In this document: positions 1-64,000 of the stretch, piece after piece
How positions within the stretch are numbered: position 1 is the first letter of the stretch
Layout of the letters: each line of letters opens with the position of its first letter
Virus record (IMG/VR): IMGVR_UViG_3300033145_003233
Span: 1 to 64,000 of that record
DNA: 64,000 nt
Reading direction: 5' to 3' (one strand)
Notes under the pieces: model-generated
What the model was told of the DNA's origin: nothing
The model's input: only the letters and a program-made list of their open reading frames with translations
Databases searched by the model: none
Position numbers and translations under genes: made by a program

Positions 1-1293
1 ACAAATAACATTTGTAGGTGTTCCACCTGGAGTATCTAGACTACATAAAATAATATTACCTTCAGGAGCATCTTCCTGACAATAAGCTTTCTTACCATAT
101 GCAGAAACACCTGAAGTTCCTGACGAACCACTGCTACCAGAAGAACCACTACTACCAGATGTGCCAGAAGAACCTGATGTTCCACTACTACCTGAAGACC
201 CACTACTACCTGAAGAACCTGAGCTACCTGACGTTCCGCTACTACCTGAACTTCCAGAAGAACCACTACTACCTGACGAACCAGATGTTCCACTACTTCC
301 AGAGCTGCCTGACGAACCTGAGCTTCCGCTCGCTCCTTGTGCTCCTGACGAACCTGAACTTCCTGATGAACCTGAACTTCCTGAACTACCAGAGGTTCCA
401 CTACTCCCAGATGTGCCTGACGAACCACTACTACCAGAACTTCCACTACTACCCGATGTCCCCGAAGAACCTGAAGAACCGCTATCACCCTGCGCCCCTG
501 AAGAACCACTGCTGCCAGAGGAACCTGAAGAGCCTGAAGAACCGCTATCACCCTGCGCCCCAGAAGAACCACTACTGCCCGAAGAACCTGATGAACCGCT
601 ACTGCCCGATGTTCCTGAACTACCCGAAGAACCCGAACTTCCACTATCTCCTGCTGCCCCAGAAGAACCACTACTTCCCGATGAACCAGAGCTTCCACTA
701 CTACCAGAAGTTCCTGATGTACCTCCCCCACCGCCACCTGCTGAGATAGCAGTATCTGCATAATCTCCCACATACACATAGCAAGTAATTTTAAGACTAG
801 TTACACTAGCAAGTTCTCCAGAGCCAGGAACATGAGTAGTTTGAAGCATAACTATTCCAGCATAATAATCTACATCCCAAACCCCTGTAGTAGGACTAAT
901 TTCAGCATTATTCTGATCATATAATCTTGCCTGATATCCATATGAAGGAGCAGCAGTCGTAGAATGAGGAACATCTGTAGGAGCTATCCATGGTTTAATA
1001 AACACTCCTCCATCGCTCAAATACCAAGCCTCGCCATTACTACCACCTATTTCTGTCAAAGTAGCATGAACATATCTTTTCACAGAAGTAATGCTAGGAC
1101 TACCAGCTAATCCAACAGCCGTAGCTTCATCTACAGCATAATCTACAGTATCAGCCCATACATCACTTGTTCTTAATGAATGCGCAGATTTATACAATGC
1201 CTCATAGTTAGCCTGATTAGCCTCAGTATTAGTCTTGCTAAACGCATGAGCATAAGCTTTAGCTCTTTTAAATGCATCACTAGGTGTTGCCAT
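1..1293 (-). CDS. Virion fibre/structural protein with long Gly-Ser-Ser repeat tract; runs off the left edge (3' partial)
   Basis: Missed by the ORF track. ATG at 1293 (MATPSDAFKRAKAYAH...), open to position 1. About 210 codons of G-S/T-S triplets, then the AYCQEDAPEGNIILCSLDTPGG module shared with the upstream fibre gene. Confidence 0.85.
   Translation of the reverse strand, partial: MATPSDAFKRAKAYAHAFSKTNTEANQANYEALYKSAHSLRTSDVWADTVDYAVDEATAVGLAGSPSITSVKRYVHATLTEIGGSNGEAWYLSDGGVFIKPWIAPTDVPHSTTAAPSYGYQARLYDQNNAEISPTTGVWDVDYYAGIVMLQTTHVPGSGELASVTSLKITCYVYVGDYADTAISAGGGGGGTSGTSGSSGSSGSSGSSGSSGAAGDSGSSGSSGSSGTSGSSGSSGSSGSSGSSGAQGDSGSSGSSGSSGSSGSSGAQGDSGSSGSSGTSGSSGSSGSSGSSGTSGSSGTSGSSGSSGSSGSSGSSGAQGASGSSGSSGSSGSSGTSGSSGSSGSSGSSGSSGTSGSSGSSGSSGSSGSSGTSGSSGTSGSSGSSGSSGSSGTSGVSAYGKKAYCQEDAPEGNIILCSLDTPGGTPTNVIC
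107..735 (-). repeat. In-frame 9-bp-unit repeat coding (Gly-Ser/Thr-Ser)n
   Basis: Degenerate ccactacta/cctgaagaa units, Gly every third codon on the minus strand. Confidence 0.9.
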
Positions 1294-1466
1294 TATTTAC
1301 TCTCTAACTCACTTTCTGTATTATCTAAATAATTTTGTATAGCAACCCTCAATCTATTTAAATCATTTCTAGAAAAACAATATCCATCACTTTTTTCTTC
1401 TCTCTTAACAATCAACCAATGTTTATCAGACATGTCTGATTGTTTTATTTCAAATTGATAAATCAT
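1293..1466 (-). CDS. Small hypothetical protein, 57 aa (MIYQFEIKQSDMSDKHW...), between the two fibre genes
   Basis: Hand-translated; fills the gap, and its stop overlaps the next start (TAATG). Confidence 0.55.
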   Translation of the reverse strand: MIYQFEIKQSDMSDKHWLIVKREEKSDGYCFSRNDLNRLRVAIQNYLDNTESELESK

Positions 1467-1472
1467 AATATT

Positions 1473-4400
1473 TTAACTCCAAGTAGTAATTTCTATTTTA
1501 GCCATTTCTACACTGCTCGCATCGTGCATCGTAATCTTTAACCATATTCCCCATCCTGGCCCAGTTCCAACAGCAGTAAAACCTCCTGTTCCAAGGGTAA
1601 AATCTAAACTAGGCATAGTTGTCCCAGGATTAACCCTACATCCGTCTCCATTATTTAAAGCTCCCCCTCCATATAATTCGTTACAATTATACCAATCAGT
1701 TCCATCTAAACTAATTTCTATAATAACATCATCATCTGTTAAATTTTGTTCTGTAACTCCAGTAATATTAAATGTACCATTAGAATGAGCAGTCCCATTA
1801 TGCCACATCCCCCTATAAAAATATCTGTCATTTGCGAGAGAAGAATAATCTGGTTGACTACCAGAACTAGGTTCATAAGCTCCATAATTTACAGATGGAT
1901 AAAATAATTTTGTTCCCTCCCCCACTTGTAACCCCTGACCATCATCAGCAGAAGCTAAGCTAGCTGTGCTATCCCAAGGAGTAGATAAATCATCCTCTAA
2001 TCTCTCATCTTCACTTGTAAAATCTTCCACAATCGCCGTAGAATTATCATTATAAGTATCTATGATAATGGAAGCATTAGCAGAATTAGTATTAGCTCCA
2101 TATCCACTCCAATCCCGAGTATCTGCATATATATTTGCTGTAGTCGTCATAGTATATAGATTAGAACTGCTGATAGTTAAAGCAGCATTAGAATAAGAAG
2201 CATTAACATTATTATAAACATTCGTCCAACTTGTTAAATCTCCTCCAGTTATACTATCAGTAGATATTCCATACTCAGTACATACTAATCTAGCAAAAGT
2301 AGAAAGATAAGTATCTGAATTCATATAATCTAAATCAGCAATAGCCCCTGTAAAAGTGCTACCAGTATCATAATAATAAACGCCTGACTTACGCAAAATG
2401 ACAGGAGTATTCTCTGCTATAGTTACTCCAGATATTGCTTGAGCATTAGGCTCAAGGTCATAAAAAATATTATTTTGTGTATATGTTTGATCCCCATCTC
2501 CAGCATCATGATGGATAATCTCAACACTAAATCTGCCCGATTGTAAAGTATCAAGTATAGTGTCAATATTAAACGTCACTGTTATAATCCCCTTATATTG
2601 ATCAGTATCTGCTGCCCAACTAGTTACTTCTATTTGAATATTGTCTACTGTGACATCAGTATTCCCTGTAATAGCAGCAGTAGTATGAGTTGCTAAAGTA
2701 CTTACTCCATCAGCATCATATACATTAACTTCTATAGTCGTTGTAGAATTATCTTTAAAACTACATGTATTAGAATTAGAACTATAAACACAACTAGCGA
2801 CAGAAGCCCTGATAGCACTTACTGTATCTCCTCCCGACCAGCTTCCTATATTAAAAGGATTACCTTCACCAGTCGGAGCCGCCACAAGTCTGCTAGTTAC
2901 ATTCTTATCATCCACTCTACAATCATTCGTTCCATTATTATCATCAAAATTAGAGACATAAGATGGAGGAGGAACATACACATTTACTTCCCCACTTACA
3001 CAATCTTTTGCCTGAACTGTAGCTCCTTTAAAATTGATAGTAGTTACATTTCCACAAATTAAACTGCCCTCATCTTCTACATTTAAAGACCATCCTCCAA
3101 AATCATGCCCATGTAAGTCATCAGCATTATTAGAAGGGCCACCAACCAATCCCCAATATTGATCTGTATTTAAATGATAATATTCCCCAACCTCTCCTCC
3201 TTGAATACCCACTAGCTCACTATGATCTATAGTAGTATTAATCCATACCGAACCACTCCATTTTAAATATTCATTTGTTTGAAGGTCTATAAGAGAGACA
3301 TCATATAAATCTGACATATTTAAATAACTAGAAGTAAGATCGAATATAGTTGTGCAATAATAATTACCTCCTATTTCTACAATTGTTATTTCATCTCCAT
3401 CATATAGACGAGGGGTTGCCGCATTTAAATCTTCATCTACTGAAGGGTTACTTCCGACAATCAAACAAATAACATTTGCTGGAGTACCGTCTGGAGTATC
3501 TAAATTACATAAAATAACATTTCCTTCAGAAGCATCTTCCTGACAATAAGCTTTTCTACCAGAACCTGAACCGGAAGTGCCGGAACTACCAGCTGAACCA
3601 GAGCTACCTGAACTACCTGATGAACCTGAGCTACCCGAAGTTCCACTACTTCCTGAGCTACCAGAAGTTCCTGAGCTTCCTGAGCTACCACTACTACCTG
3701 ATGTACCGGAGCTACCACTACTACCTGATGAACCTGAGCTACCACTACTACCTGATGTACCGGAGCTACCACTACTACCTGATGTACCGGAGCTACCACT
3801 ACTACCTGATGTACCGGAGCTACCAGCCTCTCCTCCTCCAAACGGAACTCCATTTCCCCAGTATTCATCACAAACAGAAGGATTTCCTAAAACACTAGGA
3901 TTAGCAGGAGGAGTATCATTCCTAAAATATAATAGTCCATTATCAGTATCTAAAAAACTAAATCCTTCTAGTTCATCTATATAATCACAAAGTTCGTTAA
4001 CAGGGCCTTGTACGTCTACACTAAATGAAACACCATCTTGACCTGAGCTACCGGAGCTACCACTACTACCTGAGCTACCACTACTACCTGAGCTACCAGA
4101 GCTACCACTGCTACCTGATGTCCCTGCCGAAGGAATACTAAATATTGTCGTACAATAGTAAACGCTATTTATTTCTACAACTGTAATTTTATCACCATCA
4201 AACAAACGAGGTATAGCATTATTTAAATCTTCATCTACTGAAGGATTGTTACCTGCTATAAAACAAATAACATTTATAAGTGTTCCACCTGGAGTATCTA
4301 GACTACATAAAATAATATTACCTTCAGAAGCATCTTCCTGACAATAAGCCACAGTGCCGATGCCGCTGCCCGTACCCGAAGTCCCAGAAGAACCAGCACT

Positions 4401-5039
4401 TCCCGATGTCCCACTACTGCCAGCACTTCCACCAGCACCTGTCCCTGAATGAACGTGACAACAATCAGCATTACTACCATCAAGTAATTTTCTAAAATTA
4501 ACTATTATGAAAGGGTCTTCATCATCTATATGTTCTAAAAGAGTGTGTGCTTCATCGTGAGCTTTAGTAACAGTATCCTCAATTGTAGCTCCATCAGAAG
4601 ATACATCTGATAATTGATTAATGCTTCCATCTTTTCTTACATACTCATCTATCTCCAAACCATTAATAGCATTATCTATTCCGGTTTGTAATTCAGAATC
4701 TGTTATAAGAGTAGAATGAGTATGTAAACTATCTGCATCAGAGGAAGGTCCTATCGTTAGAATATCTAATCCGCTATGAGTATGAACCTCTAAAGCCCTA
4801 TCATCATGAGTATGCATATACCCAGTAGTAGATATTCTAGGAGGATCTGTTCCTACTCCAACTAGAAGATTTCTATAAACATCAGAAGCAGCCAACCTCT
4901 CAGGAGTGGTGTAGTCTAATGCTTCAATTGTTTCTCCTGGTTGTATCCACGACATCCCCGGTATATCAAAAATTCTTAATCTAACCGGAGAAACATTGGT
5001 TATTTCCCAAGATTCTCTCGGATGCTGAATGTCCGCCAT
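1473..5039 (-). CDS. Tail fibre-like virion protein, 1188 aa, with GSS repeats, HxH motifs and a twice-repeated ~70-aa module
   Basis: Three G-S-S tracts; HTH/HVH/HGH motifs typical of trimeric metal-binding fibre shafts; beta-rich C-terminal half. Confidence 0.75.
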   Translation of the reverse strand: MADIQHPRESWEITNVSPVRLRIFDIPGMSWIQPGETIEALDYTTPERLAASDVYRNLLVGVGTDPPRISTTGYMHTHDDRALEVHTHSGLDILTIGPSSDADSLHTHSTLITDSELQTGIDNAINGLEIDEYVRKDGSINQLSDVSSDGATIEDTVTKAHDEAHTLLEHIDDEDPFIIVNFRKLLDGSNADCCHVHSGTGAGGSAGSSGTSGSAGSSGTSGTGSGIGTVAYCQEDASEGNIILCSLDTPGGTLINVICFIAGNNPSVDEDLNNAIPRLFDGDKITVVEINSVYYCTTIFSIPSAGTSGSSGSSGSSGSSGSSGSSGSSGSSGQDGVSFSVDVQGPVNELCDYIDELEGFSFLDTDNGLLYFRNDTPPANPSVLGNPSVCDEYWGNGVPFGGGEAGSSGTSGSSGSSGTSGSSGSSGTSGSSGSSGSSGSSGSSGTSGSSGSSGSSGTSGSSGSSGTSGSSGSSGSSGSSGSAGSSGTSGSGSGRKAYCQEDASEGNVILCNLDTPDGTPANVICLIVGSNPSVDEDLNAATPRLYDGDEITIVEIGGNYYCTTIFDLTSSYLNMSDLYDVSLIDLQTNEYLKWSGSVWINTTIDHSELVGIQGGEVGEYYHLNTDQYWGLVGGPSNNADDLHGHDFGGWSLNVEDEGSLICGNVTTINFKGATVQAKDCVSGEVNVYVPPPSYVSNFDDNNGTNDCRVDDKNVTSRLVAAPTGEGNPFNIGSWSGGDTVSAIRASVASCVYSSNSNTCSFKDNSTTTIEVNVYDADGVSTLATHTTAAITGNTDVTVDNIQIEVTSWAADTDQYKGIITVTFNIDTILDTLQSGRFSVEIIHHDAGDGDQTYTQNNIFYDLEPNAQAISGVTIAENTPVILRKSGVYYYDTGSTFTGAIADLDYMNSDTYLSTFARLVCTEYGISTDSITGGDLTSWTNVYNNVNASYSNAALTISSSNLYTMTTTANIYADTRDWSGYGANTNSANASIIIDTYNDNSTAIVEDFTSEDERLEDDLSTPWDSTASLASADDGQGLQVGEGTKLFYPSVNYGAYEPSSGSQPDYSSLANDRYFYRGMWHNGTAHSNGTFNITGVTEQNLTDDDVIIEISLDGTDWYNCNELYGGGALNNGDGCRVNPGTTMPSLDFTLGTGGFTAVGTGPGWGIWLKITMHDASSVEMAKIEITTWS
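3570..3826 (-). repeat. In-frame (Gly-Ser/Thr-Ser)n tract; shorter tracts at about 4040-4125 and 4370-4440
   Basis: Tandem ctgatgtaccggagctaccactactac units within the 1188-aa ORF. Confidence 0.9.
4263..4349. repeat. 87-bp segment nearly identical to 1-87; third, more diverged copy at about 3464-3552
   Basis: Direct comparison: 3 mismatches in 87 nt between 1-87 and 4263-4349. Confidence 0.9.
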
Positions 5040-5112
5040 ATTTAAATTCTCTTATACATCTTAAGTTATCAGGTAATTAATTAATTTTCAGGTACTTAGT
5101 TATATCCTTTTT

Positions 5113-5139
5113 AATTCTATCTAAAATGGCTAAAACCTT
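5113..5139 (-). promoter_or_regulatory. Putative phage-sigma (late) promoter AAGGTTTT-N11-ATAGAATT upstream of the fibre operon
   Basis: 15-mer AATGGCTAAAACCTT (5125-5139) is identical to 37832-37846, also upstream of an operon start. Confidence 0.55.
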
Positions 5140-5162
5140 GTTTTTTCTAGGTTTGAAACAGG

Positions 5163-5193
5163 ATAAAAAAAACCGTGACTATGAATCACGGTT
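5163..5193 (-). terminator. Intrinsic terminator
   Basis: AACCGTGA/TCACGGTT stem followed by a T-run on the minus strand. Confidence 0.7.
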
Positions 5194-5270
5194 AGTAGAT
5201 AAATAAAAGACTCTTTCTTTCGAATATATTAAACTCGTTCAGTTATATAAATTTTCTAGTCTTCGTTCTA
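5165..5270 (-). ncRNA. Candidate ~105-nt small RNA between a TATAAT box and a terminator
   Basis: No ORF; TATAAT at 5273-5278; nested pairings GTAGA/TCTAC and AAGACT/AGTCTT. Confidence 0.3.
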
Positions 5271-5355
5271 CCTATTATACATTCAAAATAAAATGAAAAA
5301 TCCCTCTCTTTTTATTTAAAAATATATAAAAAAAATGTCTTTAAATAGCCATAAA

Positions 5356-5592
5356 TTATTGCCAATTTATACCAAGATCCATTACTACTTGCCTGATAGT
5401 TCTGGGATCAGTATCACCCCTATTATTGCCAAGAGGAACAGCAACACTTCTTCCACTAGGACCAACCCATATTTCATGAGATCCCTTCCCAGGTCTAACA
5501 AATTTAGCTCCTAGGCTCTTTAATTTTTTAATAACCTTTCTAATATTATAAACAGGAAGGCCTGCATAAAGATATTTTTTATACCAGTTCAT
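5356..5592 (-). CDS. hicA: HicA/YcfA-family mRNA interferase-like protein with MNWYKK leader
   Basis: KKLKSLGAKFVRPGKGSHEIWVGPSGRSVAVP matches the HicA GKGSH signature; no hicB nearby. Confidence 0.8.
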   Translation of the reverse strand: MNWYKKYLYAGLPVYNIRKVIKKLKSLGAKFVRPGKGSHEIWVGPSGRSVAVPLGNNRGDTDPRTIRQVVMDLGINWQ

Positions 5593-5595
5593 ATT

Positions 5596-5814
5596 CTAAG
5601 CCATAGAAGGTGTTAATAACTCTGTATTTTGCCATTTTTTATTTTCAGGAGTGCCAAAATTCATAAATCTCTCTATTAATTCTTTTTGCACTTCACTAGG
5701 ATGGGGCCTTCTTCCCAACTTCTTTTCTAATTGCCTAGTAACTTCTTTCCAAGTTCCATAGGAGAAATCAGCCCAATCAGCAGTTTTTATTATTATTCTA
5801 CTATACCAATTCAT
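5596..5814 (-). CDS. Hypothetical protein with MNWY leader
   Basis: MNWYSRIIIKTA start; in operon with hicA. Confidence 0.75.
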   Translation of the reverse strand: MNWYSRIIIKTADWADFSYGTWKEVTRQLEKKLGRRPHPSEVQKELIERFMNFGTPENKKWQNTELLTPSMA

Positions 5815-5865
5815 ATAATAATAATATTTCTACATTTTTTGACTTTTTCCTTTTTTTTTGGACAT

Positions 5866-5898
5866 AAAAAATAGCAGGACTATTACTAGTCCTGCTAT
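5866..5898 (-). terminator. Intrinsic terminator after the vWA gene
   Basis: Perfect 12-bp stem ATAGCAGGACTA/TAGTCCTGCTAT, 4-nt loop, T-run. Confidence 0.8.
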
Positions 5899-5947
5899 TC
5901 GGCCTACTGCACAACCCGTTTCCGAGTTCGAATCCCGCGTGCGAATT

Positions 5948-6586
5948 TTATGTCTTATCTTTATCCATAGCGGCTGTTCTGTCATCATCGGTGTAAGAAG
6001 CACTTCCTTTAGCCATATAGCATGTTGCATAACTTTTAACAGCACTCTTCATGCCCCGTACTCCTCCGGCAGAAGCTGCAAAATCAAGAGAATCACAAAC
6101 AGCAACTCCGAGACCACCGCCATCTTTAATAGCATCGCTATTGGCCCCGATAAAGGTAAATCCCCATCTGTTTTTCGTCTTCTTTTCTTCGATTAATTCG
6201 AAGACCTTATCTTTGGTGAATTCCCTACTTGAATTTTCCTCACCATCAGTAACGATAACAAACAAGACTCTTTCAGGTCTTTCATCCTCTTCTGCCGCAT
6301 CAAACTTTTCAGAGACGGCATTAATTGTTCTTCCGATCGCATCGAGCAGGGCCGTTGAGCCTCTGGGTTTTAACTCTATTTCGGAAACATCTGCAATAGG
6401 TGTGTCGCTGAAAACTTCTTCATACTGACTGTCAAAACGCACGAAAGTGACTAACATCTCTCCCTTATGCGTCTCTTTTTGATCCTTCAAAACTTCTTTT
6501 ATTGCTCCCGACATATCAGAAGCAATAGTGGACATCGACCCTGATCTATCCACGATAAAAACTAATTTTGCTAAACCTTGTTTCAT
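5948..6586 (-). CDS. von Willebrand factor A (vWA) domain protein
   Basis: MIDAS motifs DRSGSM, GSTALLDA, IVTDGEEN; strong AAGGAG Shine-Dalgarno. Confidence 0.9.
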   Translation of the reverse strand: MKQGLAKLVFIVDRSGSMSTIASDMSGAIKEVLKDQKETHKGEMLVTFVRFDSQYEEVFSDTPIADVSEIELKPRGSTALLDAIGRTINAVSEKFDAAEEDERPERVLFVIVTDGEENSSREFTKDKVFELIEEKKTKNRWGFTFIGANSDAIKDGGGLGVAVCDSLDFAASAGGVRGMKSAVKSYATCYMAKGSASYTDDDRTAAMDKDKT

Positions 6587-6672
6587 TTCAAATCTCCTTT
6601 ACTAACTCTAACTCTATACTAACACTAACTTTACATTAAAAACCATTCCACACGAATGGTCAATCTTTCCCT

Positions 6673-6700
6673 ATTATACCATAAATTTTTCACTTTTCAA
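6673..6700 (-). promoter_or_regulatory. sigma70-like promoter TTGAAA-AGTGA-N-TG-n-TATAAT (16-bp spacer)
   Basis: Same architecture at 6791-6818, 7755-7782 and 45496-45523. Confidence 0.7.
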
Positions 6701-6701
6701 G

Positions 6702-6740
6702 AAAAAAATAAAAAGGCAGAACCCAACGAATCCTGCCTTT
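6702..6740 (-). terminator. Intrinsic terminator
   Basis: AAAGGCAG/CTGCCTTT stem plus T-rich tail. Confidence 0.7.
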
Positions 6741-6788
6741 CTTCCCCGCCTCCATGTCCCCCCAGAAAACATATCTTCATTCTCCATG
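6702..6788 (-). ncRNA. Candidate GGA-rich small RNA (possible CsrA/RsmA sponge) or 29-aa micro-ORF
   Basis: Bounded by the promoter at 6791-6818 and the terminator at 6702-6740; ACATGGAG twice plus 3 more GGA. Confidence 0.35.
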
Positions 6789-6790
6789 TT

Positions 6791-6818
6791 ATTATACCAT
6801 TATTTTTTCACTTTACAA
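6791..6818 (-). promoter_or_regulatory. sigma70-like promoter TTGTAA-AGTGA...TGG-TATAAT
   Basis: Near-copy of the 6673-6700 promoter. Confidence 0.7.
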
Positions 6819-7568
6819 GTTTATTTTTAAAATATTTGACATTTCATTATAAAACCTGATATCATATTTATTCATTTGTCTTAATAACTTACGAACTTTT
6901 TTATCTTTCCATCCAACTCTAGGCTTATTCTTCGAAACATTACTCCTTTTTAGAGATTTTTTCTTCCATCCTAATTTATCACTTAATTTCTTAAAATCAT
7001 TAACATAATTCTCTTGAAAACCTACAAAATAATAATTATTCAAAAGATTGTACTTTGCTGCTTCATAAAATTTCTCCATTTCATCTTCAGAATATTTCTT
7101 TTTCCTTGAAGTGTAAATATATGTATATTTTATTCCTGGCACTCTAATAATATTAGAAAGATCTTCTAATCCCGATAGCATCTTTACCATTACATTACAA
7201 TGCATATCATTTTTTAAAACATAGCTCAAAAAAGAAATTATATTCCCCCTAGCTTTCTTTATCCATAATTCTCTGCGATAAGAGGTATTTGTAGTAAAAA
7301 TAGTTTTATTAAAAAAAGATTTCCATCTTGATATAGGATTTCTTAAAAAAGTAATATATTTAATATCTTTGGTATCTGGAAAATATTTATGACACCCATA
7401 AGCCACATGCCCTACAGCAAATTTATATTTGTCTGGATAAGAAGGAGGAGGATCACTGTATTCTTTCCTATGAAACCTTGTAACGGTTCTCTTTCTGCGA
7501 TATTCTTTATAAGAATATTCTATTAAAGCCCTACCACCTGTCCTCGGTATATGTGTGAAAATTATCAT
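6813..7568 (-). CDS. Sulfotransferase family (Sulfotransfer_2-like) protein
   Basis: 5'-PSB-like IFTHIPRTGG and 3'-PB-like FLRNPISRWKS motifs; terminal DIRFY motif. Confidence 0.75.
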   Translation of the reverse strand: MIIFTHIPRTGGRALIEYSYKEYRRKRTVTRFHRKEYSDPPPSYPDKYKFAVGHVAYGCHKYFPDTKDIKYITFLRNPISRWKSFFNKTIFTTNTSYRRELWIKKARGNIISFLSYVLKNDMHCNVMVKMLSGLEDLSNIIRVPGIKYTYIYTSRKKKYSEDEMEKFYEAAKYNLLNNYYFVGFQENYVNDFKKLSDKLGWKKKSLKRSNVSKNKPRVGWKDKKVRKLLRQMNKYDIRFYNEMSNILKINL

Positions 7569-7581
7569 AAAGACCTTTTAA

Positions 7582-7629
7582 ATAGTTACCATACAACTAT
7601 GAGAATTAAAAGATTTGTATGGTAACTAT
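7582..7629. repeat. Perfect 15-bp inverted repeat with 18-nt spacer in the sulfotransferase leader
   Basis: ATAGTTACCATACAA (7582-7596) / TTGTATGGTAACTAT (7615-7629). Confidence 0.85.
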
Positions 7630-7637
7630 ATATCGAC

Positions 7638-7668
7638 AAAAAAAGAGCAGAACCTAAATCCTGCTCTT
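7638..7668 (-). terminator. Intrinsic terminator
   Basis: AAGAGCAG/CTGCTCTT stem plus T7. Confidence 0.75.
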
Positions 7669-7748
7669 AGGGCCATAGTTGAATAAAAATTCAACTTGCC
7701 TCCACCAGATAGGTTAAGCCTATCACTCTATGAGTGTATTGGTATACA
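7638..7748 (-). ncRNA. Candidate ~110-nt multi-hairpin small RNA
   Basis: Promoter at 7755-7782; hairpins CACTC/GAGTG, GATAGG/CCTATC and AGTTGAAT/ATTCAACT, then terminator. Confidence 0.4.
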
Positions 7749-7754
7749 TACTAT

Positions 7755-7782
7755 ATTATATCATATTCTTTTCACTTTTCAA
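7755..7782 (-). promoter_or_regulatory. sigma70-like promoter TTGAAA-AGTGA...TGA-TATAAT
   Basis: Third copy of the AGTGA promoter class. Confidence 0.7.
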
Positions 7783-7997
7783 TATAATTCTCCCATCTTA
7801 ATTAACTCTTCTGCTCTCTTGTCTTTTATACTTGGCCCCATTCTATATAGACGCTCCCCCCACCTTTTCTTCCTCTTTGCCTCTCTCTTCTTCTCTTGCC
7901 TCTTATGATCTGCAAATATTTTAGAAACCCTTTTAGGATTGAATAAGGCAACAAAAGCTGTTAATATACAAGTAATAAATAATCTTATTCTCTTCAT
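7779..7997 (-). CDS. Small basic protein with N-terminal hydrophobic segment (likely start MKRIRLF, 72 aa)
   Basis: Start reassigned because the upstream extension overlaps the 8026 gene; GCCGATAT box at 8004-8011; ends KRAEELIKMGELY like the LAGLIDADG gene. Confidence 0.65.
   Translation of the reverse strand: MKRIRLFITCILTAFVALFNPKRVSKIFADHKRQEKKREAKRKKRWGERLYRMGPSIKDKRAEELIKMGELY
7783..7820. repeat. 38-bp direct repeat (copy 1); copy 2 at 9786-9823; partial copies at 9344-9372 and about 9020-9050
   Basis: TATAA(T/C)TCTCCCATCTTAATTAACTCTTCTGCTCTCTT, 1 mismatch between the full copies. Confidence 0.9.
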
Positions 7998-8025
7998 ATC
8001 TTTATATCGGCAAAAAAGAAAAAGA

Positions 8026-8652
8026 CTAAATAGTTGTTCCTTGAGGAACCTCATCAGGAAATGTGTGATTGTCAATGATTTGCTTATATTTGTTATAAAC
8101 ATTAAAAGCTCTTTCGCTGCTTTCACCTCCTATCCTTCTAGAATTATGATTCAACATAGCAATAGCTTTATCTCTAGTCGAACAATTTAACAACATCCCC
8201 TCAAAACCTCCCATATCTTCAATCCTTTGTTTCATCTTTATAGAATGTTCTTGAACTAATTCTGGATGGTCTATAAATTTCTTTCGAGCAGCTTCTGATC
8301 GCCCTCTCCATTGATCTAATAAATTTAATCTCTCTAAAGCTTTAAACACTGTTGTAAGATTAGTTCCATATTGTTTAGTTATCTGTTGAGCAGTCATGCC
8401 TTTTCCCCTAGGAGGTAAAAGATAAAGACTTGCAAGATATTCATCCTTTTTTCTCCTGTATTCTACAAGATCCCTCCATTGATACTTCTTGTTTAATCTT
8501 TCGATAGTATGACTATTTACTCCAAACATCTTCGCTATACTTAAAAAAGACTTGCCTTGATTTACTAATCTCTCCATTTCTGCCAATTCTTTACTACTCC
8601 ATCCTCTTGGAGCAGCAAATGCTATCTTTAATTGCTTTTTATACCAATTCAT
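8026..8652 (-). CDS. Double HTH protein with MNWYKK leader
   Basis: SFLSIAKMFGVNSHTIERL and MTAQQITKQYGTNLTTVFKAL HTH-like segments. Confidence 0.7.
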   Translation of the reverse strand: MNWYKKQLKIAFAAPRGWSSKELAEMERLVNQGKSFLSIAKMFGVNSHTIERLNKKYQWRDLVEYRRKKDEYLASLYLLPPRGKGMTAQQITKQYGTNLTTVFKALERLNLLDQWRGRSEAARKKFIDHPELVQEHSIKMKQRIEDMGGFEGMLLNCSTRDKAIAMLNHNSRRIGGESSERAFNVYNKYKQIIDNHTFPDEVPQGTTI

Positions 8653-9022
8653 AATTTTTTTTAATATAATTTAATATATAATACTGAGGAAAATTCGGAA
8701 ACATTCTCCAATATTTACTTATTAATTTCATATTCACTTCTTTCTCTTTGGATTTTATAAAATCTATAACATGATCTATCCTATGATCATTTTCGCTTCT
8801 ATCCTCTACCTCAGGATATAAAATTGATGCCTTCTCTTGATAACTCATCTCATCAGGAGGCCTACCAAAATCCTTAGCTTTATAGTCCATATAATCTTCT
8901 TTCACAAATGGAGGATCATCACTATGAAAATAATCATATAATTGCTGATGAGTTTCAGGCATGCGCCTTTTCTTCTCTACTGACCATTCTTGAGATTCGA
9001 TAATTCGATTATACCAATTCAT
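8639..9022 (-). CDS. Hypothetical protein with MNWY leader (start reassigned to 9022)
   Basis: MNWYNRIIESQ start matches the leader family. Confidence 0.7.
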   Translation of the reverse strand: MNWYNRIIESQEWSVEKKRRMPETHQQLYDYFHSDDPPFVKEDYMDYKAKDFGRPPDEMSYQEKASILYPEVEDRSENDHRIDHVIDFIKSKEKEVNMKLISKYWRMFPNFPQYYILNYIKKNYELV

Positions 9023-9064
9023 ACTAATATAATTCACCAATTTTTATCAAATTCCTGCAATGGT

Positions 9065-9346
9065 TTATTTTATGGGTATCAACCCATGCTTACTGATATG
9101 CTCTCTATTATCTTCTATGTATTTTTCTAACTCTTGATCAGTTTGATAGATGCCAGGATCATTTTGAAAGTCTGATTTATTCTCAGACATATATTTAAGA
9201 ACGAAAACATAACTACAAATTTCACATGACAAAACTCTTAAAAACTTCCTCTTTTGACATTCCTTATCATCTACTACTCCATCAAAATGCTTGATATGCT
9301 CATCTATACTTCTATCCATCTCTTCCCACATTTCTTCCAGACCCAT
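9065..9346 (-). CDS. Hypothetical protein
   Basis: Start sits directly after a junction repeat carrying a GGGAG SD. Confidence 0.7.
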   Translation of the reverse strand: MGLEEMWEEMDRSIDEHIKHFDGVVDDKECQKRKFLRVLSCEICSYVFVLKYMSENKSDFQNDPGIYQTDQELEKYIEDNREHISKHGLIPIK

Positions 9347-9368
9347 TAGTATAATTCTCCCATCTTAA

Positions 9369-9782
9369 TTAATCTAAAATGTTCTTAACTGCTATCACCT
9401 CATCTTTATATCGGTCTTCATATGTTCCAATCATATGTTCCATAAATTCATAAACTAATCCCATAAAACGATGGGTTTTTTCAAATTTATCTACAATGCT
9501 ATTGGATGGGAAGGCCTCTACCCAATCACAAGGATATGTTGTCTCGTCAGTTAACTTATATACTGTTATTGTATACATAGACTGCTGGAATTGTAAAAAA
9601 TCACTTTTAGTGATAAAAGGAAAAACCTTTATAGCTAAAAAAGCGTCAACCTCTTCTTCCTCAACCCCATCTGGATATTCTAATGAAGCAGCTATATCCA
9701 TCCCTCCTCTTCCAAAAATATATATTAATTCTATTTTTTTACCAACTAATCTTGAATAATATTTACCTATTTCTAATTTCAT
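9369..9782 (-). CDS. Hypothetical protein
   Basis: Start coupled (TAATG) to the homing endonuclease stop within the junction repeat. Confidence 0.7.
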   Translation of the reverse strand: MKLEIGKYYSRLVGKKIELIYIFGRGGMDIAASLEYPDGVEEEEVDAFLAIKVFPFITKSDFLQFQQSMYTITVYKLTDETTYPCDWVEAFPSNSIVDKFEKTHRFMGLVYEFMEHMIGTYEDRYKDEVIAVKNILD

Positions 9783-10549
9783 TAGTATAACTCTCCCATC
9801 TTAATTAACTCTTCTGCTCTCTTTATATGTATCGGTAAAAACCTAGGACGGCCACGATCACTTAATCGATAGGTCTTAATCTTGCCAATCTTTACAAGAT
9901 GACTGAGACGATTGTAAGAAACTCCTAACTCCTTGCTAACTTCTTTCATTCTCTTACTCTCAAATCTCCAACTAGGAAGATCGAATTTATAGTCGTAACA
10001 TTTGACTGGACTAGTTCTACCTATGTAGTTGAAAAAGGCAGGGATGCCACGAGCTTTGATAAAGACTCTGTTACAGTCATCTCTATGAGCTTTTATTCCC
10101 ACTTTTCTAATTTTCTCTGCTAAAAATTCAACCTCTTCCGGCAAAAAACCATCTGTTGCAAAACGGACCATTATTCTTTTGCCCTTATCGGGTTGAGTAA
10201 CTGACCCATCCCCTAAATACCACATCATAACTGAAGTAGGCGTAATTTCCACATCCTTAGGAACAGATTTATATCTTTTACCATCTTTATATCTATACCA
10301 TCTCAAACACTGCTTAAAGAAATAAGAATGATACATCGTTCTTCCTGCAAAAACATATCCTTGCTTCATATTCGCAGAATTATATTTTGATACAGAAGCA
10401 TTATAATCCTTGAAAGGACTCATCAGATACTCACAGAACTCCTTATACTGCAAACTACAAGTAGCTCTAGCTACATCTCTTTTTAATCTTTTATCAACAG
10501 ATAAACAGCCATCTCCTAATAAAAAACCATCTATATATTCATTACTCAT
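9782..10549 (-). mobile_element. Free-standing LAGLIDADG homing endonuclease with C-terminal HTH
   Basis: Two motifs YIDGFLLGDG and MWYLGDGS, plus FATDGF; directly downstream of the capsid gene terminator. Confidence 0.85.
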
Positions 10550-10585
10550 AAATCACCCCTAAATATCATTTTAACTAATGGGTAT

Positions 10586-10616
10586 AAAAAGAGTGGGCTA
10601 TAAAAACCCACTCTTT
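10586..10616 (-). terminator. Intrinsic terminator after the major capsid gene
   Basis: AAAGAGTGGG/CCCACTCTTT 10-bp stem plus T-run. Confidence 0.8.
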
Positions 10617-10647
10617 AAATTTTAACTAAATGCTCTTAATTCAAAGA

Positions 10648-11520
10648 TTAAGATGCATTGGCATCCGTCATATTAATCCTGCTGATAGCATAGTTATTTA
10701 CCACTACGATACCAACTTCCTCGTATATGACCCAGCCGAGCCTTAATTTCTTTGGATCGTCAGCAGGCAGAACTGTGATGTCCTGTCTGATTGGAAAAGC
10801 CCCTACTGTTTCAGGGCTAGCAACGATAAGAACTGTCGTGCTGCTCATTCTTGAAGATACGTGAATATCGGCTGTCCACAAGTGACCATATAGGCCAGTT
10901 GTTATAATTTCACGCTGAGTTGCTTCATCAAAGAAGTCCTTACCAAATGTACGAATGCTAGCATATTGGAAAGCATGCGTAACTATTTTAGCGGCAACAA
11001 GGTCATGCTGCTCTATCTGCTTAAAAGCCTCATTCAAAGCTGCAACAGTCAGAGTTCCATAGTTTGTAATGGTCTGAGCTGCTGTGCAGGCAGTCAATAA
11101 AGCGTTAAAGATATTGCTATCCTCTTCTTTTTGTATAGCTTCTTTAGCTTTAATCTGGGCACGGTCTACAATGTAGAACCTTCTTGCCTTGATCTCACTA
11201 AGTCTTACTGTTGGGTTAGCGGCGATCTCGAATGTAGGTACGAGAACCTCTTCACCCTCTTGAATCTGATCAGGTACAGCACCTCTACGAGATACTACCC
11301 ATGCTATTGCAGCAACGTCTCTCTCATAACGAGCAAGAGCGCCCTGTGGTAGTTCATCAACCATGAGAAGTTTTCTTCCAACTGCTTGATATTCCAACGC
11401 CCTACGAATAGGTTCTACCATTGCTTGAGCAAGGGCAGTTCTGCCTTCATCTGTTTCCAGAGCCTGAGCAATGACCATCTCTTTCTCTGAATCTGTTAAA
11501 CCATTTTTATCAAAAGCCAT
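10648..11520 (-). CDS. Major capsid protein (HK97 fold, compact ~290 aa)
   Basis: ALAQAMVEPIRRALEYQAVGRKLLMVDELPQG and GWVIYEEVG motifs recalled from phage G-like capsid proteins; strong SD; last gene of protease-decoration-MCP order; own terminator. Confidence 0.85.
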   Translation of the reverse strand: MAFDKNGLTDSEKEMVIAQALETDEGRTALAQAMVEPIRRALEYQAVGRKLLMVDELPQGALARYERDVAAIAWVVSRRGAVPDQIQEGEEVLVPTFEIAANPTVRLSEIKARRFYIVDRAQIKAKEAIQKEEDSNIFNALLTACTAAQTITNYGTLTVAALNEAFKQIEQHDLVAAKIVTHAFQYASIRTFGKDFFDEATQREIITTGLYGHLWTADIHVSSRMSSTTVLIVASPETVGAFPIRQDITVLPADDPKKLRLGWVIYEEVGIVVVNNYAISRINMTDANAS

Positions 11521-11602
11521 TTTATCTCTCCTTTATCTATTCTTAGGTATTATTCAAAGACAATCCTAAGATATAGCATAATATTAACACTATTTCTTTT
11601 TT

Positions 11603-12166
11603 TTATAATCTTAGAATCACTGGGATATAATCACCCAATGTCATACTTCCAGCTTCCACATCTGTGCCAGGAACACCACTATCATAGGCTGTCACTGGGC
11701 CAACTGCTATTGCACAAATATCATCACTATCTACTGTTGTACTTACTCCATCATCCCACTCGCCATTTGTTGAGTCGCTAATACCTAGAGTAGTTCCAGG
11801 GATGATTCCAGCAGGGGCATCAAATAAATCTGTGGTGATCCAGAATTTACCACCACCGTTATAAACAGTGATTTTCTGAGAAGCTACTGTCTCGTTATAA
11901 AAATCAGAAACTCTATTCTCTGTATAACGAGTTCCAGCACCATCAGCACCTATTACTACCTGAGCAGAATAAGCTGTTGTTTGTCCTTCTTGTGCCAAAG
12001 CTGAATCACCTGCAATACCTATTGCAGTAACTTTAGGGCTTGCTGTACCAGTTGGAGCCGCTACTGCCTGACCTGCTGCATTAAGAGTAACGATCATACC
12101 AGCTGTGATATTTCCACTTAGCGGATACATATCCGCGATTACATGATATTCAACTATAAGAGCCAT
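11603..12166 (-). CDS. Probable capsid decoration (cement) protein
   Basis: 187-aa Gly/Ala/Thr-rich beta protein immediately upstream of MCP; G(M/I)(I/A)V...IGIAGD pattern. Confidence 0.65.
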   Translation of the reverse strand: MALIVEYHVIADMYPLSGNITAGMIVTLNAAGQAVAAPTGTASPKVTAIGIAGDSALAQEGQTTAYSAQVVIGADGAGTRYTENRVSDFYNETVASQKITVYNGGGKFWITTDLFDAPAGIIPGTTLGISDSTNGEWDDGVSTTVDSDDICAIAVGPVTAYDSGVPGTDVEAGSMTLGDYIPVILRL

Positions 12167-12199
12167 AATATCACTCCTTTACTTTACAAAATTATTATT

Positions 12200-15100
12200 T
12201 TACTTTCCGTAAGTTTTTCTCAATTGAGTTAAGGTATTATCATCAGCTTCCTGATTCTGTTTCCCTAAGGTGAACATAGATGACAACTTACTACTTAACT
12301 CATCCTGATTATTTCTTACGCTACTTGCCTCATTTATTTGAACGGATTGAGACAATTTTCCGTCTGAAACAGTGTTGAGTCCTTTTTCGCCTGCAAAAAT
12401 GGCTTTCTCAAAATCTTTAATTTGTTCAGCCTTATAGGATTTTAATTCATCTATTTTCATTTGTAATTCTGAAGCTTCAATTCTTTTAGTTTGAAGCATT
12501 CTTCCTGCTACCCTATAAGCCTCGGACTCCGAATCGCTTTTAGCGATTACCGTACCTTTATCTTTTGTAGTTTTTTCACTATCTAACTCTTCCTTACCCT
12601 GTTGGGCATTACCCGTAAACACTTCAGGGTGATCTTTAGGAGAGTCAGGTTTTGAACCTATTGTTTCACTTTCATGCCCCATCATTCCACTATCGCTTTT
12701 AATATCGGATTCATTAATTTCTTCTGCTTTAAATTTTTCTTCTTTTCCGATTGTGCTATCACCTGAAAACGGTTGGATATCTTTATCTTTAGCGACTGGT
12801 TCTTTTGGAGCTAATTTCTTTGCAATTCTTTCTGCCAAACTTGAAATTCCGTCTTTTGAGGAACCGAATCCTCTCATATGGTAAAGGTCTTTATCAACAG
12901 AAGCTAATTCTGTTTTGCCTTGACCTTGATCTCCACCAGTAAATCTTGAATCACCACCACTTAATCCTACTTCCTTCTCATGACCCATCGTACCATCGTC
13001 TGATGGGATAACTGGTAGAGGCTTATCCTGTGGATTTAAGTCAGAAGGCTCTTGACCCATTGTTGCATTATCTCTTGGTACGCTTGGTTTTCCTGCTGAA
13101 GGAATAGTCTCGCCCTCATGACCCATCTTGCCGCCTTCAGGTCCTTCTGTATATTGGCCTATATCTTTTGAGTCTTGGGCTGTTTCCTGAGAGATTTCTT
13201 TCTCTCCAGCTTGCTTATTTAAAACATTAATAACACTAGATAAATCCATCATAGGTTTACCCACTTTTCCAATTGAATTATTAGCAACTAAATCTTCTTT
13301 AGGATCTTTTTCTGCCCCTGCCGTAACAGGTCTTCCATCAACTTTAATCTCTACATTCGATGTTTGTTGTGGAATTCCTTTATTATTTTGCATATCATTT
13401 TGCATATCATTTTCAAATGGGGCTACTCCTGGAGTTGCGGGTTTCATATTTCCGCCGCCCATTGGTTGATCTTGAAGATTCATTGAACCAGGATCGACTG
13501 CTTTCATTTCTCCTCCACCCATAGGATCAGCAGGTTTCATTTCTCCCCCGCCCATTCCAGGCATAGATGGCTTAGTCTCATCTAATTCTCCTGGAGCTAT
13601 TGACTCATCAATACCTTCTGCCATTGGATCTCCCATTGGATCTCCCATTGGATCTCCTTCGATACCTTCTGCCATTGGATCTCCCTCAATACCCTCTTCT
13701 CCTATACCTCCACCTTCAGCTACTTCTATAGCCTGTCCAAGTTGTTCTACTATTTCTGATGGAAGTTCCAGAGTCACTGTCCCTCCTATATCTCCACCAC
13801 CTTCTTCTGCAAACGGATCAATTTCGTCGCCCATTCCTTCTTCTTCTACAGGAGCATCACTAACAATATCTTCTCCTGCCATCTCATCTGCTAAGAAATC
13901 TTCTCCATCAGCAACAGCTATTTTCAAAGAAGCACAAATTTCTGCTGACTGTCTTAACCCATGACCTGAACGAACCTGATGAGTGATACAATCTTCATCC
14001 CCATCAGTATCAGACCAACTATCTGCTAACTTTACAGATATATTAGATGTATAAATATCTGCCTTCTTTAATCTATTACATACAGACTCAGCAAGTGGCT
14101 TGCCTTCATCTGGACCACTTAAACAAAGGGCATTCTGACCAAATCTTCGTGAAAGTTTTTCTATACAAGATTCTATTGGGAAGCTATCTCCATAACCACC
14201 ATATGCTAATTTATAATCATCAATAACAGAACCTTCTTTACTTGCAGTCTTAATTGATTTTAATTTTCCTGCCTGTTTTAATTTAAGAATAGTATCTACT
14301 TGATCTTTAAGCTCTAACTTATCAAAATCACCTATCTTCATATCCATACTTGAAAGAGCCTTAACAAATCTTTGCTTTGCCCTATTACATGATGGGCAAA
14401 TGGCATTAGCTACCTTTGGTTCCCATTCCCACTGCCCATACACTTGCTTACCATCTTTTGAAACCATATAAGATACTTTATATTTCGTTCCTGTATCTAA
14501 ACAGATATAAGAACCTTCCCCCACCTTAACTGTATTAGGTTTTCCTGTTGCGGGGCTAATCGAACCTATTTTTATATCATTAGAAGAGGCTTTCTTTACC
14601 ACTTCTGGAGTTAATTTCATAACTGTAGCGAATTTAGGAATTCTCCAATTATTTACAGAAGCGGCTGATGGAATTTCTCCCATTTCGGCCTCTTGTCCCA
14701 TTCCCATTTCAGGTTCTGTTGGCATCTCAAAACCTTCTCCTTCAAAACCTTCCTCTGCTGCTCCTAATTCTTCTTCTTCGCTTGGGGTTGTCCCCTGCCA
14801 TTTTGTGACATTGACTTCTACTTTATATGTCATTTCCGAAGAACAATTATTACATTTTCCTTTTCCACCTATAATATCAACATCATCACTTCCACAAGCA
14901 GGGCAAATAGACCCAGGAGGAAGTGGCTCAAGAGTATCTTCTAATCCGCCTTCTTCTCCGAATCCACCTTCTTCGCTAAGATTTTCCATTGGAGGTGTTT
15001 CCATAGCCGGTGCTTGTGGCATACTAGCTCCAGCTCCTGGGCCTTGACCCATTCCACCTTGACCACCCATTTCTCCGCCCATCATTTGAGCTTTCTTTTG

Positions 15101-17806
15101 GATTTCTGTTTTAGCAGCAGATACTTTAATATCTTTTTCACTAGACTGACAAGCTTCCATTCCTCCGCCGCCTGCTGGTGCTCCGCCGCCATATCCCATA
15201 TCCTTAGTTTCCTCTTCTCCGTTTAAGTCGGCATCAATATCTTCTACAGGGCCTTCGATAACATCTCCAATATCATCCGGGCATATCTCTTCCTCTGCCC
15301 CAGCACCATCTTGAATATCAATAATAAGACCACCATCTCCAGAAACTTCCACCTTAATAACAGCGGCTGCTACCGATTCATCGTCAATCATTTCTTGTGC
15401 AAACTTTTTAACTCCAGCAACAAAAGCTTCCTTGTCAGTAATAGGAACTCCTATATCTTCCATGGTAGCTTTAATTTGGTATCTTCCATCTTCAGGCTTA
15501 TCAAGAGCTTTAATAGCAGAATTAAGAGCATCTGCTTTAGTAATAAAATCTCCCTGTACCAAACTATTTAACTTACTTTTTGCTAAAGCATCAACTTTAT
15601 CCATAGTAGTTATATCATTAACTATATGGTTAATAGTATCAAAGAGATCTTCTGCCTTCATACCTGTTTGAGCATTATCTGCCGTTGAAAGAACCAAAGC
15701 ATCTACAGTAGATACACTATTTTGAGAAGCAGTTTTATTAAAATAAGCTGCATTAGCAGCTATCATATTTCTATTCTCTTTCTTTTGAGGTAGAGAATTA
15801 ATAATAGAAAGAAAAGCAACCTTCGTTTTCATGCTGGCATTATCACTAATAAGAGAAGAAATCTTCTTAACTTCTTCTGGAGACTTGCGATATTTAGCAA
15901 TAACATCGGCCACTATGTTTGTAGCAGTCTTAACAAGAGACAAAGAGTAATCCTTATTTGCCCATCGTTTCAAGCCATCTGTCATAGAAATATTTCTTAG
16001 CTGATCTTCTGTAATGGTTTCTAAATTACCTATAAACTTATGCTTAGTAAGAAGTTCTCTAATTTGAGCTTGTGTAATATATTCGGTATAATCTTCTGCT
16101 AAATCTCCAGCTATATCTCTGCTAAAATCATCCCATTGTTTTTCAGTAATAACATCAGGATACTCATTAAAGTGAATAACAGCATCGCCTAATGCACTTT
16201 CGGTTTTCAACTGATCTTCTGTAATGGTTTCGTATGTACCTTTGCGAACCTGTGGGCTTTCGCTAGTCGTATCATTAGATCTTTCCGACCCACCAACCTG
16301 TTCTTTGCTTTCGGTAATACCTTCATACACTTCTCCCGTCCTAGGATGAAGCTGTTCTTCTTCTTTCATAAGTTGTTTCTCTGTTATTACTTCCAGATTA
16401 TCAGCACCGGCTGCTGTTTTTATATTCTTATCATTAGTAGCCATTTTTGCTCCTATATCTAATTGATTATTAATATTTTTATTTAACCTATTATTTAAAT
16501 CACACATACTCTGAACTAGAGAATTGATCTTATTACTTAACTTTTCATTTATTTCGGAAAAATCCTCTTTATTTTTTGAAGATTTTTTAGGCATAGTCAG
16601 ACTTCCAAGCCCTCCCAGGTCAGAAGTTTGAGCACCAGGAGCTTCTCCTCCTCCACCTTGTGGTGGCATTTGTTGTGGCATTACTGGGTCAGGGAATTGT
16701 TCTGTAGGAATAGGAGATTCACTATCGGCTGTTATTTCGGGAGAAGGTAATGCCCCATAACCCATTTCAACTAGTTCATCAAAGATACCTTGGACATCAG
16801 CCATAGCTTTTACTAAATCGCTAACATATTCCATAGAAACATTTTCTTTTTGCTGTAGCATACTTTTTACAACATTTTCCATTTCATTCATGCTACTTTT
16901 AAGGGAATCTAACTCTTTTACTCCTCCCAACTTAGCAAGAATTTTACTATCATCAGTATCAAGATATGACTCTTTAAGAAGCCTATTAACATTTTTTGAA
17001 AGCGATGCTACTTTCTTCTCAAGATTTGGAACATTAAGAACACACCTAACCCCACAAATATCACAAGCAGGATTAACTACAAAACTATTTTCTATAAATT
17101 TTAAACCATAATTGTGCTCAAAAATCGCTTGTTCTGCATGTTTAAGCATTTCAGGATTATCTGAGGAGCTTCCGCACAAGGGGCATTTTTCTTCTTTATC
17201 TGTAGGGCTATTATGATAAGCGCATCTTATATCTCCACTATACTTTCTATTTTTCCTATTAGAGACATGAGAGCAATAGTCCTCTGCTGTATTAGCTTTA
17301 TTATGACAAACAGAACAAAGACTTGATTCTACTGAGCATCCCATTGATGTCCCTGTAATATATCCTTCTTCAAGACCTCTTGCCAAACGTGGATAGGCAA
17401 CTTTATCTACCCTACCAATAATATAAATTCCACCTTCTTTTTTATCGTACCACGAATGAACACATTCTCCCCTTGCTTTTTCTACATCATCATTTTGATG
17501 ATTAGTAAACAAGGGAACTCCCACAAATGACTCTGTAGCAGTTTTAAGTTCTTTCTCGCTAAAAGAATCTCCATTATCATTTGGTTCATCTTTTTTAATA
17601 GCAAAGATTTTTATATATAAATGATCTGGATGTTCTTTAGTAGCTTCTTTAAGATCAAATCCACCCAAATCTTCACCCTCTATATCAACAGAAGCTGTTT
17701 TTATTTGATTGGGCAAATTATAAATATCCCATCCTTCTCCTTCTGGCCTGTTTAATGCCTTAATAGGACATTTATAAGAAAAAGTTGCTCTTTTATACAT
17801 TGCCAT
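12200..17806 (-). CDS. Prohead maturation protease fused to a very large scaffold/core region (1868 aa)
   Basis: N-terminal PNDNGDSF, LFTNHQ and GTSMG (His/Ser pair of HK97/assemblin-type proteases); several CxxC ribbons; acidic Gly/Met-rich linkers; ITExQ repeats. Confidence 0.8.
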   Translation of the reverse strand: MAMYKRATFSYKCPIKALNRPEGEGWDIYNLPNQIKTASVDIEGEDLGGFDLKEATKEHPDHLYIKIFAIKKDEPNDNGDSFSEKELKTATESFVGVPLFTNHQNDDVEKARGECVHSWYDKKEGGIYIIGRVDKVAYPRLARGLEEGYITGTSMGCSVESSLCSVCHNKANTAEDYCSHVSNRKNRKYSGDIRCAYHNSPTDKEEKCPLCGSSSDNPEMLKHAEQAIFEHNYGLKFIENSFVVNPACDICGVRCVLNVPNLEKKVASLSKNVNRLLKESYLDTDDSKILAKLGGVKELDSLKSSMNEMENVVKSMLQQKENVSMEYVSDLVKAMADVQGIFDELVEMGYGALPSPEITADSESPIPTEQFPDPVMPQQMPPQGGGGEAPGAQTSDLGGLGSLTMPKKSSKNKEDFSEINEKLSNKINSLVQSMCDLNNRLNKNINNQLDIGAKMATNDKNIKTAAGADNLEVITEKQLMKEEEQLHPRTGEVYEGITESKEQVGGSERSNDTTSESPQVRKGTYETITEDQLKTESALGDAVIHFNEYPDVITEKQWDDFSRDIAGDLAEDYTEYITQAQIRELLTKHKFIGNLETITEDQLRNISMTDGLKRWANKDYSLSLVKTATNIVADVIAKYRKSPEEVKKISSLISDNASMKTKVAFLSIINSLPQKKENRNMIAANAAYFNKTASQNSVSTVDALVLSTADNAQTGMKAEDLFDTINHIVNDITTMDKVDALAKSKLNSLVQGDFITKADALNSAIKALDKPEDGRYQIKATMEDIGVPITDKEAFVAGVKKFAQEMIDDESVAAAVIKVEVSGDGGLIIDIQDGAGAEEEICPDDIGDVIEGPVEDIDADLNGEEETKDMGYGGGAPAGGGGMEACQSSEKDIKVSAAKTEIQKKAQMMGGEMGGQGGMGQGPGAGASMPQAPAMETPPMENLSEEGGFGEEGGLEDTLEPLPPGSICPACGSDDVDIIGGKGKCNNCSSEMTYKVEVNVTKWQGTTPSEEEELGAAEEGFEGEGFEMPTEPEMGMGQEAEMGEIPSAASVNNWRIPKFATVMKLTPEVVKKASSNDIKIGSISPATGKPNTVKVGEGSYICLDTGTKYKVSYMVSKDGKQVYGQWEWEPKVANAICPSCNRAKQRFVKALSSMDMKIGDFDKLELKDQVDTILKLKQAGKLKSIKTASKEGSVIDDYKLAYGGYGDSFPIESCIEKLSRRFGQNALCLSGPDEGKPLAESVCNRLKKADIYTSNISVKLADSWSDTDGDEDCITHQVRSGHGLRQSAEICASLKIAVADGEDFLADEMAGEDIVSDAPVEEEGMGDEIDPFAEEGGGDIGGTVTLELPSEIVEQLGQAIEVAEGGGIGEEGIEGDPMAEGIEGDPMGDPMGDPMAEGIDESIAPGELDETKPSMPGMGGGEMKPADPMGGGEMKAVDPGSMNLQDQPMGGGNMKPATPGVAPFENDMQNDMQNNKGIPQQTSNVEIKVDGRPVTAGAEKDPKEDLVANNSIGKVGKPMMDLSSVINVLNKQAGEKEISQETAQDSKDIGQYTEGPEGGKMGHEGETIPSAGKPSVPRDNATMGQEPSDLNPQDKPLPVIPSDDGTMGHEKEVGLSGGDSRFTGGDQGQGKTELASVDKDLYHMRGFGSSKDGISSLAERIAKKLAPKEPVAKDKDIQPFSGDSTIGKEEKFKAEEINESDIKSDSGMMGHESETIGSKPDSPKDHPEVFTGNAQQGKEELDSEKTTKDKGTVIAKSDSESEAYRVAGRMLQTKRIEASELQMKIDELKSYKAEQIKDFEKAIFAGEKGLNTVSDGKLSQSVQINEASSVRNNQDELSSKLSSMFTLGKQNQEADDNTLTQLRKTYGK

Positions 17807-17819
17807 AATTATTATTCCC

Positions 17820-18107
17820 TTATATAACTCTGTTAGTATGCAAACTAGGCATAGTTTTTAATTGTCTATCTTGTTCTCCAGAAGAGATGCCTCTACTTTC
17901 TAATTCTTTTCTATAAACTGATGCTTGATCAAAGTATTTACCTTCATTAACACTTATTCGAGATGCTTCAATAGCATCTTTTAAAGCTCCTAATAAAGAT
18001 CCTGTATCCATTTGTTTTGCCTTCTCTTCTTCTCGTTGAAAATCTACCTTAAATGGATCGTACCCTTCAAAAGTATTTGCATATTTTTTAGTAATAATTC
18101 TTTTCAT
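17820..18107 (-). CDS. Hypothetical head-region protein
   Basis: MKRIITKKYA N-terminus carries the K-x-A motif. Confidence 0.7.
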   Translation of the reverse strand: MKRIITKKYANTFEGYDPFKVDFQREEEKAKQMDTGSLLGALKDAIEASRISVNEGKYFDQASVYRKELESRGISSGEQDRQLKTMPSLHTNRVI

Positions 18108-18203
18108 TTATAATTTTGCCCCACAAGTAGGACATGTGCTCTTACTAGATGAAAAACAACTCCCACAACGAGAGCAGCAAACTGTATTCTTTTCTTCTTC
18201 CAT
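18108..18203 (-). CDS. Zn-ribbon microprotein (MEEEKNTVCCSRCG...CPTCGAKL); may start at 18266
   Basis: Hand-translated; two CxxCG knuckles; stop abuts the next ATG. Confidence 0.55.
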   Translation of the reverse strand: MEEEKNTVCCSRCGSCFSSSKSTCPTCGAKL

Positions 18204-18328
18204 TTGTTCTTTTCTTATTCCAAATGTGTATTTTCTATTATTTTTTTGGCCACATTTTAAAAACATATTCTGTTCTCCTACTTATAGACATTATATATTT
18301 GCAATATAAATAAAAAAATCCTCTATAT

Positions 18329-18544
18329 TTATATATAGATACGCTGAGCAGCAAATCGTCCTAACCCTATTTTTGACCCCTTAACAAAGATAGATATTGG
18401 GCCATTAAGAAATCCCTTAGAAATGATTTGAATTTTAGAACCTGGAATAATCCCCATTGAGATTAAACAATAAGAAAGACTGCCGTTCCCACCTATTCTG
18501 GAAACAACTCCTTTCTGGCCCTCCTCCATTTCAGCTAAACTCAA
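18329..18544 (-). CDS. feoA: FeoA-domain protein
   Basis: LAEMEEGQKGVVSRI...LISMGIIPGSKIQII...GPISIFVKGSKIGLG...AQRIYI is a full FeoA pattern. Confidence 0.85.
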   Translation of the reverse strand: MSLAEMEEGQKGVVSRIGGNGSLSYCLISMGIIPGSKIQIISKGFLNGPISIFVKGSKIGLGRFAAQRIYI

Positions 18545-18548
18545 TTCC

Positions 18549-18965
18549 TTATCCCTTAACGTGTCTTGGTATTTCTATGGCTGCTAACTGATCAACTGAA
18601 TATTTAGGGGCACCTTTCGGAAATGGTATCCCCCATTTTTCAGAAGTATGACTTAAAGCTGCTACAGATGTAGTAAAATATTCTCCGCTAGGAGCATAAA
18701 CTTTTTTTGTTGGATCATCAGGTAATTTTTTTATTCCAGCAAAAAACATTTTCTTTCCTTCTTTGGTTAACGAAGGTCCCATAATTACAAAATAATCTGA
18801 ATCAGTTGTATAATCATGTCCTTCCCATCTTATATATGACAAAGGCCCTATGTCTTTATCAAATCTCTCTTTTAGCCTTTTAGACCTCTCATGATAAGCT
18901 GGTTCCCATTTAATTCCTCTATCTTTGATTCTTTTTCTACCAGCATATTTTAATATATTAGTCAT
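18549..18965 (-). CDS. Hypothetical protein downstream of portal
   Basis: Overlaps portal stop; MTNILKYAG. Confidence 0.75.
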   Translation of the reverse strand: MTNILKYAGRKRIKDRGIKWEPAYHERSKRLKERFDKDIGPLSYIRWEGHDYTTDSDYFVIMGPSLTKEGKKMFFAGIKKLPDDPTKKVYAPSGEYFTTSVAALSHTSEKWGIPFPKGAPKYSVDQLAAIEIPRHVKG

Positions 18966-21243
18966 TAGCTACATTCCCTATACATAAAATCTGACCATGT
19001 GGAATAGATGTTCTATTACATCCTATCTTGCCCTTCGAAAGACAAGCCTCGTATTGAGGATTATTCCCATTTATAGAAGCATACTTGATAAATTCTTTAT
19101 CTTCACTCGCTGCCTTATGGTTTCTTGCTGCTTCAGATATATGTTTAAAAACAGTATCAGATACAGTATCCATATTTTCATTAATAGCTTCTTCATTAAA
19201 TCTCAAAATTCTCCATCCAACATTCGCCAACTTCTGATCTCTATTTAAATCTCTTTGTTGAAAATCCTCTCTTTCATGCCAAATAGCTCCATCAATCTCT
19301 ACCCCAACTCCTATCCTAGGATAGGCGAAATCAATAGAATAAGGCCTCCCTTCCCCTGGAACCTTGATTTGATACTGAGCATATAATTCATAAGGTTGTT
19401 TCAAAGAAGTTAAAACCTTAAACATCTTTTGCTCTAACTTTGTTAATTTTATCATTTTAGGAGGTGGACCTTGTTCTTCTTCTTGTTGTTGCTGACTTTG
19501 TGATCCTCTTTTTCCTATCTTAGGCAAAGGAGTTTCAGCAGAAGCGGCCATACCCATACCGCCACCCATACCACCGCCCATACCTCCACCCATGCCGCCT
19601 CCCATGCCGCCTCCCATGCCGCCGCCCATATCTCCTCCTGCTCCAGGCATGCCTCCCATGCCTTCTCCTCCCATATCCGCTGGCATACCGCCCATACCTG
19701 CGCCCATGCCCATCGTCCCTAAATTACCAGCCTGATCTCCACCAGCAACCATACCGCTAGCAGATGCCATTATCTGCTCCTGTCTTATTTTCTCTACCTC
19801 AGAATCATAATCTAAATCTAATTCATCTAAAATTGTCTCAGCAGAAACCAGACCTTTATCATAACATTGTAACAATGTCTGTATTCTGTTGGTTTTATCT
19901 CTAAGTTGTAAATCATTCCATATTAATTCAGGATAAAGATAAACAACCTTTCCCATTTCTTTTGATTCTTTTTCATCTATAAATCCCTGCATCATAGCAA
20001 GAGGTAAAAAGACATTTTTCTCTACCCATAATTTTAATTTATTTCTCCAGTTGTCTAATCTTCTGATAAGAACCTCTACACCAACCTGAGCACTTGTATA
20101 ACCAGCCATTTCTCCATTTAGAATTGCCTGATTCAACATTAAACCATCTAAAATTTCTTTCCCGACTTGCTCTAACTCTTGTGTTATATTATGAATCTTA
20201 CCTGTAGCTCCATACCACTCATAATCAAAAGCATGATGAGTAACAATTGTAAGATTAGGATCATTAGCAACAGCAGACAATTGATTCTGAACATCTTGCA
20301 AATCATTATCTGTAGCAGGACGATCTTTATCACCTATTTTAACAACTCTAACCGGAAGAATCAATCTCTCAGCAACAATCCAGTTGGCAGTCATAATTTT
20401 AGTTTTATATGCTAAAACAGTAAATAATCTCTGAAGCATAGAAGTGCCATAAGTTCCATAATCGCTTGCATTATGCTTTAAATGACTGATACACCTATCT
20501 GATAATGGAACAGGCTGACCAGTAGCAACTAGGTCGACTAGAGATTGTGGCAAACTATCATAAATACTTCTGGGTTCTTTTCTCTGTACAATCAATTTTA
20601 ATTCTTCATCAGGCATTAAATAATATTCAGGATTATTAGCAATAGGATTATCTCTTACTTCTATATAATCAGGATTCATTAATTTTATGGTTTTAAATTT
20701 ACCATCCGGATGATTGCATTTCTCTCCCTTTTCATCCCTACCTCTACCCCCGCAATGAGGACAATCAATTTCTGTAAATGGGAAAACATCTCCCAATAAA
20801 AAATATTCATGACTAACGCTATTTAATTTATCTGTAAGATCTAAAGTCTTTACCATATCTTCGAAAAATTTTAGTATCTTTCTAGACTTACATTCTAATT
20901 TAAAACCATTCATACTAAAATTAGCATAAAAATCTACTCCTGCTGCCACCTTAGGTTCATTCATATAGTAGAACCTAGCCCATTGCATAATCTCTCTTCT
21001 TCTACTAGCAATCTGCCAGTTTTGAGGAGTATGTAAAGGACTAAAGAACATAGGTTGCGTCCATGCAACACTAGCTCCAGCTCCAGCGTATTGAGCATTT
21101 TTAGTAATAGGAAAATTAGCAGTTACGGATGACGCATATTTTTTATTAGCTCTTGGTCCACTTGATGAATTATAAGCTCCAGAAGCCGCCACCATTCTTT
21201 GTTTGTTTTTAGGTGAATTATCTGATACAATGAATTTAGCCAT
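18958..21243 (-). CDS. Portal protein with Gly-Met linker and C-terminal DUF559 (Vsr-like) nuclease domain
   Basis: Portal-like core (NPDYI; HLKHNA...YGTSML; LILPVRVVKIG) in head-module position; IDFAYP..GVEIDGAIWH...RDQKLANVGWRILRF is a DUF559 signature. Confidence 0.78.
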   Translation of the reverse strand: MAKFIVSDNSPKNKQRMVAASGAYNSSSGPRANKKYASSVTANFPITKNAQYAGAGASVAWTQPMFFSPLHTPQNWQIASRRREIMQWARFYYMNEPKVAAGVDFYANFSMNGFKLECKSRKILKFFEDMVKTLDLTDKLNSVSHEYFLLGDVFPFTEIDCPHCGGRGRDEKGEKCNHPDGKFKTIKLMNPDYIEVRDNPIANNPEYYLMPDEELKLIVQRKEPRSIYDSLPQSLVDLVATGQPVPLSDRCISHLKHNASDYGTYGTSMLQRLFTVLAYKTKIMTANWIVAERLILPVRVVKIGDKDRPATDNDLQDVQNQLSAVANDPNLTIVTHHAFDYEWYGATGKIHNITQELEQVGKEILDGLMLNQAILNGEMAGYTSAQVGVEVLIRRLDNWRNKLKLWVEKNVFLPLAMMQGFIDEKESKEMGKVVYLYPELIWNDLQLRDKTNRIQTLLQCYDKGLVSAETILDELDLDYDSEVEKIRQEQIMASASGMVAGGDQAGNLGTMGMGAGMGGMPADMGGEGMGGMPGAGGDMGGGMGGGMGGGMGGGMGGGMGGGMGMAASAETPLPKIGKRGSQSQQQQEEEQGPPPKMIKLTKLEQKMFKVLTSLKQPYELYAQYQIKVPGEGRPYSIDFAYPRIGVGVEIDGAIWHEREDFQQRDLNRDQKLANVGWRILRFNEEAINENMDTVSDTVFKHISEAARNHKAASEDKEFIKYASINGNNPQYEACLSKGKIGCNRTSIPHGQILCIGNVAND

Positions 21244-21260
21244 TTTTTATCCTATGAATT

Positions 21261-21941
21261 TTAACCATCTATTTCTAGGTCTCGACAAGATTTCATTACT
21301 TCTTCTTTTCTATCGACAAAATGACGCATAAATCTTTTTGGTTCTAAACATTGATTAAATGGATCTGAAACAAAAACATCTTTTGCTGTTGAGTCATCTT
21401 GCTCAGCATTGTCTTTATCTTTTTTCTTTCTTTTTAAAGAATCTTTGCTTTGAGCAGCCCTAGAAAGATATGGATTTACAAATACATCTCGATTTGTTCC
21501 AAATGGAGATGGAGATTCTCCCTTATCTGGAACTTTTCTCTGATATGGTTTTCCTTTAGAGATTTGAGTCTGTCCACAATTATGACAAACTTTTTCTTTT
21601 TCATTCAATGCTGAGCCGCACCATTTACAAGTAGTAATAGGTTGAACTGGATCAGGATCTCCAGGATATTTGATAGGTTTAAGACCTAATTCCTTCATAT
21701 CTTTAAGTTGAGCAAAAGTAGCAAGACCATGCTTATGTCTGATTTGATTAATTTCTTTTTTAAGTTTATCTAGAACTTCAGGAGAAACATTGTTTTGTTG
21801 TGCTGATGATTCTAAACTACCCATCATAAAATTATATTTTGCAACATCATCGCCTATTGAAAGAAATGGGCCAATCCAATCCCATAGATTAGCATATCTG
21901 ATTAGCTTTTTTTTTTGGCCTCTGCTTGTTTGCCCTTGCAA
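21261..21941 (-). CDS. Hypothetical protein with Zn ribbon
   Basis: CKWCG...CHNCG. Confidence 0.7.
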   Translation of the reverse strand: MQGQTSRGQKKKLIRYANLWDWIGPFLSIGDDVAKYNFMMGSLESSAQQNNVSPEVLDKLKKEINQIRHKHGLATFAQLKDMKELGLKPIKYPGDPDPVQPITTCKWCGSALNEKEKVCHNCGQTQISKGKPYQRKVPDKGESPSPFGTNRDVFVNPYLSRAAQSKDSLKRKKKDKDNAEQDDSTAKDVFVSDPFNQCLEPKRFMRHFVDRKEEVMKSCRDLEIDG

Positions 21942-23266
21942 AAATGAGAATGCCTAGGAGACCACTGTTCTCCACAATGGTCGCATATTCTTTTTCCCGA
22001 TCTATCTATACTAGTCCCAGGTAACTTGTCTGGCATGTATTTTTTATTTTCTTCCGCTTGAGCCTCTTTCCAGTTAAAAGGTTTTGTCTTATCAACTAAT
22101 GGGCTACCAGGAATATCTCCTTTTGACCTTGCCGTTTGCAAGCGAGCCTCTGTGTTCCCATATTCTGGGAGAATTGGTTTTCTAAGTTGTCCAGGTTTTA
22201 ATTGATAATTACTAGTTTCTGGAATATTCTTATCTACTTCAAATCTCTTTTGAATATAGCCGCCTACCCAATTACCACTAGCATCTCTATATGAACGATA
22301 ATATTTATCCATAACATTTTCACGCCATATAGTTTCATAATCTATATTCCAAACATCATCTACAACAAGGCCAAAGCCCTTGTTTCTCTCAACTATATGC
22401 CAATCAGAAACAGGTTGGTGTAAAAATGGATCTATTCTTGATTGTTCTGGTCCCCATAAGATAGCATTATCCAAAGATTTGTGTTGTGCTGTTTTTTTAA
22501 GATTAAATTTTTTCTTTTTATTTTTATTAGCAGTTTTCTTTGCTATTTTTTTTAATATATTTTCTACATCTCCGAATTCATTTAATCGAGCAGGGATACC
22601 CTGTTCTTCTTCTGCTTTTAAACTTCCTGGTAAAGTATCAAAAATTTGACCTGCTATTCTTTCAATAGCTCTTGAATCACCCATAGGATCTGATACTGCA
22701 CTATAAAAAGTTTCTACCAGCTCTTTAGAAGTATCTGCCCTTCCTGAGCCATCATCATGTTGAGCGATAAGTTGTTGTGCCCCTCTTAAATCTACCTCAC
22801 TAGTTAGCCATTTTTGCACATCTGCTCCGTTAGAAAATTTTCTTTCTCCAGTATCATCCATCATCGCCCTTTGATCACCCATCATTTCAGAACTATCATT
22901 TAATCCCATTGGGTCCATAGGGAAAGGAGCTTCCTGAGCCTTTTTTAAATTAAAAGGTTTAGTCATTTTACTTTCCTTTTTAGCTGTCTTAATATTAGAC
23001 GGTTTTGTTTCTTGTAGAACTTGACTCAATTGATCTTCAGCATTCTCCATTGTTTGAGCTGGAGCTACCGCATCTTCTACTTGTGTAGAGTTGGCCCATT
23101 TATCATATTCTGCCATAACCCCCATCGCCCCTCCTAATTGAGCAACCATATCTGCCATAGTAGAAACATTGGGATCATTCTTATAAAGAGTATTCCACAG
23201 ATATTTAGCGGCTATCGGATTAACCCCAGTAGGAATAGACATCATATCCATATCCATTGTATTCAT
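21902..23266 (-). CDS. Hypothetical head-associated protein, K-x-A motif rich
   Basis: IKTAK, FNLKKAQ, FNLKKTAQ and FNWKEAQ; terminal Zn ribbon. Confidence 0.8.
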   Translation of the reverse strand: MNTMDMDMMSIPTGVNPIAAKYLWNTLYKNDPNVSTMADMVAQLGGAMGVMAEYDKWANSTQVEDAVAPAQTMENAEDQLSQVLQETKPSNIKTAKKESKMTKPFNLKKAQEAPFPMDPMGLNDSSEMMGDQRAMMDDTGERKFSNGADVQKWLTSEVDLRGAQQLIAQHDDGSGRADTSKELVETFYSAVSDPMGDSRAIERIAGQIFDTLPGSLKAEEEQGIPARLNEFGDVENILKKIAKKTANKNKKKKFNLKKTAQHKSLDNAILWGPEQSRIDPFLHQPVSDWHIVERNKGFGLVVDDVWNIDYETIWRENVMDKYYRSYRDASGNWVGGYIQKRFEVDKNIPETSNYQLKPGQLRKPILPEYGNTEARLQTARSKGDIPGSPLVDKTKPFNWKEAQAEENKKYMPDKLPGTSIDRSGKRICDHCGEQWSPRHSHFCKGKQAEAKKKS

Positions 23267-23307
23267 AAAACTTTGTGCTTTTTTTATTTTAAGATTAAAA
23301 ATTATTA

Positions 23308-23979
23308 TTACTCCGGCTTCTTTGTTAATTGGTCAAAATAACCAGCTATTAAATCTTTAGAAGAAAGAGATTTCCCTCCACCTCTCCAAGAATCATCTTT
23401 TTGACCTTTTCTATTCTGAACATCTTCTGAAACTTTTTCTCCCTCTGTTTTATCTGCTACTCTAGCAAAATCTTTTGTATCAAATATGCTCATATTATTT
23501 ACAGGATTTTTATAATTACTCCCCGCATAATATCCTTGAGGAGAAACTGAAGAACCCTTAGTTTGATCTGTGCCTGACAGTTTTTCTACCATATCTGCCA
23601 TTCTTTTCTGTTCTGCTTCTCTTTTATTAGTAGCAATCTGTTCTTTCTCTTGAATAGTTTTTGTTTTATTGTCTATTTCTTGAGACAATCTTGCAGTTTT
23701 ATCACTATCCCACAAAGTATTAGAAGTTTCGCTTTTAATATATTTTGTTGGGCCTCCCTTATCAGTAATCTCTCCCGTAACGGCAGAGCTAATATGGTGA
23801 GATGTCATAAGCCCGTTATCTTTATTATTCAACTTTTTTGCTTTTTGCTCTTCCATCACTTGCTCTATTGTTTTTTCTGGCTTAGCTTCTGATTGTTTAG
23901 CAGGTTCGGGAGAACCTTCTCCCTCTGTAAACTTAATTTTATGTTGATCTGACATTCTTTGAAGCATATTATTCTCCAA
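23308..23979 (-). CDS. Hypothetical protein
   Basis: Long ORF in operon. Confidence 0.75.
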   Translation of the reverse strand: MENNMLQRMSDQHKIKFTEGEGSPEPAKQSEAKPEKTIEQVMEEQKAKKLNNKDNGLMTSHHISSAVTGEITDKGGPTKYIKSETSNTLWDSDKTARLSQEIDNKTKTIQEKEQIATNKREAEQKRMADMVEKLSGTDQTKGSSVSPQGYYAGSNYKNPVNNMSIFDTKDFARVADKTEGEKVSEDVQNRKGQKDDSWRGGGKSLSSKDLIAGYFDQLTKKPE

Positions 23980-24727
23980 TCGCTTTCTTTAGTTCACTAA
24001 CTATTTTGTCCTTCTGCTCTTTTATCATCTCTCTATGGGTAAAAGCTCTAACTACTGGCTTCTTTTCTTCTATCCCACCGCTGCTACTGCCGCCTCCTGG
24101 TTGGCCTCCTTTATCTGGCCTGCCATATACTTGATCAAGACTATCTCTACTCATTTCTAAATCCTCAGGGCCAGCCAGATTAGCAGAAGTAAATTTAATA
24201 GTCCACTTCCCTCCAGCACGATCTGCTCCATTAAAATTAAGCCCAAAGGTTTGATTTACTTCATGAGCTATTTCTTTAAGCTCTTCATTCTCGATAGTAT
24301 CAGTAAAGCCTTTTTCATCAGGATATTTTTTATCAGGAAGAACCACTTCAATATCTTTAACTCCTTCAGGAGACACAGATTCTTTTACAAATTCTGTCTT
24401 AAATTCTTGTAACCTACGACCAGGATAGCCGTAATTTTGAAGTTTCTCAAAAATATAAGAAGTTAGGGTTTTTCTTCCTTTTTCTTTAGAAGATAGTTGT
24501 TCTTCTTCTCCTGGAGTGAGACTAACATCATCATTAACGCCAGTCCCAACATCATTGGTAACATCTTCTTCCATAGCTTGCCCAGTCTCCAGAGACTGTT
24601 CAGGACCCGCAGAACGAGGACCTGCACCTTCTTCTGCAACAGAAGGAACACCATACCCTCCCGATAATGGGTTAGGATAATTTTGAGCGACCATTACACG
24701 CGCCTTGCCGCTTGGAACAATAGACAT
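23969..24727 (-). CDS. Hypothetical acidic protein
   Basis: Long ORF in operon, overlapping the next start. Confidence 0.75.
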   Translation of the reverse strand: MSIVPSGKARVMVAQNYPNPLSGGYGVPSVAEEGAGPRSAGPEQSLETGQAMEEDVTNDVGTGVNDDVSLTPGEEEQLSSKEKGRKTLTSYIFEKLQNYGYPGRRLQEFKTEFVKESVSPEGVKDIEVVLPDKKYPDEKGFTDTIENEELKEIAHEVNQTFGLNFNGADRAGGKWTIKFTSANLAGPEDLEMSRDSLDQVYGRPDKGGQPGGGSSSGGIEEKKPVVRAFTHREMIKEQKDKIVSELKKAIGE

Positions 24728-24762
24728 AACATCAACTCCATTATTAAAGTATTATTTTATGA

Positions 24763-25557
24763 TTATTTGTCAGAAACAAGAGCGTTTACGTAATCATCAC
24801 CAAAAAGTTGTCTCCAATAAGTTGTTAAGAAAGACTTATTCTTTGAGTCAAGATTAGCGAATCTTACGAATTGTGTCTTTTTAGAAGCTTCTTTATCATC
24901 TTCACCATCACTGCAATCTTTTGTGTCATCTTTTTTGCCGTCTTTTTTGCCTTTAATTTTATCTTGCACAGCTTGTGGAAGATCCTCTAAAGCAGCTTCC
25001 TTAATCTCTTCATCATCATCATCCTTGTCCTTCTTAGCTTCCTTAGTCTCTTCTTCATCATCATCCTTCTTAGCTTCTTTGGTCTCTTCTTCGTCATCAT
25101 CTTTCTTAGCTTCCTTCTTCTCTTCTTCTTCATCGTCATCTTTACACTTTTCACAACCCGCTACCTTAACATCTCCCTTGGTTGATCCACCTTTTTCTTC
25201 CTTAGAAGGAGTCTTTGGATCATTAGTAAACTTTTCCGAACCCTCTGCCTTTGGTTGACCTGAATCTTGAGCCTCATCCGGCTCATCGGTCTTAGCTTTA
25301 GCAGATTTGCCTTCATCTTTACCTTCTTTTTTAGCACTTGGACCTGCTTTAGGCATAGTCGTTGACTCTCCTGTTTGATGTAAAGGTTCGACATCGAGCT
25401 GACCACTAGAATCGGCCTCTTCTTGCTCTGCCGCAACTTTTACGTTCTTTTCTTCTACAGCAGCAGTTTTAATTTGATGTTCTTCTCTATACTGCTTTAC
25501 AAAATCCTCAAAACGTGGAGCTTTGCCTGTCTTGATTTTATTAGTGATAAACTGCAT
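24763..25557 (-). CDS. Highly charged scaffold/core-like protein with (KKDDDEEETKEA)n repeats
   Basis: 36-nt tandem units at about 25010-25140; multiple K-T/V/E-A motifs; AGGAG SD. Confidence 0.75.
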   Translation of the reverse strand: MQFITNKIKTGKAPRFEDFVKQYREEHQIKTAAVEEKNVKVAAEQEEADSSGQLDVEPLHQTGESTTMPKAGPSAKKEGKDEGKSAKAKTDEPDEAQDSGQPKAEGSEKFTNDPKTPSKEEKGGSTKGDVKVAGCEKCKDDDEEEEKKEAKKDDDEEETKEAKKDDDEEETKEAKKDKDDDDEEIKEAALEDLPQAVQDKIKGKKDGKKDDTKDCSDGEDDKEASKKTQFVRFANLDSKNKSFLTTYWRQLFGDDYVNALVSDK

Positions 25558-25642
25558 TATATCATTCTCCTTTTAAATATTCTTAATCTTAAAATTTTAC
25601 ACCTTTATAATTTGCACTTAATTTATAAAAAAACCTTTATTT

Positions 25643-27538
25643 TTATTTATATTTAGATATACCAGCTCCCTGACCCCTACCTCTAATAGTATTAACTAGA
25701 GTGCTAAGATATTTATACATCTCTGGATCTGCCACTAATAATTCCAAATCTGCTGTCTTATCCCCTGTTAATTTATATTTAGCAATAGATTCTTCTGGAG
25801 TTGATTGTAAACTTTGAGCACTATCTTGACCGAACTCTCCCGCTTCCGCTGGAGCAGATACTTGGCCTTCTCCCCCCATATCAACAGATGGTCTATCTGA
25901 GTCAGGAATATTATAAACTGAATTCATAGCCATATTAACACCATTAAGAACTTTTACCGCATTATCATAAATACCCTGATAAGTAATCCCTCCTTGTCCC
26001 CAAGCCGCATTGCTTTGATTCACTACTTCCTGTAAATTACTAATAGCCGGTTGAAGAATTTGTTGAGTTCTTGGATTTTCTTGAGAAATAAGACCCCCCA
26101 TCCAAGTAAGCATCTCCCCTGCTTCACTAACAATATCCTGATATTCTGTGTAAACGTTTCTTTGTAAATCGTTTGTAACTTGTGCAGTTTGAACTTGTCT
26201 GGTAGATCTAACATTTTTTTGAATCAAATTAACTAATCTATTAGCCCTATTAGCTAAATTCTGCAACTTCTTAATCAAAGTTCCTTTTCTAGCAACTAAA
26301 TTACCTACCCAGTTAGATATACCCTTTCCGACATCCTTCACTGTGTCCCATAACCCAGCTTCTTTTAATAAACCTATAGAAATATCTGCTAGCTTATCTC
26401 CAAGTTCTGTATATCCATTTTCTTTTAGAGATTCTGCTAAATTTGTTAAATTAGCCGAACTTTCTACAATTAAATCTGTATGTTTTTTTGATTCTTCTTC
26501 TATAGTAGCATAAATAGCTTGTGGAGTTGTAAGCCCTTCTTTCACTCTTCCTTCTATTTTCGTAATAAAGAGTTTATTCCACCCTTTTTCTTCTTTTTCG
26601 CTTAATTTAATTTTTTTCTTTTCTTTTGTGGCATATTTTTCCCATCCACTCTTGTCGTTATTAATGGAATTTTTATATTCTTCCCAGCATTCCATCCATA
26701 CTTCTTGTGCAGGAGTTTCTGGCTTAGTGGTTCTTTTGCTTCTATAACAATTATCCCAGCATCTCCTGTTTCTTAGCCAATATCCTTGGACTCCGACATA
26801 TTGTGCTATTTTTAAATTAGCCAATGCTCTATGAGCATCTTTAACTACCTCTGCTGATTTTTTCATCCCGTTCTTTTGTAATTTATCTATTGCAAAATCT
26901 AATTCTTTATTTATTATCATGGCTTTTATCCCTTTTCCGGATTGTGGCATAACTCTCATTCTTTCTCTAAATTCTTTCCCTGGAAATATATAATTAACAA
27001 TATTAGGAACTATAAAAGCCCTAATATGTCTCACAGATCTATCAAAAGTAACTAGGATTAAATTGCCATTCTTGGCAGGATACATATAATGGGGTTCAAT
27101 TATCCTTGTTATTGATGCCCCAGTTCCTAATCCTATTTCTCTTTTTAGCTTTCTGCCTCCTCGACTTTTTGTTCTTCCCTGAGTTATATAATTAATTCTT
27201 ACTACTTTATTATTATCAATAGCCCACTTCATTGCTTCTTCTGTACTTCCAAACTCAGGAAGTCTTTCATCTGTAATCTCTGGTTCTTCATATGGTTCCT
27301 CAACAACAGGAGCTTCTTCAAAATTATCGGCTAAATATTCACCTACATTTTCATCACCTATTTCTACAACAGGGACTTCTCCCCTTTCTAATGCATCATA
27401 ATCAATAGCATCTACATCCTTGGACATATAGTTTTTATAATCGCTAATGGTGTCATCGCCAAAAAAATCATACAACTCATCAAAGTTGGTTCCTTCCACA
27501 AAACTAGCGATACTCAATGCTGTATTAATAATTCTCAT
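25643..27538 (-). CDS. Multidomain protein with WYL-like domain and Cys/Trp-rich central motif
   Basis: AIDNNKVVRINY...RIIEPHY...LVTFDRSVRHIRAFIVPNI resembles WYL; GYWLRNRRCWDNCYR...WMECW. Confidence 0.65.
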   Translation of the reverse strand: MRIINTALSIASFVEGTNFDELYDFFGDDTISDYKNYMSKDVDAIDYDALERGEVPVVEIGDENVGEYLADNFEEAPVVEEPYEEPEITDERLPEFGSTEEAMKWAIDNNKVVRINYITQGRTKSRGGRKLKREIGLGTGASITRIIEPHYMYPAKNGNLILVTFDRSVRHIRAFIVPNIVNYIFPGKEFRERMRVMPQSGKGIKAMIINKELDFAIDKLQKNGMKKSAEVVKDAHRALANLKIAQYVGVQGYWLRNRRCWDNCYRSKRTTKPETPAQEVWMECWEEYKNSINNDKSGWEKYATKEKKKIKLSEKEEKGWNKLFITKIEGRVKEGLTTPQAIYATIEEESKKHTDLIVESSANLTNLAESLKENGYTELGDKLADISIGLLKEAGLWDTVKDVGKGISNWVGNLVARKGTLIKKLQNLANRANRLVNLIQKNVRSTRQVQTAQVTNDLQRNVYTEYQDIVSEAGEMLTWMGGLISQENPRTQQILQPAISNLQEVVNQSNAAWGQGGITYQGIYDNAVKVLNGVNMAMNSVYNIPDSDRPSVDMGGEGQVSAPAEAGEFGQDSAQSLQSTPEESIAKYKLTGDKTADLELLVADPEMYKYLSTLVNTIRGRGQGAGISKYK

Positions 27539-27584
27539 TAACTCATTCTTTTATATTTATAAAAAACAGCCAAATTCCTTGATT

Positions 27585-27944
27585 TTATTTTTCCTTTATA
27601 ATTTTGTCCAATCTAGACAGTTCTATAGGAGAGATATTAAAACCATCTAAGTCCCCTATAGGAATTGGCTCAAAATCTATTTCTACTTCTTCCATTAAAA
27701 ACTGAGAATATTCTGCACGGAACTTCTCCTCTTCTTCGTCCTTAACCTTGTACCCATCTTTATCATTCCCTACTCCATATTTCTTGACTAAATCAGTTCG
27801 TGATTTTTCTATCATTACTAATTCTTTAGAACAAGCGCTCATAAGTCTGGACAACCGATATGATGTTTTAACCGGCAATTCTAACGTAATTAATTTCGAC
27901 ATGTTCTTTCCTATAGCTCTAATTTCAGCTAATGTAAACTTCAT
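27585..27944 (-). CDS. Conserved phage protein (DUF1617-like)
   Basis: LPVKTSYRLSR...LVKKYG...EEVEIDF pattern. Confidence 0.55.
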   Translation of the reverse strand: MKFTLAEIRAIGKNMSKLITLELPVKTSYRLSRLMSACSKELVMIEKSRTDLVKKYGVGNDKDGYKVKDEEEEKFRAEYSQFLMEEVEIDFEPIPIGDLDGFNISPIELSRLDKIIKEK

Positions 27945-27961
27945 ATTTAACTCCTTATTTC

Positions 27962-28330
27962 TTAATCTACAAATTTTACAAGAGTCGTATAATCTTCTTG
28001 TATTATCTCTATTTTAGCACCTATTTCTATATCGTTATTTTTAAAGAAATCATAATTAGCTTCTATAGCAATTTCACAATCAGTATCACTTGAAACAGAT
28101 ATATCTGAACAAGGACTTATATATGAAATCTTTACAATTTCTTTTTCTGAAGAAACAAAAGCTATAGCTAATGGCATAAAAGTATTAACTCCCCAGAACT
28201 TTAGGTTGTGAGGTCTTTTAAATTTAAAAAGCATACCATCATCTTCTCCCAACTTCTTTCTAAACATCAAACCTCTTTGGTGTTGGAAGGGAGTTTCTGC
28301 TATCTCAACTTTTAAATAATGTTTTACCAT
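27962..28330 (-). CDS. DUF192 family protein
   Basis: VEIAETP...RGLMFRKKL..DDGMLFKF...FW..NT.MPLAIAFV. Confidence 0.9.
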   Translation of the reverse strand: MVKHYLKVEIAETPFQHQRGLMFRKKLGEDDGMLFKFKRPHNLKFWGVNTFMPLAIAFVSSEKEIVKISYISPCSDISVSSDTDCEIAIEANYDFFKNNDIEIGAKIEIIQEDYTTLVKFVD

Positions 28331-28331
28331 A

Positions 28332-28622
28332 TTACCAAGGACCCCAATGTTCTGCTCTAATCATTGCTATTGATGCTTCCTCCCAGTTATATTTTTTTTG
28401 AACCTTAGCTCTCATCATCCCATAATAAAGTTCTTGAGAAAATCTTTTATCCCAAACAGGATCATAAACCTCATTCCCCTCTTCAATCCAAGCATGAGGG
28501 TTATCAAAATCCTTACCAGTAAACCTAGCTCCATTAATAGTTCCATGAACCAAAGTAGAATTTTGATTATCCATAACGTATCGACCAGACAAGAGATAAC
28601 AATCTCCCAGTCTATCCTCCAT
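28332..28622 (-). CDS. Small protein with possible transglutaminase/papain-like Cys-His-Asp triad
   Basis: GDCY...HAWIE...YDP ordering. Confidence 0.45.
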   Translation of the reverse strand: MEDRLGDCYLLSGRYVMDNQNSTLVHGTINGARFTGKDFDNPHAWIEEGNEVYDPVWDKRFSQELYYGMMRAKVQKKYNWEEASIAMIRAEHWGPW

Positions 28623-28663
28623 ACCTTGTTCTATATATTTCTTGCTTATTATCTTTTTTATTT

Positions 28664-29098
28664 TTATATCCTATAATCAAAGCTTCTTCTCTCACAACTA
28701 TACAAAAAATCATCAGCCTCATTTGACGGAACATCAAATTCAATTCCGTCATATTCATAACCAACTATACTAACAGAACTATTATTATAGTTAGAATAAT
28801 TATCAAACCATCTTTCTACTTCTTTTCGATTAGAAATAGTTTTAACTCTATTATAATTAATAATCTCTAAATCTTCTGCTTTAGGCAACATCCTATAAGT
28901 ACTTTTTATGCCCCTTTTATTTCTTTCTTCTTCTCCCATTGTTACAAGATACTCATCTTCTCTATACTCAAAACCTAGCTTGCCTCCGCGGAGAACTTGC
29001 ATTTCTTGTTTTACAGTATCGTACCAGCTTAGTTCTCTTTGGATATTTTCCTTAACTGGTTCTGATTTAATTCTAAACAATACGGTTATTATCGGCAT
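28664..29098 (-). CDS. Hypothetical protein
   Basis: ORF in operon. Confidence 0.7.
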   Translation of the reverse strand: MPIITVLFRIKSEPVKENIQRELSWYDTVKQEMQVLRGGKLGFEYREDEYLVTMGEEERNKRGIKSTYRMLPKAEDLEIINYNRVKTISNRKEVERWFDNYSNYNNSSVSIVGYEYDGIEFDVPSNEADDFLYSCERRSFDYRI

Positions 29099-29108
29099 AT
29101 TATTTCTC

Positions 29109-29525
29109 TTAAAATCTGTCCCACCAACTAGAAGCTACTTTGTGTCGTTTCGCGGTTTTCACTCCTTTAGAATTATTCAATGCTATATTATAGTCTATAC
29201 TAACCCCATCATCTTCAAATATAGATCTATCATCTCCTAAAATCATTACCCTAATAACTTTTTCACCCTTGTCAGTAATTGTTAGGTTATCTCCTATAGC
29301 TTGAATCAATCCAGCATCTTTCATTCTTCTAACTTCTTCCTGTCCCAAAGTCGCTGGTTTTTTAAATGTTTTTTCTTTTTGTTTTGAACCTGTTCTCCAT
29401 ATATTATATAAAGATTTAGCAGCAATGGGATCTACGTAGTCTGGGCTTTTTAATATCTTCTCTCTAAACTCTGGCATTATCCTAATAAGATTATCCCATA
29501 TTGAAGACTGACTATTTTTTATCAT
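29109..29525 (-). CDS. Hypothetical protein (possible winged helix)
   Basis: MKDAGLIQ...LTITDKGEKVI wHTH-like wing. Confidence 0.7.
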   Translation of the reverse strand: MIKNSQSSIWDNLIRIMPEFREKILKSPDYVDPIAAKSLYNIWRTGSKQKEKTFKKPATLGQEEVRRMKDAGLIQAIGDNLTITDKGEKVIRVMILGDDRSIFEDDGVSIDYNIALNNSKGVKTAKRHKVASSWWDRF

Positions 29526-29536
29526 TATAATTTTCC

Positions 29537-29818
29537 TTATGCTGTAGTTTCTATGAAATCAAATTCTTTAATCGCCCCCTTAAGAGTAGGCTTACATTGA
29601 TACGCTCTATGAGTATTACAAACATACCAAGTTTTACCATTTACTACTGCCTTCCATACGGCAGGAGTGGATTCTCCATTGGGACCATGATGCCAAACCG
29701 CACCAGCTTCCATAACTTTTTTTCTTTCTTCATCTGTTAATGTTCTTCTATTCTTCTTTAAGGTCTTCATTTCAGGGCCTTTACTTCTAGCATATTTTGT
29801 TGTTTCAATCGTTTTCAT
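29537..29818 (-). CDS. Hypothetical protein
   Basis: MKTIETTKYA start. Confidence 0.7.
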   Translation of the reverse strand: MKTIETTKYARSKGPEMKTLKKNRRTLTDEERKKVMEAGAVWHHGPNGESTPAVWKAVVNGKTWYVCNTHRAYQCKPTLKGAIKEFDFIETTA

Positions 29819-30071
29819 ATTTTTTCACAATTTTCAAAACTTTTCTAGCCTCTTCTCTATCAGATTCTTTTTCCTCTTCTGGTAAATCTTTATAATCAGT
29901 TTCAAGTTGTCTTTTCCACCTATCTACCAACTCCTTAGAAATCGTTTCTCCCCCATCTTCATTTGATGTTGTCTTACTAAATAAATACTTCATCCATCCA
30001 GACCAAGCTTTATGAGCAAAGTCAGCATGCTCTTCAATTCTTTTCTTCTTATTTGAAAAAACTAATTTCAT
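29805..30071 (-). CDS. Hypothetical protein
   Basis: HKAWSGW...RWKRQ...YKDLPEEEKESDR, a common phage motif. Confidence 0.75.
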   Translation of the reverse strand: MKLVFSNKKKRIEEHADFAHKAWSGWMKYLFSKTTSNEDGGETISKELVDRWKRQLETDYKDLPEEEKESDREEARKVLKIVKKYEND

Positions 30072-30072
30072 T

Positions 30073-30321
30073 TTAACTTTTCATTTTAGATCTTTGTCTT
30101 GGAGCCAAATGCTTAAATGCAGGATTCGCAAAAGTCTCAACATTACTATTCTCTATTACCCCATGAACTATCTCATTATGGCATTCTCTACATTGTCCTT
30201 TAATAGGCCCCTTACATACAGGGCAATCGTGAATAGGATTTGCTTCTTCACAAGAATTACAAAATGTCATTCCTTGATTTTGAAACATCTCTCTATATTT
30301 TCCTGATTGTATAATTTTCAT
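30073..30321 (-). CDS. Cys-rich microprotein
   Basis: Three CxxC pairs. Confidence 0.65.
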   Translation of the reverse strand: MKIIQSGKYREMFQNQGMTFCNSCEEANPIHDCPVCKGPIKGQCRECHNEIVHGVIENSNVETFANPAFKHLAPRQRSKMKS

Positions 30322-31091
30322 TATCTACTCAATAGACTCCTACTTGGATATGGATCATTATAAGCCCTATCAAACCAACTAAACGGTTCATTACGAACCT
30401 CACGCCAATAATGCCCCTCACCAACTCGACCATCATTATTATAATTTTCTAAACCCTTCCTATATCTTCTTTGCTCTTGCTTCCCTTTTGTTCTTTGGTC
30501 TAGAGCCTTGTCCCATGGAAAAATTCTTTCTTCCATAGGCAAGTCTAAATGTGCCCAAGGACCCGAAATCCCTTTTGCGGTTTTAACATCGCATTGAGAA
30601 ATTCTTTTCCTACCCATTGCAGTAAAACCCAGCAACCTAGATATATATAGTAATTTACAGATTGTTCTATTAATCCAATCTATAGAAATTTTATAATCAG
30701 GCACTTTATAAATTTGTTTCTTATTAAAGCTCTTTATGTCTCTAGTAAGAGAAAAAGAAATGACATTATAATATTTTGATTTTTCAGACCCCTCAAAACA
30801 TAATAAAAATTTAGAAAGGTCCTTCAGAGAAAAAACAAAAAGATTCATCATATTGTCATCTAATAATTCTTCTGTAGGAATATCTCCCTGAAGCAATTCT
30901 ATCATCTCGTCCCATAGCAATAAGAGAATCTTTTTTTGTTTTTTTATAATTCCTTTTATCTCTCTAATTGTCATGATAACTCCCTGTACCCTGCTCCCTC
31001 CATCATCGTCATAAATTTCGCATTTCTTATTATCTATTAGACGGATGCCATAATAATCCAATTCTTTACACAATAAACTCCAGGTGTCCAT
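30321..31091 (-). CDS. Hypothetical protein
   Basis: ORF in operon. Confidence 0.75.
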   Translation of the reverse strand: MDTWSLLCKELDYYGIRLIDNKKCEIYDDDGGSRVQGVIMTIREIKGIIKKQKKILLLLWDEMIELLQGDIPTEELLDDNMMNLFVFSLKDLSKFLLCFEGSEKSKYYNVISFSLTRDIKSFNKKQIYKVPDYKISIDWINRTICKLLYISRLLGFTAMGRKRISQCDVKTAKGISGPWAHLDLPMEERIFPWDKALDQRTKGKQEQRRYRKGLENYNNDGRVGEGHYWREVRNEPFSWFDRAYNDPYPSRSLLSR

Positions 31092-31111
31092 TTTTGAAAC
31101 ACACCTCTACT

Positions 31112-32002
31112 TTATTTTTCTCTTAATCTTTCTTGCTCCTGTTCTTTGTCAACAAAACCCACTTCACCAGGGACGTGTAAAGAATCTATCATATGCTGTA
31201 ACTCATCAGAAGCTTTCTTTTTCACATTACCCCTGCTATCTAATTCTATAACGGCATCAGCAGCCGTCAACGGCGGCCTAGCTTCTCCAACAGGATGTAT
31301 TGTCTTAACTTTCTTTTTTTTGAGGTGTTTATCCTTTTTTTTACTAGTTTTCTTCTGGCTTTTTTTTCTAGTTGTTTTTTTCTTCTTTTTCTTAGATTTT
31401 TTCTTTTTGGTCTTTTTATCAACAAAATCCACATCTTTTTCTTCTTTTTCTTCATCTATCTTAACAAGCTTAGGTGCTTTAGGAACTTTTTGAGCTTTTT
31501 TGGTTTTTTTAGTTTTAAAATCCCACACTACTGGTTCAACATCAATATCTTCTCCACTTTTAACCTTCTTGTCTTTTATCTCAACAACCTCAACTTTCTT
31601 TGATTTAGGACTCTTTCTTTTTTTCTTCATAGAGCTTTTCTTTTTAGAAGAAGGTGTCTTATCATAAATAATATTAATAAAATTATTCTTCTTAGCTGCC
31701 TGCATGGGGATAGATTCAGCTTTATCCCGATCAACTGGCAATGTTGCTCGTGGACGGAGGACAAGATCCCCCAGTACCAAAACCTGATCCGTTTTATTAA
31801 CAATCACGACCCTAGAAGAAGCCTTTTTCTTTTTATAATTAGGATCTGTTGACTTTAAAAGGCCCTGTTCAATTGCCCTTCTAATATCAGGAGCATATAA
31901 ATCATTTCCACAAATGGATACTGTCATTCCGGCACTAAGAGCTTTTTTTAAAGTATGTAAAACACAACTTCCCTCAAAATTTTCTGGAACTTTAAAAATC
32001 AT
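31112..32002 (-). CDS. Lys-rich basic protein (start reassigned to MIFKV)
   Basis: AAGGAG SD before 32002; poly-Lys tracts KKKSKKKKKKTTRKKSQKK. Confidence 0.75.
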   Translation of the reverse strand: MIFKVPENFEGSCVLHTLKKALSAGMTVSICGNDLYAPDIRRAIEQGLLKSTDPNYKKKKASSRVVIVNKTDQVLVLGDLVLRPRATLPVDRDKAESIPMQAAKKNNFINIIYDKTPSSKKKSSMKKKRKSPKSKKVEVVEIKDKKVKSGEDIDVEPVVWDFKTKKTKKAQKVPKAPKLVKIDEEKEEKDVDFVDKKTKKKKSKKKKKKTTRKKSQKKTSKKKDKHLKKKKVKTIHPVGEARPPLTAADAVIELDSRGNVKKKASDELQHMIDSLHVPGEVGFVDKEQEQERLREK

Positions 32003-32093
32003 CAGTTTCTCCTTTAAAATCAATATCTATATCTATTTATTCTATAATAGTTTATCGGAAAAAAATGCCTCAAAGATTAAAGAAATGAGGTTC

Positions 32094-32522
32094 TTATAAC
32101 TTTAGACCCCTGATGGTGGTGTCTTTTTTAATTCTCTTAAAGATATTCCCTTTTTGCATATTATGAGGCCCAACATCTACATTATCTAATATCTTTGACA
32201 CATCCCTTATGGGAAGTTTATCTACTTCTGACACAAATCTCTCATCATTTGCACCCTCTCCTGTAGGAGGATCTTGATCCATTAAAACATTTTCTCCCGG
32301 CAACTGACCATGTATCCTTTCATATTCTGTCTCATTCTCATCTTCAATACGACTAATATTCTTTGGATACCCAGGCCTTTTATGCCCTCCAAATTCTGGC
32401 TTAGCATTAACTAATGAACGAGGGTCTTTTTTGTGATTTGATGACGAAGGACGACGGCCTTCGTTGTATTCTTCCATTATAGGAATTCCTCGATTCCAAG
32501 AATTTTTAAACCAGTTACTCAT
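32094..32522 (-). CDS. Hypothetical protein with MSNWFK leader
   Basis: Leader-family variant. Confidence 0.7.
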   Translation of the reverse strand: MSNWFKNSWNRGIPIMEEYNEGRRPSSSNHKKDPRSLVNAKPEFGGHKRPGYPKNISRIEDENETEYERIHGQLPGENVLMDQDPPTGEGANDERFVSEVDKLPIRDVSKILDNVDVGPHNMQKGNIFKRIKKDTTIRGLKL

Positions 32523-32525
32523 TAT

Positions 32526-32750
32526 TTAGATAACCCGTTGGTAAGGAGCTACATTCTGTGAATTTATCCTTATGCCATGAACATCTACACTAGATGCCGC
32601 TTGCGTAAGTAACTCTTGAGCAACCATTTTTTCTTGCTCTTTGTCCTCTTGTTCTTCAATAAATATATCTCCTTCTATAGAAAAAGAGTATCTTGAAGAT
32701 TGACGTTGCTTATTAAACCAATTTTGAGCCTTTTTAAACCAATTAGCCAC
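32526..32750 (-). CDS. Hypothetical protein with tandem NWFK leader (GTG start, MANWFKKAQNWFNKQ)
   Basis: Start reassigned to GTG overlapping the upstream stop. Confidence 0.65.
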   Translation of the reverse strand: MANWFKKAQNWFNKQRQSSRYSFSIEGDIFIEEQEDKEQEKMVAQELLTQAASSVDVHGIRINSQNVAPYQRVI

Positions 32751-33564
32751 CCATATCTCCTTCAGGATAATTAGCTTTTGCTTCTTCACAGCTTTTGAAA
32801 TTATCAATAGGAGTCCCATCATGCTCACAAACCTGTATTAATCCATCTGGCCCTTTCTTAAAAACCGGGTCTGGACTTGAAGAAACAGGATGTTCTAAAG
32901 ATCTTCTTATTGGAGGAACCATATTTTGAGATAATAATCTTAACTTTCCTGCCGTGATATCTATTACCTGTTGTTTTTCATCGTCATTAAGATCTCTATT
33001 AGTCTTAGCTGCTATAGCATAAATATGAAATAACATAGCATCTGCATCTTTAAGAGATGCCATTACCATTTTATCTATACTCTTCCCTTTAAAACGATCA
33101 GGATGATTTTGCAATTGGCTTGAAGATGATGGAATATTATTTTTTACTTTTGTCTTCTTGCCCTCCATTTGCACCCCAACATATTTATCCCAAAATACTG
33201 TATCTCTTTTAGAATTATCTTCTGCCTTCTTATAGTCTTTTAGCTTTTCTTGATTTAGTTCTTCTGACTTCGCATTAATAGGAGTAACACCTTCAGTCTT
33301 CTCTCCGAAAGCCACAGTCTTATCATCCATATCTGCCTCCGTAATAGCTACAACCGCTTCATTTTTCCTGGCAGCATTAAGTTGCTGATTAAATGGGACA
33401 GTATTGTCCTTATCTTTTGTCGGCAAACTTAAATTAATATTTTTTTCAACTACTCCCTGAGACTCATTAGACAAACCCATGCTTTTTCTATTATCTTCTA
33501 GCATTTTGTCATTTATGGCATAATCAGACGAACTAGCCTTTTTGCTTAAATTAAATTTTTCCAT
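32743..33564 (-). CDS. Hypothetical head-associated protein
   Basis: MEKFNLSKKASS start; preceded by AAGGTTTT promoter motif at 33613-33621. Confidence 0.75.
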   Translation of the reverse strand: MEKFNLSKKASSSDYAINDKMLEDNRKSMGLSNESQGVVEKNINLSLPTKDKDNTVPFNQQLNAARKNEAVVAITEADMDDKTVAFGEKTEGVTPINAKSEELNQEKLKDYKKAEDNSKRDTVFWDKYVGVQMEGKKTKVKNNIPSSSSQLQNHPDRFKGKSIDKMVMASLKDADAMLFHIYAIAAKTNRDLNDDEKQQVIDITAGKLRLLSQNMVPPIRRSLEHPVSSSPDPVFKKGPDGLIQVCEHDGTPIDNFKSCEEAKANYPEGDMGG

Positions 33565-33638
33565 TACATAGCCCTCTTATCACAGAATATATTATATCTA
33601 TATTTATATTTTAAAAACCTTAAATCCTTTTATTTTAT

Positions 33639-35537
33639 TTAACGCTTATACATCGGCCAACTTGCCCTTTTCTCCAATTGAGCAGCAACTCTCTTTCCAG
33701 AACCGACTCCATACACTCCACCCTGCATATTTCTCCACACAACATTATTCCCTGATGGGTTCCCCAATGATGCTAATCTTATACTAGGCAATCTACTTAT
33801 TTGTTTTTCTATAGCCACATATGTTGCCCCTGCCAGACAATCCACTATGTCATCACTTTTGGCCCCATCACCCTCTGTCTTTGGAAGAACCTTAAAACCA
33901 GTAGGAGTAAACTTCCTCTGTAATTCTATCATTTCATTATATAAAAGATGCTCATAAGGAATAAACAGCTTCTTCATATTAATCATATTTTCTAACTCTT
34001 TATAAATCTTGAATTTATACTGACCTGTAAATCTAGTTTCCTTATTCGGAATGCCTGCTTTTCTTAGTTTTAAAATACTTTCCTGACTAGCCCACTGATC
34101 ATATGTCACTATACCTATATGAAATTTATGTTTCAACCCAATCACATATGAAATAACTTCACTGGGATCAATCGGAGCATGAATAGGTTGCCAATATTTT
34201 ATATGATCTACAACAATCCTAAAGTCGGCCTTCTTGGTTTTAAGGTTCATATAAAATTCTTTATGCAAAACTACCAAAGCATAATTATGGCTTGATGTAG
34301 CAGGATCTAAATGAATAAAATAAACCTTACCAGGAGATCCCATCGGAACATTTCTTAAATTATGACCTGTAAACAGCGGCTTTATTTGATCCTCTGTAAA
34401 GAAGCTTTCTAAGCCTGTGCCACTAAATTCAGCACCAAATTCCATATTAAATTCAGTTTCAGACATAGCATTATTCTCTGTCCTTAAAGATTCCCTTGTG
34501 TGATAAGGATTAACACCCCATGTCGATACCCTCATCGCCAACCTATTAGGAACATTCCCTGCTGTCTTAAATAAATCATAAAATTTGCCTTCTTTAGCCC
34601 TCGGAGAAGAAATACTAATTGTTTTTCCATCATAAATTCTATTTGTAATAATCCTTTGCTTATGCTCATTAAGAACATAATTACCATTCTCATCTTTTTC
34701 ATAATCTTTTCTAACATATGTCTGGATAGTAGGAGTAAGAGCCGCATAAATTCTATCTCCAGATGAAGACCCTCCCGTTGATTTATATGAAGCCACCTCA
34801 TCAAGAATAAGGACAATACACCCCATTCCCAAAAGAGAGTCAGAGTTACTATGTCCAACCAAAATACCTATTGACCCTTTTTTAATAGGTAAACCTTTTG
34901 CTTTAAACTCCTTATTATCTTCTTTATCTTTAGGAGTTAAAAGATAAATAGCTCCTGCTCCTATTCCGTCTTTAACATATTTATCTTTAAAATATTCGCT
35001 ATGAAATAATTTTTCTCTTATTTCTAAAAATGCGATATTAGCCTGTGATTTGGAATTAGCTACCGTTAATATATTAATAGTATTAGCAGAAGACAACTCG
35101 TACATAGCATAAGGATCTCCACCAGGACACTCCAAAAGCTTCATCGCCTCATATAGAGCGATAATACTAACTATAAAATCTTTCCCTGACCTTCTTCCCC
35201 ACACCAACACCAACTCTCTAAACAAAGAGTCTCCATGATATTTATCTAGAACATTCCCATTATCATCATTATCTAATCCTAAATCTTTCAACATTTCTAA
35301 TTCTAAATCTGTTAACTCGAGATCCTCATTACCAACAGTTCCTCTATAGAATGCTTTTAACATAATTTTTTGCATTGGAAATAAATTAATCGGATTAGAA
35401 GGATGAACTGGAAGACCCAACCACTCCTCAGCCTCTACAAAAGTAACAATGTCTGGTATCTCTACCTCTTTTTTAAAATCTATCTCTAATTGAAGATCAT
35501 CAATTAAATCTCCAACTAATTGTTTATTTTTTGCCAT
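33639..35537 (-). CDS. terL: Terminase large subunit
   Basis: Walker A GRRSGKD, Walker B ILDEVA, coupling ISSP, RNase H-like HLDPATS and DDIVDCLAG. Confidence 0.92.
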   Translation of the reverse strand: MAKNKQLVGDLIDDLQLEIDFKKEVEIPDIVTFVEAEEWLGLPVHPSNPINLFPMQKIMLKAFYRGTVGNEDLELTDLELEMLKDLGLDNDDNGNVLDKYHGDSLFRELVLVWGRRSGKDFIVSIIALYEAMKLLECPGGDPYAMYELSSANTINILTVANSKSQANIAFLEIREKLFHSEYFKDKYVKDGIGAGAIYLLTPKDKEDNKEFKAKGLPIKKGSIGILVGHSNSDSLLGMGCIVLILDEVASYKSTGGSSSGDRIYAALTPTIQTYVRKDYEKDENGNYVLNEHKQRIITNRIYDGKTISISSPRAKEGKFYDLFKTAGNVPNRLAMRVSTWGVNPYHTRESLRTENNAMSETEFNMEFGAEFSGTGLESFFTEDQIKPLFTGHNLRNVPMGSPGKVYFIHLDPATSSHNYALVVLHKEFYMNLKTKKADFRIVVDHIKYWQPIHAPIDPSEVISYVIGLKHKFHIGIVTYDQWASQESILKLRKAGIPNKETRFTGQYKFKIYKELENMINMKKLFIPYEHLLYNEMIELQRKFTPTGFKVLPKTEGDGAKSDDIVDCLAGATYVAIEKQISRLPSIRLASLGNPSGNNVVWRNMQGGVYGVGSGKRVAAQLEKRASWPMYKR

Positions 35538-35547
35538 ATTTTAATCC

Positions 35548-35925
35548 TTATGATACATTATCTATATTTGCTGCATCAATGGGATACCCCACTATCTCTG
35601 ATATTTCTGCAAAAACAGGCAAGACTTGAGTGTTATTGACACTAAGAAAATCATTAATAGAGCCATAACTATTATATATATATTCTTGCAGTTTAAATAC
35701 AAAAACCAACATAAACTCTACCTTCTCCGAGTGCCTTGACGAAAGAACATTCGAAGTTGTAGATATTTGTGCTTCTAACTTCTCTTTATTTATATTTTCG
35801 GTATTAATTTCAGAACTATTTAAATCTGTATTCATTTTATTTATATAATAAATAATATCAGTTCCTCTGCTCTGAGCATTATTCACAAAATCCGTTATTA
35901 TTTTATATAAAGCTGCTGTAATCAT
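35548..35925 (-). CDS. Hypothetical protein
   Basis: ORF between TIGR03790-like gene and terL. Confidence 0.7.
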   Translation of the reverse strand: MITAALYKIITDFVNNAQSRGTDIIYYINKMNTDLNSSEINTENINKEKLEAQISTTSNVLSSRHSEKVEFMLVFVFKLQEYIYNSYGSINDFLSVNNTQVLPVFAEISEIVGYPIDAANIDNVS

Positions 35926-37809
35926 TTAACTATAAATTATCTCAGTATATTCTCTTGAATTATATTCTTCTGTAGTTTCTATATTATATTGATTAACTCT
36001 AAAATAATACGTCTCTCCTCTTATTAAATATTCATCTAAACCAATTAAAGAATCTTGCCTGCTTTCATATCTAACTCTCCTCCCAATATAACTGGAAGAA
36101 ACGCCACTAAAAGTTACAGGAACAAAATTTCCCTTCTCCTTCTCATATGTCCAATTTCTTATTGCAAAACTATCCTTATTAATAAGAATATTATTAAAAT
36201 TTTCATCATCAGAAATTACCAGTCTAAAATGATAATTAACAAAATTATTACTATCATCATCCTGAACAACAAACTCGAACTGCCACCAACCCTCATCTAA
36301 TAAATTAGCTTCTTCTATAATAGCTTCTCCGCTAATAGATGACAAAATTCTACTAACCTTAAAACCCTGATCCCCTAAATAATCATTAACATTAGGAGCA
36401 AGAGTATCAGAACCAGTATAAAAATAATTATGTTTCGGGAAGTCAAAAAAAGTGTCAACAAGAGGTTTTAATTGTGATTGCCATTCTTCTTGATTATTAT
36501 TCATATATAAATTATTAGCGGGATATAATAATAAAGGCAAATCATAATCATTATCAGTAGAAATAGATGGATCTCCTCCTATATCTAACATTGTCAAATC
36601 AACAAAACTATTAACTATCCCCCTTAATTCATTTTCTTTCTTATATAAATGAGCAGCAGATATTGCTAAATCTTTAGACATCATCTCCCAAACAGTATGA
36701 TTCCCTATCTCGTCTTCATCTGGGACTTCTGAAGATGGAAAAGAACAATATGTTAAGGGATCTCCTATTAACGTCATAGTCCAATCTAAATAAGGAAGGC
36801 TAAACAAATATGCCTCTCCTATAGTAGCCCCTCTAAGCAAAGCATAAAAGAAAGCACTTGAATCTAAAAAACCACCAATAGTAGGATTAGACATGGCCCC
36901 TGCTGCTGTTGAATACCCCGCACTCATAGCTAAGTAAGGCCATCTCTTACCATTTTCATCTCTAAGAACCTCTGCTCCATCATAATCGGCATTATAAAAA
37001 AATACTCTCAAAGCATTACTTTGTTGAAAAAATGTAGTTGTTGCCCTATCAGAAAACCAAGACCACACAAAAGAATCATTCTCAACAAATGGTATCGCTA
37101 CATCAATATAAGGGTCCATATAAGTAGTAGACCAACTATCTAAATTTAATGAAGGCAACAAATTATTTTTAAAATCTAAAATAGAATCTTCATATGCTTC
37201 TGCTCCCGCCGCAGCCCTATCTGAATATGGATCTATATAAAAAGTTCCATTAGCAAATAACTGTGTATTTAATTTTTCCGCATTGTCTAGATATTCTTTT
37301 GCCAGTTGTATATTAGGAGCATCTATCCTAGAACATATTAAAGCATGGTCAGTATCAGAAGAATCAAATCTCTGAAAAACAGAGCGATTATATAATTTAT
37401 TACTTACTTGTTTGTTAAAGGTAGAGCTACGCCTAGAGATACGAGAAGTAGAAGATATAATATCATAACCACTACGAAACCCTCCCGGAATATTATACCC
37501 TAAAACGATTCCCCATATGTTCCTATCTCCAAGTTCCGCTGAGCTATTAAAAGCATCATTAATAGGATTTAAAAGTTGAGTATTAAAAACTGCTTCTGAC
37601 GACAGAATCTCAGAATCATCTGTAAATCTAATACCAAGAAGTTGTCCATTTATCTCCCATTCAATACCTCCTGTTTCTCCTGTGCTTCCAGAAGGATTGA
37701 GAGTCGTTGTGTCCATGTTATGTTTGGTAGCATAGTAGGCAGCAAAATCCGCACTATCTAAATCACCTAGCTCATAGACAACTATAAAATTATCTTTTGT
37801 TATAGCCAT
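35926..37809 (-). CDS. TIGR03790-like protein with C-terminal FN3-like tail
   Basis: IVVY...SADFAAYY; IVLGYNIP; SRIDAP; GAMSNP; GATIGEA.L.SLPYLDW....IGDPL. Confidence 0.7.
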   Translation of the reverse strand: MAITKDNFIVVYELGDLDSADFAAYYATKHNMDTTTLNPSGSTGETGGIEWEINGQLLGIRFTDDSEILSSEAVFNTQLLNPINDAFNSSAELGDRNIWGIVLGYNIPGGFRSGYDIISSTSRISRRSSTFNKQVSNKLYNRSVFQRFDSSDTDHALICSRIDAPNIQLAKEYLDNAEKLNTQLFANGTFYIDPYSDRAAAGAEAYEDSILDFKNNLLPSLNLDSWSTTYMDPYIDVAIPFVENDSFVWSWFSDRATTTFFQQSNALRVFFYNADYDGAEVLRDENGKRWPYLAMSAGYSTAAGAMSNPTIGGFLDSSAFFYALLRGATIGEAYLFSLPYLDWTMTLIGDPLTYCSFPSSEVPDEDEIGNHTVWEMMSKDLAISAAHLYKKENELRGIVNSFVDLTMLDIGGDPSISTDNDYDLPLLLYPANNLYMNNNQEEWQSQLKPLVDTFFDFPKHNYFYTGSDTLAPNVNDYLGDQGFKVSRILSSISGEAIIEEANLLDEGWWQFEFVVQDDDSNNFVNYHFRLVISDDENFNNILINKDSFAIRNWTYEKEKGNFVPVTFSGVSSSYIGRRVRYESRQDSLIGLDEYLIRGETYYFRVNQYNIETTEEYNSREYTEIIYS

Positions 37810-37819
37810 ATCCTTATAT

Positions 37820-37846
37820 AGTTCGTAAAATAATGGCTAAAACCTT
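37820..37846 (-). promoter_or_regulatory. Putative phage-sigma promoter AAGGTTTT-N11-TACGAACT
   Basis: Shares the 15-mer with 5125-5139; 10 nt upstream of the ATG at 37809. Confidence 0.55.
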
Positions 37847-37858
37847 TATAAAGAGCAC

Positions 37859-37892
37859 AAAAAAAAGAGTAGGACTTCTAATCCTACTCTTT
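37859..37892 (-). terminator. Intrinsic terminator after dut
   Basis: AAAGAGTAGGA/TCCTACTCTTT stem plus T-run. Confidence 0.8.
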
Positions 37893-37944
37893 CGGTCCGG
37901 GTTCGAATCCCATTGTTTTTACAATACTCGAACCAATTTATTTT

Positions 37945-38451
37945 TTAATTCCCTGTACTCCCAAACCTTCCTTCTCCCCTATCTGTTTCATCTAGCTCTT
38001 CCACTATCTGAAATATCGACCTATAAGCTTTAGATAGTTTAACTTGACAAATTCTTTGATCGGGAGTAACAATATGAACTGTCTCTTTATTATTAACAAA
38101 AATAACCATTAATTCTCCCCTATAATCACTATCTAGAATACCTGGAGAGTTTCTTATAGATATTTGTTCTTTGGCAGACTGACCACTTCTTGGGCTTATT
38201 CTTAATTCAAAACCATCTGGAATAGAAAAAGCTATTCCTGTAGGAATTATTTTTTGGGAATGAGGAGGAACCCTAAATACCTGATCTTTCTGCAATAAGG
38301 GATACATATCAAAAGCTACTGCTCCTTTTGTATGATATTTAGGAACTATAGCATTAGGATGTAATTTTTTAACTTTTACAATTCTGTTAATAGAAATTTC
38401 TTTTTCTATTTCTGATATTCTTTTCTCTAGTTCTTTAATTTTTTCTTCCAT
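37945..38451 (-). CDS. dut: Trimeric dUTP pyrophosphatase
   Basis: Motifs PRSG, PGILDSDYRGE, RICQ and RGEGRFGSTG. Confidence 0.95.
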   Translation of the reverse strand: MEEKIKELEKRISEIEKEISINRIVKVKKLHPNAIVPKYHTKGAVAFDMYPLLQKDQVFRVPPHSQKIIPTGIAFSIPDGFELRISPRSGQSAKEQISIRNSPGILDSDYRGELMVIFVNNKETVHIVTPDQRICQVKLSKAYRSIFQIVEELDETDRGEGRFGSTGN

Positions 38452-38466
38452 TTTTATACAGCCTCT

Positions 38467-39315
38467 TTATATAAATTTTTTCTCACATTTAGGACAACCA
38501 TCTTGGATGTCAGGAGCATAATCTTCTCCATAATCACACGGAATAGGTCTATCAAAACTATACCAACAATGATTACAAGTATATTGCTTGCCTCCCCTCA
38601 TGCGTTTTTTAGTTTGCCAATAATATGTTTCGCAATTTTTACAAGTTCTACAATAATAGGAACCTATATCCCCACACATAGAAACTAGTCTTCCTCCTAT
38701 CTTTTTCTCCCTTTCTAAAACATATTCCATAAATTCGTCAGTAGCACAATAATAAGAATTAATATGCCTCACCTTATAGACATAGCATTCTGGGTCAGAA
38801 AGTCCAAATCTCTTTCCATTATCAATAGGTTTATTAGTATAATAAGCCATGAAGGTAAGAACCACAGGAACTCCCTGATTAGTCCACGATTTAACGGCAG
38901 CATTTATCAGGCTCAGATTAGTATTGGAAACTCTTAATCTTACAAACATTAAGTTGTCAGTAATCTCTTCATTATGAAAAGCATGAAAGCTTTTTTCTTC
39001 TTCCTTATTCGCTGTAAAAACGACTGGCCCTGGAAAATCAAAATTAGGAATAGAAGTATTAAAAAATCTTTCAGGATAGATTGCTGTTTTTTCAACTACT
39101 AATTTCTTTTGAAAATTAGAATCATGCCCAGAGTTCACTCTCATTATCCCATCTCCCACCTCTTCTGCTGTAGGCATATGTTCTTTTTCTGGATCAACAT
39201 AGAAAGCATCTGGTCTATTATAAAAACACTGATTACAGTTTAAAGGGCATGACCCTTTTTGAGGTTTACAATCATACAGATTGCTTCCTTCTTGTTTTGG
39301 ATTTCTTATCGTCAT
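38467..39315 (-). CDS. Radical SAM-like protein with C-terminal Zn fingers
   Basis: CPLNCNQCFY = CxxxCxxC; RVNSGHD. Confidence 0.55.
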   Translation of the reverse strand: MTIRNPKQEGSNLYDCKPQKGSCPLNCNQCFYNRPDAFYVDPEKEHMPTAEEVGDGIMRVNSGHDSNFQKKLVVEKTAIYPERFFNTSIPNFDFPGPVVFTANKEEEKSFHAFHNEEITDNLMFVRLRVSNTNLSLINAAVKSWTNQGVPVVLTFMAYYTNKPIDNGKRFGLSDPECYVYKVRHINSYYCATDEFMEYVLEREKKIGGRLVSMCGDIGSYYCRTCKNCETYYWQTKKRMRGGKQYTCNHCWYSFDRPIPCDYGEDYAPDIQDGCPKCEKKFI

Positions 39316-39326
39316 TTTCTCCCTCT

Positions 39327-40055
39327 CTAATTATTGTTAGCAACTAATTTACATAACTTAATGAAATAATCTTGGGAATGAATATTCTTCATTTTGTTAA
39401 TATGCTTATGAACCCATTGGACATTGCCCTTCATGTATCCTCTTGTATTGTCAACGCGATCAAGGGAAGCAGTGCATTCCCTTGCTAGTTCTTCTTTTCT
39501 ACTTCTTAACCCTAAATCCAAATTTATTCCGCTTAAAGCACATTTTCTATTTTGTTTTTCAAATAATTTCCACAAATATTTTTTCGTAACTCTAAAACTT
39601 AACTTTCTTCTACTAGCATTAAATTCGAATTTATGAAACAGCCCTCCCGACAAATCTTTATAGCCCTTATAACATGGGTGGTCTTGCCCCACAGGGTTCT
39701 GAAGACAACCACACGATCTATGACTTCCATATTTGAGAGTATGGCTAGTTAATACAATCTCTTTTCCACAATCGCATGAACAACGCCAATAATAACTCCT
39801 TTGACCCCTCTTAGCTCTTTCAAGAACGGTTAAATTACCATATCTTTCACCTATTTTAATATGATCATAAACACAACCACAACTTTGTAAATTATGTTTC
39901 CTAATCACATCAGATCGAAAAACTTTTGTTTCTCCACAATCGCATTCGCAATCCCAATAAGTCCCAGCCCTACTATATTTCTTGGACCTAGATGTCACAA
40001 CTAACTTTCCAAATCTTTTACCTGTTAAATCAATCAATCTCGAACCATTTTTCAT
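39327..40055 (-). mobile_element. HNH-type homing endonuclease with duplicated DLTGKRFGKL..YWxCxCDCG domains
   Basis: Two GxRxGxL/WxCxCDCG repeats; C-terminal SLDRVDNTRGYMKGNVQWVHKHINKMK; downstream of nrdJ. Confidence 0.85.
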
Positions 40056-40142
40056 AAATATTCCCTTTCAATATAAATGTTATTTACATCTATATTGAAA
40101 GAAATAATAAAAAATCCTTCTTGTTTTTCTGAAAATGTAAAC

Positions 40143-42593
40143 TTAGCACCTCGCCCAGCCGCAGCTTTTGCATGCTACGCAACCTTGTTCTCTAATTAAT
40201 TCTCCACCACATTCTTTACAAACTTCTCCATGTATTTTTGTATCATCAGGAATATATTTTTTCAACACTCTGCTCAATGCCTTAGCAAAACTCATCAAAT
40301 CTCCCTTAACCTTCTCTAACTGATGAACCACGAAGCTAACATCACAACCATGTCTGAGAGAAGCAGATATAAGCCTCGTAATAGCTTCTTGATCTTCATC
40401 TATATGGATTGAAATATCCTCTTGAACAACTTCCCCATTTTCCTCTAGTAAAGAATATTTGCCCCTCTTAATTTTTTTAACAACTCCATATCTAAGAGAT
40501 TTTTTAATGTTCCCATTTTTTCCAGCAAAAATTTCATAAGGATCATCTCCAAGCAATCCGATTATTACAAAATATGAATCTCCCCTAGATATTGTATGAT
40601 AAATATCTACTGGTAATATTTTAGGCCGTTTAGAAGCATTCGTTTTCTTTATAGCAAATTCTCCCTCTTCCTTAGTGTTGTCAACCATCACTCCACTTCT
40701 GCAACCCTTACGATAAACTGTAACTCCTTTACATCCTTCCTTCCAAGCTGCCTCATAAATCTTTGCAACTTCTTCTACTTTTATATCTTGAGGGACATTT
40801 AAAGTGCTAGAAATAGAATGGTCTATATTTTTATTGGCAATAGCTTGCAGCTTAACTCGATTAATCCAATCTATATCATAAGCACAACTGTCATTCCATG
40901 GAGATTTTGTGATATCTGTCTCCCCTGTAATTTCCATCCATTCCTTTACTTTAGGATGTAATATTTCAAATTCTTGCCAACAGTCTCCATTAGCATCTAT
41001 AACATCAATTCTAGTATCTTTATCATTAACATTAATTTTTTTTCTTCTTTTATAACTAATTTGATAACATGGTTCTATCCCAGAAGTGGTCTGGGTAAGA
41101 ATAGAAACTGAACCTGCTGGAGCAGAAGTTAAACAAGATATATTTCTTCTTCCATATTTATTCATCTCACGATACAACTCAGGGTCATCATCTTTTATCC
41201 TTAATAAAAATGGATTGTCTTTTTCTAATTTAGAATCCCACACCTCGAATGGACCTAGCTCTTTAGCCATCTCAACAGAAGATTTATAACAAGCTAATTT
41301 TAATGTTTTAAAAATATCATCTACAACACCTAAACTTTTTTTAGAGCCATATCTGATATTTAGTGCCGCCAAAGTATCTCCCAATGCTGTTGTCCCAGTT
41401 CCAGTTCTTCTTCCCCTAGCACAAATTTTCTTCATATTTTTCCACAAATCCAATTCCGTTCTTTTTATATTTAGAGGTTCAGGATCATTTTTTAATTTTT
41501 TAATTATCCTTTCTATCATTTCCACCTCAATATCAACAAGGTCATCCATAAACCTTTGAGCTATCATTGCATCTGCCCTAAACATGTCAAAATCGAAATA
41601 AGCCTCCTTAGTAAAAGGTTCCCTTACATACCCATAAAGATTAAGCAATAATAAACGACAAGAATCGTATGGGCATAAGGGAATCTCTCCACATGGATTA
41701 GTTGAAGTGGTCTTATAGCCGAACTCTTGATAACAATCAGCTGGGCTTTCTCTAATTATATTATCCCAGAAAAGAAGTCCAGGCTCTGCTGTAGCATGAG
41801 CACTTTTAATAATTTCCATCCATACTTCTTTAGCGTCTACCATTGTAGAAATTTGTTTTTCTCCATCTTTAGCATCTACAGGAAATCTTTGCTCATATTT
41901 TTTTCCCTTTTTTACAGCGTCCAAAAATTCATCTGTCAATCTAATTGAGATATTAGCTCCTGTTATATCATCTGGATTTCTTTTAGACCTAGCAAAATGA
42001 ATCACCTCAGGATGATGAATAGAGATTGTAAGCATTAACGCCCCTCTACGTCCCGATTGCCCCACTTCCCTAATAGAATTACTATATCTTTCCATGAAGG
42101 GAATAATACCAGTACTAGTTCTAGCAGCATTTGTAGTAGCACTTCCATTAGGTCTTAAATTAGAAATATCTGTTCCTACTCCACCTCTCCTTTTAGATAT
42201 TTGTAGAATATGCTCGTCTTCTCTACAAATGCCTCCATAAGAATCAACTGGAGAAGGAATTACATAACAATTTGAAATAGTAACATATTGATAAGGATTC
42301 CCTATCCCTGACATAGGAGATCCTTGCGGAATAATTCTTTTGAAGTCTTTTAGATATTCTATTATTTCTTCGTAAGAAAGGGGCTTTTTGAATTTGTTTT
42401 TTTCTATACGGTGTATCTCAGAAGCAATCCTACGAAACATATCTTCTGGAGTTTGTTCTAACAATTGTTGTTGTTTATTTTTTAAAGCGTATTTATCTAA
42501 AAATACTCTTGCTGAAATTTCTTCCCCTTTGAAATATTCCATGCTCTTTTTTAAAGCATCAGAATACTCGTACACTTCCCCACCCTCTGTCAT
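40143..42593 (-). CDS. nrdJ: Class II (adenosylcobalamin-dependent) ribonucleotide reductase
   Basis: SNC, RRGA, NPCGEIPL, SAPAGS..SGIEP, GCKGVTVYR; C-terminal Zn ribbon. Confidence 0.92.
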   Translation of the reverse strand: MTEGGEVYEYSDALKKSMEYFKGEEISARVFLDKYALKNKQQQLLEQTPEDMFRRIASEIHRIEKNKFKKPLSYEEIIEYLKDFKRIIPQGSPMSGIGNPYQYVTISNCYVIPSPVDSYGGICREDEHILQISKRRGGVGTDISNLRPNGSATTNAARTSTGIIPFMERYSNSIREVGQSGRRGALMLTISIHHPEVIHFARSKRNPDDITGANISIRLTDEFLDAVKKGKKYEQRFPVDAKDGEKQISTMVDAKEVWMEIIKSAHATAEPGLLFWDNIIRESPADCYQEFGYKTTSTNPCGEIPLCPYDSCRLLLLNLYGYVREPFTKEAYFDFDMFRADAMIAQRFMDDLVDIEVEMIERIIKKLKNDPEPLNIKRTELDLWKNMKKICARGRRTGTGTTALGDTLAALNIRYGSKKSLGVVDDIFKTLKLACYKSSVEMAKELGPFEVWDSKLEKDNPFLLRIKDDDPELYREMNKYGRRNISCLTSAPAGSVSILTQTTSGIEPCYQISYKRRKKINVNDKDTRIDVIDANGDCWQEFEILHPKVKEWMEITGETDITKSPWNDSCAYDIDWINRVKLQAIANKNIDHSISSTLNVPQDIKVEEVAKIYEAAWKEGCKGVTVYRKGCRSGVMVDNTKEEGEFAIKKTNASKRPKILPVDIYHTISRGDSYFVIIGLLGDDPYEIFAGKNGNIKKSLRYGVVKKIKRGKYSLLEENGEVVQEDISIHIDEDQEAITRLISASLRHGCDVSFVVHQLEKVKGDLMSFAKALSRVLKKYIPDDTKIHGEVCKECGGELIREQGCVACKSCGWARC

Positions 42594-42665
42594 TTAAAAT
42601 CCCCACTAAAAATTTTATTATTAATATCTGAATATTATAAGAAGCGTTCTATCACTTTTCAAACA

Positions 42666-43376
42666 TTATAATAAAATTCCTTCTAATTCTTCCCTCGTAT
42701 ATTTTTTTTCTCCACACATCTCTATAGCCTCTTCTAAGGTATGTTTCGGAAAAACTTTATTATTTGAGCAATTGATAATTGTCTTATTTTTACTGTTATC
42801 TCTTATAAATTTCAGACCCTTAACACAGGCAGGAAGGGTATGTGGCCTGTGCATAGCATTATTTCCATAAAAATCTGTCTCTTTCTTCTTCCCATATTTA
42901 CAGTCCATCCCCACCAAAACGATAGGATTGCATCTTAAGGTATAAGCAAATTGGTATGTAATAGTTCCACTACTCCCCCTGCCATAAAGAACGGTAGTAT
43001 TAGGGGGTAAACGAGGTTCTCTCCCTCCTAGTTTAAATGAATAAAACCCCCCTTGAGTTTCAGATCCTTCTCTACAATATTTTATCGCCCTGGTCTTAAG
43101 AACCTTCTTTTTTTCCTGTAACCACAATGCTAAATCTTGCCATATCAAAATAGTCGGATCGTATTTAAAAAAAATTCTATTCATCCCTATTGTGAAATAA
43201 TCATTCAACAAGGATAAATTAACATTATTAAGAGAAGGAGCATTCCCGAGTAAAAAAACGGGAATGTCCTTCATTTTACCTGTCCAATTTAAAGGATTTA
43301 AAGGCTTAACTCTTGCTCTTCGTTGCTTAGTCCTTATATTCCTTCTCATCCAACTTGGCCTATAAACTTTTCCCAT
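42666..43376 (-). CDS. Maf/DUF115 (MptE-like fold) glycosyltransferase-like protein
   Basis: LLGNAPSLN...TIGMNRI...SGTITYQFAY..RCNPIVLVGMDC. Confidence 0.65.
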   Translation of the reverse strand: MGKVYRPSWMRRNIRTKQRRARVKPLNPLNWTGKMKDIPVFLLGNAPSLNNVNLSLLNDYFTIGMNRIFFKYDPTILIWQDLALWLQEKKKVLKTRAIKYCREGSETQGGFYSFKLGGREPRLPPNTTVLYGRGSSGTITYQFAYTLRCNPIVLVGMDCKYGKKKETDFYGNNAMHRPHTLPACVKGLKFIRDNSKNKTIINCSNNKVFPKHTLEEAIEMCGEKKYTREELEGILL

Positions 43377-43918
43377 GAAGATGGAATCTTCAACTTAGGG
43401 TCGAATAACAACTGCTTATCGCTTGGTTTTCCAGGTTTCTTAATCAACTTTAGACCAGCTTCCTGAGGAGTTTTATTTCCTTTAGCTCTATTAAGATCTC
43501 TTGAACAAACAACCATATTCTCCCAAGAATTCTTTCCTCCTCTTGAACGAGGAACAACATGGTCAATGTCCGCATTTTTATGATTAACCTGTTTACCAGT
43601 ATATTGACATTGATATCCATCCCTGATATAAAGATTTCTCTTAGTTAATCTTAGAGATTTTCTATGCACCTTATCATAATTTAGTAGAACGACCACCTCT
43701 GGAATCTTTATATCACCCTGAGTAGTCGTTATGCCTTCTTCTTCCTCTGCTACGGGCAAAGAGGCCCATTTCTCCCAATTATGAATAGAATAGTCGCTGG
43801 GCAGCACTATAGATGCCTTGTCTGCAAAGATTAATTTGAGACATCTTTTTACAGAGGCTACTCTAATTGGAATCCACATTTTGTTAAGAACCAACACTGG
43901 TTTTGCCAAAGAAGACAT
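43346..43918 (-). CDS. HNH endonuclease (HNH_5 type)
   Basis: VLVLN...RDGYQCQY...IDHVVPRSRGG..SWENMV....N..KGNKTP. Confidence 0.92.
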   Translation of the reverse strand: MSSLAKPVLVLNKMWIPIRVASVKRCLKLIFADKASIVLPSDYSIHNWEKWASLPVAEEEEGITTTQGDIKIPEVVVLLNYDKVHRKSLRLTKRNLYIRDGYQCQYTGKQVNHKNADIDHVVPRSRGGKNSWENMVVCSRDLNRAKGNKTPQEAGLKLIKKPGKPSDKQLLFDPKLKIPSSWEKFIGQVG

Positions 43919-43920
43919 AA

Positions 43921-44421
43921 TTACTCCTTTTTCAATAAAGACACTTCATTTATAAACTCTTCATTCTCATCAATAATTTTTAACTCAATTTTTTCTTTAA
44001 ACTTATAACAAGCTTCCATTGTAGCTCTAGCTACACTTTTTTTATCAAGACCTCCTGGTTCAATGCCAAGGCCACATATAGTTGCTGTCTCTATATTATC
44101 GGCAACTATAGCACTCAAAGTATTATCTAATGCTCTCTCTACTATATAAATAGAACTGAAATCACTTTGTAATCTTTTTATTACAGCATGATAAATTCTT
44201 TTAAGTCCTCTTCGATTTAACCTACCTGATCCTGTACAAAAACATTCTCCTAATTCTATTTCATTATCTAAAGCAAAAGCCCTTGCTTCTTTAGAAATAC
44301 CAGTTAGCCCATCTTTTACAATCTTAGCTGCTCTGCCTCTCCCCATCACCCCCATTGCATTAGCTGGTATAATAAGAGCTTCGGACTTAGGATAGCAGAT
44401 ATTTCCCAATATTATTTTCAT
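43921..44421 (-). CDS. Macro domain protein (ADP-ribose binding/hydrolase), divergent
   Basis: ALIIPAN..GVMGRG.A; GEC.CTGSG.L; IYHAV; CGLGIEPGG. Confidence 0.8.
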   Translation of the reverse strand: MKIILGNICYPKSEALIIPANAMGVMGRGRAAKIVKDGLTGISKEARAFALDNEIELGECFCTGSGRLNRRGLKRIYHAVIKRLQSDFSSIYIVERALDNTLSAIVADNIETATICGLGIEPGGLDKKSVARATMEACYKFKEKIELKIIDENEEFINEVSLLKKE

Positions 44422-44613
44422 TTTACACTATTTCTCACTTTTTGTCAACTTTTTTCTACTTTTTTTGAAATATTTTTATTTTTTACTTCTTTTTTTTGTC
44501 TAGCAACGTACAATGAATCAATAGTATTGATAGTATCGATAGGTACATACTATAACTATCTACTAGTACCTGGATATTATTATAAATAATAATATACACG
44601 TCCATCTCTTTTT

Positions 44614-45459
44614 TTAAAATAAAGGATCATTGTTATTACACCTCTCTATGTACCCTGAAATGTCTTTTCCAAAGAAAACAGGGTTTCTCTCTATTTTATC
44701 CCTTAATCTGGGAAGAATAGCTGTATGGAGTTGGCTTATCCTAGATTCTGACATGTTTAGTTTTCTAGCAATATCTTCCATTGTTAGATTTTCATAATAA
44801 TAGTAATATATAATCTTTTGCTCCATTCTTGTAAAGCTCTTACTCATTAACTTGTTGAGAAATTCCTTTCTTAGTAAAGTACTATCAGGAGTCTTTGTTT
44901 TTTTATCTTCTATATCTCCCAAAGAATCCTGCTTGAAATTCTCCTGCTTTTCCTTACCACAAATATCTGATCCCTCTAAACTGATAAAGCTTATTGGTTT
45001 ATACTTTTTGATATTTTTAAGATATTCTGTTTGATTTATACCTAATTTTTCCACAACTTCATAATCTGTAACTTTCCCTCCTTTAGTATTTTCCATCTCG
45101 GACTTCATTTTTTCAAGAAGATTATTATTAATCCTTACACTTCTTGGTATAATATCTTCTTTTCTGATACCATCTATCATAGAACCTCCTATCCTACGAT
45201 TAGCATAAGTAGGGAAATCTACTCCAGCATCTAGACAAAATCTATCTATAGCCGAATATAGACCATCTATTCCTAAACTAGTAAGTTCTTCTGGTAGGAC
45301 TTTCCACCTTAAATTCTTTGCAAATTTATAAGATATTTTTTGAACTAATGGGTAATATATCTCTATTAATTCGTTTTTAAGGTTCCCTTTTTTCTTTTCA
45401 TTTTTTTCTTTTTTAAATCTGATCCACAAATCCAAGTTGTGTATTTTCTGCTTTTCCAT
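44614..45459 (-). CDS. RNA polymerase sigma factor, FliA/WhiG (sigma28)-like
   Basis: Region 2 EL..LG..GL..AIDRF....F.TYA..RI.G.MID.IRK; region 4 LTMEDIA..LNMSESRISQLH. Confidence 0.9.
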   Translation of the reverse strand: MEKQKIHNLDLWIRFKKEKNEKKKGNLKNELIEIYYPLVQKISYKFAKNLRWKVLPEELTSLGIDGLYSAIDRFCLDAGVDFPTYANRRIGGSMIDGIRKEDIIPRSVRINNNLLEKMKSEMENTKGGKVTDYEVVEKLGINQTEYLKNIKKYKPISFISLEGSDICGKEKQENFKQDSLGDIEDKKTKTPDSTLLRKEFLNKLMSKSFTRMEQKIIYYYYYENLTMEDIARKLNMSESRISQLHTAILPRLRDKIERNPVFFGKDISGYIERCNNNDPLF

Positions 45460-45495
45460 ACTCTCCCCTTCCTCTTAGATATGAAAGCATATCTA

Positions 45496-45523
45496 TTTTT
45501 AACAAATTTCTCTCACTTTTCAA
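45496..45523 (-). promoter_or_regulatory. AGTGA-class sigma70-like promoter for the sigma gene
   Basis: TTGAAA-AGTGA...TGT-TAAAAA with 16-bp spacer. Confidence 0.5.
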
Positions 45524-45531
45524 CAATTTTC

Positions 45532-45560
45532 TTGACAAAACCCCTGAAATAGAGTATAAT
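45532..45560 (+). promoter_or_regulatory. Consensus sigma70 early promoter TTGACA-N17-TATAAT
   Basis: Perfect -35 (45532-45537) and -10 (45555-45560) upstream of pncB. Confidence 0.88.
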
Positions 45561-45641
45561 TCTAGAATTAATTTTCCAGACAACTGTTTTTTTGTAGCAA
45601 AAGTATAATTAAACCTTGTTTTTTCTTTGATTGGAGTTTAA

Positions 45642-46994
45642 ATGAAGAGAATTATCAATAGCATATTAGATAACGATTTATACAAATTTACCATGCAACA
45701 AGCGGCCCTTGAGTTGTTTCCTAATGCAGAAGTTACATACGCATTTAAAAATAGGGGAGATCAAAGATTCACTCCTGAATTTATAACAGAACTCAAAAGC
45801 CAAATATCTAGAATGATTGATATTAAGTTAACCCCTGATGAATACTTTTGGTTAAAAAACAATATATCCTTCTATAAACCTCAATATCTGGAATATTTAG
45901 CAAATTACAGATTTAATCCAGGAGAAGTAGACGTTATTTTAAATGATAATAATGATTTAGTTCTAAATATCAGTGGGAAATGGCATACTACAATCCTATG
46001 GGAAGTTCCTCTGATCGCTCTGATTAGTGAATTATATTTCAAGATGATAGATACAGAGTGGAAAGGGGAAACAATTATGCAGAGAAAATGTTTCCCAGAT
46101 GACTGGTATGGAGATTTGGGTCTTACATGGGAAGATGCCCCAAAGAGATGGGACAAAACAGATCAAAGGGAAAATGCCTTTATAAAAATAAGAGAGATGC
46201 AAAAAAATCAATGTGGTTTCGCTGATTTCGGAACTCGCAGAAGAAGAAGCTTTGAGAACCAAGACAAAATAATTAAAGCTTTCATGGATTTTCAGAAAGG
46301 AATACAAGATAGAATTGTTCTTCCTGATGAGATAGATGAATTCAAACCTTCTCCAGATAATGGGTTCCCATTCGTTGGAACTAGCAATCTTTATTTTGCT
46401 ATGAAGTATGGATTAAAACCCATAGGAACTATGGCCCACGAATGGATTATGGCAATGGCTATTTTGGAAGGATTATACAACTCTAATTACTATGCCCTTC
46501 AAAACTGGGTAAGAGTTTATAACTCTGATTTAGGAATCGCCCTTACAGATACTTATGGTCTACAAACTTTTCTCCGCAATTTTAATATTAGATTAGCAAA
46601 ATTATATGACGGAGTAAGGCATGACAGTGGATGTCCCTTTAATTTCGCAGACGCGATTATTTCTTATTACAATAGTCTCAATATAGATCCAACTTCTAAG
46701 ACTATTGTATTTAGCGATGGTTTAAATATAGAAAATGCCATCCAAATTAAAAAACATTGTACTGACAAATGGGATAAACCAAGAATTAAATGTTCCTTCG
46801 GCATTGGAACACATTTGACAAACGATCTTGATGGGAGCAAGGCTCTTAATATCGTGATTAAACTATTTTCTTGTGAAGGAATCCCTGTCGTAAAATTAAG
46901 CGATGTAGAAGGTAAGGTAATGGGAGATCCTGATGCTGTAAGAGTAGCCAAGTGGATGTTCCAAAAAAGACCCTTAGATTGGAAACATAGATAA
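45642..46994 (+). CDS. pncB: Nicotinate phosphoribosyltransferase
   Basis: LDNDLYKFTMQQ, DFGTRRR, GTSN, GTMAHEW, LTDTYG, GVRHDSG, VFSDGL, FGIGT, KLSD. Confidence 0.95.
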   Translation: MKRIINSILDNDLYKFTMQQAALELFPNAEVTYAFKNRGDQRFTPEFITELKSQISRMIDIKLTPDEYFWLKNNISFYKPQYLEYLANYRFNPGEVDVILNDNNDLVLNISGKWHTTILWEVPLIALISELYFKMIDTEWKGETIMQRKCFPDDWYGDLGLTWEDAPKRWDKTDQRENAFIKIREMQKNQCGFADFGTRRRRSFENQDKIIKAFMDFQKGIQDRIVLPDEIDEFKPSPDNGFPFVGTSNLYFAMKYGLKPIGTMAHEWIMAMAILEGLYNSNYYALQNWVRVYNSDLGIALTDTYGLQTFLRNFNIRLAKLYDGVRHDSGCPFNFADAIISYYNSLNIDPTSKTIVFSDGLNIENAIQIKKHCTDKWDKPRIKCSFGIGTHLTNDLDGSKALNIVIKLFSCEGIPVVKLSDVEGKVMGDPDAVRVAKWMFQKRPLDWKHR

Positions 46995-47041
46995 TGATTA
47001 AAGAAACTTTAGAACAGATATTTAAAAGGAGAAATAAAACA

Positions 47042-47350
47042 ATGAGCCTAATGAAAAAAATCATAATAGCAGCAGTGACCCTAATAATTATATTGTCTGT
47101 TATTTCACTTGCCCCTAAATCAGAAAAACCTGCTCCATATTTTCAAAATGGAGAGATAGTAGTCCACACTCTGAGCGGAAGAAAGGGGCAAATTATTGAT
47201 AATGCTTATCAATATAATAGGAAGTCAGAGTGTTGGAGAGTTAGTGCTAAAATGGTAGACCCTGATCAAAAAGGTTCTGTCCTCCTTGGAAAAATAACTG
47301 GAATGATAACTGAAAATTTTAATGAATTTGAATTGAGAAAAGAAGAATAG
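47042..47350 (+). CDS. Membrane-anchored or exported small protein
   Basis: AAGGAG SD; KKIIIAAVTLIIILSVISLA hydrophobic N-terminus. Confidence 0.7.
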   Translation: MSLMKKIIIAAVTLIIILSVISLAPKSEKPAPYFQNGEIVVHTLSGRKGQIIDNAYQYNRKSECWRVSAKMVDPDQKGSVLLGKITGMITENFNEFELRKEE

Positions 47351-47351
47351 A

Positions 47352-47564
47352 ATGAAAAATCCAGAAGAACATTATACAAAACATGGCTTTAAAGACCATG
47401 CAGTAAATCTTGCTAATTTAGAAAAAAGCACTGGCTTTTTTACAAATAATGCAGACGACCTAGAGCTAGAAGATCACCCAGACCTTCTTGATGCCCTATG
47501 GATGGTAGAAGAGTGGGCCAGAAAAGAAATGGAAAAAATAGAACTCAAATATTTAGATACTTAA
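47352..47564 (+). CDS. Hypothetical protein
   Basis: Tightly packed operon ORF. Confidence 0.7.
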   Translation: MKNPEEHYTKHGFKDHAVNLANLEKSTGFFTNNADDLELEDHPDLLDALWMVEEWARKEMEKIELKYLDT

Positions 47565-47577
47565 AGAAAAAACAACC

Positions 47578-47799
47578 ATGGCAAAAGAAGATATAGAAAA
47601 GCATCTTAACCAACCAAAGATAGAAGCCGTTTGTCCTAAATGTGGATGGACAGCTAATGTTCCTACAAGATTGGTTGGGAATGAATGGCCAATTGATGAT
47701 GTTAAGTGTAGTAAATGTTTCAAAGAACGACTTACATTTGTGAATCTTGTGCCTAAAAATGTAATAGATCAAATATCCTGTTATCATAAAAGAAATTAG
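47578..47799 (+). CDS. Zn-finger microprotein
   Basis: CPKCG...CSKC. Confidence 0.7.
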   Translation: MAKEDIEKHLNQPKIEAVCPKCGWTANVPTRLVGNEWPIDDVKCSKCFKERLTFVNLVPKNVIDQISCYHKRN

Positions 47800-47808
47800 G
47801 AGACAACT

Positions 47809-48042
47809 ATGCCAAAAACAACAAGAGCAAGAACAATATATAATTCTAAATGTCTATGTTGCAGTGATATGCAACATGAGATGGTTAAAATTGGTCAGAT
47901 GACTTTTTGTCCAAAGTGTTTTAAAAAAGAGTTTGTTGACACTGGGGCATATAATATTAAAACTCATGAAGTCTTATATAACAGCCCTGCTTATCAGGAT
48001 TGGTTTGAATCATATAAAAAGTATATAGTCAGGATTAGTTAG
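47809..48042 (+). CDS. Zn-finger microprotein
   Basis: CLCC...CPKC; AGGAG SD. Confidence 0.7.
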   Translation: MPKTTRARTIYNSKCLCCSDMQHEMVKIGQMTFCPKCFKKEFVDTGAYNIKTHEVLYNSPAYQDWFESYKKYIVRIS

Positions 48043-48048
48043 GAAATT

Positions 48049-48327
48049 ATGAAATGCCTGAAATGTGGATATTGCTGTGATTTTTCAGATGTAGTTATTG
48101 TAGATGATCCCTCGAAAGGAATATCTACAGATAATTTAACTATAAAAAAAACTGGAGAACGATGCCCACACTTAAGAGGCGATAAGCCAGGAAAATTTTC
48201 TTGTGCTATTCATGATTATCCATGGTATGAAGAAACTCCTTGTTTCTCTCATGGTCAAATAGAAAGAAATATTAATGATAAATGTAGAATGGGAGTTCAT
48301 ATATTAAAGGAAAAAAAACATGCTTAA
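48049..48327 (+). CDS. CxxCxxCC (YkgJ/FliB-like) Cys-cluster protein
   Basis: CLKCGYCC...CPHL...CAIH....C. Confidence 0.7.
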   Translation: MKCLKCGYCCDFSDVVIVDDPSKGISTDNLTIKKTGERCPHLRGDKPGKFSCAIHDYPWYEETPCFSHGQIERNINDKCRMGVHILKEKKHA

Positions 48328-48946
48328 AAATATAATATTAAAACCTTGTCCAGGTGGATGCGAATGTAAGCCTATTTACAAAGACTTCCAAAGCATAGGT
48401 GAAGGAAGATTTATTATGTGTCCAGGTTGTGAATGGACTGGCCCTACATGTGGCACAGAAGCCGAAGCAGCCTCTATGTGGAACAAAAGATGTAGTGTTT
48501 TTCAATCTAAAGAAGCACTGATATATGCTTTAGCAAGAATAGAAAATTGCTGGACACATCACCAAGATGGATCTGATTTGAGAAAAACTCATAGTTCTCA
48601 TCTTTTTAGTTTGATTTTTAACGACTTAAAATGGGCAATAACAGATGATCCTGATTTTCAATGGAGCCGCATGTTCTTAGAAGGAGAAGAAGAAGAAATA
48701 AAATACCTCTTCGAAAAAGATTATAGCTTCGCACAAACTCTAAAAAGAATAAAAAAAGTAGAAGTAAAAGCTCAAAGTAATATAAATGATGATTTACTCA
48801 ATGCTTGTCAAGATATGGCATCTATCCTCAATGGTTTACATCTTGGAACAATGATTGACAATGGCGACAAGGTTGATAGAATACGAGAAGTTGAAGACAA
48901 TGCAAGGGATATAATTGCAAGGGCAAAGGCAGATAAAAAAACATGA
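48320..48946 (+). CDS. Lar (restriction alleviation)-like Zn finger fused to unknown domains
   Basis: LKPCP..C...IMCPGC..TGP....AEAASMWNKR. Confidence 0.6.
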   Translation: MLKNIILKPCPGGCECKPIYKDFQSIGEGRFIMCPGCEWTGPTCGTEAEAASMWNKRCSVFQSKEALIYALARIENCWTHHQDGSDLRKTHSSHLFSLIFNDLKWAITDDPDFQWSRMFLEGEEEEIKYLFEKDYSFAQTLKRIKKVEVKAQSNINDDLLNACQDMASILNGLHLGTMIDNGDKVDRIREVEDNARDIIARAKADKKT

Positions 48947-49092
48947 ATATAATGTGTGCTGCCTGTAAGCACAAATTTAAAATTACTACAGAAGAATTTC
49001 CAACATGGAATGAAACTTGTATTAAATGTAAATCAAGAATGATATTGAGAATAATTGATAAAGAGTATTTTGAACATGAAAAAAATGAGTGA
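48943..49092 (+). CDS. Zn-ribbon microprotein, 49 aa
   Basis: Hand-translated MNIMCAACK...CIKCK; ATGA overlap with the upstream gene. Confidence 0.55.
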   Translation: MNIMCAACKHKFKITTEEFPTWNETCIKCKSRMILRIIDKEYFEHEKNE

Positions 49093-49531
49093 ATTAAAAA
49101 AAGCTTTGAGAGCAGAGTTGAGACATTGGGAAAGGCTCAGAGATGGAGAGTTTAAATTCCATATCATAGGGGACAGAACCGAACCTCTCCAAAGACCATT
49201 ATGTAAATATCAACATAAGGTAAGAGGGGAAATGCCCCGGCATGTAAAGGACGCTATCAAAGAGCTTTGGTCTAAGTTGGAAGAACATGAAATAGAACAT
49301 AATATTAGATATGTAAAATGTCTTAACTGCCCTCTATGTAATCCTGATGGAAGAGGAGTGGGAGGAGCTACTAGTGAATGTTGTTGTCATGAATATAATA
49401 CACTTGAATGCTGTTATTTAAAATTAGATGAGCATAATGAATATAGCAAAGATTACTGGGTTCATTTGTGTAATGGATTAATTATTGAAATCAAAGAAGA
49501 ATTAAGACAATTAGATAGAGATAAAAAATGA
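49085..49531 (+). CDS. Cys-rich hypothetical protein
   Basis: Start reassigned to MSELKK. Confidence 0.7.
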   Translation: MSELKKALRAELRHWERLRDGEFKFHIIGDRTEPLQRPLCKYQHKVRGEMPRHVKDAIKELWSKLEEHEIEHNIRYVKCLNCPLCNPDGRGVGGATSECCCHEYNTLECCYLKLDEHNEYSKDYWVHLCNGLIIEIKEELRQLDRDKK

Positions 49532-49806
49532 AAGTTAAACAAACCATTCCAGTTCTTAGTAGTATCTCAGTAGTCATAGAGGAAATTAAATATAAAAACA
49601 CTCTTTGCACGATAGAAGTTACTTGTAATCTCTATGATTATAATGATGATGAACCAACATGGAGTTGTACTACTGCTTCCTGTAAAGAACCTTATTTTAT
49701 TATGGGTAGTAGTTTTTGGGCAGAAGAGTTTGGAAAAAGACAAGCAAATAGAATTGTAAAACTATGCAATCAATCAGTAAAAACTTATTTGAAAGAAAAT
49801 ATATAA
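49528..49806 (+). CDS. Hypothetical protein
   Basis: Coupled overlaps on both sides. Confidence 0.65.
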   Translation: MKVKQTIPVLSSISVVIEEIKYKNTLCTIEVTCNLYDYNDDEPTWSCTTASCKEPYFIMGSSFWAEEFGKRQANRIVKLCNQSVKTYLKENI

Positions 49807-50351
49807 TGGAACACAAAATAGATGATATGGAGATGTTAAGTGGTCTTGAATCCCATGGTGGAGGCGGAATTTTTAAAGGTTTTGTTTTTGTAAAGTCTAA
49901 AAAATATGATGCCTTATCAAAAGAAACAAAAACTCATATATCTTTCGAAGCCTCTGATTACTTGCAGATAATTCAAAATAAGATCGAGATGGAATGGGCT
50001 AAGGTCCATGAAGCTAAAGAACGCAATGACCATGTAACTGAGTTAACTGAGATATTTAAGTCGGCAGGGTTTAATGTTATCCACGTTGAGGCAATAGATA
50101 GCCAATATTGTAGCAAAGCTTGTTGCTATAAATGGCCTTGGGTTATTGTCACCACCCAAAAAGGTCGTATTAAACTTGGGTGGAGAAAAAGAGTAATAAA
50201 TCTGGACTGGTCAGAATCAGATATCAAAGCTATTGGTATGGAATTATTTAAGGGTGAAAACGTTACAACTGGAGAACATTATATACATTGCTGGGGTAAA
50301 GACAAGGCAATTGAATATTTAAAAAAGCTTAACTCTGTTATCTCTATTTGA
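49806..50351 (+). CDS. Hypothetical protein
   Basis: TAATG coupling; WPWVIVTTQKGRIKLGWRKRVINLDW. Confidence 0.7.
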   Translation: MEHKIDDMEMLSGLESHGGGGIFKGFVFVKSKKYDALSKETKTHISFEASDYLQIIQNKIEMEWAKVHEAKERNDHVTELTEIFKSAGFNVIHVEAIDSQYCSKACCYKWPWVIVTTQKGRIKLGWRKRVINLDWSESDIKAIGMELFKGENVTTGEHYIHCWGKDKAIEYLKKLNSVISI

Positions 50352-50363
50352 AGGGATGCTAGG

Positions 50364-51524
50364 ATGAAGAAGATACTAATAACAGGCGGACCAGTTCCTG
50401 CTTATTTAGATGATGTTAAAATCATCACTAATAAGTTCAAAGGTGGACTTATGGCTAATTTAGCAGAGATGTTTTATGATCAGCCTGATTTATTCCCGGA
50501 TGTAGATATTACTTATCTCACCTATAAAGGATCAAAAATCCCATATTTAGGTGGAGATAAAAAAATAAACCGTGTTGTCTACCACGATGGGATATTTGAT
50601 TATAAAGATAAAGTTTTAGCATTATCTCCTGAAATGGATGCAGTTATTCTAGGGGCCGCTGTCGCTAATCTTATCCCGCGAAATAGAATCGAAGGGAAAT
50701 TTCCCAGTCATAATTATAAACCAGGGGATGTTATTGAACTCTATTTTACTATCGCTCCAAGAATAATAGATGAAGTTAAAAAAGTTGCTCCTAAAACTCA
50801 TCTGTTTGGATTTAAACTACTTTCAGGAGCAGACTACGAAGAACTAATTAGTGCGGCATATGGAGTTCTGTTAGAATCAAGAGCCACAGCCGTATTCGCT
50901 AACGATGCTATGGATCTAATGCAGAAATATGCTGTAACTAAAGAAAGAGCAGTCCATCCTATCACCAATGGACAAGTTCCTCAATGGATATGGGAAGCAA
51001 TACACGAAGAATACTATCAAACAGAATTTAAAGATCTTCCTAATATTTATAATGCCTATAGCAACATAACATACGTTCAAAAAATGATAGAAATTATAAA
51101 GTACTATAGAAAGGATTTTGTAGAAGTAGAAAATCAAATCCTTCTAGGAACCGTTGCTGTAAGAGAAAATGATGGGTTCTTAACAACGAGAAGGAAAAAA
51201 GGTTTGAATCTATTTTCTATTGACCCTATCCGTGATGTTGTATATGTGGAGAAAGTAGATCATAAGAAAAGAATAGTTTATACGTGGGACAATAAAAAGG
51301 CAACTCTAAATGCTCCATTATTAGCTCGCATTTTTGAGGTAAGGGAAGATGTTGATTATATTGTTCATCACCATCACCAAAGAAAAGATTTGCCGACAAA
51401 AAAATATGCGACCCCAGGAACAAAAGAAGATAGTAATAGAAGGGTAAAACAACACCCATCATTTAATATTAAAAAACATGGTTGTATTTTGTCTTTTAAT
51501 AGAGAAGGAAATTTAATAAAATGA
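50364..51524 (+). CDS. CoaB (phosphopantothenoylcysteine synthetase)-like domain fused to a class II aldolase/adducin-like domain
   Basis: ILITGGP....LDDVKIITNK.KG; ILGAAVAN; LFGFKL; C-terminal LLARIF...DYIVHHHH...KHGCI. Confidence 0.7.
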   Translation: MKKILITGGPVPAYLDDVKIITNKFKGGLMANLAEMFYDQPDLFPDVDITYLTYKGSKIPYLGGDKKINRVVYHDGIFDYKDKVLALSPEMDAVILGAAVANLIPRNRIEGKFPSHNYKPGDVIELYFTIAPRIIDEVKKVAPKTHLFGFKLLSGADYEELISAAYGVLLESRATAVFANDAMDLMQKYAVTKERAVHPITNGQVPQWIWEAIHEEYYQTEFKDLPNIYNAYSNITYVQKMIEIIKYYRKDFVEVENQILLGTVAVRENDGFLTTRRKKGLNLFSIDPIRDVVYVEKVDHKKRIVYTWDNKKATLNAPLLARIFEVREDVDYIVHHHHQRKDLPTKKYATPGTKEDSNRRVKQHPSFNIKKHGCILSFNREGNLIK

Positions 51525-52219
51525 AACATCCCTATCCGAAAATAGAAAGATATAAAATTCTTTATGCTCGATTTCTTCAGGGAGATAGAAGCAAACAATT
51601 AATGGATCTTGCCGGAGATTTCAAAGATAAAGTTTTTCTAGATATTTGTTGCGGAGAGGGGTTGTTAACACTAGAAGCAATAAAAAGACAAGCTAAATTA
51701 GCTCTTGCTGTTGATTCTAATCCTCAAATGTGGGGGAAAAGATTAGATAAGATAGATAAAGTTTTTACATTTTCTCAAAAGATAGAAGCTGCCCTAGTCT
51801 CTATAAAAGAAGGGGCAAATCGATGGAGGCAATATCCAAGAATAGATATAGCGATATGCCAACAAGGAATTAATTACTGGCTTGATGAAGAAGTGGCAGT
51901 TAGGATGGCCAATGTCATGAATGACAAAGGGGTTTTTATTTTTAATACTTTTAATGAGAAACCTTCAAACTCCCTTAAAATAGAAAAATATAATCTTAAT
52001 AATAAAAACTATATTGAAATAACATGGAGATCTCCAAATATATCAACGTGTGATATTCAGCATGTACAAATATGTGAGGGTTATCCTTCTCATACAACTC
52101 AATTTATGTGGCTGAGCGATGAATATATTAGATGTTGTCTTCAAAAATATTTTGATATAGAATTAATTAAAGACGGAAAAACAAGTATTTATAAATGCAC
52201 GAGAAAGGAAAAAATATAA
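51521..52219 (+). CDS. Class I SAM-dependent methyltransferase
   Basis: FLDICCGEG, AVDS, DIAIC, GVFIFNT. Confidence 0.85.
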   Translation: MKHPYPKIERYKILYARFLQGDRSKQLMDLAGDFKDKVFLDICCGEGLLTLEAIKRQAKLALAVDSNPQMWGKRLDKIDKVFTFSQKIEAALVSIKEGANRWRQYPRIDIAICQQGINYWLDEEVAVRMANVMNDKGVFIFNTFNEKPSNSLKIEKYNLNNKNYIEITWRSPNISTCDIQHVQICEGYPSHTTQFMWLSDEYIRCCLQKYFDIELIKDGKTSIYKCTRKEKI

Positions 52220-52479
52220 TGGCAAAATTAAGCCACAAAGAAATAGTAGAAAAGATTCAACAATGGCAAAACTGCCCATTTGTTCATGAATTAACATGTA
52301 GAGATAGTAATTGTGATGGTATTTTAATCCCTAAGATTTCTGATGCAACTCATCTTTCTGTATACTTAAAATGTCCTAAATGCTCTTATACCCAAAGTCA
52401 TGTCCCAGAAATGGTATTTCATACAAATTTTGAAGCAATAGAAAAACTTTTAGATACTCTTAAAGGAGAAGCCGAATGA
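52219..52479 (+). CDS. Zn-finger microprotein
   Basis: HELTCRDSNC...CPKC. Confidence 0.7.
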   Translation: MAKLSHKEIVEKIQQWQNCPFVHELTCRDSNCDGILIPKISDATHLSVYLKCPKCSYTQSHVPEMVFHTNFEAIEKLLDTLKGEAE

Positions 52480-53252
52480 ACTGTCAAGCAGAAATCGATC
52501 ACATAGCAAAATGGATAAAAGATTATCAAAAAAATAGCGGATGTAAGGGGTATATCTGTGGAATTAGTGGGGGCATAGACTCAGCCGTTTGTCTGGCCCT
52601 CTTAAAAAGAAAAATTCCCAATAAGAATATTATAGCGGTAGCACTACCTTGTAATAGTAATGAAAGTAGTTTAATAGATGCTCAAAAATTAGTAGATAAT
52701 TTGAACATCAAACTAGAAATTATTGATTTAAGAAATAGTTTTAATTCTATTATAGATAATTTAGAGACGATAAATCATAAAAATGAAGAAATTAGCAATT
52801 TAGTCAGAGGGAATATAGCGGCCCGTTTAAGGATGGTGCAACTATATTCAATAGCAAATCTACATAATTACCTTGTATTAGGAACGTCAAACAAAAGTGA
52901 GATATTGGTTGGTTACGGGACCAAATTTGGGGATTTGGGAATTGACATTGATCCTCTTGGAGATTATTACAAAACAGAGATTTATGAGATAGCAAAATTA
53001 ATGCCAGAAATTCCACAAAGTATTATAGACAAAGCTCCAAGTGCCGATCTTTTCGAAGGACAAAAAGATCAAGATGATCTTTATTTCGACTACCCAACGC
53101 TTGATAAAATTTTACAAAGATGGAAGACTGATTGTGAAAAATATATCAATTATAATGATGGGATAACAAAAGAAGATTTTGAAAAAGTTTCATTGATGAT
53201 TAAAAAAGCCGGACATAAGAACAACATGCCCCCTATGTGCCCAAGATCGTAA
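52476..53252 (+). CDS. nadE: NH3-dependent NAD+ synthetase
   Basis: GISGGIDSAV, GNIAARLRM..LY, GTSNKSE..VGYGTKFGD, YKTEIY, KAPSADL. Confidence 0.95.
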   Translation: MNCQAEIDHIAKWIKDYQKNSGCKGYICGISGGIDSAVCLALLKRKIPNKNIIAVALPCNSNESSLIDAQKLVDNLNIKLEIIDLRNSFNSIIDNLETINHKNEEISNLVRGNIAARLRMVQLYSIANLHNYLVLGTSNKSEILVGYGTKFGDLGIDIDPLGDYYKTEIYEIAKLMPEIPQSIIDKAPSADLFEGQKDQDDLYFDYPTLDKILQRWKTDCEKYINYNDGITKEDFEKVSLMIKKAGHKNNMPPMCPRS

Positions 53253-53333
53253 CCTTAAGATACTCATTTGTCTATTTTAATCTTGCAACTTTAGCAAAAT
53301 AATTAATTAAAAAATATCAAAGAAAGGACAAAA

Positions 53334-53759
53334 ATGAAAAAAACAATAATTTTAATATATTTAATAATGATTTTTTGTAATGGATGTTCAAAAAGAAATA
53401 TGCGTGATAATTATGATGGTAAAATTACTGTCGATGTAAATAAAAAATATGATATTGTCTATAGCAGATTATTAGAGCATACCTATAATACGAAAAGTCT
53501 AAATAATTTATATGACGATAGTAAAATCGAGCATGTATTATTTAATGATACTAAAAAAGGCTATATTAGGCATTCTTATAATAACTTACTTGGGATAGAG
53601 TATTGTCTAACTTTAATAGATATACTCGGGATATCAGACAAAAAAACTAATATTACTTTATTCTATACCTATTTTTATCTTTTTGATAAACATTTAGATA
53701 AAAAAAGATTTTTACAAGATGTTGGGACATTGTTCCAAAATTATACCGTAATAGAATAA
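53334..53759 (+). CDS. Putative lipoprotein
   Basis: MKK-hydrophobic-CNGC signal peptide II-like N-terminus. Confidence 0.55.
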   Translation: MKKTIILIYLIMIFCNGCSKRNMRDNYDGKITVDVNKKYDIVYSRLLEHTYNTKSLNNLYDDSKIEHVLFNDTKKGYIRHSYNNLLGIEYCLTLIDILGISDKKTNITLFYTYFYLFDKHLDKKRFLQDVGTLFQNYTVIE

Positions 53760-53782
53760 AAGCAAGATATAAAAACGAACCC

Positions 53783-54700
53783 CTACATATCTGAAGTTAT
53801 AGTTTTTTTGTTAAGAAACTCATTTAATTGTTGTTTATTATTGTTTCTTTTCCCATACGTTTTATGAAAACCGTTATGGCATTCTTGACATAATACCCTC
53901 CCATTAGAAACCTTTGTTCTTAATTTTTTATTATCAGCATATCCTCGAATATGATGTGCATTTATTTTTTTATATTTGTTGTTCTTATCTTTTTTATTTT
54001 TACATTTTTGACAAATATAATTATCTCTTTTATATACTTTTTTTCTCCACTCTTCGTATCCTGGGAGCTTTCTATTAAGAATTCTGTCTTCATTAGTTAG
54101 ATTCGAATTATAATTATAATTATTTTTTCCTGTCGTTCTTTCTACCCCACATTTATTACATCTATGACCATTTTTAAAATGATAAAACTTTGTTGTACTA
54201 ATATTTTTGCAACTACATTTATATTTTATTTTAGTACGAGAATTTATATATCCTTTTTCTAATAATTCACAATCTTGCTCTTTAAAATAATTATAAACAT
54301 ATTCGAAAGTAAATTTTTCGCTACCTCCACATTTTGTACACCTTTCTCCTAATTTAAAATTAGCAAGACGTATTCCACTAATATTCCCGCACTTGCACCT
54401 ATATCTCATTTTAGTGTGAGAATTTATATATTTTTTTTCTAATAACTCACAGCCTTGTTTCTTAAAATAACTATAAACATATTGAAAAGAAAATTGTCTA
54501 TCTTTTCTTAATTGTTTATTGGCACAGTTTTGACATCTTCTTCCTTGCTTAAAATTATCAAAATTTATTTTATTTATATTTCCACATTCACATCTATATT
54601 TCATTTTAACTTTACAATTTTTATACTCTTTCTCCAACAGCTTGCATCCATGCTCTTTAAAATATTGTTCAACATATTCATAAGCCAATTTCTTACCCAT
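53783..54700 (-). mobile_element. HNH homing endonuclease with three tandem Zn-ribbon repeats (start MGKKLAY)
   Basis: 3x (YEYV..YF...GCELL...Y.N...KM.Y.C.CG...RC..C) plus WRKKVYKRD...AHHI...NG..LC..CH..FH. Confidence 0.85.
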
Positions 54701-54912
54701 TTTCTCTCCAATAAAAAAAGAGTAAAGTCTAATCCTAAACTCCGATAAAGGAAAAGACAATACTCTTTATATTATATAATCTATATTTTTACTAAAATAC
54801 TTTAATTCGGAGTTTAAGTATTCTAATCATTATATATTCTATATTTTATCTTATATCCCTTTTTTATTATTATTAAAATGTCGATATAATAATATACTTA
54901 AAATAAACAGAT

Positions 54913-55407
54913 ATGGGGTATAAAATGAAAAAATATGAAAAACAAAATAAAGCGACAATAGCATTAGCTAAAAAGTTAAATATTGATAATATTGAAGATA
55001 AATTATTTTATACAAGTTATGGGAGAGTTACAGATAGAGAGGAAAAATATGATATAAAAAGAATAAGTGAAAAAAATGCAAAAACTTATATTGTTTATTT
55101 TTTCTATGATTTATGTTATGATGGTGTTAGTGAAATTCTAAGAATATTTTGTTGTTATAATAATGAGCACAAGGTTGCTATTCTATTAAAAGGAGCAAGT
55201 GATTTTATTGTTTCAGTGGAAAGGGTGGAAGAATTTCTTGAAGAATATAAGAATGCTATTATAAAAAAGAAGAAAGAATTATTTTATAAATATTATCCTA
55301 TGGAGAATAGACTTCCCATAGACAACGAAGAAGAATTTATTTTGGTAGAAAATAATAGGGATGAAGATGACGATTACACTTTTGAAGTCAAACTTGATAT
55401 GATATAA
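54913..55407 (+). CDS. Hypothetical protein
   Basis: Isolated plus-strand ORF. Confidence 0.6.
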   Translation: MGYKMKKYEKQNKATIALAKKLNIDNIEDKLFYTSYGRVTDREEKYDIKRISEKNAKTYIVYFFYDLCYDGVSEILRIFCCYNNEHKVAILLKGASDFIVSVERVEEFLEEYKNAIIKKKKELFYKYYPMENRLPIDNEEEFILVENNRDEDDDYTFEVKLDMI

Positions 55408-55427
55408 CGACCCTCCTCCTCGATGTT

Positions 55428-57880
55428 CTAGATTATAAGTTCTTCTACTAGTGTCCCATTGACAACTATTTGAAGACTTCCTTCTTCCGCTATATATTCT
55501 ATATAAACATCTTCATCTTCTCCCTCAATAGAAGAACTGCTGGAGCTTACAGAGCTGCTTGAGCTTACGGAACTACTTGAGCTACTCACAGATGAGCTAC
55601 TTGAACTTACCGAGCTACTTGAACTTGAAACTGATGAACTACTAACAGATGAACTGCTCGAACTTGAAACAGACGAACTGCTTACTAAACTACTACTTGA
55701 GCTTATAGAACTAGAGCTTACAGAACTAGAGCTTACAGAACTAGAGCTACTGCTAACCGAAGAACTACTAACTGAACTACTGCTTGAGCTTATAGAACTA
55801 GAGCTTACAGAACTAGAGCTACTACTAACCGAAGAACTACTAACGGAAGAACTGCTTGAACTTATTGAGCTACTAGAGCTGCTATCTTCTGCTACACTAC
55901 TACTACTTGAACTTACTGAACTACTTGAACTTGAAACCGAAGAACTACTAACAGATGAGCTGCTTGAGCTTACTGAACTACTTGAGCTTGAAACTGATGA
56001 GCTACTAACAGATGAGCTGCTTGAACTTACTGAACTACTTGAGCTTGAAACTGATGAGCTACTAACAGATGAGCTACTTGAACTTACTGAACTACTTGAG
56101 CTTGAAACTGATGAGCTACTAACAGATGAGCTACTTGAGCTTACTGAACTACTTGAGCTTGAAACTGATGAGCTACTAACAGATGAGCTACTTGAGCTTA
56201 CTGAACTACTTGAGCTTGAAACTGAAGAACTACTAACTGAACTACTGCTAGAGCTTACAGAACTAGAGCTTACAGAACTAGAGCTGCTACTAACCGAAGA
56301 ACTACTAACTGAAGAACTGCTTGAGCTTATTGAACTACTAGAGCTGCTATCTTCTGCTGCGCTACTGACCGAAGAACTACTTACTGAACTGCTGCTAGAA
56401 CTTACCGAACTACTTAAGCTTGAAACTGACGAACTACTTACTGAACTGCTGCTAGAACTTACCGAACTACTTGAGCTTGAAACTGATGAGCTACTTACTG
56501 AACTAGAGCTTGAACTTATAGAGCTAGAACTTACAGAACTAGAGCTTACAGAACTAGAGCTGCTACTAACCGAAGAACTACTAACTGAAGAACTGCTTGA
56601 GCTTATTGAACTACTAGAGCTGCTATCTTCTGCTGCGCTACTGAAGAACTGCTTACTGAACTACTTGAACTACTAATTGATGAGCTACTTACAGAGCTGC
56701 TAGAACTTGAAACTGACGAACTGCTTACTGAACTACTAGAACTTGAAACTGACGAACTGCTTACTGACGAACTGCTTGAGCTTACTGAACTACTTGAACT
56801 TGAAACTGACGAACTGCTTACTGAGCTACTAGAACTTGAAACTGACGAGCTGCTTACCGAACTACTGCTTGAACTTACTGAGCTACTTGAGCTTGAGACT
56901 GATGAACTGCTAACAGATGAACTGCTAGAGCTTACTGAACTACTTGAGCTTGAGACTGATGAACTACTTATAGAAGAACTTGAGCTTGAGACTGATGAAC
57001 TACTTACAGAAGAACTTGAGCTTGAGACTGATGAACTACTTACAGAAGAACTTGAGCTTGAGACTGATGAACTACTTATAGAAGAACTTGAGCTTGAGAC
57101 TGATGAACTACTTACTGATGAACTGCTAGAACTTACTGAACTACTGCTGACAGATGAGCTACTAGAACTTACTGAACTACTAGAGCTTGAAATTGATGAA
57201 CTGCTTGATGATCCCTCCGGCAATATTTCAAGAAGATGACCACAATTTTCGTCACTAAAACCACCAGCCCAGTCAATTATTATTGAATCAGGTGCCCCGC
57301 CTATTTTATCTCCGACATAGAAACTTTCATCTTGAGAAGTAGAACCTCCTCCAGTCTCACCATTAGCGATTTGAAAAAATCCAGCACCTCCTGTAGTAAC
57401 AGGAGATCCATCTGCTCCATAAGCACAAGCCACTGCAAATAATGTACTTCCTGTTGTTGCCGAGCCAGATGGCAGAACAGTTGTTGTTGTAAGACTATTA
57501 TTTACATCTTCACTGAGAAAATTAGTAGCATCGGCTACTGAGCTATTAATCGTTCCAAGATAATTAACTGCCGTGGAATGAGTATGGGCATCAGTAGTTT
57601 GTGTAAAAGTAATATTAGCGATTCCGGGAGAGGGATTAACTCGCCCATAAGTAGTGATTTTTTTATCTCCGCCACTAGAAGTGTCATTTGTAGTAGCATC
57701 AATAATAGAAAGAGTCTCAGTTGTATTCCCTGCAGGTGCAATACTAATACTCTCATTAGCATCCTGAGTAACAGTGACAACAAGGAGAGTCGTCCCTTCA
57801 TCAACCTCATGCACATAAGTTATCTCACTTGCATTATCGGTCAATGTATATGTTGTATATTGTCCTCTAGTTATTGCCAT
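55428..57880 (-). CDS. Giant poly-Ser virion/adhesin-like protein interrupted by one frameshift near 56642 (about 818 codons if restored)
   Basis: ORF 56603-57880 drifts out of frame. The Ser frame continues without stops in the segments checked to ...SIEGEDEDVYIEYIAEEGSLQIVVNGTLVEELII* at 55428. Confidence 0.75.
55530..57211 (-). repeat. About 560-codon low-complexity (S4-7-V/I)n tract with three S-A/V-A-E-D punctuation units
   Basis: Hierarchical gagctact/gaactact repeats; AED units near 55885, 56350 and 56628. Confidence 0.92.
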
Positions 57881-57981
57881 TAATCACCTTTTTGATTATT
57901 TGCTCCAAACATATACTAGTTATATTTGAAATGGTAAAAACCTCTAAAACAATGAGGGAAGGGGGTGTTTTCTTCTTTAAT

Positions 57982-58482
57982 CTATATGATTTTATCTACA
58001 ATAGACTTTAGAAATTCTTTTTCTTTATCATTATAGCTAAATCTATCTTGATTCTTCTCAAGAGAGGCAAAGATATTTCCATCAGTATGTCTCTTAGTGG
58101 CTGCAATCCAATCTGCTGTCATTTCTAGCTTGTCAAGATGTGATAGCCCTTGATATCCATCTTTATAATATTCTGGATGATGACTATTTTTGCTATAATG
58201 TAGGGTGATACATGGTTTAATACATTTTAACATCTCTCTATATTCATCTGTCCCATAAGTTATTGTTTTTAATTTAAAAGCAACTTTTGCAAAATATTTT
58301 GCTTCTGCCCAAAAAAATTTATCAAGATCATGTACCAAACCTCTTTTAAACAATGCCCATTTATCTGGATGTTTAATTTTAAAATTAATTTTTATGATGT
58401 AATAAAAAACCCATAATTTATGCCGAGATACCTGAACGTGTCCCCAAAAATATCCTGCCCAAAAAACAATTAACTTCTTCAC
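57982..58482 (-). CDS. HD-superfamily DUF5662-like protein
   Basis: H..SRHK..V; GLVHDLDKF; HY..NSHHPEY; EM.ADW. Confidence 0.75.
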   Translation of the reverse strand: MKKLIVFWAGYFWGHVQVSRHKLWVFYYIIKINFKIKHPDKWALFKRGLVHDLDKFFWAEAKYFAKVAFKLKTITYGTDEYREMLKCIKPCITLHYSKNSHHPEYYKDGYQGLSHLDKLEMTADWIAATKRHTDGNIFASLEKNQDRFSYNDKEKEFLKSIVDKII

Positions 58483-58484
58483 CC

Positions 58485-58850
58485 TTATTTTTCTTTCAAA
58501 TTATTATCGATGTATATATCATGTTCTTTATCTATAGCATTAAGAAATTCTATCATAGACCATGTAAATCCCATTGCAGTAAATCCGCTGAAAGGCCAGA
58601 AAAAATAAGGACAACCCAATAAGGTAGAAACAATACAAATAACTATATCAGCTACTAAAGCTCCCCAGAAAGAAGTGCAAGTGGTACAAAAAAGCATTTG
58701 TGGAAGTTTATAATGTATCTTTCTTAAAAAGAATTGTATTCTTATCCTAAACGGTCTTACAGGCCAATCTTTCCCTTTTTCAACGAAGGTAACAGCAAGA
58801 CCAAAAGATAGCAAAACAGACATAACTAGACATATAAAAAAATTAAACAT
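58485..58850 (-). CDS. Membrane protein (DUF1360-like)
   Basis: Three hydrophobic segments; LFCTTCTSFW. Confidence 0.6.
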   Translation of the reverse strand: MFNFFICLVMSVLLSFGLAVTFVEKGKDWPVRPFRIRIQFFLRKIHYKLPQMLFCTTCTSFWGALVADIVICIVSTLLGCPYFFWPFSGFTAMGFTWSMIEFLNAIDKEHDIYIDNNLKEK

Positions 58851-58870
58851 ACTAATATATCGTCTTTTTG

Positions 58871-58899
58871 CAGGATTTAGTAAAATATCTCCAAATATA
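58871..58899 (+). promoter_or_regulatory. Putative phage-sigma promoter CAGGATTT-N12-CCAAATAT, giving a near-leaderless mRNA
   Basis: Matches the RAGGWTTT class; ATG 7 nt after the -10 box; no SD. Confidence 0.5.
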
Positions 58900-58905
58900 T
58901 AACTT

Positions 58906-59280
58906 ATGAATTGGTATAAAAGATCACAATTATCTACTGTAGATGTTATAGAAGATCATAATAAGGATTATTTAGAGATAGGACATGATTATTATCGTGG
59001 CAAAAACCCCCCTCCTAATAAACCTAATTATCTTTGGATGTTTCATAATGGAGAAATATTATATGAAGAAGAAACCTCTGAACGGTCGAACCATGGAATG
59101 GTAGAAGAATGGAAAATTCTAAGCGGAGATATATTTAGTGGTAGATTTGAATCTGCTACAGGTTCGTTAAGTATTAGTAGACCTCAAACTGGGGTGAGAG
59201 AATATCTTCCCATTCCTAAATCTATACTGTATAAATTATATCAAAAATTTCCTGGAATAAAACAAGTTTATATTTTTTAA
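58906..59280 (+). CDS. MNWY-leader protein; paralog of the C-terminal domain of the next gene
   Basis: IGH, NYLW, GRFES.TG.LS..RP and KLYQKF.GIKQ shared. Confidence 0.85.
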   Translation: MNWYKRSQLSTVDVIEDHNKDYLEIGHDYYRGKNPPPNKPNYLWMFHNGEILYEEETSERSNHGMVEEWKILSGDIFSGRFESATGSLSISRPQTGVREYLPIPKSILYKLYQKFPGIKQVYIF

Positions 59281-59284
59281 AATT

Positions 59285-61426
59285 ATGAGTTGGTATAAAA
59301 AAGCACAATTAAGTAAAAAACTTCTTAAAAACATTGAGAAGAAGAAGCAAATTTCTCTTCAAAAAGGATGGACTCCTGAAGAGGTAAATTGGGTTGCGGA
59401 TATATCAACCAAACTTAATGACCCATCTTATTTTCTATGGTTATTGGAGCAAACCAGAAATGGCAGTGCTAACATACAAACTAGAGAAGATGATAAAAAA
59501 ATATTTGAAGCATTGGAGAAATTTGATGAACTTAAAAAGAAAAAACTTATTTCAGAAGATATTAATAAATTCAAAACATTTGCTGATTTATATGAAGTAG
59601 TTAAAGACTTTTTAGAACAACAGGGTCGATCTTATATGCAAGATGTCGGATCAATGGGAGGGGCAAAACTTCTTTATAACGAGAATAATATATCTGTCAT
59701 TGAAGTAAGAAACTCTAAAGCTGGTCAAGAATTATTCCGAGATTCAGGGTGGTGTGTAAAAGAGCCTGAACAATTTGACCATTATGGCCCTCCTTTCTAT
59801 CTATTTAGAAAATACAACGAGAACTATGCCTTGTTCCATGCAAAATATGGAGACTTTAAAGACGTAGCAGATAAATCAATGAGAATGAGAGAAACAATTC
59901 CATTGCTTCCATCTTTTAATTTTTTATTTCAATCAGAAATAATTGATCCAAAGAAGCAGAGATTAGGAGATATAAGAGTTATTCCTGAAATTATGCAACA
60001 AAAAGAAACAACAAATAAACTTTGCGAAATTGGAGATATGCAAGCTTTAGACAATGTTATAAGTAGCGACTTAGAATATTCCAATCTTATTGAAAAATTT
60101 AATTTAACACCTGAAATAGTAGATTTGGTAAAGAATAACTTTTTAAAAACACGGGGAAAACTGTCAAAACCTGAAGAAATTAATGATTTTTATCACAGTA
60201 TTCCTGTCTATTTAGATCAAGCAGGAATTTTACCGACAGAGCAAGAAAAATCAATTGTTAGTGGTGCTATGGATATTAGTATAGATAGAGATTCTTATGA
60301 GATGCTTGAAAAAGGGTATTTAGATCTCAACTACCCTTCAAAAATAGTTAGAAACCTAGAGACTATAAATAATTTATACAGGAAATTACACAAATCACTA
60401 AAAACCGACAAAATAAAAAGAGAAGCTGTTCGATGGAATAAAATGATAATAAAAAGCGCCCCCGAAGCTATTGAATTATGGGCTATGCTTCCTGAGGAAT
60501 TAAAAAGAGAATGCCTTCCAGAAGCTCAAAAAGGGGCGGCAGATGAAATTCGCCGTGATCCTAAACTATATTATGATCCTGAACAACAAAAACAAATCCC
60601 ACCGGAATTAATAACAGAAAATCTTAAAAATGCTTCTTATAGAGGAGTTTTACAACTACTTCCAAAAAAACCTTATCTATCATGGGAACAAAAGATTCCT
60701 CCAGAATTTCGCACTGACGACTTTGACAATATCCTTTATGAAGCCCGCATTAAAGGAGTTCCCACTAAATTTTCTTCATGGGAAGATATGGACGAGATAT
60801 TTAAAACAAAAGAGTTATGGAATAAATTTTACTCTTTAGCTTTAAATAGTATTCAAAACAGTTATAGCCCTTCAATTATTAGTCGCATACCAGATGAGTT
60901 TAAAACAGAAGAATTGATTGCTCTTTATTACCAACATCATTCTGAACAAGCACAAGATTATCTTCCTGCTAAGATTATGCAGCAACAAAAAGAATTATTA
61001 GAACAACAACTTCAAAATAAAGTAAACACCCCTGAGCAAGTAGATCCTCTACAATCCGAACACAAAACCAATTGGTATAAAAAATCTCAATTATCAACTA
61101 TAGACGTGCCGGAAAATCACAATAGAACCTACATGGATATAGGGCATGAGGGGCTTGATGATGAAAATCCTAATTATTTATGGGTTTTATATGATGGAGA
61201 AATATTATCTGAACAAGAGGACCCTGGTCTTCCACAACATCCTGATTTGTGGCCTAACATAAATTTTGGAAAAGTATTTTGTGGGAGATTTGAATCTTCT
61301 ACAGGAGCGCTAAGCGTTCATAGACCGCTTGATAATGCCATGGTGAGGAATAGACCTGTCCCAAAATCAATACTATTTAAATTATATCAAAAATTTCAAG
61401 GAATAAAACAAATTTACACCTTTTAA
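59285..61426 (+). CDS. MSWYKKAQ-leader multidomain protein (PcfJ-like WC domain, helical repeats, fused internal NWYKK module)
   Basis: SGWCV motif; IP.EF.T repeats; internal TNWYKKSQ at about 61067. Confidence 0.8.
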   Translation: MSWYKKAQLSKKLLKNIEKKKQISLQKGWTPEEVNWVADISTKLNDPSYFLWLLEQTRNGSANIQTREDDKKIFEALEKFDELKKKKLISEDINKFKTFADLYEVVKDFLEQQGRSYMQDVGSMGGAKLLYNENNISVIEVRNSKAGQELFRDSGWCVKEPEQFDHYGPPFYLFRKYNENYALFHAKYGDFKDVADKSMRMRETIPLLPSFNFLFQSEIIDPKKQRLGDIRVIPEIMQQKETTNKLCEIGDMQALDNVISSDLEYSNLIEKFNLTPEIVDLVKNNFLKTRGKLSKPEEINDFYHSIPVYLDQAGILPTEQEKSIVSGAMDISIDRDSYEMLEKGYLDLNYPSKIVRNLETINNLYRKLHKSLKTDKIKREAVRWNKMIIKSAPEAIELWAMLPEELKRECLPEAQKGAADEIRRDPKLYYDPEQQKQIPPELITENLKNASYRGVLQLLPKKPYLSWEQKIPPEFRTDDFDNILYEARIKGVPTKFSSWEDMDEIFKTKELWNKFYSLALNSIQNSYSPSIISRIPDEFKTEELIALYYQHHSEQAQDYLPAKIMQQQKELLEQQLQNKVNTPEQVDPLQSEHKTNWYKKSQLSTIDVPENHNRTYMDIGHEGLDDENPNYLWVLYDGEILSEQEDPGLPQHPDLWPNINFGKVFCGRFESSTGALSVHRPLDNAMVRNRPVPKSILFKLYQKFQGIKQIYTF

Positions 61427-61431
61427 AAATT

Positions 61432-61974
61432 ATGAATTGGTACAAAAAAGCAAATAGCTATATAGCTTATTATGGAACTCCTACAGATTTTCAAAATTTC
61501 TCTTATGAATTTCTTGGAACTAACGGAACTGCCGAGGGCTTTGGTTTTTATTTTACTAGTAATAAAAGTATTGCTGAAGGATATGCTGATGGAGGGATAT
61601 TAAAAAAAGCTATTCTTGATATTAAAAAACCCCTAAATTTTGTAAGGCTTAGTATCTCTAAGCAAAACCTAGCTGTGTTTTTAAGAGCATTAGATCCTAC
61701 AGGTGAAGGATATCTGTCAAATTGGGGGGAATCTAGCTACGAAGGATATCAACAAGTTTTAAATACAGCTATTGAAGGAGAGTTTTCAGGGTCAGATAAT
61801 GATGTAGATTTAATATCAGGAATCATACAAGCTCAAGGAGGGGATGCTGAATCTATATATAAAGTATTAAAACAAACATTGGGATATGATGGAATTGTTG
61901 TTAATCGTCCATCATGGGGAGGAAATCAAGTTATATATGTAGTATTTGACAACTCCCAGATTAGGGAGATATAA
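61432..61974 (+). CDS. ADP-ribosyltransferase-like (ART-PolyVal type) protein with MNWYKK leader
   Basis: AY(Y/H)GT..DF..F...G.GFYFT.....A.GY; YDGIVV; YVVFDNSQI. Confidence 0.7.
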   Translation: MNWYKKANSYIAYYGTPTDFQNFSYEFLGTNGTAEGFGFYFTSNKSIAEGYADGGILKKAILDIKKPLNFVRLSISKQNLAVFLRALDPTGEGYLSNWGESSYEGYQQVLNTAIEGEFSGSDNDVDLISGIIQAQGGDAESIYKVLKQTLGYDGIVVNRPSWGGNQVIYVVFDNSQIREI

Positions 61975-62508
61975 ATGAATTGGTATAAAAAAACAGTTGA
62001 AAGTGAAAAGAATCATAGTATAATAGTTGCTATGAAAAAAGAATTTGTAATAATGCGTGGTCTTCCTGGCTCAGGTAAAAGCACCCTAGCTAAGCAATTA
62101 GCAGGAACAAATGGTCAAATATTCTCTGCTGATGATTTCTTTATGGACACAGATGGAAACTATAATTTTGACCCTTCTAAATTAGGACAAGCTCATGAGT
62201 GGAATTATAATAGAATCAGAGAGGCTATCAGCGCAGGGGCCTCCCCTGTTATCCTGGACAATACAAATGTTGCACAATGGGAGTTAAGGAAATTAAAACC
62301 TCTCATAGAACATGCTACATTAAGAGGATACAAGTCAAGAATAGAAGAACCTCAAACTCCTTGGGCAATGGACCCAGAAGAACTTGCGAAAAGAAACACT
62401 CACGGAGTTCCTCAAGAAGCTATTGAAGGAAAACTTAGAAAATGGGTTAAAGATCCCACAATAGAAGATATCCAAAGCAATTTTGGCATTCCTCAATCTC
62501 CCCAATAA
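61975..62508 (+). CDS. P-loop (N4BP2/AAA_33-like) polynucleotide kinase with MNWYKK leader
   Basis: IMRGLPGSGKSTLA, SADDFF, AHEWN, ILDNTN, RNTHGVP. Confidence 0.85.
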   Translation: MNWYKKTVESEKNHSIIVAMKKEFVIMRGLPGSGKSTLAKQLAGTNGQIFSADDFFMDTDGNYNFDPSKLGQAHEWNYNRIREAISAGASPVILDNTNVAQWELRKLKPLIEHATLRGYKSRIEEPQTPWAMDPEELAKRNTHGVPQEAIEGKLRKWVKDPTIEDIQSNFGIPQSPQ

Positions 62509-62565
62509 AAATGGGGAGAAAACCCTTGCAGGCCTTCCCCCCACAGAGTAGTGGAATCAGGGGGG

Positions 62566-63180
62566 TTATTTACATTTTATCGCGTTAGCAAATAAATCTT
62601 TTATTTTAACTTCTTCCATTTTATACCATCCGGTTGGCATATCATTAAAATATTGATTTATATATTGTTTATAAGAATTGAACCAGTTCTTTCTGTTTTT
62701 TTCTGATGTTTTGTTTATTTTTTTTCGGCTAATTCCAGTCAAATATGTTGCATAGTCTTCTGCTTCTTTGTTTACATTATCAGAATCATTCTTATTGCAG
62801 GAAGCAGGCCCCCAATGAAGCAACTTTCTATCTGAAGAAATGGCCCAACAGTCTACATTATATTTAGACAATTCTAAAAATTTCTTACTAAATTTTATAG
62901 CTTGAGGATCATAACCTTGATTTTCTAAATTCTCGTCAGAACGACTTTCTTTAACTATTACATCATTTATAGCTATTAAGTCGCCAGAATTGAATTGAGT
63001 TTTAACTAAAACATCTATATCTCTAATTCTAAAATCTGAATTATCAATATTCTCAGCATAAGATCCCCAGAGATAAAGATCTTTAACTCCCTTTACTTTT
63101 CTAAAATCTTCTAACGCCCCTGATATGTGGGGCTTTATATCTTTTATCTTAGGCATACACTTTTCGTACCAAGAACTCAA
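62566..63180 (-). CDS. Pol-beta-type nucleotidyltransferase domain protein
   Basis: LYLWGSYA...RDIDVLV (GS plus DxD), third Asp VDCW; MSSWYEK leader variant. Confidence 0.7.
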   Translation of the reverse strand: MSSWYEKCMPKIKDIKPHISGALEDFRKVKGVKDLYLWGSYAENIDNSDFRIRDIDVLVKTQFNSGDLIAINDVIVKESRSDENLENQGYDPQAIKFSKKFLELSKYNVDCWAISSDRKLLHWGPASCNKNDSDNVNKEAEDYATYLTGISRKKINKTSEKNRKNWFNSYKQYINQYFNDMPTGWYKMEEVKIKDLFANAIKCK

Positions 63181-63321
63181 TATTAATCTCCTCGTAACTT
63201 TATTAATGTTTTTTATTTCAAGTATATTTATTATATTCCTTTTTTTGTCTTTCCGCTTAATGAAAAAAAGAGGTTTTTCCGATATATAAAAATATATAAA
63301 AGGGGTTTTAAAGTATAAAGA

Positions 63322-64000
63322 ATGAAAAAAATATTTTTAATTCTGTTATTGTTATCGTTAATAACTGCTGCTTGGGCAGGAACAAGAAGAACTAGGGAAC
63401 AAGAGTACCTGAAAGGGTCGTTCACTATAGAAGAAGGTATGTCTTTTTCCAGAAATTTTCGGGCTTGTGATGTAGATGGAGATCCCTTAATAATAGAAAT
63501 AGATGACTTGCCTCCAGGAGCAACTTTATCAGATGCCATACCTTTAATCTGGGACCCTGATCCCAATCATTGTAATAATGAATCAGATCCAAACTATTGC
63601 ATGACCTGTTTCTCTGGTTCTGTAAATACTAGTTGGTATATTTCAACTTTTGACTGGACCCCCGATTATACTCAAGCAGGATTCTATCAACTACATCTTC
63701 ATGTAATGGACGATCAGGGAGGAGATGATTGGGTGATGTATGAGATAACTGTTACCAATGTAGATCAAGGGCCTGGAACAAGAAGACCAAGAGAAGACGA
63801 ATATTTAGCAGCCACGATAAATGTATCAGAAGGAGAACTTGTTTCTGCTACTATCAGAACTTGTGATGTAGATGGAGACCCGATACAAATAGAAGTAGAA
63901 GATTTGCCTGCTGGGGCAATCTTGTCAGATGCCATTGAAATAGTCCCATCTCCTGATCCAAATGTGTGTGACGAAGATCCCAACAATATGGAAGCATGCC
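63322..64000 (+). CDS. Secreted protein with tandem Ig/cadherin-like repeats; runs off the right edge
   Basis: Missed by the ORF track. Signal peptide MKKIFLILLLLSLITAAWA; two repeats GTRR.RE.EYL...CDVDGDP..IE..DLP.GA.LSDAI; WTPDYTQAG.Y. Confidence 0.8.
   Translation, partial: MKKIFLILLLLSLITAAWAGTRRTREQEYLKGSFTIEEGMSFSRNFRACDVDGDPLIIEIDDLPPGATLSDAIPLIWDPDPNHCNNESDPNYCMTCFSGSVNTSWYISTFDWTPDYTQAGFYQLHLHVMDDQGGDDWVMYEITVTNVDQGPGTRRPREDEYLAATINVSEGELVSATIRTCDVDGDPIQIEVEDLPAGAILSDAIEIVPSPDPNVCDEDPNNMEAC

What the first reader, a model, noticed from the sequence alone, without database searches (positions are those of the whole stretch)
55428..57880. About 560-residue poly-serine stalk with a single frameshift: phase variation or assembly slip
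Seen: a beta-rich ~220-aa N-terminal domain, then a tract of roughly four-fifths Ser, then a short acidic/beta C-terminal cap. At about 56642 the unit reads TCT TCA GTA GCG where the sister unit at 56350 reads TCT TCG GTC AGT AGC GCA, a 4-nt loss that truncates the protein before the cap. Inference: a slipped-strand ON/OFF or length switch for a surface appendage whose C-terminal cap may be the virion anchor.
Basis: partly seen in the sequence, partly recalled or inferred. Interest (0 to 1): 0.6.

Follow-up and report, generated by a model that had tools for sequence, protein, structure and literature searches.

The report
Huge-phage poly-serine fibre gene, broken frame
A 548-kb phage carries one gene for a conserved beta-sandwich head, a record-length (about 560-residue) poly-serine spacer and a small C-terminal cap, and the 4-base frame break inside it looks more like an assembly error at a long repeat than a biological ON/OFF switch.

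Summary
On the minus strand (ATG 57880, stop 55428) lie a 223-aa all-beta N-domain, a 559-residue tract (82% Ser, Val/Ile every 5-7 residues) and a 33-aa acidic/beta cap. One 4-nt loss at 56644/56645 shifts the frame, giving a 425-aa product.

The switch reading is not supported:
- Repeat units are multiples of 3.
- Every repeated k-mer (k>=8) keeps one reading frame (6637 same-frame pairs, 0 cross-frame).
- The lost GGTC is not in a tetranucleotide array.
- There is no slippery heptamer or RNA structure.

The break lies at the edge of a 115-nt exact repeat. Genome-wide, the three longest exact repeats are 116, 115 and 115 nt, with none longer. Each is bounded on one side by a frame-breaking deletion relative to its twin, with intact coding downstream. 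That suggests an assembler limit (k near 117). No reads or independent assemblies could be obtained, so this stays an inference (about 0.6).

The N-domain belongs to an uncharacterised phage family (125 clusters). Homologues carry repeat stalks and a similar acidic-hydrophobic C-terminus, so the pieces probably form one gene. Poly-Ser linkers recur in at least four other proteins of this phage.

The parts
57884..57890 (-). Shine-Dalgarno-like AAGGTGA, 3-4 nt upstream of the ATG at 57878-57880
   Evidence: Read directly from the sequence.
57212..57880 (-). N-terminal domain, 223 aa (P0001). It is a two-lobed all-beta sandwich and belongs to an uncharacterised phage protein family.
   Evidence: AF2 model with pLDDT 94 and pTM 0.92. 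125 representative clusters at E<=1e-3. No Pfam or PHROG hit. BFVD matches at TM 0.6-0.77, many named minor tail protein. ESM Atlas viral clusters at TM up to 0.91. No convincing PDB match. Single copy in the genome.
56645..57211 (-). Poly-Ser/Val tract, first part, 189 codons in the frame of the ATG
56641..56648 (-). Frame break. Four bases (GGTC on the coding strand) are absent relative to the sister unit at 56365-56368. The break falls between 56644 and 56645.
   Evidence: Adding the twin's 4 nt would lengthen the exact repeat from 115 to 125 nt.
56603..56644 (-). Out-of-frame tail of about 11 codons (AQQKIAALVVQ) and the TAA stop of the 425-aa product as assembled
56530..56644 (.). 115-nt exact repeat, copy 1. 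Its high-coordinate edge is the frame break.
56254..56368 (.). 115-nt exact repeat, copy 2 (the sister unit with the intact frame)
55530..56641 (-). Poly-Ser/Val tract, second part, about 370 codons in the +2 frame. This frame has no ATG, GTG or TTG until GTG 55589.
55428..55529 (-). C-terminal cap of 33 aa (an acidic run, then hydrophobic beta-type segments) plus the TAG stop
   Evidence: Homologues with repeat stalks end in a comparable acidic run followed by a hydrophobic tail (P0020, P0006, P0018, P0019, and the L002 ORF at 6001-7461). BLASTP found no alignment between the cap and the P0020 C-terminus.

Best explanation
Positions 55428-57880 (minus strand) hold one gene of a 548-kb phage. 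It encodes a fibre-like or appendage protein of about 818 aa. The protein has a conserved N-terminal beta-sandwich domain, a roughly 560-residue poly-serine spacer that takes the place of the 14-20-aa beta-repeat stalks of its homologues, and a small acidic/hydrophobic C-terminal cap.

The spacer is probably an extended, flexible and possibly O-glycosylated tether, a giant version of bacterial polyserine linkers. Replication slippage or recombination can change its length but not its frame.

The 4-nt frame break at 56644/56645 is most likely not the true dominant sequence. It looks like a local assembly error, or a rare variant picked up by the assembler, at a repeat longer than the assembler could resolve.

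Shown: the anatomy, the family relationship, the frame-preserving design of the repeats, and the repeat-length ceiling with three breaks at its edges. Inferred: the technical origin of the break, and the tether function.
For: One gene:
- One RBS and ATG, a single frame change, and no start codon in the downstream frame for 357 codons.
- Homologues have the same N-domain followed by a repetitive stalk, and several end in a similar acidic-plus-hydrophobic C-terminus.
- They lie in phage genomes next to terminase or portal genes.

Break probably technical:
- The genome-wide maximal exact repeats are 116, 115 and 115 nt, then 103, 91 and 86. None reaches 117.
- Each of the three top repeats is a 100%-identical patch inside otherwise diverged paralogues or sister units.
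- Each is bounded on its high-coordinate edge by a deletion relative to its twin that breaks the frame, while the downstream coding part stays intact. The deletions are -4 nt here; a net -10 nt with loss of the EESVHG..FTE segment in the LamG paralogue at 533069/70; and -73 nt in the membrane-protein paralogue at 168339/40.
- With the twin's 4 nt restored, the repeat here would be 125 nt, which is above the ceiling.
- Long conserved genes elsewhere in the window are intact, for example the 816-aa RNR and an 1868-aa ORF, so breaks are confined to repeats.
- Consensus sequence unsupported by any read, and errors in repeat-bearing genes, are documented for short-read metagenome assemblies (PMC7111523).

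Not a switch:
- One search found 0 cross-frame repeated k-mers.
- One search shows that all periods are multiples of 3.
- No X_XXY_YYZ heptamer lies in 56606-56660, and the downstream RNA fold has a z-score of -0.05.

Tether reading:
- The tract is 82% Ser, like known polyserine linkers, which average 80-83% Ser and 39-44 aa (PMC2699552).
- At least four other proteins of this phage use poly-Ser linkers between a head (two of them LamG) and a small C-terminal module.
- The phage encodes tRNA-Ser(GCU) and tRNA-Ser(UGA). These match the AGY and TCA codons that make up 81% of the tract's Ser codons, whereas TCT dominates in the rest of the genome.
Against: - No reads and no independent assembly could be examined, so the technical origin is circumstantial.
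- A pure de Bruijn path needs read support for every k-mer. I could not work out an exact mechanism that leaves a deletion at the edge of a (k-2)-long patch.
- The assembler and its k are unknown.
- A fourth frame break, in the GSS collagen-like gene at about 546672, is not at a long repeat, so the ceiling idea does not explain every break in this genome.
- The gene does not sit in a recognisable tail module here. Its neighbours are an HNH endonuclease, a DUF5662 protein and NAD-synthesis genes.
- Glycosylation and virion association are untested.
Confidence: 0.6

Rival explanations
1. The frameshift is real and fixed or dominant. A recent 4-nt microhomology deletion (TC..TC) truncated the gene. 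The phage would then make a 425-aa protein (N-domain, 190 aa of poly-Ser and an 11-aa out-of-frame tail). The downstream 1.2 kb would be an untranslated remnant that has not yet decayed.
For: Most family members consist of the N-domain alone at about 240 aa, so a truncated product would keep a complete functional domain. De Bruijn assemblers normally emit only k-mers seen in reads. No exact repeat in the tract reaches 117 nt, so the tract was in principle resolvable. Another frame break at about 546672 is not linked to a long repeat, which shows that frame breaks may be real in this population.
Against: It would take three independent out-of-frame deletions, each at the edge of a 115-116-nt identical patch, to arise by chance. 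The 410 downstream codons remain open and end in a cap that resembles the C-termini of homologues. The downstream frame has no start codon, so 1.2 kb would be dead weight.
Confidence: 0.25
2. Population heterogeneity or phase variation. Intact and shifted alleles coexist, and the phage toggles between a capped long fibre and a truncated one.
For: Phages can use hypermutable tracts in receptor-binding genes. Campylobacter phage polyG tracts are an example (Sorensen et al. 2021, Cell Rep 35:109214, as listed in the references of PMC10877375). An assembler could have picked one of two coexisting alleles. Repeat-bearing surface-type genes are over-represented among the broken genes of this genome.
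Against: There is no homopolymer and no tandem unit that is not a multiple of 3. All repeated k-mers are frame-preserving. The lost GGTC has only 2-nt microhomology, so precise reversion would be rare. Recombination inside the 115-nt repeat keeps the break. No read data exist.
Confidence: 0.07
3. Chimeric join. The assembler fused two different poly-Ser genes inside the low-complexity tract, so the head and the cap belong to different proteins.
For: The genome holds several poly-Ser genes. The contig itself ends in repeats at both ends. The join lies at a repeat edge.
Against: Homologues show the same architecture of head, stalk and acidic/hydrophobic C-terminus. The Ser/Val punctuation (S4-6 then V or I) and the AED units are the same on both sides of the break, unlike the S/L/Q style of the other poly-Ser genes. 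There is no composition or GC-skew discontinuity at 56.6 kb.
Confidence: 0.06
4. Programmed -1 (or +2) ribosomal frameshift or translational bypass. This would produce both the 425-aa protein and the full-length protein from the sequence as assembled.
For: The overlap of the two frames (56606-56660) is short and the downstream frame is fully open. Tailed phages do use programmed frameshifts in tail genes (established knowledge, the G/GT chaperone paradigm).
Against: The overlap has no X_XXY_YYZ slippery heptamer and no homopolymer run (read). The downstream 146 nt fold no better than shuffles (z -0.05). The sister unit shows that the site is simply 4 nt short.
Confidence: 0.02

Closest known systems
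Polyserine linkers (PSLs) of Saccharophagus degradans, Teredinibacter turnerae and Cellvibrio japonicus carbohydrate-active enzymes (Howard et al. 2004; PMC2386152, PMC2699552)
   Same: The tract is about 80% serine and joins folded modules. It recurs in many proteins of one genome, and its codon use mixes AGY and TCN.
   Different: Known PSLs average 39-44 residues and sit in secreted bacterial enzymes between catalytic and carbohydrate-binding modules. This tract has 559 residues, lies in a phage protein, is punctuated by Val or Ile every 5-7 residues, and shows a higher-order structure marked by AED units.
The uncharacterised phage N-domain family found here (125 representative clusters; for example P0020, P0015, P0006 and the L002 ORF at 6001-7461)
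   Same: The N-domain aligns over its full length at 39-53% identity. The architecture is head, repetitive stalk and short C-terminus. The genes lie in phage genomes.
   Different: In homologues the stalk is built of 14-20-aa beta-type repeats, sometimes with LamG-like inserts or coiled coils. Only this member has a poly-Ser stalk. Here the gene is not beside terminase or portal genes.
Actinobacteriophage 'minor tail proteins' (BFVD models, for example from Mycobacterium phages Gaia, Hawkeye and Tweety)
   Same: Predicted fold of the N-domain, TM 0.6-0.77 over about 225 residues.
   Different: Sequence identity is only 10-18%. The comparison is between predicted models. The name rests on annotation, not on a test done here.
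Slipped-strand contingency loci, including hypermutable polyG tracts in Campylobacter phage receptor-binding genes (Sorensen et al. 2021)
   Same: A repeat tract inside a surface-protein gene, with a frame change that truncates the product.
   Different: Those tracts are homopolymers or units not divisible by 3, so slippage itself changes the frame reversibly. Here every repeat preserves the frame, and the 4-nt loss lies outside any such array.
Serine-rich repeat adhesins of Gram-positive bacteria (Fap1, GspB)
   Same: A very long Ser-rich stalk that would hold a binding domain away from a surface. In those proteins the stalk is O-glycosylated.
   Different: This protein has no signal peptide, no SxSx dipeptide repeat, no LPXTG anchor and no accessory Sec context, and it is a phage protein.

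Membership tests
Slipped-strand (phase-variable) contingency locus | Homopolymer or tandem repeat with a unit length not divisible by 3 at the site of the frame change | tested here: not met
   Periods are 36, 57, 72 and 93 nt. There are 0 cross-frame repeated k-mers against 6637 same-frame pairs at k=8. The lost GGTC is not tandemly repeated.
Slipped-strand (phase-variable) contingency locus | Coexisting ON and OFF alleles in a population | not testable with these tools
   No sequencing run was listed. No near-identical contig turned up in viral or metagenome collections. The 425-aa ORF is a singleton cluster.
Programmed -1 ribosomal frameshift | Slippery heptamer X_XXY_YYZ in the overlap of the two frames | tested here: not met
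   None is present in 56606-56660, read codon by codon.
Programmed -1 ribosomal frameshift | Stable stimulatory RNA structure just downstream | tested here: not met
   MFE -30.4 kcal/mol against a shuffle mean of -30.2, z -0.05.
Polyserine linker (PSL) proteins | Tract of about 80% Ser joining folded modules | tested here: met
   82% Ser over 559 residues between the N-domain and the cap.
Polyserine linker (PSL) proteins | Length of tens of residues, in secreted carbohydrate-active enzymes with CBMs | tested here: not met
   559 residues against a mean of 39-44. No CAZy-type or CBM Pfam hit. No signal peptide is visible at the N-terminus.
   phmmer E-values from 1e-58 to 1e-20 over residues 1-220. 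The profile hits the locus at 2.6e-72.
   Met only if the gene is read through the break. The likeness of the cap rests on motif alone, since BLASTP found no alignment.
Phage tail fibre / minor tail protein | Structural likeness to known tail proteins | tested here: inconclusive
   BFVD predicted models named minor tail protein match at TM 0.6-0.77. No solved structure matches: Foldseek TM<0.3 and VIA Z<=5.4 over half-domains.
Phage tail fibre / minor tail protein | Position in the tail or structural gene module | tested here: not met
   The neighbours are an HNH endonuclease, a DUF5662 protein and NAD-metabolism genes. The portal, terminase and collagen-like fibre genes lie 18-55 kb away. Small-phage homologues do sit beside terminase or portal genes.
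Phage tail fibre / minor tail protein | Presence in the virion | not testable with these tools
   Needs proteomics or cryo-EM.
Serine-rich repeat adhesins (SRRP) | Long signal peptide, SxSx dipeptide repeats and an LPXTG anchor | tested here: not met
   The protein starts MAITRGQ with no hydrophobic leader. The repeat is S4-6 followed by V or I. The protein ends ..EELII.

The most novel reading that the evidence does not exclude
The break is real and heterogeneous. Under this reading a huge phage carries a set of repeat-bearing surface proteins (the poly-Ser fibre, a LamG poly-Ser protein and a collagen-like fibre) whose distal modules are switched off and on, or changed in length, by indels at repeat edges. 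That would give a population a mix of appendage forms. The giant poly-Ser stalk would be serviced by the phage's own tRNA-Ser genes and possibly glycosylated by its many glycosyltransferases.
Probability: 0.07. Interest if true: 0.65.

Novelty: new variant of a known kind. Interest (0 to 1): 0.3.

Why it matters
If the break is technical, gene calls for this and at least two other genes of the public record are wrong. The pattern found here may also be useful more widely. A pile-up of exact repeats at one maximum length, each with an indel at one edge, is a cheap, read-free flag for local misassemblies in metagenomic virus genomes.

Independent of the break, a 560-residue poly-serine spacer in a phage protein is more than ten times longer than the known bacterial polyserine linkers. 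Together with at least four more poly-Ser-linked proteins and matching phage tRNA-Ser genes, it suggests that some huge phages use long flexible (possibly glycosylated) tethers in place of rigid beta-repeat fibres. That idea can be tested by virion proteomics and cryo-electron tomography.

The N-domain family (125 clusters, no Pfam or PHROG entry, no solved structure, confident model) is itself an unnamed and widespread phage module.

Tried and rejected
- **Read evidence.** The look-up of sequencing runs on 54000-60000 listed no run, so read laying could not be used.
- **Independent copies.** A junction pattern allowing 0-4 extra bases found nothing in viral contigs or metagenome contigs. A degenerate pattern for the conserved ATNFLSEDVNN motif found only the 41%-identical L002 contig. 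tblastn of the N-domain against 50,697 phage records found nothing. The word search and the full representative search found no close relative, the best non-self hits being 39-53% identical.
- **Families.** Pfam and PHROGs gave no hit for the N-domain or the cap. A PDB profile search gave nothing. Foldseek against the PDB and VIA-align wide gave only generic jelly-roll or bicupin half-matches.
- **Antisense reading.** Coding of the ELLELTE.. frames on the plus strand was considered and rejected, because they have no start codon and no RBS, and the minus strand carries the folded domain.
- **Another genetic code.** Not invoked. Table 11 gives long intact ORFs across the window.
- **Programmed frameshift.** Rejected.
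- **Ceiling idea and the fourth break.** Removing 4 nt at about 546672 gives only a 38-nt repeat, so that break remains unexplained.
- **Cap homology.** BLASTP of the cap against the P0020 C-terminus gave no alignment.
- **Not run.** Complex prediction and a fold of the cap were left out, because neither result would bear on whether the break is real.
Full report
**Setting.** The window is the first 64 kb of a single 547,943-bp virus record, linear and estimated 100% complete. GC content is 33.6%. Table 11 gives long intact ORFs.
- The window holds a portal gene, a large terminase, a collagen-like tail-fibre gene, ribonucleotide reductase, a sigma factor and NAD-synthesis genes.
- The closest large terminase in 50,697 phage records is 26% identical, in an uncultured 485-kb phage. 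This is therefore a distant, uncultured huge phage.

**Observation.** The gene lies on the minus strand. An AAGGTGA Shine-Dalgarno motif precedes the ATG at 57880.
- Frame 0 runs to a TAA at 56603-56605, giving 425 aa.
- The +2 frame is open from 56660 to 55431 and ends in the cap.
- The N-domain has 223 aa.
- The two tract parts together hold 559 residues: 460 Ser (82%), 76 Val and 10 Ile, plus three short A(A)ED punctuation units.
- The cap has 33 aa.
- At 56644/56645 the coding strand lacks the four bases GGTC that the sister unit at 56365-56368 has.

The open plus-strand frames (ELLELTE..) have no start codon and are a by-product of the Ser codon choice.

**What the protein is.**
- *No named family.* The N-domain has no Pfam or PHROG family.
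- *Many relatives.* An exhaustive phmmer search found 125 representative clusters, 90 of them at E<=1e-10. Many are stand-alone proteins of about 240 aa. Others carry the domain at the N-terminus of proteins of 300-1300 aa.
- *Repeat stalks in the long members.* The long members have strongly repetitive stalks of 14-20-aa units, as in P0015, P0020, P0006 and the 486-aa ORF of L002. None of the representatives of 300 aa or more is Ser-rich.
- *Similar C-terminus.* Several of the stalked members end in an acidic run followed by a hydrophobic tail, as this gene's cap does. BLASTP does not align the caps.
- *Phage context.* Homologues sit in small phage genomes beside terminase or portal genes.
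- *Confident model.* With a 59-sequence alignment, AlphaFold2 gives an all-beta, two-lobed model with pLDDT 94 and pTM 0.92.
- *Fold matches.* No solved structure matches convincingly. Many predicted viral models do match at TM 0.6-0.77, several of them annotated as minor tail proteins of actinophages. Viral clusters of the ESM Atlas reach TM 0.91.
- *Single copy.* The domain occurs once in this genome.

Taken together, head, stalk and cap form one gene of a fibre-like phage protein family, and here the usual beta-repeat stalk is replaced by poly-serine.

**Poly-serine in this phage.** At least four other ORFs contain poly-Ser tracts of about 40-190 residues between a head and a small C-terminal module of about 50 aa. 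In two of them the head is a Laminin_G_3 domain.
- The phage has 29 tRNA genes, including tRNA-Ser(GCU) and tRNA-Ser(UGA).
- The tract uses AGT, AGC and TCA for 81% of its Ser codons, whereas TCT is the commonest Ser codon elsewhere in the genome.
- At least eight GT2 glycosyltransferase genes are present. This allows glycosylation but does not show it.
- Known bacterial polyserine linkers are 80-83% Ser but only 39-44 residues long on average.
- A full-text search found no description of poly-serine in phage proteins.

**Is the break a switch?** The tract is built so that slippage cannot change the frame.
- All TRF periods are multiples of 3.
- Every repeated k-mer from k=8 to k=21 occurs in a single reading frame, with 6637 same-frame pairs and 0 cross-frame pairs at k=8.
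- The lost GGTC is not part of a tetranucleotide array and has only TC..TC microhomology.
- Unequal recombination inside the 115-nt repeat would keep the broken junction.
- There is no slippery heptamer in the 56606-56660 overlap, and the downstream RNA folds no better than shuffles.
- The downstream frame has no start codon for 357 codons.

The sequence design therefore does not support a reversible ON/OFF switch or a programmed frameshift. In-frame length variation remains plausible.

**Is the break real?** No sequencing run was listed. No second copy of the gene exists in the collections searched. The argument therefore rests on internal evidence.
- The break lies exactly at the edge of the longest exact repeat of the tract, 115 nt (56254-56368 = 56530-56644).
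- Genome-wide, the maximal exact repeats are 116, 115, 115, 103, 91 and 86 nt, with none of 117 or more.
- The three top repeats are perfectly identical patches inside otherwise diverged sequence.
- Each is bounded on its high-coordinate side, which is the 5' side of a minus-strand gene, by a deletion relative to its twin. That deletion breaks the frame while the downstream coding sequence remains intact.

The three cases:

| Case | Position | Change relative to the twin |
|---|---|---|
| This gene | 56644/45 | -4 nt |
| LamG poly-Ser paralogue | 533069/70 | Its C-terminal module, identical to that of its neighbour, lies out of frame directly behind the Ser tract |
| Membrane-protein paralogue | 168339/40 | 73 nt missing; 37 C-terminal codons out of frame |

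- With the twin's 4 nt, the repeat in this gene would be 125 nt.
- A sharp ceiling at 115-116 nt is what a de Bruijn assembly with k near 117 would impose.
- Three frame breaks at the edges of exactly those repeats are hard to explain as independent mutations.
- Consensus sequence unsupported by any read, and errors in repeat-bearing genes, are known in short-read metagenome assemblies (PMC7111523).

Several points count against this reading.
- I could not derive the exact algorithmic path that would leave such a deletion.
- The assembler is unknown.
- A fourth break, in the GSS collagen-like gene at about 546672, is not at a long repeat.

I therefore put the technical origin at about 0.6 and a real dominant truncation at about 0.25. 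The remaining rivals are heterogeneity or phase variation (0.07), a chimeric join of two poly-Ser genes (0.06) and a programmed frameshift (0.02).

**How it most likely works.** This part is inferred. The full-length protein would be about 818 aa. It would place a conserved beta-sandwich module and a small cap at the two ends of a very long, flexible, hydrophilic tether.

Which end is fixed to the particle is open.
- The family-wide conservation of the N-domain, and its likeness to minor tail protein models, favour an N-terminal anchor.
- The shared small C-terminal modules of the phage's other poly-Ser proteins favour a C-terminal anchor.

The gene's neighbours (an HNH endonuclease, a DUF5662 protein and NAD-synthesis genes) give no help.

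**Verdict.** The anatomy is confirmed. The frameshift is probably an assembly artefact and is not a designed switch. The poly-Ser stalk is an unusual, probably real feature: a new variant of polyserine-linked modular proteins, found in a member of an unnamed phage family. Interest is modest (0.3) until reads are seen.

Noticed in passing
Whole genome (G000). Repeats at 106684-106799 = 168224-168339, 532955-533069 = 534858-534972, and window 56254-56368 = 56530-56644: The longest exact repeats of the 548-kb record are 116, 115 and 115 nt, with none longer. Each is a perfect patch within diverged paralogues and has a frame-breaking deletion at one edge. This is a likely signature of the assembler's k.
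   Followed up: yes
L015:2268-4013 (genome 533067-534812, minus strand); break at genome 533069/70: A protein with two LamG domains and a poly-Ser tract stops right after the tract. Its C-terminal module of about 38 aa is 100% identical in DNA to that of the neighbouring paralogue (534851-536530) and lies in another frame.
   Followed up: partly
L017 (genome 168000-168700) compared with L018 (genome 106400-107400): A paralogue of a small membrane protein lacks 73 nt next to the 116-nt identical patch, so its last 37 codons are out of frame.
   Followed up: partly
Window 1-5039 and genome 545899-547943: Both contig ends lie in collagen-like G-S-S / G-T-S repeat genes (tail-fibre PHROG hits). 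The record therefore probably broke in a repeat of a circular or permuted genome. One of these genes has a further frame break at about 546672, where extra bases give TAGTTAGT.
   Followed up: partly
Genome 281948-283480, 530917-531750, 533067-534812 and 534851-536530 (L015, L016): Four more proteins have poly-Ser linkers (S with L, Q, I or V interruptions, about 40-190 aa). In most of them a shared small C-terminal module of about 50 aa follows (..KITAYEAVYI..). Two of the heads are Laminin_G_3.
   Followed up: partly
Genome 65-183 kb (outside the window): There are 29 tRNA genes, including tRNA-Ser(GCU) and tRNA-Ser(UGA). These match the AGY and TCA codons that dominate the poly-Ser tract, whereas TCT is the commonest Ser codon in the rest of the genome.
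   Followed up: partly
Window 58906-59280 and 59285-61426 (plus strand): The 124-aa ORF and the last 125 aa or so of the adjacent 713-aa ORF are paralogous (both have ..WYK+SQLST+DV.. near the start and end in ..LYQKF.GIKQ+Y.F). The 713-aa ORF also starts with the same motif. No family was found.
   Followed up: no
Window 18958-21243 (minus strand): The portal protein (PHROG portal hits over residues 20-490) carries a C-terminal extension that matches HNH endonuclease families (residues 604-726).
   Followed up: no
Window 53783-54760 (minus strand): An HNH endonuclease with three tandem copies of a Cys-rich module of about 55 aa (..GC.LLEK.Y.N...K..Y.C.CGN..) lies two genes from the poly-Ser gene.
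   Followed up: no
Window 55507-56676 and 56610-57239 (plus strand): The antisense frames of the tract are open for 389 and 209 codons (Leu/Glu/Thr-rich) but contain no ATG, GTG or TTG. This is a side effect of using AGY and TCA codons.
   Followed up: yes
Genome, 8 places (L007-L014): At least eight GT2-family glycosyltransferase genes lie in the phage genome. They are compatible with glycosylation of Ser-rich proteins but are not evidence for it.
   Followed up: no
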